DNA of 63,753 bases, the filler included, from Sphacelaria rigidula (Eukaryota), in assembly GCA_964200075.2 (NCBI GenBank). It is 9 parts of 9 records of this genome, joined end to end, with 100 filler letters (N's around TTAATTAATTAA, not from the genome) between each part and the next. Parts side by side here need not be neighbours in the genome. Positions count along the whole stretch, not along the records: positions 49,667 to 56,660 come from CAXNAA020017046.1; 8 more parts are not named here. One strand, 5' to 3'. The stretch's first letter is position 1. Every line of letters starts with the position of its first letter. Shown here in pieces: positions 1 through 63,753 of the stretch. The position numbers were made by a program, and so were the translations under genes. A model generated the notes under the pieces. It worked only from the letters and a program-made list of their open reading frames with translations, ran no database searches and was not told where the DNA came from.

Positions 1-11
1 TATGGAGATGC

Positions 12-190
12 CCCTAACCCTAACCCTAACCCTAACCCTAACCCCGACCAAGGCATACCGAGAACCCTCGGGCAAGGGGGCGCAGAGTGTTCCCTATGAA
101 AAGTGTGCGTTGCCAGAGCTCAAATCGACGCCTTTCAGCCGATTTGGGACCAAAACACGTTCTGGACGAGCTGGGTCCACTGCTCACCTG
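12..190 (+). repeat. (CCCTAA)5 telomere-like tract embedded in a dispersed repeat
   Basis: CCCTAA x5 at 12-41. The following sequence (aaggcataccgagaaccctcgggcaagggggcgcagagtgttccctat...) recurs reverse-complemented at about 25705-25880 next to degenerate GGGTTA/GAGTTA units. Confidence 0.8.
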
Positions 191-264
191 CCACAGACCA
201 TGCATTTTCTCAGAACTTTGTCCAGTCTAAAATCAAGTAAAATCGATAACCAACCATTGTCTAC

Positions 265-354
265 GTACAAATCCTCAGCTCTACTGGAATTGAACCCCCC
301 TACTCAACCATCAGAAGGTTACGAGATTATCAACTGAGCAACTGGGGCGACCGG
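265..354 (-). mobile_element. tRNA-derived SINE family A, head fragment
   Basis: Reverse complement reads ccggtcgccccagttgctcagttgataatctcgtaaccttctgatggttgagtaggggggttcaattcc. It has Pol III A/B-box-like motifs and matches the copies at 28461 and 48918. Confidence 0.7.
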
Positions 355-1239
355 TTTTAAACGGATAGTTATCTTAAAAGCCCGAAAATTCTCCCCACCA
401 AAAACAGCGTCGATGACAGCGGGCCTGCCATAGACACCGGTTTGAGCTGTACCAACTCACTTTGACGAGGACATCGACCAGGTCGTGCACATGTGCCCAT
501 CGTTCTTCGTTTCGACATGGATACCAGTGACTGATGTCAATTGAGAAGGTGTCTTCGCAAGTTATTTGTCGATCGAAACGAGTGCGGTGGAAATCAAGAA
601 CTTCGATCCGAAGTCGTGACTCCAAGTTGCCCTTTGTCGAAATTCTGAACCATCACACATCGGAATTTTCCTCTTCGATCGAAACGTACCTAGCCAAGGC
701 TACGCTTCAGTCCCTTTCGCCTGCATGATTTCTAGCATAATTCGTCCTTTTTGCCCGAATTAGCATCCGAGCATGACTGCAGCACAATCGGGGCTGAGCT
801 AGCATTATTCCCCGTTCAGCATGATCCGGTAGCACAAGAACCTTCACCGGCTTTTCATTGTAAAGCACGACCTCTAGAATCAAACACGAAACCTACAGCA
901 TACAGTACAGTGTGCAGCATGCAGCCACGAGCACGAGCCACGAGAGGGGGGACAGAGAGACGAGATACAGAGGTTCAGAGGTACCAGGTATGGCACAGGC
1001 GTCAGCCAGTAATAATGCGCCTCATTTTGAGCGGCTGATTGGCTTGCAAACTGCTTCGACACGTGCTGCTGCTGCCATCCCGTGTAGACAATGACCATTA
1101 GGAGAAATGTCGGACACACATCGCCTGTATAGGTACTCAGTTACACAAAACAAGTCCACATAACTGAATCTGGACTTGCGGCTTGCAGCAGCACGCGACA
1201 GACCGAAAAGAGGCCAGCTTCTGTTTGATATACAAGGGT

Positions 1240-2047
1240 CGAACAAATAATGATTCGCCTGGAAATTACTTGGTGTTGGTATGATGAGTCGACTCGTGAT
1301 GAATCAATCCCTGGGTTTTATTTCAGCGTTGCAACCCAGATACACGCAGCCCAGACACGTGGAATAGCGCAAAAGTTGGGTGGATACTCCATGGACCAGC
1401 GATCAACAAGACAGACAGCATATTCCCGGAGCGGCGGCACGTTTTACGTGGTGCGCTAGTAGCACGAAGCAAAATACGGATTTTGGGCAATACCATGGAT
1501 ACGCCCTCAAAACGCAATTCCCCTCGGCGCAGACTGCGTGAAATGTCAGTGGATGCATATTCTGACACGCAGATACGCTCACTTCCTGCGGGGTTGCTCC
1601 TGCCCCGGCAAATGAACACACTTTGGATGATGTCATTTTGCGGTACCTATCTTGATATCGAGGTGCTCATTTCAGGAGACACGGCCGTGCAAGCGCTGTA
1701 AGTGCTTTCACGTGCCGAAACTTCGACCACGTGCGTGATGCGAATTTACCCGCCTGAAAGTGTGGTTCCTTAGCTTCGTATGAACTTGCACTGTTGATGC
1801 AGGAGAGGATGATAATTTTGTCAAGGGGTAGTAAGGCGTGCAACGACAACGCGCACACGGGTAAGTCGCGAGGGTCAGACAAATCAATCATTCGTCTGGA
1901 AATTACTCGATTTTAGCGTATTTGATTCGAATCGTACGAATCAATCCCTAGGCTTTGTTCTCAGCGTCGCAACCCAGGTACACGCAGCTCAGACACGTGG
2001 AATGGCGCACAAGTTGCGTGGATACCCCTGTTCACCAGCGGTCAACG
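1240..2047 (+). repeat. Diverged direct duplication (about 1240-1407 and about 1876-2047)
   Basis: Shared blocks ctggaaattact, gaatcaatccct, gcaaccca.cacgcagc.cagacacgtggaat and ccagcg.tcaac in the same order. Confidence 0.8.
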
Positions 2048-3265
2048 TTTTTCTCCCTTTTGGGCAATCGGGCCGAAGAAATCGTGGAGTTGGGTGATCC
2101 AAACCCGTGACGATTCGTCCTGACAGCAGCAAGTTGGAGAGACAGGTTATTCTAGCAATCTGCACTAAGGTTCATTGATGGTGTCCACAACGAGTCAACA
2201 CACCAAAAAAGTTTCACATGACTGTAGGTTGACTCTTCTTTACTTGCATTCTCTATCGCTCTATTCAATTCTCTTCCACGTCGCTCGCCTGACTGAATCA
2301 AATGCTTGCAAACGCTCTAACGCCGCACGGTCGCCAGTGAGCCGGGAGGGTTACACAGATTTCAGCCTCCCCTCTTGTATCAAGCTTACATCCGATCTGA
2401 TCGAACCTCATCACACCTGTCATCATACAGAGTCGAATACTTGGCCATGCACACCTCCTACCCTCGTGGCAGTTTGGCGTTCGCCCAGCATGCGCACAGC
2501 GTGCGGAGCACGGGTGCTGACTGTAGCCAAAAACAAACACGCTCTGTCCAAAGCGTCCCCTGCACCCCACCTTACCCGAGAGTCGTGTATCTATCGTGGG
2601 TCGAGGTTGAGGTACTTGTACTGGAAGCGTGAACACACGCAGTACGCAGCGTACGCCTTCTCCTAGTGAAGAACTGGACCATGCGCATTAGCTATACCGT
2701 ACGTGAAGGGCAAGTTGGATTTGTCGGTAGGTACTGTCGAAGGTGTCGCGGAGGAATACATCATCCCTCTTTGAGTATCACCCCTCTTCGAGAGTGATGT
2801 GCAATAAGATGCCATCGAAACCAGACAATTAATTTCGAAACACTTTTAACTCCCCCCCTCCCCTCTCCCTCGGGAGGAGTCCGCTGTGTCACGATCAATC
2901 CATCACTCCCCCGGTACACGCCATGCATTTGGTGTCGCTGAGTGGATGAGCACTCTCTCTCGCACCGCGTCGACTGATGGCAAACTCGTTTTGATACTAA
3001 CAGCCTCATGCCTGATCCCGTCCAAGTTGTAGTCCAACTCGAGATCTCGGCGCTTCCCACCCACAGAGGAAACGCTGCCAGCTTTCACCAGTAACATCAG
3101 GGAAATTAGCTGTTTTCGTCGCCAACGGTCCGAGGAAAAGCTGACGCCAGTATGCGCACCTATACATTACAGCTCCACGCACCGTTTCGATCAAGCACTC
3201 GTCCAGCTTCCGCCGAATAATCGACACCCTTCGCCCTTCGCCCTCCTCCCTTCTACTCTCGCCAG

Positions 3266-3620
3266 CTACGCTAACGGCCTCAAGATCTCCTTCGCCAACT
3301 GCATCTACGGCCTGGCTAACGAGCTCGACCCCAGCATCGACGCTCAGAAGGTGCTGTACCTCGTGTCCTCCACGGCCGAATGCTTCCTTAGCCGAAAGTA
3401 CGGTCTACGCGTGGGCGCCCCGTACGGAGGCGTGTGCCTGCCGAAGGATGTGCCGGAGCTCACGAGCCTGGCGCCGGAGGGGTCGGTGTTCAAGGAGTTT
3501 TTGTCGGGCACCGGGAAGATCAACGACTGGATCTCGAGCGACCAAGCGAAGAACATGAGGGTAGAATTGACGGAGAGCCCTAACTGGGTGTCTCCCGACG
3601 CGCTCATCACTAGCAAGTAA
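3266..3620 (+). CDS. GMD: Terminal exon of GDP-mannose 6-dehydrogenase (UDP-glucose/GDP-mannose dehydrogenase family, AlgD-like)
   Basis: Polypyrimidine tract and CAG acceptor end at 3265. Translation YANGLKISFANCIYGLANELDPSIDAQKVL...RKYGLRVGAPYGGVCLPKDV...SK* matches the family central domain (KISFAN; catalytic-Cys motif GGxCLPKD). Codons are GC3-rich and the stop is TAA at 3618-3620. GMD versus UGD specificity is inferred. Confidence 0.88.
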
Positions 3621-6304
3621 AATTGACATAAATGGAGTGCTTCAACCAGCCTAGAGGGTGATTGGTTTGTATGTTACCACCTGTCATTCTGAGTTGAGAA
3701 TCAGATATGTCGTGAATGAGTGATTCGGAATTTTGTTGCCCGGTACCGGGAGTTGCTAGTGGAACGTGATAGTGGTAGTCCTCTTGAACATGATTGCACT
3801 TCTCCCGGCTTTATGTCCGGCTAGGTATCGGCTTTGCTGCTCGGCCTGTCCCGCGCCTGTGGTGTTGTGTGAACGATGGTAAAACGGGTTTTCCGAGTTG
3901 TGGAAAAATGAGAACGGTGGAAAGTCTCCTGGAGTGACATTTGGTTGTGAAGCTGGAGTCGCATCGTTGTACTTTCGGGTTGTCTTTCGATGCGTTCGAG
4001 CACGTTGCTGGAGGCAAGAGAGGTTCGAGTTTCGGAGCGCGATGGTGAGCGCCCGCCTGCCTCGTATGTTGTAAAGCGACGGCCCCGGTGGAGAGTGGAG
4101 GGGGGGGGCGGCGTACACCCGTGGTGACGTTTCAGCCACTCTCGAAGCCCCAAGAGTTGTGTGTTACGGACAGTGGCTTGGGTTGTACGACAGGTGCGAT
4201 GTTGCTTTTTTCCTGGTTTTGTGATTAAACAAGTCTACTGGTGGTGATTGCATGTTGAACCAATTTAGTGTGAATGCGTGATGAGCGCGTAGAGGACCTG
4301 CGTTCGTCCTTTGAGTTTTCAGTGTTTCATTTGGGTACTATTACGTTGTTATTGGTCTAGTTTGTAAACTACGATGTGAACTTTGTGTCGGATTGCATCC
4401 TTGGGTGGGGTGTTGTCGTTGTGCCTCACCAACCTCTGAGTGGTCAATATGCTAATAAATTTCTTCAGCCAGCTATGGAAGGACTTTGTTGAGATTCGTG
4501 CTTGTCTACTAGAGAGCGAAGAACGCTCTACTGCCCAGGGTCGACATGTGTGGCCTCATGTCATCCCGTGTATCGCTTGTTCCGAACAATGGGATTGCCC
4601 CCGGATAGCACCCATCAGGCGACGGGTCCACTGCTCACCTGTCCCAAACCATGATTTTTCTCATACTTTTTCTTCCACGTGCTGTATTCTTTTGGTATGG
4701 TGGGATCAACGTTGCATCCTGGAGTATTTGAATGTTTTTTTGAAAGTGGAAGCGACACAATTGTATCACATTGTCGGATGGGAATGAAAGCGTTACACTC
4801 GGGCTATTGATACATCTGAACTGATGGTGTATTTTTGGTTCACCTCTGGAGGTGATGGTTTTCACCGGCAAAGTACATTGACACGGAAAAAGCTGATCCA
4901 ATGACGAACTTTCGATCTAGCACCGCAACGATTACACTGCTGCACCCGCACAATTTCCCTCTTGTAACTGATGCTGCGGCAACCCCGTCCCGGAAAAAAA
5001 ATGGCAGGGGGTTGGGGAGTTATTTAGATGTCAATCAAAATCAACACGACGGGAACCGAGCACGCCGAGCAGCAAAGAACTCGCACGGATATTTTTCTTT
5101 CGCCCATGTCGCTCATGAAGCGCTTCATCCAGTCTGAAAGCAGCCATCATGTGCGGTTTGGCCCTCGTTTCGCGTTAGTTTAGGGACAGGTTCAGGAAGC
5201 GCGCAGATGTCATCCACCGCTTCTCTCATTGAGGGTTCATTATCGCCGGTGATGAAGCGGTGACAATATTCCTTCTCCAGCTTAGTCAGTGCAGAGCCGG
5301 ATTGAACGAAATCCATCCTCACAGTCGACGACGAAAACGAACAGCTGGATCCTCAATCCTCATTACGGTAAAATTAAGCCAATCACCACAATAACAGTGT
5401 GGTGTGCTTCGAGTATAACGGAAGATCCCGGCTGATGCGCCCACATATCCGAAAGTTGTAGATGGGCATCCAGAGCGGATGGAATATCAACACACAACAC
5501 ACAGCGAAAATGATTTTTCCTAGCTCATCATTATTCATGGTTTAAATGTTCCACCCTTGTACGCGAGTGGGAGGTGCTATCCACCGGTTCAGCGATTGGG
5601 GCGGGTGATTTCGCGTGGTAGCAATGCGAGGGTCAATGGCCAGTTGACTCCGCTGTGACTTACTCACCACCCACGATCACAAAGATGATGGCTGAAGCTT
5701 CACCATCACGCTATGCGTATGAGCTCTACAAGATCATGACCATGAGTCTTACAAAAATAATGATCTCCAGTATCTCCAAGGCGGGGCATTTAGGGGGCAT
5801 CAGGCTCGCCGATGGATCCTGATGGATCGCATTCTACCACAACGACTTCGAAAAAAACAAAAACAGAAGAATCCAAAACAGTACGAAATTCTATCGGGTC
5901 GGGCAAGGAGGCGTTTTTCAATTTTCTTCTATCCAATCTAACTCTTTGACACCTATATGCATCTTCGCGTTACATGCATCACACCACATCTTACGCCACC
6001 GGTTGCGGGCCACGCTTCATTACTGCGTCTCGAACATCCTAATAACCCACGATCATACAACATCATGCGGGTTGAACAGCCGCCGCCCGAGAGATGGCAA
6101 ATGGCCAAGGCATGGAGACAGGCACCGGTGGGCGATTTGCCAGTTGCTACCCAAGGTATGCGATACACCATGACAAACTGTTGTACACCGTGATCCCAAG
6201 CAGGAACTGCTCGCTTCACAGCTTCGCAGGACTAACGAGAGCCCAGATGGATCGATCACTGAAGTGATAGGTTGAGCGCCATGAGGGTACCAGTATAGTC
6301 GATT

Positions 6305-6305
<1 letters not shown>

Positions 6306-6368
<63 letters not shown>
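6306..6368. repeat. (GT)n microsatellite
   Basis: Perfect dinucleotide run. Confidence 0.95.
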
Positions 6369-6369
<1 letters not shown>

Positions 6370-6951
6370 ACTTTTTACAGGTGTTTCCGATGATAACGTC
6401 AATTGACTGTTGTGTACATCGTTACGGGCACCTGCCCACGGCGATAAGCTTATTGTGCCGCGCAGGGGTTGATATTTCCATACGCATGTGCGAGGCTCGT
6501 TTGCTGGGCAAGACCTGTACCGGTATCTCAAACTCGAGGTTCCCGATGTATTCAGCTGTAAATTACTGTGAAATATACCGGAAATGTCGTGTTCGAGGTA
6601 CCTCTCATGATCAAAGGCGAACCAGTTCCATCCGATCATGTCGCATGATCAACTGACCGAGAAACTGCCCGCCATGGCACCAGAAGCTTCCACAACGACA
6701 TTTATTTCCCCCTTTTCTTGGGGGCTGGTGGAGGCGTTTTTGTTGGTCGTGTTCTTGTTTTGCATACGACTCTGCTCTGTCGAGTTTCCTTTTTGCCCTT
6801 CTTCAATGTGTTCATGTTTCTCGTATGTACGTGCAGTCTTTTATCTATGACGTAGAGAAGACCGGTTTGGCAATCCGTACAATATCAACGACGGTTTCGT
6901 GAGATTGAGAGTAGAGCACTGATTAAACCGGGGTTTTATCATTCGCATAAG

Positions 6952-6996
6952 CCGGTCGCCCCGGTGGCTCACTTGGTAACCTCGTAACCTTCTGAT
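6952..6996 (+). mobile_element. tRNA-derived SINE family A head, cut by contig end
   Basis: ccggtcgccccggtggctcacttggtaacctcgtaaccttctgat matches the other family-A heads. Confidence 0.7.
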
Positions 6997-7096
6997 NNNN
7001 NNNNNNNNNNNNNNNNNNNNNNNNNNNNNNNNNNNNNNNNTTAATTAATTAANNNNNNNNNNNNNNNNNNNNNNNNNNNNNNNNNNNNNNNNNNNN
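6997..7096. other. Artificial contig linker (N44-TTAATTAATTAA-N44); also at 14093-14192, 21188-21287, 28283-28382, 35378-35477, 42473-42572, 49567-49666, 56661-56760
   Basis: Identical 100-bp spacers with a six-frame stop motif. The intervening fragments measure 6996, 6996, 6995, 6995, 6995, 6995, 6994, 6994 and 6993 bp, i.e. length-sorted. Confidence 0.97.
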
Positions 7097-7191
7097 GTGC
7101 GGACCGATCGGTGCGAACTCAACCCCATCCCCCCAATAACACAATTCGCACGCAATGTAAAATACCCACCCCCCCCCCCCCCCCCCCCCCC

Positions 7192-7785
7192 GAATTCAAA
7201 ACTAAAGTCCTCGACATGTTGAACATGAAGGGGGGGTGGAAGGAGGACCCTGGGCTTGTGTTTAACACGGCTCGGGAAGCGGCGGAGGCATGGAAGACGG
7301 TGGAAGCGGCGGACAAGCAGCGCCGTGAGCAGCCGCAGCTGAAACAAAGGAGTGGCAACGGGGCTTCCGGAAGCAAGCGCCAACCGAATGGTGGGAAAAC
7401 GGCGAGCAGTGGAAATGGGACTGCTAGTTCCGGGAAAACCCGCAAACCAGGCCCGAACTATGCAGGATGTTTCATATGTGGAGACAAGGGCTATTTCCGG
7501 AAGGATTGCAAGCAGCAAGGCCAGGCTGCTGCTACACAACGTAGTGACAGTGGGCAGAAGAAGGCTGGCGACAAGCAGCAACAACAACAGCAGCTGTCGC
7601 AGGTGCCTTGCGGAGGGGGCACGAGTCCCGCCCCTACAAGGGCTGTCTTTTCAGCCGATAGACAATGTGCTCCCAGCGGGGGGGCGACGTTGCCACCGGA
7701 ACCGGTCGTTTCTACTGGTGGCGTGCAGCAGACCATCTCATCGCACTCGTTCCCGGGTTCGAACTATGCGGCGGTGCCAGCATAG
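7192..7785 (+). mobile_element. Gag-like fragment with zinc knuckle (LTR retroelement relic)
   Basis: ORF 7111-7785 contains CFICGDKGYFRKDC (CX2CX4[H>Y]X4C) after a basic, Gly/Ser-rich linker. Confidence 0.65.
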
Positions 7786-7919
7786 AGATCGCTCAAAGCG
7801 GGTGAGGTGTCAGGTTTTCAATCTGAGGGTCTGCAAGTATATCACAAGGAAAGGTGATGTCTTGCCGACTTGTCTGTCCCGAGTGCAGGGGCAAAGGGTG
7901 TTTGTTGTCCGGTTATTCT

Positions 7920-9790
7920 TGTGGTACGGCTGCTCCGCCCCAGATGTCAAGAATGATAACGTCGAATCTCCGTAGTCGGTTAGTGTCGTCGCCGTCGAGG
8001 AGTATCTTCAGCAGCAGTTCAGTTGGCAGTTCATCTGGGCCAACGGCTTCTCCGTTGGACATAGATTGTACGGCATACAAAAACAAATTCGTGAGATTGA
8101 GAGTAGAGGATACGATTGAGAGTGAAAAGCGGTCAGTTCGGGAACGAAACATTTCAGTTCCGAAAGCCCCCCTCCACGAGGCCCGATATGCTTTCTCTAG
8201 TAGCTTGCCACTGAGGCCCTTGATATTCCTGAGTAGGATATTGACGTGTAGCTGTAAGCACACGCTAGTGATAGAGGCAAAGAAAAGGACACAGAATTAA
8301 CCAAAGCCACTCTCAAGTAGCGCTTTACTCTCAATCTCACGAAATCGTTGTTATACGCAGTCTCGTCTAGTGTAGGCACCTCCTCTAGCGACGTGCTCGA
8401 AAGTCGCGCCTGGAGTTGGTGGATGATTGCTAGGTTGAGGTGGGGTGACTTGGTGTTGAGGAGGGTGTGAAACCACTGTACTCACCTCGGGCGGATGAAG
8501 TATACGTGTCTGAGCAATTGACTCTTGTTGTCGCGGATATATTGCTGCTGTGAGCTACATGGTTCCCTCTCTTCGACATCGATTCCCTTCACGTGCCTGT
8601 AGAAACCGCGTGGGCCATCTTTCGCGATGTGCGCTATAAGTCGGCTAACGTAGGTCTCAAAGAATCTCTCCACCGCATGTGCTCTAACACGACGGAGTTC
8701 CTTGTTTGTCTTCTTCAAGACTTTTCTGAGGTTGGTGTCAGTGGGCGTTAATATCGATGCCCTTCGTGCTTTTCCCCTCGCCATCCATGCAGTGTTGATC
8801 TTTGCCTTGGTCTCGGCACTCACGCACCAGCTGTGGGACCTCTTTGGTTTATCTTGTGGGGCGCGGTGTCTGCCGCGGCGGATATCAGCATCTTGGTGAG
8901 GCCTGGAGCCATGTCAGCGGCGGTAGCACTCTAGGCAGAGAGTCGAGAGGGAAGGCCGTTTGCTGCGTCATTGCTCTCAACGCCGGGTCAGCCATCAGCC
9001 TTTCAAGATCGGCCCTTCTGCGTCTTGATGCATATTTCCGCATCTTGCGATTGGGCGCGAAGCGACAACGAAGCCGGACCCTTGCAGATATGACGATATG
9101 GTTAGACTCGCGTTTTCCGGGTGTTGGGCGGCGGACGGAGATGTTGCGAACGAGTTTCCGGTCCGTCTGTCTTGTGAGGATGTAGTCAAGGCGATAGCGT
9201 CCCTTACCAGCGTTCGAGCTTTGGAAAGTGTATGAGATGCCCCGCTTGAGTGTTCTGAAGAACATATTGAGCACGGTAAGGCGTTGTTTCCCTGGGAAGG
9301 CCAGTAGCCTCTCATCGTTATTTGTTCGGTACGTCCCGCCCGTATTCGCCAAGTACCTTGCTATTATTCTCTCCACCCCCCTTGCCTCGTTTCGCAGTGC
9401 AGGCGTTGGCATCCATCAAGACGAATAGGTGTTCCTGGCCAGGTACTTGTGAGACGGTATCGGATACGTCATCCCAAAACTTGTTCTTGTCGAACAGCGG
9501 AGAGTTCTTCGTCGGGGCATACTGCAAATGATACTGCGTTGGATTTGCCGTGTAGTTCAAGTATCACCTTCACAAGTCGAGCAGTGAGGTGCTCAACTGT
9601 AGCATCTTTATCTCCCATCTCCTCCAGGATTAAGGCCTTGATAGCGATCCCTACCCCATGTTGTCCTGCCCTTTCCTTAGCCCCGCTTGTGTCACCGGAA
9701 CAGAATACCGTATATCCCGCCGCACAGAACATCGATTGACCATCTCTTCTTATTTTTCCAAACCTACAACATCGCATCCCAGACTCTGAA
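7920..9790 (-). mobile_element. Decayed RTE-like LINE: APE endonuclease and start of RT, interrupted by a MITE
   Basis: Minus-strand peptides GYTVFCSG, HGVGIAIK, YAPT, VLMDANA, RLDYIL, SNHIV (APE motifs) and AVGPDELPTELL...IWGGAAVPQE (pre-RT). Several frameshifts. Confidence 0.85.
8078..8352. mobile_element. MITE family B (about 25-30 bp TIR) inserted in the LINE
   Basis: ttcgtgagattgagagtagag at the left end and ctttactctcaatctcacgaa at the right end. Second full copy at about 11098-11322; TIR fragment at about 6886-6925. Confidence 0.8.
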
Positions 9791-10736
9791 AACGTCTCAG
9801 GACAATCTCACCGTGGCCAATGCCGTTCGGACCTTTGAAAGCGAGCGTGCGAAAGTCTTAGGTGCCGACAGTAAGCTCGCCGATCCTGGCTCTTGCCCTC
9901 GCAGTCTTTTTTCTCTTGCCGGCAGCCCTCCGATCTGCTCGTTTCCTGCGCCTCTTGTTTCGTGTAGCGTGTCTTTTCTTTTCTTCTATAGCACGGGATC
10001 TTACGAATTGGGGATGGATCTTTTATCCATTTTACTCCGTCGTGTGTGTGTGCAGCTCTTTCCTGGGGGCATCCATTTTATCCAACTGAGGACTGTACTG
10101 TAGTGATGCTGTACTCTGGTGATAACGTATCTCAGTAGACTGCTGAATGATACTGCGTTTCAAAGATCGCTGGCATCTGTCGCCGTATCGGATCGTTTCG
10201 CTGACGGCGGTCGTCGCCGGCGCAACAGTATGAAGTCTCTTTCAGATACTGAACAAGAGGCGCTCGAAAACTCGATGACTAGTCCAAAAAAGTATGTTCT
10301 CAGGATGCTTGCTTTCGATCAGCTATGCACTTAGATATACCCACCACTTTCCTAGCTGTAAACGTTACAACAGGACGTGCTGTAGCTCACGCTGGTGGTG
10401 TCTGCGCAGCAGGCGAGTACCTTGCTACAACATTATCCCTGCCCTTTACTTTGGAAATATGTATGTACGCAAACAGCCAGCACCGTACTTGCGTCAGCGG
10501 CAGTCGCGCGACGGGGACACCGCCCTGCTCCGTGTTCTGTAGCGCTTAGAGGCACGTCCTGTTGAAAAAACGCCGCACCCTGACGTTGTTTTTTCTTTTG
10601 AACTGCTCAAATGCTTGGGCTGCCGTAGAGGTTCTGGCACAAGTACCACGGCCTTATTGGACAAAATGAATGAAACTTCGATGACCACTTCAACCTCTCC
10701 CAAATGTTGATCCTCAAAATCGGATCCAGGCTGTTT

Positions 10737-11718
10737 GATGCTGCACACTGCGCGCAAGGGAATCTACGCGCCAAGTCCATCCGTGGCACCCACACATTCG
10801 GCTCTTTTCCCGCCTATTTGCCGATTCACGAACGCCACAACGACCACGTTCGATTTAGATATTCTATTCCGAAATCTGCGCCCGATCTTGTGTTTCATGG
10901 GTTCTAGACCGGCACAGTGTAGCCAAGTGATTCAAGATCCCATCCTTGGATTAATTTAGTGCTGTGATCTGAAGCGATTTAGACCATATTCAGATCATAT
11001 CTGATCGATCTAAAACAATCATTCCGACATCCGGGTTAGGGTAACCCTAAGGCAACAACCATTAATAAAACTTTTTGGGGTCGATTTCCTCGCAACGAAC
11101 AGTGTTTTCGTGAGATTGAGAGTAGAGGATACGAATGAGAATGAAAAGCGATCAATTAGTGAATGACGCCACTGAGGCCCATGATACCCCCCAGTAGGAT
11201 ATCGACGCAAGTGATAGAGGCAACGAGAAGCACACACGGAATGAAAAAATGGCTCACTTGAATCAAATGATCAGAGCCACTCTCGATCAGCGCTCTACTC
11301 TCAATCTCACGAAAACGTTGTTAACGGTATGTTTGTGGCACGTTTCCCCACTTTCCCCTCATAATCGTGTGTCAGTGGCAGGTGCCCACGTTTTGAAGTC
11401 AAAATGATGCCCAGTCACAAAAAAAAATGAACTGGCATCGTTCTGTACACGAAAACAACACAAATGGAACATGACACCAGCCCCGGATCGCAACGGCACA
11501 ATGTTACGCAACACTCCCCAAGCGCAAAAACCGACGCGTTGTGAGTTGTGGGTCCAATTCTTGTGTCGATGCGGAGAGACTCGGGAACCATTTCCGGCGA
11601 GAAACGGCTGTGGTCGTTGTGGCGTTCGTGGACGGCAATTGGACGGGAAAGAGCCGAATATGGGGGCGTCATGGTTGGAGTTGGCGCGTAGATTCCCTTG
11701 CGCACAGTGTGCCGCATC
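10737..11718. repeat. Inverted repeat pair (10737-10848 and 11609-11718)
   Basis: gatgctgcacactgcgcgcaagggaatctacgcgccaa...cacgaacgccacaacgaccac recurs reverse-complemented. ORF track peptides DAAHCAQGNLRA appear on both strands. Confidence 0.85.
11098..11322. mobile_element. MITE family B, second copy
   Basis: Same TIRs and shared interior (gccactgaggccc.tgata...agtaggatat.gacg...gtgatagaggcaa). Confidence 0.8.
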
Positions 11719-12719
11719 AGGTATACAGTACAATGTGGGAAGCGATGGCCCAGGATAGATACTTTCTAGGCCAACAGGTGGCCCAGATAAGGTGCGATTG
11801 AAAAATAATTCCTAGATCAGGTATACCTGGTCGAAACTTGGCCTAGAGAAGGGAAGTGGTTTCTGGAGAGGAGACGGCCTTCTGCGCTGGCCTTATTTCG
11901 CGAGTAATGTGTTTTTTCTTGTTTTTTTCGAAAGCCTGGTGGCGAGGAGCCCCTCCGGTTACTGCTGTGCGTGAAAAATTCGGAGCAACATTGACCTAGA
12001 TTGTGTCTTTTGCTGTTTTTCCGTTTCTGGTCATTTTTTCGTGCCTCTCTTGGGCAAAATACGAGAAGTTATACCTTTTCTAGGCCATTGCTCGAAGAAT
12101 TATCCTCTCACCCTTTTTGTTCACCTGTTGACCCTTTGTCGTGAAGTGGTGACCGTGCCGCGGGCTTAGCAGGAGATATGCCTAGCAGTCACAAACATAG
12201 CCATTTTCGGTGAAACTACACCCCACCGAAAAAGGTTGCGAGACCCAACGACTAAGAGAGTGTAGCCCCCTACTAGTTGGCCTGAGGATCCGGAAGAGCC
12301 AACGATGCATACAGGGCGCTTGTGTGCCGTAGCTCACAAAGATCCAACGAACATGAGTGAACATCTTGCCGACATACGCCCGAACGGCGTCACGTGGTGA
12401 CAACGTCAGACCGTTGCGGGATCTGCAATTTGCGGCTCGGAAACAGGATGGGCACTGGCCGGATTCCGGATTGGAGGGAAACGCCTGAATCCAACTACGT
12501 AGACTGTACAATTGAATTTGTCCTCCTCCAATCCTCGCCGCTGCATCCATGTTTAGTTTAGACCAGCACTACGAGCTGGGCCCGCCTCGAAGCGGATTTG
12601 TAGTTTGCAGGCACATTCTCACCTCAATTGTTCAGAGTTGGATCCTAAAACTTGGCATGAACAATTAAATTAATAGGACATAAGTAAAAAAATGTTTACA
12701 GACCCAAAGATTGTTTTTC

Positions 12720-13010
12720 TTTCATAAGTTAACGGCGTTTTACTCAAAACTGAATGGTGATTATGGCCTTGAATTGGTATGGACAATGAATGGAGCATAA
12801 TTGAAAATGTTATTCGTAGATCGTAATATATATATATATATATATTTTCATAAGTTAACGGCATTTTACTGAAACCTGAAAAGTGATAATGGCCTTTAAC
12901 TGGTATGGAAAATGAATAGAGCATAATTGAAAATTGTTCATAGACCGAAATATGTATACATATATATATATATATCAATAACGGCATCTTACTGAAACCT
13001 GAAAAGTGAT
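12720..13010 (+). repeat. AT-rich tandem repeat, about 127-bp unit x2.3, with (TA)n junctions
   Basis: taacggc.t.ttact.aaa.ctgaa..gtgat recurs at about 12730, 12856 and 12979. Confidence 0.8.
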
Positions 13011-14192
13011 GACTAATGCCGGGATAGCCCCCCCACAAAAAGTGCACCGGCACCATCCTACGAACCGGCTGCAATCCCACCATTGGGCTCGTTTGCAGCG
13101 ATTTCGCCCACATGAGAGGTGTAGAGCAGTCCGAAATCAGCTATAACGCTCAAATCAGTCGCGTCGTGCAGCACGAAACCAGCTTTGACGGCAGTTATGA
13201 TCATCGCCTCCGTGCGCGTTTTTGGCCGGTTTTGGGGGGGGCTATCTCGGCAGCAGTCTGTGATACTATGGAGGGTCAAAAAAACGTTTAGAGCCAGTGT
13301 CACCTCGGTTCAAACAGACCACAAGTCGAGACGTCACAGATACAAACTACATTGGGGGGGGGGATTCAACCTTCTGCTCGCTGCGGAGGTCGAGTGGATA
13401 GTAGACGAAGGATACGTGGAGAAATACAAGGTCAAAACCAGGTTGTCGACGTCGGCGAGTCTCCGCGGTGCTGATGCCGGTTCGAAGTTCGGGGTGTGGA
13501 GTAGGATGTGTGTCAAGGAGTTTATGGTGCGTGGAGTAGGTTCACAGCTTGATTAATACACGTAAAATCTCACAAAAACGGACAACGAAACACTAGTCGC
13601 GCCTAGCGGGAGCCCATCGCCTTGCAAGCATACCTCTCCAAACGAGCTCACCCTCCTCTCCTGCAACCTCGATTTTGGCTACTGGGTGAACATTTGAGCC
13701 GAAAAAGTGCAACCCTATCGTAGCACGACTCATTATTGCCCTTAACCCATGAAATAAGAAAAACTTTTGTTACCGAGGTAATTTTTTCTTTCATGCCCTG
13801 TTCATTGTTCATACCAAATTTCAGGGTCCAACTCCAAATGTAAAAAAGCGAATGGGCTTATCAAAAACCGGGTCGATAGAAATTCGGAACAGTATTTCGC
13901 AGGCCACTCACCGGCCTACGTTCGTTTTTTTCGTGTATTGAATTCTTGTGTGGGCGCTCTCTAAGGCGCATTTATCACAAAAAGTGGGTCAGGTATATAT
14001 GTATATATTTTTTTTTCACTGGTTTAAACAGGGTTGCCAGAAAAATGAGAACGTATTTTGAAATGAGAATCAACCGCTCCCCGGGATTGTGTNNNNNNNN
14101 NNNNNNNNNNNNNNNNNNNNNNNNNNNNNNNNNNNNTTAATTAATTAANNNNNNNNNNNNNNNNNNNNNNNNNNNNNNNNNNNNNNNNNNNN

Positions 14193-14400
14193 GTATTTCG
14201 TCTTGGTTTCCGCCTATCTACTTCCACACTTTCTTGATTTCTTCATCCCACCTTATTCCAGTCTGCCCTATCGTACGTTTTCTCCATACAGCCATATCAA
14301 CTATAGCTGGCAGCCACTTTCTTTGCATGTTCTTTACGCTATACTGTACTGCCATCGCAATTTCCTCATGTCTCTGTTGTTTTTAAGTGAGTACATTCTG
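14193..14400 (-). mobile_element. Fragment of the poly(C)-tailed LINE family, inverted relative to the main copy
   Basis: Reverse complement aligns with about 15545-15740 (both give LLP.FLDFFIPPYS in the ORF track). Confidence 0.8.
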
Positions 14401-14489
14401 AAGCGCGGGGGAGAAGGAATGATTGCCATGATGGTTATGCTGTACTGCTGGATTTTGGAAACGAGTACACATCCAAGAGGTGGAGAGGA

Positions 14490-16935
14490 GGAGTAGTAGT
14501 CAATCTTTTTTTTATAAAAGGAGACAAGGCTGACCCTGGGCAATGTGGAGGGACGACGCTCTTGAGCACTTGAGCACGATAGGGAAACAAGTCTGTAAGA
14601 TTCTCAACGATAGAGTGGGAACGATGCTAAAGTGAGAAGTAAAAATCAGCGGAGGGCAAGCAGGATCTAGACTAACCCGTAGTTGCGTAGACCATGTGTA
14701 CACATTAGGTAAGATTATTCAAGGTAGGAAATACGCCGGGCTGACAACGTACTGTTTCTTTCTGGACGTTCAAAAGGCTTATGATACAGTATGGAGAAAT
14801 GGGCTGGGGAAAAGGTTTCGGGAAACAGGGATCAGAGGAAAGATGTGGAGAATGGTGGAGAAGATGACAGAATGAGCCAAAAGTGCTATGTTGCTAGTCG
14901 GGGGTATATCGAAATATTTTGGTATTTTACGAGGAGTTGCACAAGGACGTACGATATCGCCCACCTTATTCGAAGTATTCAATATTGACTTGATAATAGC
15001 AATAGAAGAGACAAAGCGAGGAGTCAAGAAGGGTGAGGATATGTTATCAGGATTGATGTTCGCAGATGATTTTGTGGGAATATCAGAAACACCACAAGTA
15101 TCACAAAAGCAAATAGAGGAGGCGCCAGAATAGTCTAGGAAGTGGAGAGTGACGGGGAACGTCAGCAAATGCGTGGTACTCACATGTAACGAAGATAAAA
15201 AAAATCAATCCAGTAGAGTTCAAATGGAAGAGGGGAGAAGAAAAACAGCCGATCGTAAACCAGTATACATATCTTGGCGCAGAGATATAAGAGAACTGTT
15301 TTTGGGATGCACACATGAACAAATAGATTAGGGTAAGGCATAGATAGGCAGGATGGACGTGATCCTCAGGGACTCGCACCTAGATACTAGGATTAAGAGA
15401 TGTATCCTGATGAACGTGATCGTACCAAAGCTGGAATATCCAGGAGACGTAGAAGTTGGAAGCAGTTCAGATGACAGAAGCTAAGAAAATACTTGGATGC
15501 TCGAAAACGACGAGTAACACTGCGTACAGAGCATTATTGGTAATGCACCCACTCAAAATAAACCGAGATATGAGAAAATTGAGATGACGATATAACGTGA
15601 AGAACATGCAGAGAAAGAGACTGCCAGCCATAGTTGATAGGGCTGTATTGAAGAAAGTAACGAGACGGCATGCTATAAGGTGGGATAAAGAAGTCGAGAA
15701 AGTATGGAAGGAGATAGGTGGAAGCCAAGACAAAATACTGTCCACAGGTGAAGGTGCGGGGTACAAGATAAAAGTAAGAGACATGGTAAAAATAAGGGAA
15801 AAATAAACTCTCAGATGAAAAGTAGACGAGGAAGAACACCTCAAGATTTACGGGGGGTTGAGAGAGGGAATGGGGATGAAAACATATATGTATGGTTCAA
15901 TGGACGCGGCGAAAAACATGAAACTCCGATTTCGGGTGGGGGACCTGGACCTGCCAGAAAGAAGAAATATATATATCAAAAGTCGCGTGGAGGAGGAAGT
16001 AGATGGACAGAATTGCCCCTGTGGCAAAGCAATAGAGATCGGAAGTCATATAATGGCAATATGTGAACTATACAAGGAAGAACGGGACGTGCTAGAGGAG
16101 GACATACGGGACGTGAACGAAGGTGGCATGGAATCGTTTGATGCATTAGACAGTAGGGAGAAAGCGATGGCTATACTAGGAGATAGCTGGTGGCCACAGA
16201 CGGCGAAACAGGACGGGGAGAAGATATGTAAAAGGTTTCAAGGGTAGGTCGAGTAGAGTATGCTCAACACTCAGTATTTTTGAAGAGTCATACTTTTAGT
16301 ACTCAAAGTTTGAGTGGAGTATGTGAGGTGGCACTCGACCTACTCAATTATTTGAGTAGAGTATTTGAGATCATACTCAATCTACTCAAAATTTGAGTAG
16401 AATATTGAGGTCATACTCAAGTGATACTCTACGCTCAAGTATTACTGAGAGAGCTTACTCAATATTAGAGTAGAGCATTGGAGGCCGCACTCAACGTACT
16501 AAAAAATTGAGTAGAGTTTTGAGGTCATACTCAAGTGATACTCTATACTCAAGTATTACTGAGAGTGCTCACTCAACCTTTGAGTAGAGTATTGGAGGTC
16601 GTACTCTGACCTACTCAAAATTTGAGTAGAGTATTGGAGGCCGCACTCAACGTACCCAAAAGTCGAGTATAGTATTTGAGGCCGTACTCGACCTACTCAA
16701 ACGTCGAGTAGAATAAATGGTTATTCTACTCGAGTACTCAAAAGTACATACTCTACTCGACCTACCCTTGAAAGGTTTTTGTGTAATGTATGGAAGAAAT
16801 GTGTTGAACGCCGGATTGTTGGAGGTGTCACTATAAGGAGTAGGAATGGTGCTGCGCCTCGAAAGGGATGCGTGATCAAAGACCAAACGACTAAGGCAAA
16901 CAACGAATGAGTACAACCCTCCCTCCCTCCCCCCC
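14490..16935 (+). mobile_element. 5'-truncated, decayed LINE (RT plus C-terminal CCHC finger) ending in a C-rich tail
   Basis: Peptides KGDKADPG, FLDVQKAYDTVWR, GVAQG..ISPTLF, MFADDFVG and CPCG...SHIMAICELY. After removing the 16239-16770 MITE and one TSD copy, the frame reads KICKRF-LCNVWKK...TTKANNE*, followed by ccctccctccctccccccc. Confidence 0.9.
16239..16770. mobile_element. MITE family C (P- or hAT-like) built of palindromic subrepeats, 8-bp TSD
   Basis: Perfect 24-bp TIR caagggtaggtcgagtagagtatg / catactctactcgacctacccttg. TSD aaaggttt at 16231-16238 and 16771-16778. Interior has repeated tactcaaaatttgagta-type palindromes. Confidence 0.92.
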
Positions 16936-18429
16936 GCGAGCCCTTTTTGTTTTTTGCTGTCGCGTCCGTGCGTGTTGTGTTTGTGTATACCATGGCTACT
17001 GTTATTACACTCAAAGGGAGTTGCAGTCGGTTTTTTCTTGTCTCTCGCATTCCTGTCTGTGTGAAATAGCCCACGAGTCCGTGCCCGCCTTGTTTTTTGT
17101 GTGCTCATTTCTGTTTGTGTGCTGTCGACATGTGCCTGTGTGTGCCTGCCCGTGTGTCTGTTTTCATCTATGTACTTGTTCAGTCGTACCACATATCTCC
17201 ACTAGTCATGCTACATCTGTTCCTCGCCCACCCTAACCCTCTATGCATACAAATCGAGGCCGACATGTTTAGGGAGAGAAGCTCGTTTTTGCTTTTTTGT
17301 GCTGTGTATCTGCACACACTGATTACAACAGAGGATACAGTACCCCACGTTGAAAGTATTTGTCTTTTTAGGTGCTTTCGCTTGCCACTGCTCGTCACAT
17401 GGGGGACCTGAAGATACTAGTATCCGCTCCACATCCCAAGAAAAAAAATCCGTATTCAATGTTCAGCGACTTCCGGGCTGACGGATCATCGGGGGTCCTG
17501 CCACTTTTCAGCTCAGATTCTGACTGTTCGGTATTTACGGTTGATCGAGCCTGTCCCGATCGTACTTGTGAAGAAATAAGAAGGATTTTATCCTTAAATT
17601 CTACCTACTCGTTGCAGTAGAGCCGAAAAGCTATGTTTGACTGTCGATATCACCCTCCTGATAAACGAGGTATCTATCCGTATCGCCCAATAACACCAAC
17701 CAACGCTAACTTGGGCACTATGTTCCGAGGACGATCTGTTTATTGTAGCAAAATCTACCGACGCTAGCACTTTTGACCTCTATCGAAGAGCAGTACGCGA
17801 GAAAAACCCCAGAACAACCGGTGTCACTATGAACGTGGGGTACTACAATATACATGAACTATTTTGTCGAAGCGTTGTTTCCCTTTTTATCAACGCCACA
17901 CCTTGATTTACTCTTGCGCGTGTGCGGAGCTGAAACTTGGTTTGGTTCATTTCATCGCATCCCCCGACCACCTTCCGCTTTGCAACACCACACGTTGACA
18001 ATCTTGCACATGCGTCGGAGTTCTAAGACTTCTTCTGCCGTGAGGTGGTGTGTGTTGTTGTGGGGTGCGTTTCCTGTTATGCCTACTGTAATATATTCGT
18101 AGGCATAGCTGTCCCTCTAGGGGTGCAACGATGGAAGCCTGCGACTCTTTTCGCTTTGGCTGGTGATCGTGGCTGTCGAGTTTGGCTCCCTTCCTCTTTG
18201 GCCTCCCGTGTTGAGTGGACCAATGGGTCCTGCCTCCAGTAGCCCGGATGGTCACATACGGCATCGGAACTTGGAGGGCTAGCAGTCTTTCTTTTACCTT
18301 CCTCTTTTTCTTGTTTTTTATTATTTTCATTTTATTTGTTTTTTGTTTTTTTTGTGTCGCGCCTTTGTGATTCGTTTTTGGGTCTGATTATTATTTTATG
18401 ATTTCCTTTTACCCTAGCTTGGGGTGCTG

Positions 18430-18515
18430 AGCCTGAGACCACGGAAGGCGTCCGCATCAGGTGCCCAGTACACAGAACTCCGCGAATGTCGGAACGGGTT
18501 TTAATGTGAAGATAA

Positions 18516-18578
<63 letters not shown>

Positions 18579-18579
18579 C
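18430..18579 (+). mobile_element. Retroposon 3' end with (CAA)n tail
   Basis: gaccacggaaggcgtccgcatcag...ttttaatgtgaag+(caa)n. Near-identical end at about 46650-46760; related end at about 44355-44477. Confidence 0.7.
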
Positions 18580-20030
18580 TGTAGTATCACATTATCCGCT
18601 GACCACGTACAACTCCCTTTTCCCTCGGTGCGGGCTCATGTGTCTCTATACTGACGCCTCTCCTACTGCAGCGGCGTCTCAAGAGCTACGAGTGGGCATC
18701 TGGGGAAGGCGATACCGTGGATCAGGTGCAGTATGCCGCGGGTTGAACACAGGTCGCCCAAAGTAATGTCGCACGTAACAGCAGAAATAAGTATCAGTCC
18801 ACTCGGTGAAGTAAATCCTTTGGAGAACTACCACCGAACAGTTAGCATAAACATGAGATAGCGAGATGTGTATACAGAGAGGCCTATGAACTTGTAATTT
18901 TGCATCACCCCTGTTACCCGTCCATGACCCTTTGGCGTCCTTCCACGCCTGTTTAAAGCTGTCAGCGTGGACATCCCTCTAGAAGCGAGTCGTCAAAAAT
19001 GCACGAAAAATAAATCTATGCAAATGAACACGTTTACAAAATGCACCTTGAGAGCAAATCTCTCCGGAGAACGAGCACCTGAAGTGTATCCAAACCCTTG
19101 TAGTGTAGCCCTAATGGATACGAAAAGCGTAACCTCCTCCGCCAGTGAAGTCCTGTCGGTACACTCTAGAAACGTGAAGATACCGCGCTCGCGTCGTGGT
19201 CAGTGACCAGGAGTTCTCTCGATAAGGTAACCGTGCGAGTGCCCCATGAGTTACAGCTTGCTAGACCGTATCGTTCAAGCGAGGGCTTGATCTAGTATTC
19301 CTGGGTACTGTATACTATTTCCTTCTCGCAGTTACGTGTAACGCCCATCCCGCAAGCACCAGCGACACGTCTCCCGTGCCTATCATTGACGAACTAGTCA
19401 TGAGCATTCGATTTTGATCCGCTTGAGCATCTTGGAGTAGTTTCTGAGCACTAGAACGTGGTCGACTCACAACGTCTAAGTGACGATGGCCCCGCCGTCC
19501 GAGTAGCAGCAGAAGCAAGGGTTCGACTGGAGGCTTTCGAAGTCTACTTCGATCATATGTTCGTCGATCGCGCTCCATCATTTTGCTTGGGTTCTGGCAG
19601 GGGTCGTGAAGATGGCTTTTGGGACATTATTTCCATGCTAGTGGAAGTCCGTTTCCGCCTCATCCGGGTGCCATCTTGACATGCACTTGCTACATGACAT
19701 ATTTGTGTGCGGTGTAGAGACTGAAGGATACGGTACTCTTGGTAAACGCCCAGCATGTTTCGGTTATCGACAGGTGGGCGCTAGGAATAAAGTCCACGGA
19801 AGGTGTTTCTATAAACATCGAACATGTCTTTTTGCACATACGGGTTTGACAGAAAAAATGAACTGACCTAAAAACATCTTTCCTTGTCTTTTTGTCTTTT
19901 AGGTTTATTGAACGTTGGTTGAAAGGTGCACACAAGTGCAACCGAGGAAAATAGTTTCCTCATCACAGTTTGTTCAGTATGCACGACCGTGCAATCATGA
20001 GACCTGCTGTTTGCTTTTTTTTTGTCGCAG

Positions 20031-20170
20031 GTCGCCGCCGATGGCTCACTGAAATTCCTCGCGGAGACGCCGGCTCAGCTGCTTGTGGCGGATGACCTCA
20101 CCCCGGTGAAAGGCGAAGAGGAAGACGAGGATGCGGCTGCTGAAAGTGGCGCTCTGCCGTGCAGGACTAG
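20031..20170 (+). CDS. Orphan internal exon, unknown protein
   Basis: Poly-T tract plus CAG acceptor. GC-rich open frame VAADGSLKFLAETPAQLLVADDLTPVKGEEEDEDAAAESGALPCRT, then a GT donor at 20171. Confidence 0.5.
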
Positions 20171-21097
20171 GTGGGGGGCGAAACAGTCAGCGTACCTCTT
20201 TCAACCGGACAGAGCTGTTCACGTGATTATTATTTTCAAATTTGAAATCCAAGTTTTGAATTCCACATTTTTACACCCGGCCCCAATTCCCCAGTTTCGA
20301 CCTCCAACTTTTCCACACGTCTGACAGCTCATGAGCTACCCAAATATAAATCTTGCCTCTTATTAGTGTACTAATCTGGATCATGAGCTAGCTTTTTTGG
20401 CCCATTTTTCCTTATTTTCTCCCTGGAGAGCTGGACGCCGGCCACGCGGAGTAGCACAACGGTAGCGTTTTGGCTTCTCGGACCCCCTTATCACATACTT
20501 TATGCTTTTGGACCTCAGATCTGAGAGCCGTCTCCGATCATTTATTTTAGGTCGCTCAAGAGCTGTCCGACGTGTGAACGTTTCCTTCATTTGAGATATG
20601 AATTTTGAAACCCAATATCTTTGACAACCCGGGCCGTCGTTGACAACGGCACTCTTAAAACCCTTTAGCTAATAGTACTACTCAGAGGCGCGCTAGGAAA
20701 CGAACGCAACCAACGAAACATGCATACACACACACACATGAAACTTTGTTCGCATAATGTCCACAAAAATAAACCGCAAAAGCACGTACAAGTTTCGTCG
20801 AGTCGGTGGCTGTTTTTTGCGTAGCGTCCACAACGTGCTGTGGACCGGAGAGCGTATTGATGAGGAGTCATGCTACGATAGGGAGAGGGGGGGAGAGGGG
20901 GGATTTTGGGCCGTTTTCTTCTACCAAATTCCACTTCAATCGCCGTTGAAAGCAGCCAACAGTTGTTCGAGCACGCTTGCTCCCGATGAAGCACGCTCGT
21001 TCATACTGCTTTACACCGCTTCTACTCATGTACAAGCGCACCGCGAGTGTTTTAGGTCGTTTAACGCATCTATGAGCACAGTTTAATGCGCTGTTGA

Positions 21098-21128
<31 letters not shown>

Positions 21129-21574
21129 CCCCCCTCCCCCCCCGCTCGCCCCGGCCCCAAAACCACCCCCGCAAACCCGCAACCAAGNNNNNNNNNNNNN
21201 NNNNNNNNNNNNNNNNNNNNNNNNNNNNNNNTTAATTAATTAANNNNNNNNNNNNNNNNNNNNNNNNNNNNNNNNNNNNNNNNNNNNGGGAGAATGTCAA
21301 CTCCGCACAATTGGGATGATGGTACTACGTGGTGTCTGAATGGTGAGACACCTATGAGGCAGTGCATAAACCGTGGCTGCCTCTGGAAGTGGCGATACCA
21401 CAAAATAAAGCAACTCATCGGAGGCTGTCATTCAAATGCAAGATTATCAGTAGGTTTCGGGCCGGACAATCTCGGCAGGATGCAGCTCACCCATCATGCG
21501 ACTCGCTGAACAACACACCACGGCGCTTCGCGCTTGGCGATTGGTTGCGAGCCTGGTCCGGCGAAAACCCGGCG

Positions 21575-21670
21575 TGCTCCGTCCCGTCTTTGTAGGGATG
21601 CGAGGTCAATGGTCATTAGACTTTGGCACAGAAGATCATGAGTAACCCACCCATCCCCACCCACCCCCTC
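21575..21670 (+). mobile_element. Divergent 3' end of the poly(C)-tailed LINE group
   Basis: gtgctccgtc...gggatgcgaggtcaatggtca...atgagtaa followed by cccacccatccccacccaccccc. Confidence 0.65.
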
Positions 21671-22619
21671 CTCTCCTTTGACCTATTTGGATCGGGTGAT
21701 GGAGAAGTGACGATTTATAGTTGACGTTTTCTTGGGCAAGATATGGTTGTATCAGTTGCACGTAATAAATTTTGTATCACCCCGCTCTATCCCCGCGCCC
21801 GCTCAATGGTGATTTTTTTTTCAACGTTATCCCATCTAACAATTTCCCAACCGTTAACCCTGGCATGTGCTGTGCTGTGTTGTGCGAAGGATCTCGGGTG
21901 TTGCTTGAGCTACGTGGATAAGCTGCCGTGTAAGCACCCCCACAAGAAGACCAAAAAGGTGATGACAACTAATATCATCACTAATGCCATTTTTCCCGAA
22001 GCGCTCTGCCCGTAGTGAGAGGCATGCGAAGGAAATGAACCTGTTCGCTCTTTTTCTGAGAAAAAAAACATTTTTTATTTTCATTTCTTTGTCTTTCCTT
22101 CCTTTTAATGGAGTTCATGCAAGCGCGTAGGGTATAGGGGGAAGGGGCATGCAACATGGCAATTCTTCTCGCGTCGGGGGCAGGGAGGAAGGGGGGGGAA
22201 GAGACAGCTTGCGAATTTCAATTTTCACGTGTTGGAAACCGGACCTGTTGGAAAGCTTTTTTTTTTTCCCTTCGTCCCCTGGCGAATGACTTACCATAAG
22301 AACTCTTGTGAATATAATTGTGTCGATACGTGTGCTGTTCAGGGGATTCCGGTAGCTCAATCCGATCAAGCACGCACGAGTGTAACGAGAGGATCGCAAG
22401 GACGTTAATGTTTTTCTGGTTGTTGTTGTCATTCCTCGGGGAGATCTCGTGTTTTAGTTTATTTAACAGGGGGTCCTGAAAAACGGGAAGGAATTCTTTG
22501 TGTGGGAACGACAAAGAAAATGGGGCTCGAAACTATGCAGAATGTACCCCTCCAAGGCACCGACGATACTGGAGGTCCTCAAAAGGTTGAAAAGTCTAGC
22601 CCAGAGGTTGTGGTACCAT

Positions 22620-22825
22620 TATTTATCTTTATTTCGGTATTTTTTTATTGCACTTTGAACCCCTTCCCTTCCTCGTGACGAGTCCGTGCTCTACTGGTCT
22701 CAAGGGATCATCCCGTCTCTCCCCCGGTAGACGCGTTGCACTTTGGTCTCGCGGATTGGGTCATGACTATCAGCACTCCCGTACCGCGTCGAATCACGTC
22801 AACAAACAAACTCAATCGACTGTTT
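22620..22825 (-). mobile_element. SINE family B, 3' part
   Basis: gcactttgaaccccttcccttcctcg...gagtccgtgctct...tctcccccgg.agacgc.ttgca.tttggtctcgcgg.ttgggtcatgactatca matches 55000-55170. Confidence 0.8.
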
Positions 22826-25633
22826 TGAAAATGAAAATGAGGGCCATTTGTCTCCGAAGTAATGCACGTCATGTGCGGGCCTGAAAACGTGTTTTACTCT
22901 GGCCCAAAAACTCGAATTATGCTGTTGATGAAATTTCAGAACTCCCAACCGCTCCTCTCGGATCATGTTGATATATGGATCATATTTATATATATATATA
23001 TACTTGTGCATGTTGTCCCCCTCTGTGGTCGTTGGAGAGCTGTTGAGTTTGATGAGAGTTTGAAATTGATTTTCTTCAATGAAGTTGTCCGCAAGTGGCG
23101 AGAGCCAAAATAAGTTGAACCTTTCGAAACGCTGAATGTTGGGCACTATTGCCTGTTCTAGGTCAGCGTCGGACGTATACCATGTCTCACAATTTCACCC
23201 CCATTTTTGTGTTCGTTTGTCGTTTCCATAAAAACAATTCGTCCTAATGTTTCCAGCATCCCCTTGCTATGTGCGGTTTATGACGATACCCTCTTTTCTC
23301 TTCGTTCTTGCTGTTGCTTGTGGGTGTTCCTTTCATTTTTATTTCCCTTCCCTTTAATTTCTTCATTTTGTTTTTCCTTTTTATTATTAGTATTTTTTTC
23401 CCGTCTTTTTCTCACCTTCATTTCCTCTTCACCCACTTCTCTCTCTTTTTTGCCTTTCTTCTTCATACATTCAACAGGTGCTCCCGCCGAAGGAAAGCAT
23501 GGAAGCGGCGAGGTCAGGTGCCCCCGTTCCCGGTGGTGTTCAAACTAGCGTAGAAGAATGGACTCTTCAGGTCAGTTTTTCATCCGAGTGGTCGTGGCCC
23601 TATGCCTGGACTGATTCCGCGATAGCCCTCAACCCCCCCCCCCCCCCGATAAGTGGCTGGTACGAGGGGACGAACTTTATATGTCAATGATAGTGGCAAA
23701 AGCGGAGCAAACCCCACGGCTGGAAACTTCCACGCTTGGGATTGTTTTCGCTAATATCGCATACATGAGGTGCTTTTCCAATCTCAAGCCAGCTATCATG
23801 CGCCGTATGACGACTCTCTTCGAGACTATTCTGGGTCCGGTATGGGGTGCGAGGGGGGCGGAGGGGGTGCTATCGCGGGGTCATTGAATACCTGTTTCCC
23901 AATATATACGCATGTGTCTATCCATCGTATCGGCCCTTTTGTTTCAGACCCGCGGTCGAAAGTTGAAGTGTTCACGGGCAACAGCCACGCACACAAAATA
24001 TCATACTCTTCTCCTTGGAGGTATTGTCACTGCATAAGCGAGGTGCGGGTGGTACTTTCACTTTCCCATCAGGGAAGAAACGAAGACAACTGCGCCACCT
24101 GGAAGATGATAACTTTTCGAGAGTGATATTTAAGGGGTGGTACCTGATGTATGTAGGTTTTTGTTGCATATAATTCGCACAAACTATGGGTTCTTGTTCT
24201 TCGGTCTTCCACATTGAAATCAAGCGATTGTAACGCCTCGGCGGGGTTTCCGGTTCAAAATGACCCTTTTTGAACGAGACGCATAAGTTTCTTGGAAAAA
24301 AAAAAAGCGCATAAAAAATGAAAGCCTGAATGTACGCTGGGGTAGTCTAAACAGGGTGGTGTGTCCTTTTCGGGGATGAGGTAGTGGTTGCGTACCCTGG
24401 AATTGATCATAAGCGTTACCGTTATTCAAGTGCCTCTCGCGGTATCTAGCCCTCGCGACGAGATTGGACGACGCAAGTGACGTCGAGTTTCGATCTCGTT
24501 GTTGTCTTGTTCAGTCGCGTTTTTCATATTTTTCGGAGGATGGAGGACCGCTGCACGTACCATTGACTGAGAAAAATCCCACGGCAACTCACTCTGTCGA
24601 TACCGGATCTCTGAGTCAAGTTAAAAACTTGAAAAGAAATATATTTTGCGAGCTTTCCTCTCAAACATGGGACAGCAGTTTTTTTTTCATTAGCATACTC
24701 AGAAGATGATTTTTCTCAAGATTTGGGTCGCTGGTTAAAAACAATCGGTAGGGAGGAAGCATCTCGGGTCGGAGAAGTAATATCCAAGCGAAAATGTAGC
24801 GCTACCTTTCCGCATGTCATGTACGTATCACTTTGATTGAAGGGAGGTACTGGCCAGACGAAGTTATTACGAGCTGGGCCAGCTGACTGATTCCCGAATG
24901 TGTCCGGGCCGGGCGGTGTGTAATCCGAAGCGTTTGGCGCTGAAATTTTGACACAACATTTTTCTCATTACTACGCACAACCTTCCTGGGGATGCCAACA
25001 AAACAGCAACAATAGAAAGTTAGAGCGATTTGAAGTTTCTGCAAAAATTAGAAGAATGTATAGCTCCGTGAAAATAAAGAAATATGGGGGCATCTCCAGT
25101 GTAGTTGTGCGTCCTTTTGTGGCGGAGGTCGTGGTACAATTTCGGCCAAAAATTCCAGAAATTTGGCGCAGCATCCACCTTTTCGTGTGGCACGGCTGCG
25201 CTCGTTTAATCCAAGTGATGCAGTAGACTATGTTGTAGTTATGTAGGTCACGAATTCGAATCCCGGCGGATTCCTTTTCTTTTGTTCCGTCGGTTAGGTG
25301 ATACATTATGCATTCCATATATATATACATATATATATATATTCATTCAGCGGCGGTCCCGTGCGTTGCCACGTTGGTGTGCAGGTCACAGCGATATGCT
25401 CAAGTCGGCCTGACTTGATAAACTTGCTAAGTTATGGTGTGAGATGCAAATGCGGGATTTATTGCTGGCCCAGCTCGTACTCATTTGGTTTTTTTTCCGA
25501 CTTGAACAGGAGGACAGTCTCATACTGTCGGCCGTAGAGCAATTCGGGGAGAACTGGAGGCTGGTGGCATTTTTCCTGAACAAGTCTCCGTGCGTCCGAG
25601 GTCGTATCAGGTAGGCTATTGGAGCACTAGACT

Positions 25634-25930
25634 TCACCACTTGGTAGGCATGGAAACTTCCGACTTGGTTTTAGTGCGTATGCCGAAATCCGGATCTTTA
25701 ATTTGGGCTGTGCTCCTGGCGTGCGCAGAACGTGTTCTCGTCTAGATCGGTGCCGCAGGCAAATATTTGAGGTCTGGTAGCGCACACTTTGCCTAGGGAA
25801 CACTGTGCGCCCCTCTTGCCCGAGGGTTCTCGATATGCCTTCGTTGTGGTGAAGGTGCGGGTTAGAGTTAGAGTCAGAGTTATTCGAAATCATGATTTTC
25901 CGAGAAAGTTTCATGCCTACTAAGTGGTAA
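25634..25930. mobile_element. MITE family D carrying a degenerate telomere-like tract
   Basis: Imperfect TIR tcaccacttggtaggcatggaaac / gtttcatgcctactaagtggtaa. Interior is homologous to 12-190 and includes gggttagagttagagtcagagtt. Confidence 0.7.
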
Positions 25931-26692
25931 CCTGATACCTATTGGGATGACACGTCCGTACCAATGCTGTTTTTTTCCCTTCATCTTGTTCGTAACACAG
26001 TATGTATATATATATATATATAAACTATTTGGAACTCACGAGCGTGAAGCACACTTTGTAACGAGGTGTCCACGAGATTCAATGCTGATTTTAGTGTACA
26101 AGTTACTCCGCACCCGCCCCAGGAGATGACTGTTCGGGCCAATGCCAATGCTAGGGGTGCGGTTGTAGCGGATTCGTACTTAACGTGGTGCGGGGGTACA
26201 CATGCGTTCGCGGCCGTTCGAACGGACGCGCGATCGCGGTGGTCCTGCAATGTTTCCGGCGGGCATGAACATTTCGAGAGAGGATCTATTCTCACGAGGA
26301 CTTGACAAGGCAAGAATACCGACACCCTCGAAAAAGACGGACGGGACCGGGGCGCGGCATATATATATATATATATATATATATTGCGATATGCAACGTT
26401 ATGGATGTTGCTCAGTAGTCACATGGCACAGTTCAAGTGGTGGTACAGAACAAAAAGTAGGCCGCTTCAAGCAAATGTGAACACCGTCGATGGGTGACTG
26501 ATACATGCATGTGATCTTCGCAATGTGTACGAACGATGTCCTTCTTTTGCGTAGAGCAGATGATCTGGCAGATGATCAAGCAGATGGGTGGTTTTGCGTT
26601 CACATAGGATAGAACGTAAACAACATCAAACTGCAGGAAGCACAATAAGCTGTCCTTTTACCTGCGAAATGATGAAATAGCAACAGCGACAG

Positions 26693-26832
26693 GAAGTAGC
26701 GGGAAGGAAGTAGTGCGGATACAGGAGCCACGGTGATTGAAGTAGCGGGGAAGAAGTAGCGCGGGTACGGGAGCCACGGTGATTGAAGTGGCGGGGAAGA
26801 AGTAACGCGGGTATAGGAGCCGCGATGGTTTA
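26693..26832 (+). repeat. 46-bp minisatellite x3
   Basis: Unit gaagtagcggggaagaagtagcgcgggtacgggagccacggtgatt. Confidence 0.85.
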
Positions 26833-28460
26833 ACTTGTCCGTATTATGCTGTAGTCGTTTCTTTACCTTGACATGTCGGCGTGGTATAACCATTGGTATG
26901 TTGTTTGTTTTTGTGCAGATCGGGCAGCCAGTGCCGATCGCGATATGCCAATCTGCGGGCGATGGGTTCGGTGCACCGATTGCCAAGACCAGCACGTGGT
27001 CCCAGCGTGCGATTGCCACCCGACGTGTCGGGCATCGCGCTCGTTCCGTCAGAACCACCAGCGGTGGCTCAAGCAGTCAGATCCAGAGGTACGAGTCAGC
27101 GCGGGGTCTATATCTAGTTTAGCTGTTGTCCTCTTCTTTTTTTTTTATTCTGTTCCCATCTGTATATTTTCATCTTAATCTAATTTATTTATTTTGTCTC
27201 ATATTTTGATTTTTACTCCTTTTCATCTATGTAGTTTTACCTTTTTATTTATTTATTATATTGTCATACTTTAGCTTACCCAGACCTTTCTCGGGACCGG
27301 GTCATGATCAGTAGTATCAGTATCCGTCCTTCCCTTGATCCCCCCCCTCCCCCTCCCCCTCCCCCTCCCGGGACGCAGAAGCATCTTGGGTTGGGGTTGG
27401 TTAGTAGGGTTAGGTTGAGGGTCTAGCGATCATTGCAGAATGCCTCAACCGTGTGATGCAGCGTCGAGCGAGTAAGAACACTCTTGTCTTCCACGTCCCT
27501 ATCACACACGCTGCACGCTTGCAGTGGCACTAGTACCGCTTGCAACGGGAGCCGGACGACAAGCGTACAGGGCGCGATTCACCGCTCTGGTGGCTGCCAT
27601 GCACAAGAAGCCCGCTCCTCCACCTATCCCTGGCTGCGACAATCCGGAGGTAAGCCGTGGGATCTTCAGAGCTGGCGTTGGGGTAGTCTGCTTTCATTTT
27701 GCAAAAAGAAACGATGATTTTTGTGTGTCTCACGACCGGTGGTCGATGTTAGCCAGACCTTTTTTCTTGTCTCGTCTCGTCTCGTCTTGTCTTGCCATAT
27801 CATGTTTAGTTTTCCAATGTTTGGTTGTGTTGTGTTGTGTGTGTTTCGTTTTGTTTTTCCGTTTGGCAGTTGACTCTATTCTGCTCTCTTTTTCTATTCT
27901 CGTGTTTCTGTTTTTCTTTCTCCCTTTGACATAGTTGGCCTTTTCCTCGAGCTTCCTTAGCGAGTATCCCCCTTGCTTTACTTGCCTTCGACTTCGTACG
28001 TGTGTGTTGCATTGCATTGCACACAATTTTGTAGGTACACATTTCGGGATCGGTGGGGGAAGCGGGGCCGACATGGAAACTGATTTACCCCTGTCTTCAT
28101 CACTTGTCGGTTGTTGGTTTTTCCCCTGACTAGTTGCCTCAACACATTTTTGTTTTGACATGTATTCCCTGCCGAGTAAAATTATAGCAACTCTATGACA
28201 GCCATCCTAGGATATGGGGGGGGGGGGGGGGGAGGATTTGGGGTTTTTTTTTCCACGTTATGAGCAAAAAACAACCCCTGTTNNNNNNNNNNNNNNNNNN
28301 NNNNNNNNNNNNNNNNNNNNNNNNNNTTAATTAATTAANNNNNNNNNNNNNNNNNNNNNNNNNNNNNNNNNNNNNNNNNNNNAATGGACACAATCCCGGA
28401 AAGCGGTTGATTCTCATTTCAAAATACCTTCTCATTTTTCTGGCAATCCTGGTACATGCC

Positions 28461-28765
28461 CTGGTCGCCCCGGTGGCTCAGTTGGTGACCTCGAAACCTT
28501 CTGACGCAGTTATGTCGTGGGTTCGAATCTTGGTACGGTCTGGGATTTTTTCTCACACAATGCCCAACGGTGGAGAGCGACTGTGTCGCGGGTACACAAG
28601 ATCCGACTTATTGGCGGTCAAATAGGGAGAGGGACCGCTAAACCCCTCTCGCGATGAAAAATAAAGGCAAGCACCGCAAAGGAAAGGTGGAGAACTAGAA
28701 ACAAAAACAAGAAAACTCCTGCGTTGGTCTTCCTCCTGTGTGAACCCCGCTGATGCGCCCACATT
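28461..28765 (+). mobile_element. tRNA-derived SINE family A, full length
   Basis: A box tggctcagttgg and B box ggttcgaatc. Body aligns with 48918-49215 and (reverse) 43770-44053. Confidence 0.85.
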
Positions 28766-30705
28766 CCTCAGGTCTTGAGAATCCTTCAAATTGTGTGGAC
28801 GTAGTTGAGAAAATCGAATTGTTTAGATTTTACAGCTATCGTGAAACTCGGTGCATATTTTTACGGTGCAACCTCTGTGCAGACGGCAGTCAGTACAGTA
28901 GAGCAACGAAAGCTAGCTATGATCGGGCTTGCCTACCGTACTGCCGACAGCGTTGCGTGAAAGCCACAAGACCTTTGCGGTCGGAGATTGATGACGTGGG
29001 TGTCAAATGCAACGACGAGTGGATGATCACAGAGCACTCTTCTTGTTCCTCGTGGATATCTCGTCCCAGCTTGTAATGCATGACCTCCTCACATCGAAAT
29101 GAATTCTGGAAAGCTACTGTTGTACCGACGTCTTCACGCGGCCAGTGTATGCTCCAGATTGCAGCATTGACGCACTCCTATGCGCCACGCTAGCATCAGT
29201 TAGGTCACCACCATGTGTATCTTTTTTCACTCCGCATGTCAAAAACGTCTCCACAAGTGCTTGATCTCTCATACACCCTCCCCACTGGCGTGTGGCACGT
29301 TCTTTTCGTCGCGCACCAAGAGGGTCACATGTCGGGTAAAATCAACGATGAACAACACCACCCCAAGTTCAAATTGGATCTGTTATTGCCACAGCACCGT
29401 CTTTGCTGGTATGTGTGTGATAGACACAACAGCATCGGTGACGTGAACATCGCCCTGTTGTTCAACGACGTGTTCTGCAGCGCACAGAGGCGCGTTCTTC
29501 CCCAAAAAGAGAGGCAGAGAGATATCGATCTTTGCATTGGTGAGCTCCACAAACAAGAAGAGACGAGATCCCTCCGCACTTCGACGTTCTTCGAGGGGCT
29601 GTGTAGCAATAATACAACATGCCTTTCCGGTACATGCGAAATTCGGTACATGCTGGTAGCATGCATGATGCCAGTCTCTCGAGCGATTGGTAATCACTGA
29701 GCGAGGACACACAAAGGGCACGGACGAGAAGCTTCCTCTCTGTCGTTGCTTTTCTCTTTGGTGATATCGTCATAGACACGCGTGTATTCATATATTGGTC
29801 AATTTGATTCCGCCGATATCTTTCGGGGTATTGTAAGATATGTTTCTTTGGTAGTCTCCGAAGAAAGCAAAGTTATCTAGAACAAGACTGAGAATGTTCG
29901 GCGGGACATTTTGTATGGCCCGCGGGAGATACTGTAGACTGAGAATATCCTGCGGGACATTGGCTTGATGTGTGGTTCTCGGCGTTGTAGGTGGGAGTTG
30001 TTGATCCCCTCGAGGGTCACTCTGTTCTGTTTTCGAATAATACATTTCTTCTACATTCATTGTGTACATGCTGCCGGGGCAGACATCAATCTCTGGACAC
30101 GCTACCACTACCGGCTGATGCTGCAGACTGATCGGCGGTAGAAAAGATGTCTCCGCCCGGAAGCGAAGCAGATGGGAGTAGCTCTCGCGCCACGCGAAAA
30201 AAAGGTCTGGCCCAAGTTCGTAGAGAGAACGAAGACCCAAGAAATTCTCCGTCAGAACCAAGACCTCAAGATGTAGTCACAGGAGCTGCGAAGGCTACTT
30301 GAACCCAGCCTAGTGGGTCCAGGGGGGAACAACGGCCTGGATGTAGGCCGCGGGGAGTCCTCTGTCGGAGATGGCGCGCCGGGAGTATCCAGTACAGAGT
30401 ACGTCGGACGGCATGAAGGTGTCACCGACAGAAGGGCAGCACCGGCGTTGCAAACTGCAGCCCCAGCTCTTCAAGGGAGCTCAGCAGGTTTTCAAGGCCT
30501 GGCTCTTTCGGGGAAATCAGCAGGTATTCCAGGCCTGGGTCTTCCGGAGAGGTCAGCAGGTATTCCAGACCTGGACTTTTCACGCCCACCAGCGGTAGGT
30601 ACTGCTGAATGATGGGAAAATGTAGAGGTGTCTAGATCGAGTTTCGGTGGTGGTAATATTGCAAGCTCAGATGGCTTGTCGTCTTTCGAGATTAGAGGTG
30701 TTCGG

Positions 30706-30916
30706 TGTAATGCGTGAGAGGACCGCGTGCTTAGAGGACCGCATCGGAATATGAATATCCCTATTGGTAGGGTTAGGGTTAGGGTTGGTGTTGGGGTTAA
30801 AGCCAGGGACGTGGTCCCTGCAGGGGCTGGCCCGATTGGTTTTGGAAAACGTGGATCGTGAGGTGTTTCGAGCCACGGCGCGGTCCTCTAAGCACGCGGT
30901 CCTTTCACGCATTATA
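30706..30916. mobile_element. MITE family E (TGT...ACA-type ends) with internal GGGTTA repeats
   Basis: About 37-bp TIR tgtaatgcgtgagaggaccgcgtgcttagaggaccgc / gcggtcctctaagcacgcggtcctttcacgcattata. Flanks ttcgg / ttcag. Confidence 0.88.
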
Positions 30917-31145
30917 TTCAGTACCCTGCTGGTTTGAAATTCGATGGGACTGCGTCGGAATTCCCATCATGGAAAGAGCATTTTTCTGTACATGCCAGGC
31001 CGTGTGGATTGTATGAAGCGTACACCAATACCGATGATATTCCAGTGGCTGATATTGGAATAGACTTAGCACCTTTGGTTGAGCAGGGCTTGAGGTTAAG
31101 CCAAACCAAGCAAGCACAGGCTGTTCGGTGGCATCTGGACGGTGG

Positions 31146-31368
31146 TGTAATGCGTGAGAGGACAGCGTGCTTAGAGGACTGCGCCGTAGTTCAAAACACG
31201 TCAGGATCGACGTTTTTCAAAACCAATCGGGTCAGTCCCTGCAGGTACCACCCCCCTAACCACAACCTTAACACTAACCCTAACACTAACGCTAACCCTA
31301 ACCCTAATCATGGGGATGTTCAAAGTCCGATGCGGTCTTCTAAGCACGCGGTCCTCTCACGCATTACA
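31146..31368. mobile_element. MITE family E, second copy in opposite orientation, inside copia gag
   Basis: Same TIRs ending ...cgcattaca. Interior has ccctaa/cactaa/cgctaa units and is the reverse complement of copy 1. Confidence 0.88.
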
Positions 31369-34300
31369 GAAGGTCTGAAATTTCGGCAATCGCCCAAGGC
31401 TCACTACTATCAAGATCTGCTGTTGTCGCTGTTAAATATCTTATTACAGATAATGCTGATGTCGCCGTTTGCTTGCCTTCGTCGGCAAAATAAAGGACAG
31501 TTGCTACCTACCCGTGTATGGCGTTCATAGCTGTGGTAGTAAACATATTTCTCATAACCTCTCTGTGACACGGGGGGGCAGTCGGACAGGCCTGGGCGTG
31601 ATCGACCGGCTCTCTCGGGATGCTGCAGCAGCACACATGGGTGAAAATACCGACGGTAGAAAGCCCCGTCCATCCATAGCTTTCAGCATGCTTGCTTTCT
31701 GTGAGTTGTATGCGCAGATACACCCAGTTGAACCACCAGCTACACACTTTCCAGACGGTGCTCGTAGCGTACACTCGTAGCAGCACTGCAGGCAAGGAAG
31801 TAGCTGCTGGATTGATTCTGCTCTTTACTTCGAAAGTGCGTGTGTCTGCAAACGACGACCACCGTGCTTGACTCCAACAGCTCCAAGACCGCTGCCGGGG
31901 CACACACACCGTCTAAGGAGATAGATATCGCCAACCCGCGATGCTTTTTACTCTACGGCATAGCCCAGGGTGTCACTAGCAAGGTTCTGGATGATTCTCG
32001 CATGCTTGCGAGCGCCACGGCGTGCGCCAAGGGCAGCTCAGCGGAGTATTCCGCTGCGGTCCGAAATATTCGGCGTTCGCCAAACGTGAAGGGTTGACGA
32101 AAAACATCTAGCCGCTTCATTTTCGGAGAACGCCAAGCGCCAGGCGCGAAAACGCCAAAAATCTTGGCGATCTCCGAAAAAACTGTGTCGATAATGACGG
32201 ACCCCAGCAGGAGTTTCCCCCGCCAATAGTCCCCAGTTCAACGGCGTTGCAGAGCGCAATCCACGAATCATTGAAGCGACGGCAATGACGGTAAGGATGC
32301 AGGCGAAGATATTGTTTGGTCATGTTCAGCTGCCGAATACCGAAAAGCTGTGAGCTGAGGCAATGCATTGGGCATGTAAACAGCTCAAGTGCACTGCTTC
32401 GACCTTCAGCCCGGACAACAAATCACCAAACGAAATGTGGTTCGGTGCGGCTATGCCAGACAATCCACATCCCTTTCTCAAGCCGGCCTACTGCAGATGG
32501 AAGCGGCCATCCAAGCTGCTGCCTAAGGCGGAGAGTTGCTTCTCTCTCCGGCCTTCGCGCGAGCATCCGCGCGACTCTTACCGTGCGCTGACGTGGGGAG
32601 GGCAGATTGTCGAGACCCGAGACGTCACGTGGGAGGCATTGCCGCTGTCTGTCCCGCCCCCGCAATCACTGACAACAGCGGAATTGGGAGAGGGGGATGA
32701 AGCCTGCGACGATGAGTCGGTGGAAGTGTGGACACTGACAGGAAGAGGGATTCCCACGTGCAGCTACCGGCCCACGGGGTGGAGGACAGTCAACACCCAG
32801 CAGAGGCGGCGGGATATCCACAACCGGTCGATGCTCCATCAGCATCAGCATCAGCATCAGCATCCAGCGGCGAGTTGTCATTAACATCGTCCTCGCCATC
32901 TCTCGACGACTGATCAGCGTCTGCGTCACCATCACCGCCCAGCAGCACATCATCAGCGCCTGCATTGTCCTCCAGCAACACCAGCGACGGCATGCCTAAT
33001 CGAGAAGATGTACCAGCGCAAACACGTAATGCGCTGAGACAGCTCGAGGCGTACAACGTGGGTCCACATGACGACCAAGAACTCAGTGAGGGCAGGACGC
33101 GAGCACAAAGTCGGGTGCTGGACCAGCAACAAGCGATCGGTTTGCTAACTTTGCTGGGGCCCACCAATGGGGACCAAACCTTGCATGGGCTGATTGCTGA
33201 GCAGAGAACATTGAAGAAGAAGCCGAACGAGATACCTGACGAATATGCCAAAGAGCCAGAGCCTGCAACGATTGCCGAAGCCCGCGCCTCTGCACAACAT
33301 GCTGATCTTTGGGGGGGGCTATGAATTTAGAGCTCGAGGGGTTGCCTGCTGCAGGGACGTTCACCGTAGTAGGATCGGCTCCGGAAGGGAGTAACATAGT
33401 GAACGCGAAATGGATTTTCAAGTGGACAACTGATGTCCACGGCGAAATCTTGAAGCCAAAGCTAGGCTTGTGGCAACAGGTTTTAGTCAACGGCACGAGA
33501 TTGATTTCCTTGAGGTGTTTTCACCTACTGCGAATGCTGCAACAATTCGTCCCCTCGTAGCGTTGGCAAACGCGTATGGATAGGATCTCAGCCATTTTGA
33601 CATACAGCAGCAGGCGTTCACTCATTCGGATTTGGACTATGATGTGTGTGTAAATATATATATGAGTCTACTCCCAGATCGCGGATTAATGTCAGGAAAC
33701 ATTGTCCGCCTCAATAGATCCATTTATGGACTTCAACAGAGTGCCAGACAAGTTCTACAGACTGTTGGTGTCGACACTTGTGAAAATTGGTTTCGAGCAG
33801 TACCTGTCGGGTCCATGGATATTGCGATTGCTAGTGGATGGTAACTTGGTAGGAGCAGTCGTTTTGCATGTAGATGATATCGTTTTGGGAGGGGCAAGTA
33901 GTGTGGGTAAGATAGTAGTGGAAGCACTTAATGACACACTGCCACCTAAGCATCTAGGCAATTTCACATGATGCATGGGAGTGGAGCACAAACGTGAGAA
34001 GAAGAACAGGGCTCTCGAGTTGTCACAAACAAGTTATATTAGAAGCGTACTTGAACATTTTGATCTTTGCCGCTCCAGCTCTCTTTCGGCCTCTACTTCA
34101 ATGAATCTCAGGTCCGTGAATGGTGATAAAGATGTCAAGGATGTGCCCCTTCGAGAAATGGGGGGGGGTGTTTGATGTGGATGGCCAATCAAACCAGGCC
34201 TGACATCTCCAACACAGTGTGGGCCGTGGCGCGACACTCGCACGATCCGCAGAAACCCAACGGAAGGCAGTAGTACAAACGATTTTCGAGTCCCTGCATT

Positions 34301-35248
34301 TAACAGCGAACCTGGGGCTCACATATCGTGCAGGACCTGGTGCAGGCATTCAAACAACGGTGTATGTGGATGCGGACTACGGGAAGGGTGACGGGGCGAG
34401 AAAATCGGTATCGGGTGGTGGAGTTTTGTGTGGTAAATCAAAAGTAGCACGGTACTCTAGGGCGCAGAAAAGCGTTACACTTTCCACCACGAAAGCAGAG
34501 TATGTGGCTATGGGGGATGGTGTCAAAAAAGTTTTGTTTGTAGACGAAATTGTGGATTTTCTTTTAGCTGACACGGAAGCAGGGACGATCGGGGTGTCGG
34601 ATGACAGGGTGCGATTGCTTTAGCTGAAAATCCAGTAAGCTCATCGAGCAGTAAGCGTAAAGATATTCGTCATCATTTTCTTGGGGAGTTTGTGGACACG
34701 AAGACGATAACGTTCGAACACGTACGGAGTAACGAGCAACACGCTGATATTCTGACCAAAGCGTTACCTCGTGGAGCTTTACCACCCAACAAATGTTTTA
34801 TTGGGTAGTGAGTGAAGAAATATATATTTGCTGAGAGTTCTGAGAGTTTATCAAAGGAAACTACTTGTTGATATAGCAAATGCCCGGGGGAGGGTATTCG
34901 TATATCAACAGTGGATCCTGGAAAATGGAATCGCTCTCTAGAATGAGGTTCAAAATTGAAATATCGGTTTTGGCAGAGATAACGCGAAACAGTCACACAG
35001 AGCGAAAGCATCTCCCCCCCAAAACTCTGCAGCAGTGAATCAGGTGTGGCTAGGTGCACACAACGGATGCGGTGTACACACGTGTCGATGGCGATATCAC
35101 CAAAGAACAGAGGATTCTATAAAATGAGGTTCATCAATGAAATGAGGTTCGAGCTCAAAACAGTACTTTCTCCACGCTTTCAGCGATGGTGCTCAATGAC
35201 TTTCTTGTCGGCCTAATGCCCCTCGATTGTGTAGATACTTCTTCAGCG

Positions 35249-35377
35249 CATTTTATCGACTCAGTGAGCTTGCAGCGCTGTCCGAAACCGCCATTTCTAC
35301 ATATTTTTTAGGGGGGGTGATATCAGGGAAAACAGCAGTTTCGGTCAGCGCTGTAAGCTCACAGAGTCGATAAAATG
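35249..35377. repeat. Short foldback/MITE-like hairpin (40-bp arms)
   Basis: cattttatcgactcagtgagcttgcagcgctgtccgaaac ... gtttcggtcagcgctgtaagctcacagagtcgataaaatg. Confidence 0.85.
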
Positions 35378-36082
35378 NNNNNNNNNNNNNNNNNNNNNNN
35401 NNNNNNNNNNNNNNNNNNNNNTTAATTAATTAANNNNNNNNNNNNNNNNNNNNNNNNNNNNNNNNNNNNNNNNNNNNAGAACATGGCGAATCAACGGGGG
35501 ATGGTGTGGCAGTGGTGTTCTTTTAAGGTTAGCACAGCAACATATGCCCAAAGGAACAGTATTTTGAGCACATCTTGACACAGAGAGCGATTGATGTGAC
35601 GTGTATCCGCTTGGCACAGAAGTTGTTGCAGACCAGGAGGATTGCTTTGATAACAAATCATGAATCACATGAGCACGAACGACGTACTTTTTACTTGTGG
35701 CCTGTCTTTGCCGCCTGCCTGACCCCTCTTGTGTTGCCAACATAGCTTCACACTGCAGTGTTGTTGTACAAGACTAAGCAGAGACACCAGTAGCGTGCAG
35801 TAGACGACTGTGTTCAGTGCAGAACGATGCACGCTCACTGTTCCTTGCTGCTGAGTCCAGCGAAGGTATACATCTGACACTGGCTTTGTCCGCACTTGAG
35901 TCCGGGTGGGAGTAAACTCGTGAGGGTTTCTCCTGTAGTATTTTCTATATATTTGCGGAGCATCCCGGTAAACTCCACGTAGGTGAATAACAGACAGTAG
36001 GTCGTAGCGTAAAGTGTATTAGCCGTGTTCAGCCCCAAGCCAAGTATGATTCCTCCAAGGGGCAGTAAGTACTTTGGTCCCA

Positions 36083-38125
36083 CCCCAACTCTGTCCAGAC
36101 CGAAACACCGCATTCAGCACTACAACTGTCCAGGAACTCTCCAGCGCACATCGCACCGTGATCACCGTGAACTGTTTAGATGCGCGACAGTACAGCGACA
36201 ACTACAGCATATAAATTGTGGGTTTAGGAAGCACCTTGTTCGTTTGACTCGAGACGAAATAGCTAACACACCACGAAGGTGTCAACACAGTGTCTATTGT
36301 AGAGAGCACTGCGTGTTGACAGCATTATTTTTCGAAGAGACGAACGCCACGACAGTAATGAAGCAACTCTCGCTGCCAGTCCCAACGGAGACCAAACCGT
36401 CTTCAAAAAGACCTGGAGACACTCCAACGCAGCGACAGCTACAGCACAAGAGACAGCGCATGAGTGTGTCTGTGCTGCAGCACAGTGATACAGGACATAT
36501 CCCATGTGATAGGTCGTCCCCTGATTTCGGATGGGCTAGATTTTGGCCGGGTGACGGTTTGAAAACGCAGCGCTATATTTGCGCTTCGCGCGAGAATAAT
36601 TTATGTTCACTTTGGGTTATCCCCATCTGTGGGAGGTGAGCCGATAATCAGCTGACTGGAGCACATCCAACAGACAACAGTGTACAACAGTAGTACTGAC
36701 TGTACACAACAGCGATTAGCACGAACAACGTCATTCCGCAGTGTGAAGTTTTGGACCCCCAACGCGCTTAGAGAGACATGCGGCTACGCATCGAGTTTGC
36801 TTACTACTGCTGAGACTTGAGCAACTCCCGAGGTCACGGCCTTGAAAAACAATACACCCCGGCCACCGGCCTACATCGGAAAAACATTGTACCGTGTACC
36901 GGATAAACAGTTTTTCCGCTCCTGCACTGTACGCAGTACACTTCTATTCATGTAGTCTACTGTTGTCGAGGGTGCGCCATGACCTTGTGATATGCTTTCC
37001 TTCCCCGGCTTTTGGGGGCGATTACAGTAGATCCGCGCCGCTTTCTGCTCTCGGCATAGCTTCAAACGTCACTCGCTATGCACCTACCAACTCTCCAACA
37101 CCGCCCAGCACAACGGGGTACGCACTGCTCGGGAGGCTGACCTTAGGCAACACTGTCTGTCCAACGTGTTCAGAAAGCAGTGATAAACCTCTGCCCGACG
37201 CGTTGTTGCAGTCTGAAAAATTGTCTCACCCTGCACCTCCCACAGATGAGGATGACTCGAGGTGAGGTACAAGATTTTGGCGCGAAGCGCGATCATCGCC
37301 GAGCGTTTAAAAATCGGCACTCTTCAAAAAAGGAGGACCTGTCTGAAATAAGGTAGAGAATGGGACATCAAGGCAGACAGCTGCTACCATCAACCGCTTG
37401 GGATACAGCAACTCCGTGCTGGCTCAGATTGATTGCCCCAACCTGCACGCGTCCACCTTGCGTGTCTTTTCTGATCACAGCACCCGTCTACAATTGAACT
37501 ACCAAAGACCAGCTGCATAGTCGTCCCGTACGTCATAATTTCAACTTTATGAACAGCACCTTGATCGCACCCAAATCCTGTGCAAACCGAAACACGGCAT
37601 AAAGTAGAACAACTGTTCAGGCCCTCTCAAGCGCACATCACGCCATGTTCGTCGTAGAGTGCTTGAATGCACAACAGTACAGCGATAACAAAATACAGCA
37701 TAAAAAAGATGGGTGTGGAAATCACCTTCTTCGTTCGACGTGAGACGAAACAGCCAACAACGACAACAGTAGTGTATACAGCACTACCTGCCGAAAAACA
37801 AAATTTCGCTCATTTTCTGTGAAGACAAATGCAGTGACAACAGTCAGGCAACTGACGCACTCGCAGCGGAGATCAAATCGTCTTCCCCAAGGTCCGAACA
37901 CACCACAGCACAAGTGACAGCTACAGCACATGAGAGAGAGAGCGTGAGTATGTTTGTGCTGCAGCACGGTGAAACAGCACATGTCCAATGTGATAGGTCT
38001 TCCCCTCATTTCAAATGGGTCCTCAATTTTTGCCCGAGGGCCGATTTCAAACGCCCGGCCATGATCACGGTTTGCGCGAAAACCTTTCAATTCACCTCGA
38101 CTCAGCCTAATCTGTTGGAGGTGAA
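36083..38125 (+). repeat. Old direct duplication (about 36083-36640 and about 37570-38125)
   Basis: Colinear shared blocks ccgaaacac, agcgcacatc, acagtacagcga, gagacgaaa.agc.aac, gacagctacagcaca.gaga and tgtgataggtc.tcccct.atttc. Confidence 0.75.
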
Positions 38126-39414
38126 CCGAAAAACGTGTCCTGCTGTATCGCATGTTTTCTTCCTTCTTTCTCTGAACTTCCATGCAACCCGGATACACGT
38201 CACGTTTGTCTTACGTTGTTCGTGCTACTCGCTGTCTATGTCAAGTTGTGCTCAACACTCCTTTGTGCATATGCTGCTGTGCTGACTTCATGTGAACATC
38301 AATGTCACATCCAGCGTCTTCGGCGTATGATGTGGTGTACGCCCTACGCGCGATGATAGAGCTGGTGTGGTATGTGCCGGGAGGACGGAAAACCCTCGGG
38401 TCTGTCGACCAATAGCATGAACATCTGGAAGACCAAATCGAGGGAAGATCAAAACCGTCTTTTTGCTACGGACTTTGGAGGGCAAATTTGCTTCCCAAAA
38501 CACCGTACCGGTAAAGATCGAGAGGACTCAAGATTGTTGGCCAATAGGAGAGACCGAGCCCAACCTCGTCCAACACCCATATTTGGTCTTCACATCGTCA
38601 TAGTCGATGGGGTCTTTAAAAAGTGTTTTTGCACCGAAACACGGGCAAAAATACTCCTCACAAAGCGGGTTTCACCTTTCATTGCCTCCACAACACAAAA
38701 TTGGGAAGGTTTCCCGTGAATGACCTATTATTTCTGCCGATGTCTCCCGAGTCCATATCTTTCGAAGGGAAAGGAGAAACAGTCTGCGAAAATTCCTGAT
38801 CGAGTGAAATTCTCCATGTGAACGTTCATCACTCAAGTGAAGCATCAACATTTGTGGTGCATTCTCGGGGAAAACCCTTTCTTGTATGTACAAAATTTAT
38901 CTTGTGCTGTCATCATGGCGTACTTACAGTATCCCTATTTCACCAGTCACATATAGCTCTGCAACACACATACACGTGCACCCCCGAGACGTGTCTACCG
39001 GTGTCGTGGACGATCGACTTAGCGCCGGCTACAGCGAATGCATCGTACTTAGGTTCGGCAACTAACGGCAGCTAATTGTAGGGATGGCACGTGTGTCAAC
39101 GACACATAAATTGAAGCAGGGTCGGCGCGTGTCGAAGTTCGTCACGTATGCGCGGACGCATGCGTACGAACAGCGCTCAGGTGCAGCAAAACGCAAGGTT
39201 TTGCTCGGGGCATAAGATTGGCGCCACCTCGTGCCCCAGGACCTGTAGCAGCTGGCGATCGCCCAGAAACTCTCACTTTGTAGCACCGACAAAAGCAACA
39301 AACACAGGCACGTAGACCGTGTCATACACGATAAATCCAGTACAGCTGCACTCTCGACATGGGTTCTCTCACGAGTCACAAGTTTCTAGCCACTGTGCAT
39401 CCATCCGCACATAC

Positions 39415-41941
39415 CTTTCGGTTTCAGCCCACGCCTTTTCTCCTTCGACAGTCTTTCGTACCGCTTCCTTCTCAGCTTCCTCCTGCGAGTGTTCTCTCTT
39501 CTTCTGAGCCAGCCTATGCTTATCAATCTCTCGCCGCCTCAGCTCTATCGTCGCAAACTGCATATACGGCGAAAGAGGCGATGGGCTTCCATCAAGAGAC
39601 CGGTACACGCCGGTAGGCATGAAACGGTCCTCACGTTAACAGTCGTACGGACATATCACCCGAACGGCGGGCGGGGTCGGCAATACGCAAGCAGGTGCAC
39701 GAATGCAAAGCACGTGCACGCTGAAATAGCGTGCAATGATGTTATTGATGCAAGATGTGATTGAAAACTTGCACAACACATGATCAGCCCTGTTTCAACA
39801 GGCGCGACACCTTGCACGACTTTCCAAGTAAAAGCTAACGATACGAGCGTAGTTGGAACTTCCGCTAGTTATGATACACCTACACCATGCCCATGTCCCC
39901 AATGTCCCTGGCGTACGTGAAGTCCAACTTACAATCGCCCAATACGCGATAGTGCACTCCAACCTCCACAAGGTTGACAAATAGCTCACCTTCAACTTTA
40001 GAATCAACTTGACTGTGACACTCAACCTCTGCCTATCGCTTTCATTTCCCACATAGGATCACTTTGATTTTCCACAGAAGATCATTCAGCCAAGGCGGTG
40101 TGGTGAATCAAAGGCGAGCATCTTAGGAACGAGGAAGCACTATAGCATTCGGACCTATTCGGCTGCCCTGCCAAGAGCACGACGGCACCTGGTGGGTTAC
40201 TATCGGGGTACTCTTTTAATAACCGTTTTGCTATGGCCGTTGAGACTTGCCGCGAAAGTGTGCCCGAGGTGGTCGTCCCAAGGGAACAAAAGTCCGGTAA
40301 GACTCAGACAGACAACTCATGACGGGGGTTCTTCGACATCCATGGTCGGTAAACTCGAGTATGGACGGCCCGGCCCGAGCTAGCGGAGGCATACTGTGCA
40401 TACCTCCTTCATGCACTCCTTCTTCTTGTGTGCCTCTTCGCTTCCAAGCTCCTTGGTCAAATCCGCCAATGACATCCCCTTGTCCAACTTCCGTTGTCGC
40501 TCCTTTGAGACCCGATGGTGAACAGCTTCAATCGTAGCCGCCATGGTTTTGCGACGGTTGTCGTCTAGCAACACCTGCGCCGGCGCCAGCGACATCGAGT
40601 TAAGGAAGGCACTAGCCTCATCACGCACGCGAGTGTAGATATGATGCCATGACATGATGCGATGGCGTGTGTGCTACAGTACAGTACTCGCACCAAATGG
40701 ATAAAAGCAAAGCTCGAAACTCCGGTATGGCTACATGGCGCCGCTTGCAATCCCATTGTTGTACGTGAATCTCTCCTCTTGCCGTATACCACATGGACGA
40801 AAATACAGTATTGTCAATGTGTCAATGTGTCAATGTGTCAATGTGTCAATGTGTCAATGTGTCAATGTGTCAATGTGTCAATGTGTCAATGTGTCGAGCC
40901 GCCGGTCGTGAGAGATCGTGGGATTGTCGACTGCCGACTGTCGACTGTCGACTGTCGACTATCGATTATCGACGACGGCAAGTGTTCAACAGCATTTCAT
41001 ACCTCAAGAAGCCTGGGTGAACATGCCATTCGGCCGATGCGTCGCATCAGAATTTGACCGTAGCTTACTCCAATACCCCGTCACCTACCTGATATGCTTT
41101 TTTGACCTCCTCAAATGCGTCACGTGCCTGTGGCATGTCAAGCCGCTTGTCCGGGTGGACCAAGGTCGACAGCTTCCTATACCTGTAACGGACCCGGCCA
41201 TTGCAATCGTAATCATACATCACAGTACACGGCCAAAGTGTGAGTCAAAAACAATCAAAACACCACACCACGTGGTATAATAGTTTGTCATGTCTTCCAC
41301 TAAAACGTGGCCTGGGTCTTAGCAAGAGCAAGAGGATTCGCCAAAGCGCCGACCCTCAGCACGTGCAGTATTAATATTACTATTGATGTACTCACACCGT
41401 TGCGACAGGTGCACGCTACATGATTGCGGGGCCAGTTTGTAAATGTAAAGTACAGTGTACATAACATAACATAACTCTGCTTGATGTCCTCCACCGTGGC
41501 GTCTCCTCCAAGCTGGAGGGCATCGAACGCGTTAAGATTCTTCCATTTGTAGTTATGCTGTAACAAGCGATCCATTTGCTCCTTTGGCGTGCCCAGCTCC
41601 TGCGTGGTGTACTTGTCATTGAGCACGCGCTCCACCTTTGCCGGCGGGGCATTGTCTTTGTCTCCCTGTATTTCAGAGAAGAACGACGAAAGTGGATCGG
41701 CGGATGCTTCGAGCTCCTTTCCCGCCCTAGGAGCGCTGCTGGTTTTTGAGTCGGCTGACTCGACCGCCTCCACTTTCGCTTTAGCCTTCGCCGCATGTTG
41801 CTTTTTCAGTCGCTCCTCCTCCGCATCTCGTTCCAAAGCAGCCAGCCGCCAGCGCTCTCGACGCTCGTTTTCCTGTGCCTCTTTGGCAACAGTGAGGCTG
41901 GCGGCTAGCGCACTGCTCTTGGGGTCAAGGGCTAGTCCAGC
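39415..41941 (-). CDS. DNAJC8: DNAJC8-like J-domain protein, partial; exons 41941-about 41475, 41182-41089, 40574-40404, 39557-39415
   Basis: Spliced peptide ...TPKEQMDRLLQHNYKWKNLNAFDALQLGGDATVEDIKQ / (R)YRKLSTLVHPDKRLDMPQARDAFEEVKKAYQ / VLLDDNRRK...KKKECMKE / FATIELRRRE...KAWAETER. It has an HPD motif and the DNAJC8/SPF31 layout. AG/GT boundaries are in phase except the first donor. Confidence 0.88.
40812..40975. repeat. Intronic (TGTCAATG)n and (TGTCGAC)n-like tandem repeats
   Basis: About ten 8-mers at 40812-40895, then degenerate 7-mers at about 40925-40975. Confidence 0.9.
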
Positions 41942-43769
41942 CTACATCGGTATGGACCAGCGATCGAACGAGATACAGGCATTATCAGTATTGGGGGCTC
42001 ATCCACCGTCTAAAATATATCCTAACGACCACAAGAAAACATCGTCTGATATTTTTTTCAAGTTCATGCCGCGAAAGAAGGAAAAATAAATCACTTCAAT
42101 AAACTATGGGAAGCTTACAAGTCTTTCACCGAACCGATGTACAGCCTCAAGATCTGGGAATTGGCGATGGAACCCTCCCTCCCTCCCCGGTGACGGTGAC
42201 GGTAACGGTAACGTACGTCCCGAAAATAGGCTACAGTCTTCTCCTATTAACCCTCTTGGGACTGGGCCTCCAGAACGACCAACGAGGCTGGTTAGGAATG
42301 ACGTGTCGTGCATATGCATGAAACAGTGGCTTCATGTTGCTGAAATTCAACGAATGTACGTAACGGGCGGGTCAGATGAAGACCGAAAGTTTCATCCAAC
42401 CTATTTTCAGGTACAAACTGTCTGCACTATAATTCGGGTGTTGTGCACATCAGGCAATGTACGGACGTATCANNNNNNNNNNNNNNNNNNNNNNNNNNNN
42501 NNNNNNNNNNNNNNNNTTAATTAATTAANNNNNNNNNNNNNNNNNNNNNNNNNNNNNNNNNNNNNNNNNNNNCAATCAGGCCGAAGAAATCGTGGATTGG
42601 GTGGTTCGAACCCATGATGATTCGTCCTAACCGTGCAATATTTCATCCCATGCGCTGCTGCAGGTAGCACCGGTTCGGATTTGTTGACCCACACCTATAT
42701 CCTGTCAGGAGGTCGGCGACGGTCGGGCGAGCAATGTTCGAATCCACCTCTCTATCCCCACACACCCCACGTTCGAGTTAGCACCGGGTTGATGTGTCTA
42801 TGCTATGAGTGTAGAAAAGTGTGCAGCAAATTGAACTAGACGACCAGCGCGCAATAGTCTCCGCGAGGCGTTTTTGAGATATCCAACCTGGAATTCGCCC
42901 GCACGTGCTGTCTTGACGTGAGTGCGTCTGAACACATTGCTGCAAAAACGGTGTTTTTTCGACTCACAAGCAGGGATACCTATTTCTCGAAATCGAAACC
43001 AAATCCCCAGTTCCGTTTGAACCTACAGCGAGGGAGAAAGGGACTCTAAACCCGAGCGATTGAGCTTCCAGACGTCGTCAGGAGCTGCCAAAGTCAGTCG
43101 GGCCGGCAAACTGAATCGGGCTGGAGTAATATCAATCTAGTGCCAGCCTCGGGGCAAGGAACTTCACAATTTCGAGAAATCGATCTATATAGTGCAATAG
43201 CCGGGAAATATGAGAGGCAAGTTGAATTTCAGAGATGCCCGGAGACCGTTTGACGCCCCGTAAAAACGGGGCAGTGAAAGATGAGGTGATCTCTAACGAG
43301 CATCCATGTGTATAAGGTCACCTTCTGCAGCTGCTGCAGGTATCAGGTATCTCCCGAGTACTTGTCGGGTATCCGGTTCGACCAACGTGGAAAAATCCTT
43401 ATCATTAGCCCAAATTCACCAGGTGGTATCGATTTTGAGATATACGGAATCCTTCAAACCTTTCCTTCGTGCGCGAAGCTGTTTCATCCCTCACATAACC
43501 GGCAGAATATTTCCCTAGGGAGACTTGAGAAATGGGATCTTGCCTGGAAAACTCTCGAACGACCACCGTCGCGGGAATATTTATCCCATGCTTCTCGCCC
43601 AGTACGCCTAAGGTTGCCCGTTCAGAGCTCCTGATAGTTATTGTAGAGCACAGCAGTCTTCCTCCAGCGGTGATATAACCTGCAATTTTCACACCATGGA
43701 TCATATCGCCCTCAATTCTTGCTACTAAGGGCAGCAAACGACGGGGTGTGCTTGTTTGTTTGCGTTTAG

Positions 43770-44053
43770 GTCAACACAGGGGTTTTCTTCGTTTTTTATT
43801 TCGTTCTAGCACCCCACGTTCCTTCTGCGGTGCGCTTTCGTTTATTTTCTTGATCAAGAGAAGAGTTCAGCAGTCTCTTTCCCTGGCTGACTGTGAAGTC
43901 GAACTTTGCGTATCCACGTCGGCGTTGCTCTCCACTGTTAGTCATTGTGTGAGGGAAAAAAAAACAGGTCATCTGACTTCACCGAGATTCGAACCCACGT
44001 CTCAACCGTCAGAGAGTGTTACAGGATACCAACTGAGCCACCGGGGCGACCGG
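43770..44053 (-). mobile_element. tRNA-derived SINE family A
   Basis: Reverse strand begins ccggtcgccccggtggctcagttggtatcc...cgtgggttcgaatctcggt. Body matches the other copies. Confidence 0.85.
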
Positions 44054-44389
44054 GTGGTGGAGCCCCTAAAACACGAAACAACAGCAGGCAAACTTTCCGC
44101 TTCGAATGCCAGATCTCGCGTTCCTCGAGAAAGGTCACAGGAAGGAGCCAGTCCAAAACGAAGCCGACTGATGGTTGAAACGGCGCTCCAAAGCTAAAAA
44201 AGGCTGCCGGTTGATGGTTCCCACAAAAACGGCACACGAAAAAGAATGAGGGTTGCAGGAACGACTCCGTACGTGATTGTGTTCGCCAGTTATTCGACTT
44301 GAACGGCACCTAAAATATCCCTTTCGACAAAAAATGTGCAGAGTACAAGTATAGATCGGGACAGTGTCTTAATGTGAAGAGAGAAGGCA

Positions 44390-44407
44390 GCAACAACAAC
44401 GACAACG

Positions 44408-44467
<60 letters not shown>

Positions 44468-44477
44468 ACGACAACAA
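44390..44477. repeat. (CAA)n microsatellite, probable retroposon tail
   Basis: Follows gatcgggacagtgtcttaatgtgaag, as in the 18430 and 46650 ends. Confidence 0.85.
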
Positions 44478-47400
44478 GTGAAATGTCGTTTTGATGACCC
44501 TACTCACCGGCCATTTCTTACCGTCTCCTCGACCAAAAACTGCACTATCGCAAGCTTCCTTCTTCAAGTTCGCACGAAATCTAATGCCCCGATGGCTTGC
44601 ATATACTATAATAGTGTGTTTCGGGTGGGGGGGAGGGGGGCGAGGGGGCGGGAAGCGATGTAGTGTACCCAGGCATAAGACATGGAGATAGGGACGGGGT
44701 TTCGGGCTAGGTATAGAGATTGGAGCGTGCAAAATTTCCCCACTTGATGCCTAGGGTGTGAACCCTAGGTATGCTGTGGGGCAGAAGGTGAGAGAACCAA
44801 GATCAAGGGGGGACGAAGAATCAAAAGTTGCCAGTCAGGGCTAGGATTATGAAACGGAGCTACCCACTCCCCTCCGTAACCGTTATCATAAAGGTACAAG
44901 GGCACCTGTAGGGCAAAGGTCGCTACTGAGGTGATGGTGGTCGTCGGCATAGTCGGTGGTGGGTACCCGTTCCGGAAGGCCGGGGAGGATTAATTGAAGG
45001 AACTGAACCGCGAACGGCGGGGAGGAAGCTTCTCTCGCGCCAGCTATCAATCTGACAAGGGTAGCGAAGAAGACATAGACCATGTGTTTTCCGCCTGGTG
45101 AGCAAGAACTCCACAAAGTGAATGTCCACGGTAAAGCTGGCAATTGCTCGCGCGGACACGACCGCAGCGGTGTAACATGCAGTCAGGGACAACGTTAGCG
45201 TATGGTGTTACGGCTGAACTTGCCTTGCGTCCTCTGCACTTATACAGACAAGCATGGGCGGTAAGGAACTCCGCCGGTGAGGGAAGGCGGAAGTTCAACA
45301 CCTTGACGACACCATCCTGGTTGCAATTTACCCTGCCAACTCTCGCGCCACACCCTCATCCTGCATGGTACGGTCGCTGTACTGTACTGTACTGTACTGT
45401 ACTGTGCGCACGATAGTGTGGGTGTGCAGTGCAGTACTACTGCCGCATATTCGTGTGCTGTCCGCGTTGTACTGCTGGCATGTGTACAACCCTATGGCAC
45501 CAACGGTACATGCACGGTAATCAAGTATGGTACGGCACGTTACTATACAGTCGTGCAAAAGAACGTCGATTTTACGCAAGGATGACTCAAACATACGGAA
45601 CAAGCAGCACGGTTTTTGCCCGTTCACGCCGTAGCGATGCAAACTACGCCCTCTTCGGTGCCTCCGCATATTCACTTCTGGGATAAATCTTGCTCGTTAG
45701 CAAACCCTAACCGTGCCCCTAAGTCTTATCCCTAAGTACAGATTCCCGCCTGCCGAAACTCACCACAGGTGAACAGCATTTCGAGGCTGACTAAACTGCA
45801 GTGCGAGAACTAGTGATGGTCAGTACGGGTATTTGCCCCGAGGCACATCACAGGTCTTGACACATGGGACTTACGACCAGGCTTACATGGATCGCACACA
45901 CCATCAAAGAGTCTGTAATACTAGGTGTTTTTCGTGCTCACTCATCAGCGCTAAAATCGATTTTCATTCTGTCAGTCAACATTCTGACGAGGCAAGACCT
46001 CGTTCTAGACTCAGCGCACACATTGCAACAAAATCACGCACGCGTTCCTTGTCGTTCCCGACGAAGTATGCCTCGCAAACTCGGCCTCAACCAAGTTGAA
46101 GCGGAAAATGTAACAACAAACGTTTTCGGGAACAGTGGAGTGAATCCAGGTTGCACAGTGCTTCGCCGACCATTTTTTCAGCTTGATATGTTCCCGTTTT
46201 CCAAATGCCTCCGTATTTCCGTATATAATAATAAATATCGCGGGTTTGGGTGCGGGAAGCTACAAACTTGACCCCGATTCCACCAGGACACACTTCATCA
46301 CGCAGCGAGCACAAACGATTGTGAGAACGACGGCAATGTGTTCCATGCGTAGAGGGCAAAGTATGCCCGACATCTTGGAGAATAATGAGATGACAGGGGA
46401 TAACGACGGGCAGAGATCGTCGCTATTTTTGGGTTTACCCATCCCCTCCCACGCATAGGCTTCCATGGTGTCGTGGGAGACTGCTGCCCACATCAGTCAT
46501 AACGCCACTGGGGCAATGCCCATAGTTTCGGGATCATCAGTGTTCTATGGCAATACGTTTGGCGGGTTCCAGCAAGCCTCGTTGACCAAACACGTTGAAC
46601 GAAATCTGATAACGTATGAAAAATTAGCGCAAAAATATCATTTTGGCTTGACTGTGACCACGGAAGGTGTCCGCATCAGATGCTCAGTGCGGATGTTTGA
46701 AGGTGCTGTGGAGAGATCGGGAAGGTTTTAATGTAAAGGCAACAACAACAACAGCAACGGCAAAAACAACACTTGACTTCAGTGCAAACCGCGCGTGGGC
46801 ATCTACGTTTTGCCTCCCGCTGTGTCGATGTCAAGTGCAGAAATCTCCTGTGCCACGTAGGATCATAAGCAGCCCAGCGTGAAAGGATTGGTGGGATAAC
46901 ATCCATGCCGCAAATGAAGAAACGGGAAAGGAGGGGGACAAGCGTTACAATTACCGGGACGTCAAAAGCGTATTCGACTTAGCTCTGGTACACAGCGCGT
47001 AAGCAACACTGACTGTGTACTTGTAGTGCTGTGCTCAATTTTAACCGCGAGGAAAAGACTGATCGACGGAAGTGACATGTTAAACACGTACACAAATGTT
47101 GTGACAATGCTCGTACCCGAAAGATGAAACAAACCTGGGGAGGGTGGGTTCGCCAGCAATAATCGGCATCGCATGTGCGGCGGAACCACCGCGTGTACTG
47201 TCTTGCTTGTAGCTGGCGTTCCGACCGCATCTTTCCACGTTGAAACACCCGGCACAGAGTTGACGATATCTCCATCCACACAGCAACTAATGACACTCAT
47301 CTTCATGGATATCTGAGACGTTCACCTATCAGTCCAGTACGTCCCAACGCGATGCATCTTCGCCGCAGAAGAACAGGTTGCGGCAAATGCAGAACCACTA

Positions 47401-47504
47401 GCAGCGAAAATCACATCGATGTGCGAAGTTCCGAGCACAATCGTGACCTTCAATGATGGCTCCTAACGTGCCGCGCTCGTGTGTGTAGTGACAGTTTCAT
47501 TCAT

Positions 47505-47690
47505 CCAATATTTATTCTTCTTCTTATATTATTCGTATTATTCTTATTCTTATTCTCATTATTCGTATTATTCTTATTCATGTTATTCTTATTATATTTG
47601 CTGCACTTTGAACCCCTCCCCTTCCTCGGGATGAGTCCGCGGTCTCAAGGGATCAACCCATCTCTCCCCCGGTGACAGTGCGTTTGAAAG
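47505..47690 (-). mobile_element. SINE family B 3' fragment with expanded (GAATAA)-like tail
   Basis: gcactttgaacccctccccttcctcggg...gagtccgcggtctcaagggatca...tctcccccgg preceded by tattct/tattcg repeats. Confidence 0.7.
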
Positions 47691-48917
47691 TACAGCATGA
47701 ATTCTGTGCGCCGCTCCGGATGTCTGGATGGAAAATGACTTTTGTATGTGTAAAAAAAAATGTGTACCTGCTATGCCAGCTTCTGAGAAAAATACATTGC
47801 CACCTTGTTTGCTGTCGTGCGTTCTTGGAACAGACAGCCACAGAGAAAATCGAAAGGATTGTGCCAGCATGATTGTGATTATATGTTTCATCATCGAGTC
47901 TTCATCCCATCGTATATTCTCCTCGGGGTGTGGCTAAAAACGTGGCACTGAATCAGATGGAACATTGTTCAGCCATTGGCCAGACTCTTAGGTCTGGGGT
48001 ATATGGCGAATCTCTCTATTCGAACACTCGAAACAAAAAAAATGACTCAAGTCCCTCGGCTATTTTATATTTCTCAACACGTGTACTATTCAACGGTCGC
48101 ACGTTACTTGTCAGATGCAGGTTCATCATACGGAACTACCCTCCTGTCCCGTAACGCGGACGAACACAATGGTACAAAAAAGTAAAAAAAAAACGCCACC
48201 TTGCCCCTGCCCTCACTCTGAACGCCACGAGCTGCCCTCGGGACAGCAGACTTGACACAAAGTGTCGAGCTCACCGTCGTAGCTCACACATGGCGAGTTC
48301 ATCTTGGCAAACGATTCACTTTCGATACATACCCAGGTATCGAGGCGCGTGTACGTGTCTGTGTGAGCAGTTCTTGCGCAAGAACTGGGTACGCACAGCC
48401 AGCGCGTTGGCCGCACAAATAACAGTCACGGCAAAAGTAAGTTTGTCGTCGTCTGCAAAAAAATGAGAAATCAGGGTAAGAATAAATTTGGCGTCGTTTA
48501 CATCTGCAAGCAGAACATCGCAAACGGCATTGAGATTTCTGCGGTCCTGCGCAGTGGACCAACTGAAAACTCGGCCCAGGCAGCGGTAATACTTACATTC
48601 GCTAGCCTGTCAACAATTCCCTCGTGAAACAGGAGCCGACGCTGAAGCGCGTCGCAGGACTGACCCTGATCGTGGTGCCTACCCAGGTCTGCGTAGATAG
48701 TGACTGCCCCCTTTCGGTCAGGTTCAACGTGGAAAATTCACGAGCGGAAGCTGCGTGACAATAACATCACCATGAGTGATAATAACATTGCCATGGCCGT
48801 GTGAAAGTATTGTTTGATACCGGTGCGTTGACCTGAACCTGGGCGCCCAACAACTCCAGCCACGTCAGGTTCGGTTCCTTCGTAGATTTCTTCGCATATT
48901 ACCCCCACTACTTCCAG

Positions 48918-49215
48918 CCGGTCGCCCCGGTGGCTCAGTTGGCTACCTCGATACCCTCTGGGTCGTGGGTTCGATTCTCGGAGCAATCCGGGATTGTTTC
49001 TCACGTCATGCCCAATAGCGGGGAGCGACTATGTCGTGGGTACACAAAATTCGACTCAACAGTCGACAAGGGGAAGGGACTGCTGAACCCCTCTTGCGAA
49101 AAAAAAGAGAAGCAAGCACCGCAGAAGGAAGGTGGGGGTACTCAAAAACAAATAAACAAAGAAAAAGCTTCTGTGTTGACCGTCCTCTTGTGTGACCTCG
49201 GCTGATGCGCCCGCC
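48918..49215 (+). mobile_element. tRNA-derived SINE family A
   Basis: ccggtcgccccggtggctcagttgg...gtgggttcgattctcgg. Body aligns to 28461-28765. Confidence 0.85.
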
Positions 49216-49474
49216 CACGTATACCAGAAGGTGTAGACCGGTGTCCAGAATAGATGGGACAACAACACACAACACACACTTCCGAACCTCACCCAGGTTA
49301 TAGAATCAAGGTTTAGCACAACTCAAGCCCTAATCCGAGGAGAAGGTGCAGCATTTTCTGTCTGCTGAGACAGTCCAAAATTATGTTGCATAGTGGGTCG
49401 ATAGTAGGCTATAGTACGAATTTAAAGCTTGCGCGTGTAGCACGTCGAAGCGCCACCTACACATCCCCCCCCCC

Positions 49475-49566
49475 AACGGTGCTCCGTCTCGAAATGGATG
49501 CGTGGTCAATGGTCACACGACTAAGGCAAGCAACAAATGAGTACGCCCCCCCCCCCCCCCCCCCCC
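49475..49566 (+). mobile_element. Short 5'-truncated copy of the poly(C)-tailed LINE
   Basis: aacggtgctccgtctcgaaatggatgcgtggtcaatggtcacacgactaaggcaagcaacaaatgagtacg followed by a C-run to the contig end. Preceded by a C10 run. Confidence 0.85.
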
Positions 49567-49797
49567 NNNNNNNNNNNNNNNNNNNNNNNNNNNNNNNNNN
49601 NNNNNNNNNNTTAATTAATTAANNNNNNNNNNNNNNNNNNNNNNNNNNNNNNNNNNNNNNNNNNNNGTACTGATTATCTCGCATTTGGATGACAGCCTAC
49701 AATGAGTTGCTTTATTTTTTGGTATCGCCACTTCCCGGGAGGGCACAACGTGACCAAACACATGCACACATAGACACACACTCACACACACACACAC

Positions 49798-52247
49798 CTT
49801 TCTCGCTCCATGCGGGTGGTGCGGCGTATCCTCTTGCGTTCTTTCTTGGTCAGGTACACCTTCATCGCCGCCCCTGCACCGCCATCACCCGCACCACCGG
49901 CGCCCGCGGCACCATCAGCTCCCGAGGAAGCGTCGGCGGGCTTGTCTTCCACGGGCTTCTGGGGGTGCTGCACAAACTTGAAAGTCTTCGCGTTTTCGAG
50001 GTTGAGCAGCGAGTATAGCGCCTCAGTCCCGCGCTGGTCGGGCTCCAGCTTGTCTTCTCGCTGGGGGTAACGTCGGGGAGACAGATGAAAAGACGATCAC
50101 ATGCACACACGTGCACACACACACACACGTACACACACGGGGAGACGATGTAAACGCATAAAACACGGATGCATGGAATGTATGGTTGAATTCATGAATA
50201 ATACATGAATGTGTGAACCACCACATAGAAGGGACAAATCCCCACAAGGGTCTGTCACGGAATGACCTTCTCACATTGGCGACACCAGTGAGATAGCTCG
50301 TACGCTTCACGAACAGAAGGTCCCGGGTTCAAATCCCGGCTCCCGCCATTTTGGCGGGAGCCAAAAAAAAATGGTGGGAACACTCTGCAGCAGGATTCAG
50401 GAACGCGCGGAAAATCTTCCGCGGCGATTGTTGATTGGGTGAAACAACGTACGTAAGAGATATGTGAACTGAAAGGCAAGATTCCAACCGCAGCGTAGAC
50501 AGGTAATCCTACGAAACCTCCAAGAAGTTCATGAGAGGGGGAATGATGTGGGAAGTTTTTCAGAGACATTCGTCCCCCTTTTCGAGCTGCAGCGGGGAGG
50601 GGAGGGGTGGGGTGAATGACGTTTGCGTCGCACGCTCTTGCATGTAACAAGAGCCAACTTGATTAAAATAATGAAAAGGTGAACCACACGCACACACGTG
50701 ATATCAATATGAAAAAAAACAGATTTTCACCCATTTTTTTTATACGAAAAAGTGTAAACAAAAAAGGAGAAAAGGGAAAACAAGTAGGGTACAAGAAAAC
50801 ATGGGAAAAAGGGAGGAGAAAAAAAAAAAGGAAAAGGGGGGACAGAATAAACTGATGATCGAGCGAGAGCATTCATTTTTTTTCCCGCCATGAGTTCAAC
50901 CGTTCCGCAACCTGGATGATGAAAATTGATCACGTCGTCGAAAAGTGTACTGTGTGAAGTATGACTATCGCGTCTATTGCGATAGACGATAGATGCTATA
51001 CTGTACGCAGTACGTTTTTTTACGACGTACTGTATCGTCATCATCCACGATGTGAACCCTTCACCCCGTACACCTCCTCGGGACGAGCCCGTAGTTTCGT
51101 AGGATGAGCCCGTCTGTCCTCCTGTACATGCCCAATATTTTGGTGTCGTGGGTTGGATCATGACCAACACCCCTGCGCCCCTGGTGTGTGAGCCCCGCTA
51201 TTGTTGAGTGCTGATGATGGCGGGTATGCTTGAAGGAGACTATTGAGGGAGGGTGTACTACTGACTGTTGCGTGTTCGAAGCTGACTGTGCTGACGCTCG
51301 CTGTACTTGTGTACACGGGGACAAGAGGCAGCGAATCGATCAAGCCCGCCCGCCTCCTTCATAGGAAAAGGCCGTTGCCGCGCATATATCACCCGTCATA
51401 CTTCATGAGCGAGCCAGGAGCCGCAGCAAGTGCTGTTGCAGAACAACAAAGCAGACTAAGTGTTAGAATAGTGACCGTGACAACAGCATATGCGGTCATC
51501 ATGCAAAATACGAACATGATAAGAAACAGCAGGAGAAATCAACGCAAGAACAAAAAAAAATGTGCACAACGGAATGCTGCTGCATGACTATTGGCCAATA
51601 AACCTTTGAGTCACTCCTGCTGACCGTCCAAAACTATTTAGCATTCACCGATGCCTACAAGAGCCACCTTCTGGGAGCTCATTCGACTGTCAGCATAAAA
51701 ATATATATATCGCAATATAAAAGCATGGTGTTTCATAGGATGAAAGAGCGTTAGGGCCCCCTCATACCCTTCGTTCAACAAGAGAGCAGCGATTTGGTTT
51801 AGCTACAGCGTCGGGGCTGCTGCTATGAACAGGCATCTTGATAAATTATTGCTCTGAAAGAGGTTATACCGGCATTGAGGCCAGCTTCGCGATGTTAATT
51901 GCTCTGAAAAGAGGTATTGCGCCCCCGAGGTTCCTATTCCCTTTTGGACCGACTTCCTACGTTGTGATCAGCTCTTGAATCGGCGTGATTTGAAAAACAA
52001 ACACACACATTTTCATTCGAGAGTAAACTCGCTTGTCACTTATCAAGAGGTCGACGTATCCACCTGCTGAAGCTAAAATATGTAAGATCTAGATAACCAC
52101 GGCTGTGGTCTTCCCTTCGTACGGGACAAGACAAATTTGGCACAAAACCGGTAATAATAATAACCGCAACAATCGACAGAAAAAAAAACTGACGGAAGCA
52201 TATCGCACGCCTTGTCCTTTCCGTCGGCCCTACACAACCTCGTCGAC

Positions 52248-52298
<51 letters not shown>

Positions 52299-54369
52299 GA
52301 TACCGGCATGCTGTCATTTGAGGGGGTGTCGGAGGGTGACGCTTACATGGAAAAACGGCCTAGCCATGTCTGCAGCATCACGGTTCATGAGTGTCGAAAG
52401 GTCAGTCATGGGATATCCTTCTTGTTTCGACACGACTTCAGGTGCCCAAGGGCTTCACAAACCTTCCGATCCCTTATTTCCTTGGTCAAAAACGCCTCGT
52501 CCCACCACTCCATCTCCAAACTCTTTCCTTCCTTCTCCGCTTCCACTTCCTCCGCCCAGCCTCTCAAAGGCGCCACCGTCACGGCCGCAGCCCGACTTTC
52601 CCCCGCGGCCCCTTCCTCAACGTCCATCTTGTCGCCGTCCCCCGCCCCCGCGAGCTTGACGTCGGTGTCCCCGTCCAATTGCTCCGCGCGGTTCCGACCG
52701 GACATTCGGCCAGAGATAAGCTTTCGGTGCTCTCGAAATCGAAGGTTTTCCCCCTGATGTTGAATCGTGAACGAGGTATCGAGGTATCGAGGTCATGGTC
52801 GGCGGAATGAGTCATGAGGATGGGAGGGGGGGGGGTACTCATTTGTTGCTTGCCTCAGTCGTTTGACCGTTGACCACGCATCCCTTTCGAGACGGAGCAT
52901 GAGGATGGGGACGGAGACGAGAACGGGGTACATTCATGCCTCGTACCTACGACCAAACTGCCCCCTCCATACATTTCGACTGTTCCGTTGCATTTCGTTG
53001 CCTTTAGGGGAAAGAGCGCGACGAATTCTGCAGCTATGGTGTGCCAGTTGCCTACGCAGTGCTACAGGGTGGTCGCCGCGCCTCGGCGGCATGTCTCATG
53101 GTTCAACTGACGCATGCGTACCTATTTTGACTGGCGTACTTTCCGTCCTCGACAAAACCAAATCACGCCAGGAGTCATGTTTTTAGAGGTTTCTGCGTCG
53201 CAGTAGACCATGATCTACAACACACCGATGACGGGAGTCGAACGCACGTTGCAAAACCCAAAAATATTAGAGGAACATGAAAGTAAGAGGGTCGTTATTC
53301 AATCCGTGGGGGAGGGGGAGGGGCTGACGCCTTTCATGTGTGAAAAATGTGCACCTGTTTGATGTACGTCCCTTCCTCGACGAAGTTGAAGGCTCGCTTA
53401 GCTCGTTTGTCTCTGCTGCCTGTCTGGACTCGAGGGTCCACCACCTGCGCCGCATCCGACTTGTCTTCCTGTTGATATTCGTTATTGGACGGACATCCAA
53501 AGACGGACGGTGGGATTCCATTTTTTGGTTAGGCAAATCCTTACTTTTTTTCGTCCAACACGAGGATCGGAATATTTTTTTTGAAAGGATGCTCCCAAAA
53601 AACGATTGAGGGGGGGGGGGGAAGCGGCGGTAGTTGGTTTCCAATATTTCCCACCATCAAAATCCTTACTGAAGACCTACGATCAATCGTCTGTAGCTCA
53701 TACCGGTGCTTCCTGTGGTCTCTGCGCTACTTGGCAGGTGAACATGGCTTGGTGCTTTTGGTTGTACAAGATAGATTGCGTTGAGCGCAAGGTATATGCT
53801 GAATGCATTTAACCGTCACAAGACTGAGGGGGGGGGGGGGGGAGGTTTTGTGGCTAACGGGGGCGGATCATTCATACGTTGTACATCACCCCCTGAACAG
53901 CCCCACCCGGCGATACGTCATCGGCCATGGTCGGCATCATGCCTACACCTACAGAAGAGTTACGGAGTACGTTGTACATCATCCTCCTCGGATAGCACCC
54001 TCCCGCGATACGTGCTCGTCAATTCTCGGCATAATGTCCGCACCTACTAGCAGGTGACGGTGTACGTTGTGCAGGCGACGCCACCACTCGAGAGCTTGGC
54101 ACGTGAGACCTTGCAGAGAAAATATCAAGGTTGTGTTTCGTGTTTGTCATTATTTTGTTGTCATTACTGTTGTTGTTGTTTGTTTGTTGGTGGTGGTGGT
54201 GATGGTGTTGTTGTTTTTGTCGTTATCGCTGCTGCCTTTCTTCTTTCCTTTCTGAGGCCGTTGCTTCTGTCTTTCTCTGTTCCTTTCATTATTTTTTCTT
54301 TTATTATTCTGTTTTTTTTTTGCTGCTCCTGACCACGGGCTGGATTGTTGCCATCAGCTAATGTGAGAT

Positions 54370-54406
<37 letters not shown>

Positions 54407-55807
54407 CTATTTTTTGCTGCTCCTTCGTTTTCTTGAACGAGTGTTTCAGTTTCGCTCTTCTTCGGTACGCCTATCATGCGACCACGGCTGGACCCATGGG
54501 TGATCAGTTAAAGTGCGACAATTAATCAACTCAATAATCAAGCAAGAAGTTGTGCACAAATTGTGGTGTCGTAAGAACATCTATACAGCTCCTTTATAGC
54601 CGCTGTTGGTCGCCCCACGGAGAGGTCTCTCCCCTGCGGACTCCAAAACACTTCGTAAGCCAAGGCTGCGCATGCAACACAACCTTCGATGATGATGCTT
54701 TTTGGAAGGGGAGAAACGGAGAAAAAATAAAACCGTGTGGCGTGGATATGCGCCAGCCATGCGTGGGCACGGGAAGGAGAGAAGGCAGTGACTGATTGGA
54801 CTGACCTCATGACAGAATCAGGGTAGAGCCAAGGGTGGGAAACACTACACACATGGGGGCGAAATACGGCTTCTAGTAGTACACGAATACACCAGTACTG
54901 GTGTAGGAGCGAGAGAGTGCTTGGTGCTACGGCAGGGGTGCGCACCTTGTTTCAAGGTTCCAAATGTTAGGAGCCCTCTTTTTTTTATTACTATTTTTTG
55001 TCGCACTTTGAACCCCTTCCCTTCCTCGAGACGAGTCCGTGCTCTCGAGGGATTATCCCATCCCTCCCCCGGAAGACGCCTTGCATTTTGGTCTCGCGGC
55101 TTGGGTCATGACTATCACCACTCCCGCATCGCGTCAACTCACGTCGAACAAACTCAGTCAACTACTTTGTTTTCTCACGTTCTCACGCTTCCCACGGTGG
55201 AAATCAAGACACTACGAAGGAAAAAACCCAACGCATCGGGAATCGAACCCTCGTTCTCTTTACCCTAATGGCGACAGTCGGACCATTACACCACCGGGGA
55301 GCGGCGGCATCCCATGCAAAAAATGACCGACGAAATGTGTGAGCGCACGCCGCGGTTAGCATTCCGGTGGGCTCGGGATATCCCGATCGACGTTTGAAAA
55401 CGGGAATGTCCTGACCCGCATACTTATGTAGCTCCTAACTGTTCGAGCCCCCGGTTGAGAAAGATGTGAGACTAAATGTGCAAACCCTGTCGTTGTAGCA
55501 TGACTCGAGAGCGACAGAGCAATGCTACGGTAAGGGCGCACTTGTTTCGCGAAATAATGTCTAGTTCAGGGCATCCCCGTTTGCAAATTCATTCGGGATA
55601 TCCCCAGCACATTGGAGTAGTAATCCTGGCGTNNNNNNNNNNGTACTTTCACATATTTTCATAGGTAGTGTATTGCATGAGATGAAGGGCTTCTAACAAT
55701 TCTAACCTCAGAAAATATTTGTGTACCCCTACCGTAGCATCACTGTCCGGTGTATCCTTCCCACCCTCCTCCACAACAGAAAAATACGACGACCATGAAG
55801 ACAACAT

Positions 55808-55839
<32 letters not shown>

Positions 55840-56037
55840 ATATCACAGCAACCAAAGCCAAAAAAACGCGCCAACGGAGAAACGAACAACCGCGTGCATC
55901 AAAGCAAACGCACCTTGAGGTGCTGCAGGTAGGGGTTGTACGCCCTATCTCCGAGACGGTTGGCCTTGAGTTCTCGTACGGGCCCCATCTTCACCACCTT
56001 CCCTTCGGCGTCCACTTGTTGCCCCCATTTATCCAAC
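49798..56037 (-). CDS. PRPF3: U4/U6 snRNP protein Prp3, partial; exons 56037-55914, 53468-53355, about 52752-52463, 50060-49798
   Basis: Peptides LDKWGQQVDAEGK...LKANR, DPRV...KRAFNFVEEGTYIKQ, MEWWDEAFL, FVQHP and VYLTKKERKRIRRTTRMERE follow the order of conserved PRP3-domain motifs. CAG/GT boundaries; one junction is off by 1 nt. Confidence 0.9.
52825..52899 (-). mobile_element. About 75-bp intronic copy of the poly(C)-tailed LINE 3' end, with TSD
   Basis: Flanked by the direct repeat catgaggatggg at 52813-52824 and 52898-52909. Confidence 0.88.
54320..54545 (+). mobile_element. Two tandem retroposon 3' ends with (CAAT)n-type tails
   Basis: gaccacgggctgg...taatgtgaga+(caat)n, and gaccacggctggaccc...tcagttaaagtgcgaca. 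The second matches the RTE LINE 3' end at about 60325-60400 (-). Confidence 0.7.
54978..55308 (-). mobile_element. tRNA-derived SINE family B, full length
   Basis: Minus strand head gccgccgctccccggtggtgtaatggtc...gagggttcgattcccga (A and B boxes), body shared with 22620 and 47505, A-rich tail. Confidence 0.85.
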
Positions 56038-57089
56038 CTGAGGAAATCCGCGTTCGTGTTCATTCGGGAAAAGGACACGGTTGAGTGATACCGCCAAAGT
56101 CTCCCCGCAGGAAAATGGCTGGCTCTAGGGGGGGAAAATATACATGTGCACCAAAGTGACAAAAGCCGAGCACACCGAGCAGCTGGGAACTCCCATGGTT
56201 GCGATCAATTTCGCCGATGTCGCCCATGCCAGGGGCTTCATGACGTCTGAAACCGGCTACCATGCGCTTTTGATTCTTGATTGATTTGTTTGATTGGTTG
56301 ATTGTCTCACTCATCAGCCGTGGTGACGTTATGGACGTACTCTCGAGACCAACAAAAAAAATACTCGCTCAAGAAGAAAAAAGAAGGTAGAACCGAACAA
56401 CATATTCTTTTTCTCGCCGCCCTTTCAACAACCGCGACAACACTCGCTCAAATTGCGGCGGTCGCCCCAACAACTCCAACAACCCTGGCTCCCGGCGAAG
56501 AGAAAGTTCTTCTCACCGTCACCCGAATTTCACTGATAGACGAGTACACTGAGAAAAAAAATAGACAAAAGCAAAAAAAAAAAAAGTGCTGTGCGGCCAT
56601 TTTTGTCGGGACAGTGTTGAGGCAAGCGAGTGGTGGTGTGGGTTCGCTCATCTCCCTACCNNNNNNNNNNNNNNNNNNNNNNNNNNNNNNNNNNNNNNNN
56701 NNNNTTAATTAATTAANNNNNNNNNNNNNNNNNNNNNNNNNNNNNNNNNNNNNNNNNNNNCATCGACACAGACGAGTTGGGCCGTGATCCACATATCGTA
56801 TTAATTGTCTAATCAAGGAGAAGGTGCCCATCTACTCAGAAGCTTGGGTCCATATTTTCTCGTTGATTAAACCCCATGTGTAGTAATTCCTATACCTGAG
56901 GGAGGTAGCGCCAATACTAAAATCTCTACGAAACTCCCGATCGATGCGTTTAGCGGATGGCGACGAATCTCGGTATGGAGAACCACAAAAGAGTGCCGAA
57001 TAAAAAAATAATGGGCCATCCATTTTTTTTTCATAGAGGTTAGGGCCTTCTCGTGAAATATGCTCTTCCCCATGGTAGAACGCCCTAAA

Positions 57090-57518
57090 CCACTGGGAAA
57101 AAAAAATAAAATGAACCTGACCCACTTTGTTTTGTTAATCATGCCTTCGAGAACGCCCACACAAGAGTTCAATACACGAACACCAAACGTGGGCCGGTAA
57201 ATGGCCTGCAAACTACTGTTCCGAATTTCTTCTGACCCTGTCACTAAACGGCCCATTATACGGCCAATACTTGAAGTTGGACCCTGAAAATTGGTATGAA
57301 GAATGAGTAGGGCATAATAAAAAAAATACTGGCGTACACAAGGGATTTTTTTTTTCATGAGTTAAGGGCAATAATCAGTTTTCAGATATCGGTAAAATGC
57401 CCCCAACTCATGAAAAAAATATCCCCTGTGTACGCCAGTAATTTTTATTATTATGCCCTACTCATTGTCCATACCAAATTTCAGGGTCCAACTCCAAGTA
57501 TTGGCCGTATAATGGGCC
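57090..57518. repeat. Dispersed repeat (related to 13730-14030) forming a foldback with about 114-bp arms
   Basis: 57250-57363 is the reverse complement of 57405-57518. 57090-57375 is the reverse complement of about 13730-14025. Confidence 0.85.
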
Positions 57519-57556
57519 TGCGAACTGCAGAATCGCTTTTCGGCTGGCCCAGATCG

Positions 57557-57916
57557 TATGGAGAAATGGGTTGTGGGAAAATATATGGGGAACTGGGATC
57601 AAAGGAAAGATGTGGACGATAGTGCAGATGTCAGAATGTGCCAAAAGTGCGATGGTGCTACACGGGGAAAGACAAAATATATATATATGTATTTTACAAG
57701 GAGTTGCACCAAGATGTACGTTATCCTCTACTCGAAGTATTTATTCATTGATGACCTGATATTAGCAATAGAAACAGCAAAGCGAGGAGTGAAGTTGATG
57801 AAGAAATTGGAAATCGTATAGATGGCAGCAGCTAAGAGAATACTTGGATGCAGTGAAGTTAGTGAAAGGTGCTAGAAAATTACTTGGATGCTCGAAACAA
57901 ATGAGTATGCTCCCCC
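57557..57916 (+). mobile_element. Internally deleted derivative of the poly(C)-tailed LINE
   Basis: gtatggagaaatggg...ggaaagatgtgg matches 14789 onward, tacttggatgctcgaaa matches about 15490, and it ends acaaatgagtatgctccccc. Confidence 0.75.
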
Positions 57917-58287
57917 ACTTGAAGTCTTCCCCCTTACCCACCCATCAGTGCCTAAAACAACGCAGAGTACTCGACAATCCAACGCGGTGGCAAATTCAGG
58001 GGTCAGGTGGAATGTGGGTATCACTCTCCAGTTTGGTCTCCCCAATGTGGGACGCAAACACTTTGGCCATGGATTGTTCAAGATGAGGTGGGCGGATATG
58101 GATTAAGCTTATTACTTTTGAGACAGCTGTAGTACGTGTGTAATGTTTACGGCTAGTCCATAGCTCGAAGGAAAACGTGTCAAACGGTAGCATGGTGTCG
58201 GGTCGTCGTCGGGTAGGGTGCGATTCCCCAAGAGCGTTTGTGAAACATACTCACTCCATCTCTGAGGACAAGATTTGTACAGTTCTA

Positions 58288-59046
58288 CAAGGGTAGATTG
58301 AGTAGAGTATACTCAATACTCAGTATTTTTGAAGAGTCGTACTTTTAGTACTCAAAGTTTGAGTAGAATATTCGAGGTCGTACTCAACCTACTCAATTAT
58401 TCGAGTAGAGTTTTTGAGACCTGTAGACTCTGACCGCCATTGTTACCTAAGGTTAGGGACATTCTGTAGGTGGAATTGCGGGTCTGATTGCCGTACTCTG
58501 TGATGGGTGACCTCCATGACGTGTAGAGCCGGTTTTGCTACTCTCGAGGAGAGAGGCTATGGTCCCGTTCTCCTGTACCATGCTGAGAGTTAATATATGA
58601 ATATCTGAAGCTGCTGAAGTCCATATGCCCGTGATGGGAGGAGTCCACGTGGTGATCTGATCTTGAGTGACAGAAGTCTATAGATCATACTCAATCTACT
58701 CGAAATTTGAGTACAGTATTGAGGTCATACTCAAGTAATACTCTATGGTCAGGTATTTCTGAGAGTGCTTACTGAAAAATTTAGTACAGTATTTGAGATC
58801 GCACTCAACCTACTCAAAATTTGAGTAGAGTATTGAGGTCATACTCAAGTGATACGCTGTACTCAAGTATTACTGAGAGTTCTTACTCAATATTTGAGTA
58901 GAATATTCGAGGTCGTACTCCACCTACTCAAAATTTAAGTAGAGTATTGGAGGCCGTACTCACCCTACTCAAACCTCGAGGAAAGTAAATACATGAGTAT
59001 TTTACTCGAGTACTCAAAAGTACATACTCTACTCGACCTACCCTTG
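58288..59046. mobile_element. MITE family C, second copy (plus a fragment at about 59245-59435)
   Basis: Same TIRs (caagggtag... / ...ctacccttg) and colinear interior. No TSD is visible here. Confidence 0.9.
58422..58682. mobile_element. 261-bp solo-LTR-like insert nested in MITE C
   Basis: Absent from the 16239 copy. Ends tgtagact.../...agtctata. Flanks gacc / gatc where the empty site has a single gatc. Confidence 0.7.
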
Positions 59047-60324
59047 AAAAATGATCGTTTCCATACTAAACCGGCTGGTGAAATGGGGCGCTGGGGCAGT
59101 ACGCTTTGAAAAACAACTATGACCATCATTCCCTCATCGTCCTTGTTGGTTGCGATGTAACGCCGCCCATCCAATTGATGGCCATCGTTCGCCCATGTAT
59201 TCAACATAGTCTGTGGAATGACGTCACGAAGTCGCCGACTGTCAGGGATACTCACCATACCCAAGTTATATACTATACTAAAGTATTACTGAGAGTGCTT
59301 GCTCAATATTTGAGTTGAGTATTTGAGATCGTTTTCGATTTACTCAAAAATTGAGTAGAGTATTTGAGACCATACTCAACCTACTCAAAATTTGAGTAGA
59401 GTATTTGAGGCCGTACTCGACCTACTCGAAATCTGAATATTGGCCATTCTTCCTTAGCTGCACGCAACGCTTCCAGCCAACGTAGCCATCCCTCTGTTCA
59501 ACGAGCTGCAACGAGCTGCCTCGCATTACAGACTGCACACCTCTCTGTGTACAAACAAGAGTATTTTTGCAAAAACTGTCCGCAGCTGAAACAAACTTTG
59601 CCAGAAACCAGTTGGTTCCCTGAATACACGTTTATTATAGACCCCTCCTGGACTCAGAACAAGGTCACAAGACTGCTCCAATGGCTTCTTCCCTCACTAG
59701 GGCTTCGAGACTTCAAAACAGATGTTATTTACAAATACGCAGTTTTCGTTATCGAACGTAACCTACTGCACCTTTTTGGACAGCATATAACGCCAAGCAG
59801 TCGTAGTCATACTCTAGAGAATATCTGATGACTTAATATCATGATGCAAAGTTCATATCCGAACCTCCATGCATCAACCTGCTCTCCTCATGCATCTGCA
59901 CGTGTACTAGAGGTGGACTACTATACAGCCTGTAAAAAACGTCGAAGACAGGATATATAGTCGCGGAGTTGCATGGTAAAATAGGGAAAATACGTTAGTT
60001 TGGGTACTGAATAAGTTATGACAAGACAATGCACGGGAAGATAAGGGGCTGCATGATATCGAAAACCAAGTTTCAAGTAAGCGAACAAAATAGTATCCAA
60101 CTACGGTACCGGGAGGGAACAAGGTAGTCTCCAACTACGGTACAGGGTGCGTCAAGAAGTCAACCTGGTGAATAACAAACCATACAACCGATTACCAGTG
60201 TGGAATAAAATGCGGATCATCCTCAGTTACACCAAGGTGATACCCCTGTACCAGAATACTGTAAAAAGGTGCACGGGATTAGCTAAACCAAATCAAATTG
60301 CTAACACTCGACACCGGAACAAAC

Positions 60325-63300
60325 CGTCATTGATTGATTCATCGATTGATGGTCGCACTTTAACTGACCCCCCAGGGGTCCAGCCGTGGTCTCATGATAG
60401 ACGTACCCAAGAAAAACGAAAGTGAAACACGCTCTGAGAAAAAAAAGGAACATGAAGAAAAAAAAAGGGTCGAACAGAACGACATAGCAGACTAAGTTGT
60501 GACAAAAAAAAGTAATGAAGAAAAGTCGACACAAGCAAAGCACATAAGGAAATGGCCGACCTAAAACAAGAAAAAAGGAAAAGGAGAGGAAAGTACAAAG
60601 CAAATAAAATAAAATACAATTTATCGATGGGAAAAAAACAGGAAAAAAAAAAGGAAAAGACCCAAGGGAATGATTCAGGGCAGCAGAGTAGATACAGACA
60701 CACACCAATGGACACCGCAGAGCCACCGACCAAGGACATAATCAACAAGCGATGTGAGCGGACAGGATTTTCGCTTATGACGGCGGTCTGATTCTCGATT
60801 GTCCGCGCGTCACTACGTGTCCTCAGACATTTCCGCTCCCTTTTCGACTCCAATATACCCTTTGCCCCGGTCCTTCGCCGCAGTGATCCAATCGTATGCA
60901 TCGTTAACCTCTACACGGTAGGCGGACCACTTTCGTCGGGCTCCGTTGTGCGGGACAGCCCCTAGCGCACGTAGGTCCTCCTGTAGGGTATCCTCCCATT
61001 GCTGGGGGGGGGGCGGCCGACCTCCTTGGGTCCTCGTGTGGAAAGCCGACCGTTCATGACACGCTTCGGAAGGCTTGTGTCCTTCCGCCGGACAAGGGCT
61101 CCCGCGAACCAGAGTTGACGTTTGCGGATAGTCGCCTCGATACGTTCGCAGTTAGTCATCTCGAGCACCGCTCTGTACGAAAGAGTCTTGTAGCCATTTC
61201 GATCGTTCCATCCAACCACTCGAAGCAAGAGTTTGTGATAAGCAGTGCGCAGACTATCGAAGTCCTCAGAATGTCGCGCAGTGTTATTCCTTTTCGATAA
61301 TATGGAGGCGGTGTTTTGGCAACTTAGGCGTGAGGAGAATCCGCACCTCGTCTCAGATGACGCCGAAACTTGGAGAATGTGTAGATTCGTATTAGAGGAA
61401 GGTGTCACAGTCACAGCTGCGGCAGGGGAAGTCGCTTATGGCTCGGTCTGCATCGATGCGGTGGATAATCCCCACGCGCCCATTTTTGTTTTTTCACACC
61501 CTGCTGTCTGATGACGATTACAGTGGGTACAGTGTCAGTTGACCACGCTGACTGTCCATGGATCCTGCCGGCCTCATCATCAACCTTCGCCCAGTTATGG
61601 ATTAACGCTCGAAGAAACCCAGCAAACAAGCATCGTTTATGATCCGCTATATATATACTATGTAATATATATAAATGAGGGTTGGGAGGCGAACATTTCC
61701 GCTCCAAAACGGTCGACAGTGGAAGGTCAAGCTCCTGTCGCGCGACCAGTGGGTAGCGCGACGGGCCCTTGCCGGCGTAACTGGTACTGGAGGCGACATC
61801 CCGGTACAGACAGTCCCACCACTACCGTCACGGCCGTGCAAACAGGCTGGCAGCCGAAGTGGGCGTTGCAATGGTATTGTTCTAACCTTATCAACCTAGA
61901 TTATCTCCGCATTGGCTTTGCACGTGAATATTTTTCTATGATTGCCTCACTTCCACTTCGGCCATATTTTGGCGACAAGCCACGGTCTCACGGCCCAACT
62001 TTATATGTGAAAATGTACAACGATGGACGAGATATTTCTGTTCAGCTTTGACAAAAGTGTACTGCGCACAGTACTGAAATCTGCTGTCGACTGCCGAAGG
62101 CAGCACGGCGTCAAATGCGCGCAGTGTACTGTTAGACGGTCCAGGAATCCCCACGCCGCGAAAGGTGACAGCAAGCTTTCGCGCCATAGCGCCTGTGTCC
62201 ACAGCGACCTTCGCCCAACATACGAGCATTGATTATAGGAGCGGATAGCAGCGGAGGCGGATTTCACTTACAGCATCGAGCACGTTGTACCGCTACAGGT
62301 CTCACTGCTGCGGGTGGTGTGCAGTAAAACACAGGCGGTAAGCAGCATACGATGTGCTGTACTGGCTGTACTGTTTCATATGTGTTCAGACCAGTGCGCA
62401 CGGGGTGGGGCCCGCATTTTCATAACCCTCGACGAACTTCGTCGTGTACTATCGTCGTGGCATGATTTTTCAGCAGAAATCGCTTGCGATCTATGCTGTT
62501 ACATAACTCGTAAGTGATGCAGCTTCCTCCACATACGCAATCCGCCCGTGAGGCGAGCTCTTGATGCTGGAAGTGCCCACCCCTCTTTCCGTGATGATGT
62601 GATGTCCAGTCTTGGGCTCAGACTATTGAAACCTCGGAATATGACACTAACTACTAGAAGGTGCATATTCTCCGACACTCATGTCTCCATATTATCGAAA
62701 AAGAATAACACTTAGCGTCCATGTGGCACACCAATACAATAGAGCTTCCACCACCTCCGCTTTAAGCAATCGAACTTTCAAGGATAGCTCGGCGTTCGGT
62801 CCGTCATAGAGTTGGGAGCTAAATTTTCGGATACGCGCCCGCGCCGCGCTGAAATGGCGGTTGATCTCGATGGACATTTTCGCATTCGCGCTGATAGCTC
62901 CACCACGGTAGATGAACTTCCCCGTCTGCTTATACCGTTGATCGGCAGCTTTGATATTCAGGGTGGCCTCCGTGGGACTGGGTACTGACCAAAGGCCCAT
63001 GGACTTTGTCTTGGTCTCGGAGACCATCAGGTCGAATCCCTGGCAGGTCATCATCATTATCACGGCCATCATTCGAGCAAGGCCTTCCGAGGTCTTCGAG
63101 GCTATGCCGGCGTCGTCCCCATAAAGCATTGTCCACACTGCGCGTCGCATCTTTCCCAGTGGTCTCTCTTCCACGGGTTCACCACCGACACCTTGTGGTG
63201 CATCATCTAAAAAAACCAAGTCTGAGACGATGAGTGGGTCCGCCGCAAATCGCTGGACGACCACTTCCACCAAGCCTGCTCGGAAGATGTTGAGCAGCAG

Positions 63301-63575
63301 TGGAGATGAAACGCATCCCTGTCTGAGTCCCTGGAAGACGTCGAACCACGCTGATAGTTCGCCACAATCTAGCTGTACTCGAGCTCGCATGCCGTCGCGA
63401 AACATACGTATTATCGTTATCATTCGTGATGGGACTCCGAACCGAGCAAGTACTTCCCACAGGAGTGTGAGTTCTACAGAATCGTAGGCTTTCTGCAGAT
63501 CGATAAAGCACATGTTTATTGGGATGTTCCTCGCCCGTCCCAACTCCTGGAGTCGGCGTACTACGAACATCATGT
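60325..63575 (-). mobile_element. 5'-truncated RTE-like LINE (RT, C-terminus, 3'UTR), split by a TIR element
   Basis: 62692-63573: CFIDLQKAYDSV, GLRQGCVSSPLL, MLYGDD, LLYWCATWTL. Resumes at about 61278: FDSLRTAYHKLLLRVVG...IRKRQLWFAG...LPKRVM...GRP. 3' end has a CAAT-like tail. Confidence 0.92.
61279..62713. mobile_element. Non-autonomous TIR DNA transposon (hAT-like CAGTG end)
   Basis: TIR cagtgttattccttttcgataatatggag / ctccatattatcgaaaaagaataacactt exactly interrupts the LINE ORF. No clean TSD. Confidence 0.82.
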
Positions 63576-63689
63576 AAGCGGGGATTCTATGAAATGAGGT
63601 TGATCAATGAAATGAGCTTTGAGGAGGCCAGCCAGTATGCGACAAAAACCCAAGGGAAGTACCGTCCGCAAGTGCCTTGGATTATTTTC

Positions 63690-63743
63690 GGGGGGGGGGG
63701 GCGTACTCATTTTTTGCTTGCCTTAGTCGTTTGACTATTGACC
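63690..63743 (-). mobile_element. Short copy of the poly(C)-tailed LINE 3' end
   Basis: Minus strand ggtcaatagtcaaacgactaaggcaagcaaaaaatgagtacg followed by a C12 run. Possible TSD tttcggg (63686-63692 / 63744-63750). Confidence 0.8.
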
Positions 63744-63753
63744 TTTCGGGATG

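Follow-up and report, generated by a model that had tools for sequence, protein, structure and literature searches.

A single-ORF LINE family of Sphacelaria rigidula that ends in a (C)n tract and probably inserts into C-rich targets

We describe a family of LINE retrotransposons in Sphacelaria rigidula whose copies end in runs of C. The open reading frame (ORF) is closed by the TGA of ATGAGTAC(G), leaving a 3'UTR of about 5 nt, and directly behind it stands a (C)n tract of variable length, often interrupted by T, which belongs to the inserted DNA. The family is evidently huge. Overall, the observations are likely best explained by an abundant single-ORF LINE that carries a templated (C)n tail and uses C:G pairing for target-primed reverse transcription (TPRT) into C-rich targets. 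A (C)n 3' end together with C-rich target-site duplications (TSDs) was already known, having been recorded for Ectocarpus; in the accessible parts of the literature it appears in print as table notes only. The present data appear to add a second host in which the expansion is much larger, as well as sequence-level support for a tail located inside the insertion.

The window, i.e., the whole stretch of DNA analyzed (63,753 bases), consists of ten assembly pieces (as counted in the analysis) joined by N...TTAATTAATTAA...N spacers, and one of these pieces has an internal 10-N gap. The 7-mer ATGAGTA, with which the sequence-only reading of this DNA had defined six related 3' ends followed by C-runs, was not significant on its own in the window (11 matches versus 5.74 expected; 11 were reached in 5 of 100 shuffles). 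A 26-mer proposed in the same reading, searched with at most 3 mismatches, gave 4 matches in the window versus 0.00 expected (Table 1). Alignment revealed a ~67-nt module, GGTGCTCCGTCTCG...ATGAGTAC, common to the window copies. In copies a, b, c, d and f this module is followed by a C-rich tract, beyond which the sequences show no mutual similarity. Four of the six ends (a, c, d and f) are thus close copies and one (b) is a diverged copy, whereas the sixth (e) is doubtful. A Pfam scan of the 229 window ORFs of at least 90 aa found little beyond one other reverse transcriptase (RT), located at 62695-63603, and a piece of UDP-glucose dehydrogenase.

Table 1. Features of the LINE family in the window (positions of the whole stretch; L002, a full-length copy from outside the window)
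Feature	Position	Strand	Description
Copy a, part 1	14396..16239	+	matches L002 3157-5016; 75.7% identity to L002
Nested non-autonomous DNA transposon, 531 bp	16240..16770	.	interrupts ORF2 of copy a; foreign to the LINE
Copy a, part 2	16771..16935	+	last 44 ORF2 codons; TGA 16908-16910 inside ATGAGTAC; decayed C-rich tail 16914-16935
Copy a, 67-nt module	~16.9 kb	+	86.6% identity to L002
26-mer match	16889-16914	+	at most 3 mismatches
Copy b	21560..21679	+	diverged 3' module, (CCCA)-like C-rich tail
Copy b, 67-nt module	~21.6 kb	+	67.6% identity to L002; diverged
Copy c	49475..49566	+	5'-truncated; AACGGTGCTCCG...ATGAGTACG, then C21 to contig end
Copy c, 67-nt module	~49.5 kb	+	95.5% identity to L002
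26-mer match	49519-49544	+	at most 3 mismatches
3' TSD of copy d	52813..52824	-	CCCATCCTCATG on element strand
Copy d	52825..52897	-	5'-truncated insertion; body 52836-52897, ATGAGTA 52836-52842, tail C10 then T 52825-52835
Copy d, 67-nt module	~52.8 kb	-	92.5% identity to L002
26-mer match	52835-52860	-	at most 3 mismatches
5' TSD of copy d	52898..52909	-	exact 12-nt repeat of 52813-52824
Copy e	57550..57916	+	decayed, internally deleted LINE fragment; doubtful
Copy f	63690..63753	-	3' module + G + C12 (63690-63701); ends at window edge
Copy f, 67-nt module	~63.7 kb	-	68.7% identity to L002; part of module missing
26-mer match	63703-63728	-	at most 3 mismatches

The tract behind the module is C10 T in copy d, G + C12 in copy f and G + C21, reaching the contig end, in copy c, and it is decayed and CCCT/CCCA-like in copy a (CAACCCTCCCTCCCTCCCCCCC) and copy b (ACCCACCCATCCCCACCCACCCCC). 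The extent of 5' truncation varies, with 62 nt present in d, ~71 nt in c, ~2 kb in a and the full length in L002, and the 3' end is constant. Compared with the family, copy f lacks 9 nt internally. Homology to ORF2 was sought upstream of the module of copy b and was not found. Together with the divergence of its module, this fits a non-autonomous partner similar to the RTEX-N elements discussed below, and copy b is probably non-autonomous, using a 3' end borrowed from the LINE. The left side of copy e aligns with a stretch inside ORF2 of copy a. At its other end, a resemblance to the family 3' end is seen in the final ~12 nt (CAAATGAGTA plus TG) and in a C5 remnant, the terminal bases near 57901 (AACAAATGAGTATGCTCCCCC) agreeing with the end of copy c in 19 of 21 bases, plus TGCTCCCCC. 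On this weak evidence, copy e is probably an internally deleted and decayed member of the family.

The long copy of the window, copy a, is decayed and 5'-truncated, and its RT and CCHC region contains stops and frameshifts; in a tblastn comparison it covered residues 698-1360 of a full-length relative. Its ORF apparently ended ~660 bp short of the motif because it is split by an inserted 531-bp element that carries terminal inverted repeats (TIRs). The TIR is CAAGGGTAGGTCGAGTAGAGTATG, the 8-bp TSD is AAAGGTTT and the interior has ~114-bp tandem repeats. The flanks of this nested element abut in L002 at 5008-5016, and 16771-16927 matches the side of L002 that runs to 5164 (L002 5008-5164). Once the insertion is recognized, the ORF of copy a runs on to the TGA of the motif and ends there, as had been proposed, and the same stop is directly seen in two copies from outside the window, L001 and L002. 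Twin priming was considered as the source of an inverted fragment at 14203-14398 and was rejected, as the same region (L002 4318-4505) is also found in the direct part.

L001 was the sole locus obtained when metagenome contigs were scanned by pattern. In this long copy, ...ICRRFLCNVWKK...TTKASNK terminates at the TGA of the motif; GTACG, C10 and then unrelated sequence come next. Among prokaryote genome contigs, a scan detected three loci; their records are labelled bacterial but are evidently DNA of the algal host. L002, one of these three loci, has a single intact sense ORF (1146-5147), which is terminated by the TGA in ATGAGTACG, 5 nt before C13, and the DNA beyond is unrelated; neither a second sense ORF of at least 100 aa nor a separate ORF1 was found in this copy. 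At the 3' end of L004, ATGAGTA is followed by C11 T C9 T. A scan of viral contigs for relatives gave 38 pattern matches, none of which was confirmed. In all, eight independent 3' ends (a, b, c, d, f, L001, L002 and L004) pass from ATGAGTA(C/A) through a C-rich tract into unrelated DNA. These ends also bear on the question of whether the runs might be artefacts of sequencing or assembly, such as poly-G read ends of two-colour chemistry. The contig of copy c indeed ends within its C-run; however, the run is internal in d, f, a, b, L001, L002 and L004, with unique sequence on both sides, on a constant strand relative to the element and in assemblies from different records, and the probability of an artefact is practically negligible.

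The 140 C-terminal residues of L001 were used in a protein search, which yielded 24 longer proteins among 348 candidates. Two of them are full-length ORFs, P0004 (1360 aa) and P0013 (1328 aa), and the named matches were a Sphacelaria rigidula gene model (74% identity) and Ectocarpus sp. proteins (63% identity, P0014; 58%, P0024). In P0004 we detected an Exo_endo_phos domain (residues 170-392, E 3.4e-12), an RVT_1 domain (residues 740-989, E 9.8e-31) and, near the C-terminus, a CCHC motif, a CPCG...H...C finger; the whole ORF is present in L002 at 88% identity. The best relatives of P0004 among solved structures are human L1 ORF2p (PDB 8uw3 and 8sxt) and R2 proteins, a match that covers the RT only (E = 6.6e-21 over the RT for L1 ORF2p). 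The assignment of the element to LINEs is supported by this single ORF, in which an APE-type endonuclease, an RT and a CCHC finger are combined. The last 106 nt folded no better than shuffled sequences (z = -0.55), and a structured recognition element for the RT is unsupported.

Copy d is the only window copy with a firm TSD. The 12-bp direct repeat that had been reported around this copy is exact. It should be noted that the final TG of the 5' TSD may be the element's own (GGTG|CTCCG), i.e., a 2-nt microhomology at the junction as judged by eye. The C10T of copy d sits between ATGAGTA and the 3' TSD, which itself starts with CCC, and the empty site would read ...GTCCCC ATCCTCATG..., a target that starts with C's. 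Because the 11 bases of C10T lie inside the TSDs and only one extra C precedes the 5' TSD (GTCCCC), the run came with the insertion. The proposal that the C-run lies within the inserted DNA and that the target is C-initial is thus borne out at this copy. Copy c is adjoined on its upstream side by C10 (49465-49474), and the arrangement of C10 before and at least C21 after the element is compatible with insertion into a C-run. The TSDs of copies c and f were not callable; the TSD cccgaaa suggested for the latter is doubtful, as only 10 nt of upstream sequence are left before the window end and, counted on the alignment, 8 of these match the element's own sequence, with a 9-nt internal deletion. 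No TSDs of at least 8 nt were found around L002 or L004.

It might also be argued that the element has no tail at all and inserts exactly upstream of C-runs that already exist in the genome. C/G runs of at least 8 nt are indeed common, with 19 in the 63 kb of the window: 3 follow the module, 1 precedes copy c and the other 15 are elsewhere, not beside the module. In addition, the curated TSDs of Ectocarpus relatives are described as 'C-rich' (PMC12477816). However, the C10T of copy d lies inside the TSDs and its empty site has no such run, and we consider an exclusively target-derived C-run highly improbable. The same counts qualify the idea that the family seeds the G/C homopolymers of this genome: it does contribute, as 4 of the 19 long runs are associated with it, but most of the runs in the window are not explained in this way.

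DNA of the window was detected in sequencing runs of a coded organism A and of an 'algae metagenome', none of the runs listed being of RNA. To examine the family genome-wide, Logan contigs of four runs (X1, X3, X4 and X6, the last of which is only guessed to be RNA) were aligned to L001. The numbers of matching contigs were 108,213 (X1), 85,509 (X3), 15,469 (X4) and 3,987 (X6). In X1 the summed depth, which is not equivalent to copy number, reached 2.1-2.7 x 10^7 across the terminal ~60 nt, versus 56-597 in the unique flank. Depth climbed stepwise toward the 3' end of L001 and peaked over the last ~75 nt. Analysis of loose ends and joints was based on the best-supported cases, beyond which there were 2,073 further loose ends and 604 further joints. 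Among the best-supported 3' loose ends of X1, 1806, 411, 421 and 391 contigs at places 104-107, respectively, continue as a G-run on the plus strand of L001, and the same pattern was seen among the best-supported loose ends of X3, X4 and X6. On the element strand such a G-run corresponds to extra C's past the C10 of L001, often after one T. Past the C-run, agreement among the contigs fell to 0.36-0.45 (best-supported loose ends). This loss of consensus indicates that there is no common downstream 3'UTR and no A-tail, in agreement with the earlier reading, both in the window copies and in the best-supported contig classes. Contigs of X6, the possible RNA run, also extend past the C-run, which has no bearing on the transcript end.

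At the 5' side, the contigs likewise agreed with what had been noted at copy c, namely a C-run ahead of a 5'-truncated unit. At place 179 (...G|TGCTCCGTCTCG), a long C-run lies upstream of a truncated unit in 407 (X1), 366 (X3), 102 (X4) and 61 (X6) contigs among those listed, so that, in the contig classes listed, truncated units behind C-runs occur genome-wide. Moreover, at least 12 of the joints listed lead from 177-182 back to 104-108 (134, 102, 11 and 6 contigs), forming head-to-tail units of ~76 nt. These arrays raise the possibility that the ~76-nt units were amplified as a satellite, mainly by unequal crossing-over or replication slippage, with retrotransposition into C tails playing a minor part. 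The presence of head-to-tail joints between these places in all four runs and the sharp preferred 5' boundary at place 179 are consistent with this idea. However, short copies with unique flanks are dispersed as single insertions (c and d), one of them with a TSD, and depth falls stepwise toward the 5' end, as in LINE 5' truncation. We therefore regard satellite amplification as quite unlikely to be the main process. The two processes are not mutually exclusive, and unequal recombination could provide another route to the growth of head-to-tail arrays.

We propose the following scheme for the preferred reading, i.e., a templated tail and C:G TPRT. As the C tract is encoded behind the stop codon in source copies, it would be present in the template RNA; the genomic (C)n would be transcribed as the 3' end of this RNA or by read-through. 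The endonuclease would nick the bottom strand of a C-rich target, freeing a 3' end that finishes in G's, and these G's would anneal to the C tract of the RNA, thereby priming reverse transcription, so that C:G pairs would serve where L1 has A:T. Slippage on the homopolymer may then generate tails of variable length. The last 70-100 nt might act as a cis element, which would allow short 5'-truncated units and non-autonomous carriers to be mobilized as well, and existing C tails might serve as new targets and give rise to head-to-tail arrays.

Reverse transcriptases are able to add untemplated nucleotides. Thus, the RNA might have no C tail, with the RT or a transferase adding G's at the nick before ...GAGTAC(G) is copied. 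The variation in length and interruption of the runs (C10T, C12, C13, C21+ and C11TC9) would be consistent with such tailing, and RNA 3' ends were not observed. On the other hand, source copies carry the C-run right after the stop codon, and a read-through transcript would include it. The C-initial target and the truncated units behind C-runs both fit pairing between a C tract and a G-ended primer. C-rich TSDs also stand beside (C)n termini in the PMC12477816 table. Non-templated tailing is, in our opinion, unlikely.

The templated reading can be extended to a specific form of C:G TPRT, with an endonuclease that prefers C/G runs, a transcribed oligo(C) that pairs with a G-ended nick, head-to-tail arrays in which the ~76-nt unit alternates with (C)n, a copy number on the order of 10^5 or above in this genome, far beyond Ectocarpus, and a role of the family as the main source of long C/G homopolymers. 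This full form is held tentatively, as its probability appears to be slightly less than even. Such homopolymers are potential G4 or i-motif DNA. A homopolymer C tail cannot arise by polyadenylation, and the family therefore offers a natural test of the dependence of TPRT on base-pairing between the RNA 3' end and the target. It also bears on how the specificity of an endonuclease evolves together with the tail sequence, and on where the G/C homopolymers and short tandem arrays of large brown-algal genomes come from. Assembly quality is affected as well, as contigs break in the C-runs.

The sequence-only reading had named no described poly(C)-tailed LINE, but this tail is already catalogued for Ectocarpus relatives. 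In the curated transposable element table (PMC12477816, Supplementary Material 3), RTEX-1_Ec32 is annotated as 'single EN-RT ORF; (C)n 3'' with a 'C-rich' TSD, and RTEX-2_Ec32 (LINE/RTE-X) as '(C)n termini/TSD' and '(C)n 3'', also with a 'C-rich' TSD. The same source lists the non-autonomous partners RTEX-N1 and RTEX-N2, which carry the shared 3' 60-100 bp and 'can be present in tandem', and gives copy numbers of 1,062-3,812 per family (Supplementary Material 4). The main text of that paper is silent on the tail and on any mechanism ('c-rich' occurs 0 times and 'tail' 2 times). In the accessible parts of the literature on such tails and on brown-algal RTE-X, including PMC4421812, PMC9942856 and a brown-algal preprint, no discussion of a poly(C) or C-rich LINE tail was found outside this table. 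Searches of the Protein Atlas and PDB detected generic EN-RT relatives only, and the Atlas clusters contained almost no taxa.

The window family is most likely related to RTEX-1 and RTEX-2, two RTE-X families of Ectocarpus, a label that derives from common architecture, the character of tail and TSD, and brown-algal homologues. The families are alike in having a single EN-RT ORF, a (C)n 3' terminus, C-rich TSDs and non-autonomous partners. The C-terminal 140 aa of the window family are 58-63% identical to Ectocarpus gene models. The families differ in abundance: the tables report thousands of copies in Ectocarpus, whereas 108,213 contigs of one run match here.

Other Ectocarpus LINEs have repeat tails of a different composition, (CAA)n in RTE-1 and RTE-2 and (CA)n in CRE-1 (PMC12477816). 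They resemble the window family in having a short templated repeat tail instead of poly(A) and a 3' end common to non-autonomous elements. Such sharing of the 3' end points to an RT that recognizes the 3' region, probably with slippage on the repeat. Unlike in these elements and in eel UnaL2, which is a simple-repeat-tailed LINE, the repeat unit here is a single C, the 3'UTR is nearly absent and the module overlaps the coding end.

The logic of TPRT, in which the tail pairs with the nicked target, is established for L1. Human L1 and the window family are alike in that both have an APE-type endonuclease and an RT, and in that the TSD, here that of copy d, starts with the tail nucleotide, which fits pairing of the primer with a homopolymer tail. 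However, L1 has two ORFs, a poly(A) tail made by poly(A) polymerase and a T-ended nick at TTTT/AA, whereas the window family has one ORF, a C tail that cannot come from polyadenylation and C-rich targets. Microsatellite-targeting LINEs of the R1 clade, Waldo, Mino, Kibi and Koshi, have a tail repeat identical to the target repeat and form head-to-tail arrays by insertion into earlier tails. They differ from the window family in that they belong to another clade, have insect hosts and use di- to tetranucleotide repeats rather than a C homopolymer.

The protein-coding potential next to copy f, a 3' module of the poly(C) LINE on the minus strand, belongs to a different element. An open reading frame with a reverse transcriptase match lies directly downstream of this copy (Table), its reverse transcriptase is only 28% identical to that of the poly(C) LINE, and it represents a second, distinct LINE family. 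An inverted fragment of the poly(C) LINE adjoins the 5' end of copy a, the decayed 5'-truncated copy. Twin-priming inversion was ruled out as its source, since the direct part of copy a contains the same stretch of the element, as judged against L002 (the intact full-length copy from outside the window). Upstream of copy b, a diverged 3' module, the sequence at 21385-21452 shares 91% identity with the beginning of a different piece (49668-49735, minus strand); this upstream region probably represents the body of a non-autonomous element that is repeated and bears a LINE-like 3' end.

Table. Features of the window and of L002
Feature	Position	Strand	Details
ORF piece, UDP-glucose/GDP-mannose dehydrogenase central domain	3033-3617	+	E 1.6e-10
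303-aa open ORF, RVT_1 match	62695-63603	-	E 7e-14
Inverted poly(C) LINE fragment	14203-14398		adjoins 5' end of copy a; matches L002 4318-4505, 75%
Non-autonomous DNA transposon	16240-16770		inside copy a; TIR CAAGGGTAGGTCGAGTAGAGTATG; 8-bp TSD AAAGGTTT
Transposon relatives	about 58288-59046 and 59256-59440		final piece of window
Long C/G run	21099-21143		C29
Long C/G run	7169-7191		C23
Long C/G run	28216-28232		C17
Long C/G run	23633-23647		C15
Long C/G run	53828-53842		C15
426-aa antisense ORF	L002 3530-4810	-	within LINE coding region

The antisense ORF of L002 may be a by-product of sense-strand codon composition. Upstream of the sense ORF, at about 463-525, L002 contains a stretch that by eye resembles the reverse complement of a diverged 3' module (...AAACAAATGCCTTGCC...GAGACGGAGCACC). 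No G-run is adjacent to this stretch; it may have arisen as an old insertion in inverted orientation or may form a portion of the 5'UTR. L002, two further outside loci (L003 and L004) and P0007, a protein-search match to the LINE C-terminus, all come from assembly records that carry bacterial MAG or isolate labels (uncultured bacterium, Hyphomonas oceanitis, Sulfitobacter and Parasphingorhabdus). Most simply, these copies represent algal host DNA contaminating bacterial assemblies.

No recognisable copy of the 3' module was found beside the five long C/G runs in the Table, which might have originated as the tails of other families, or of copies of which truncation has left almost nothing. Recognisable host-gene fragments, the dehydrogenase piece among them, are very few in the window.

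The transposon nested in copy a contains internal tandem repeats of ~114 bp. Because of its 8-bp TSD and repeat-rich termini, hAT or the KDZ families of Ectocarpus would fit this element; KDZ families are on record for Ectocarpus in a curated TE table (PMC12477816, Supplementary Material 3).
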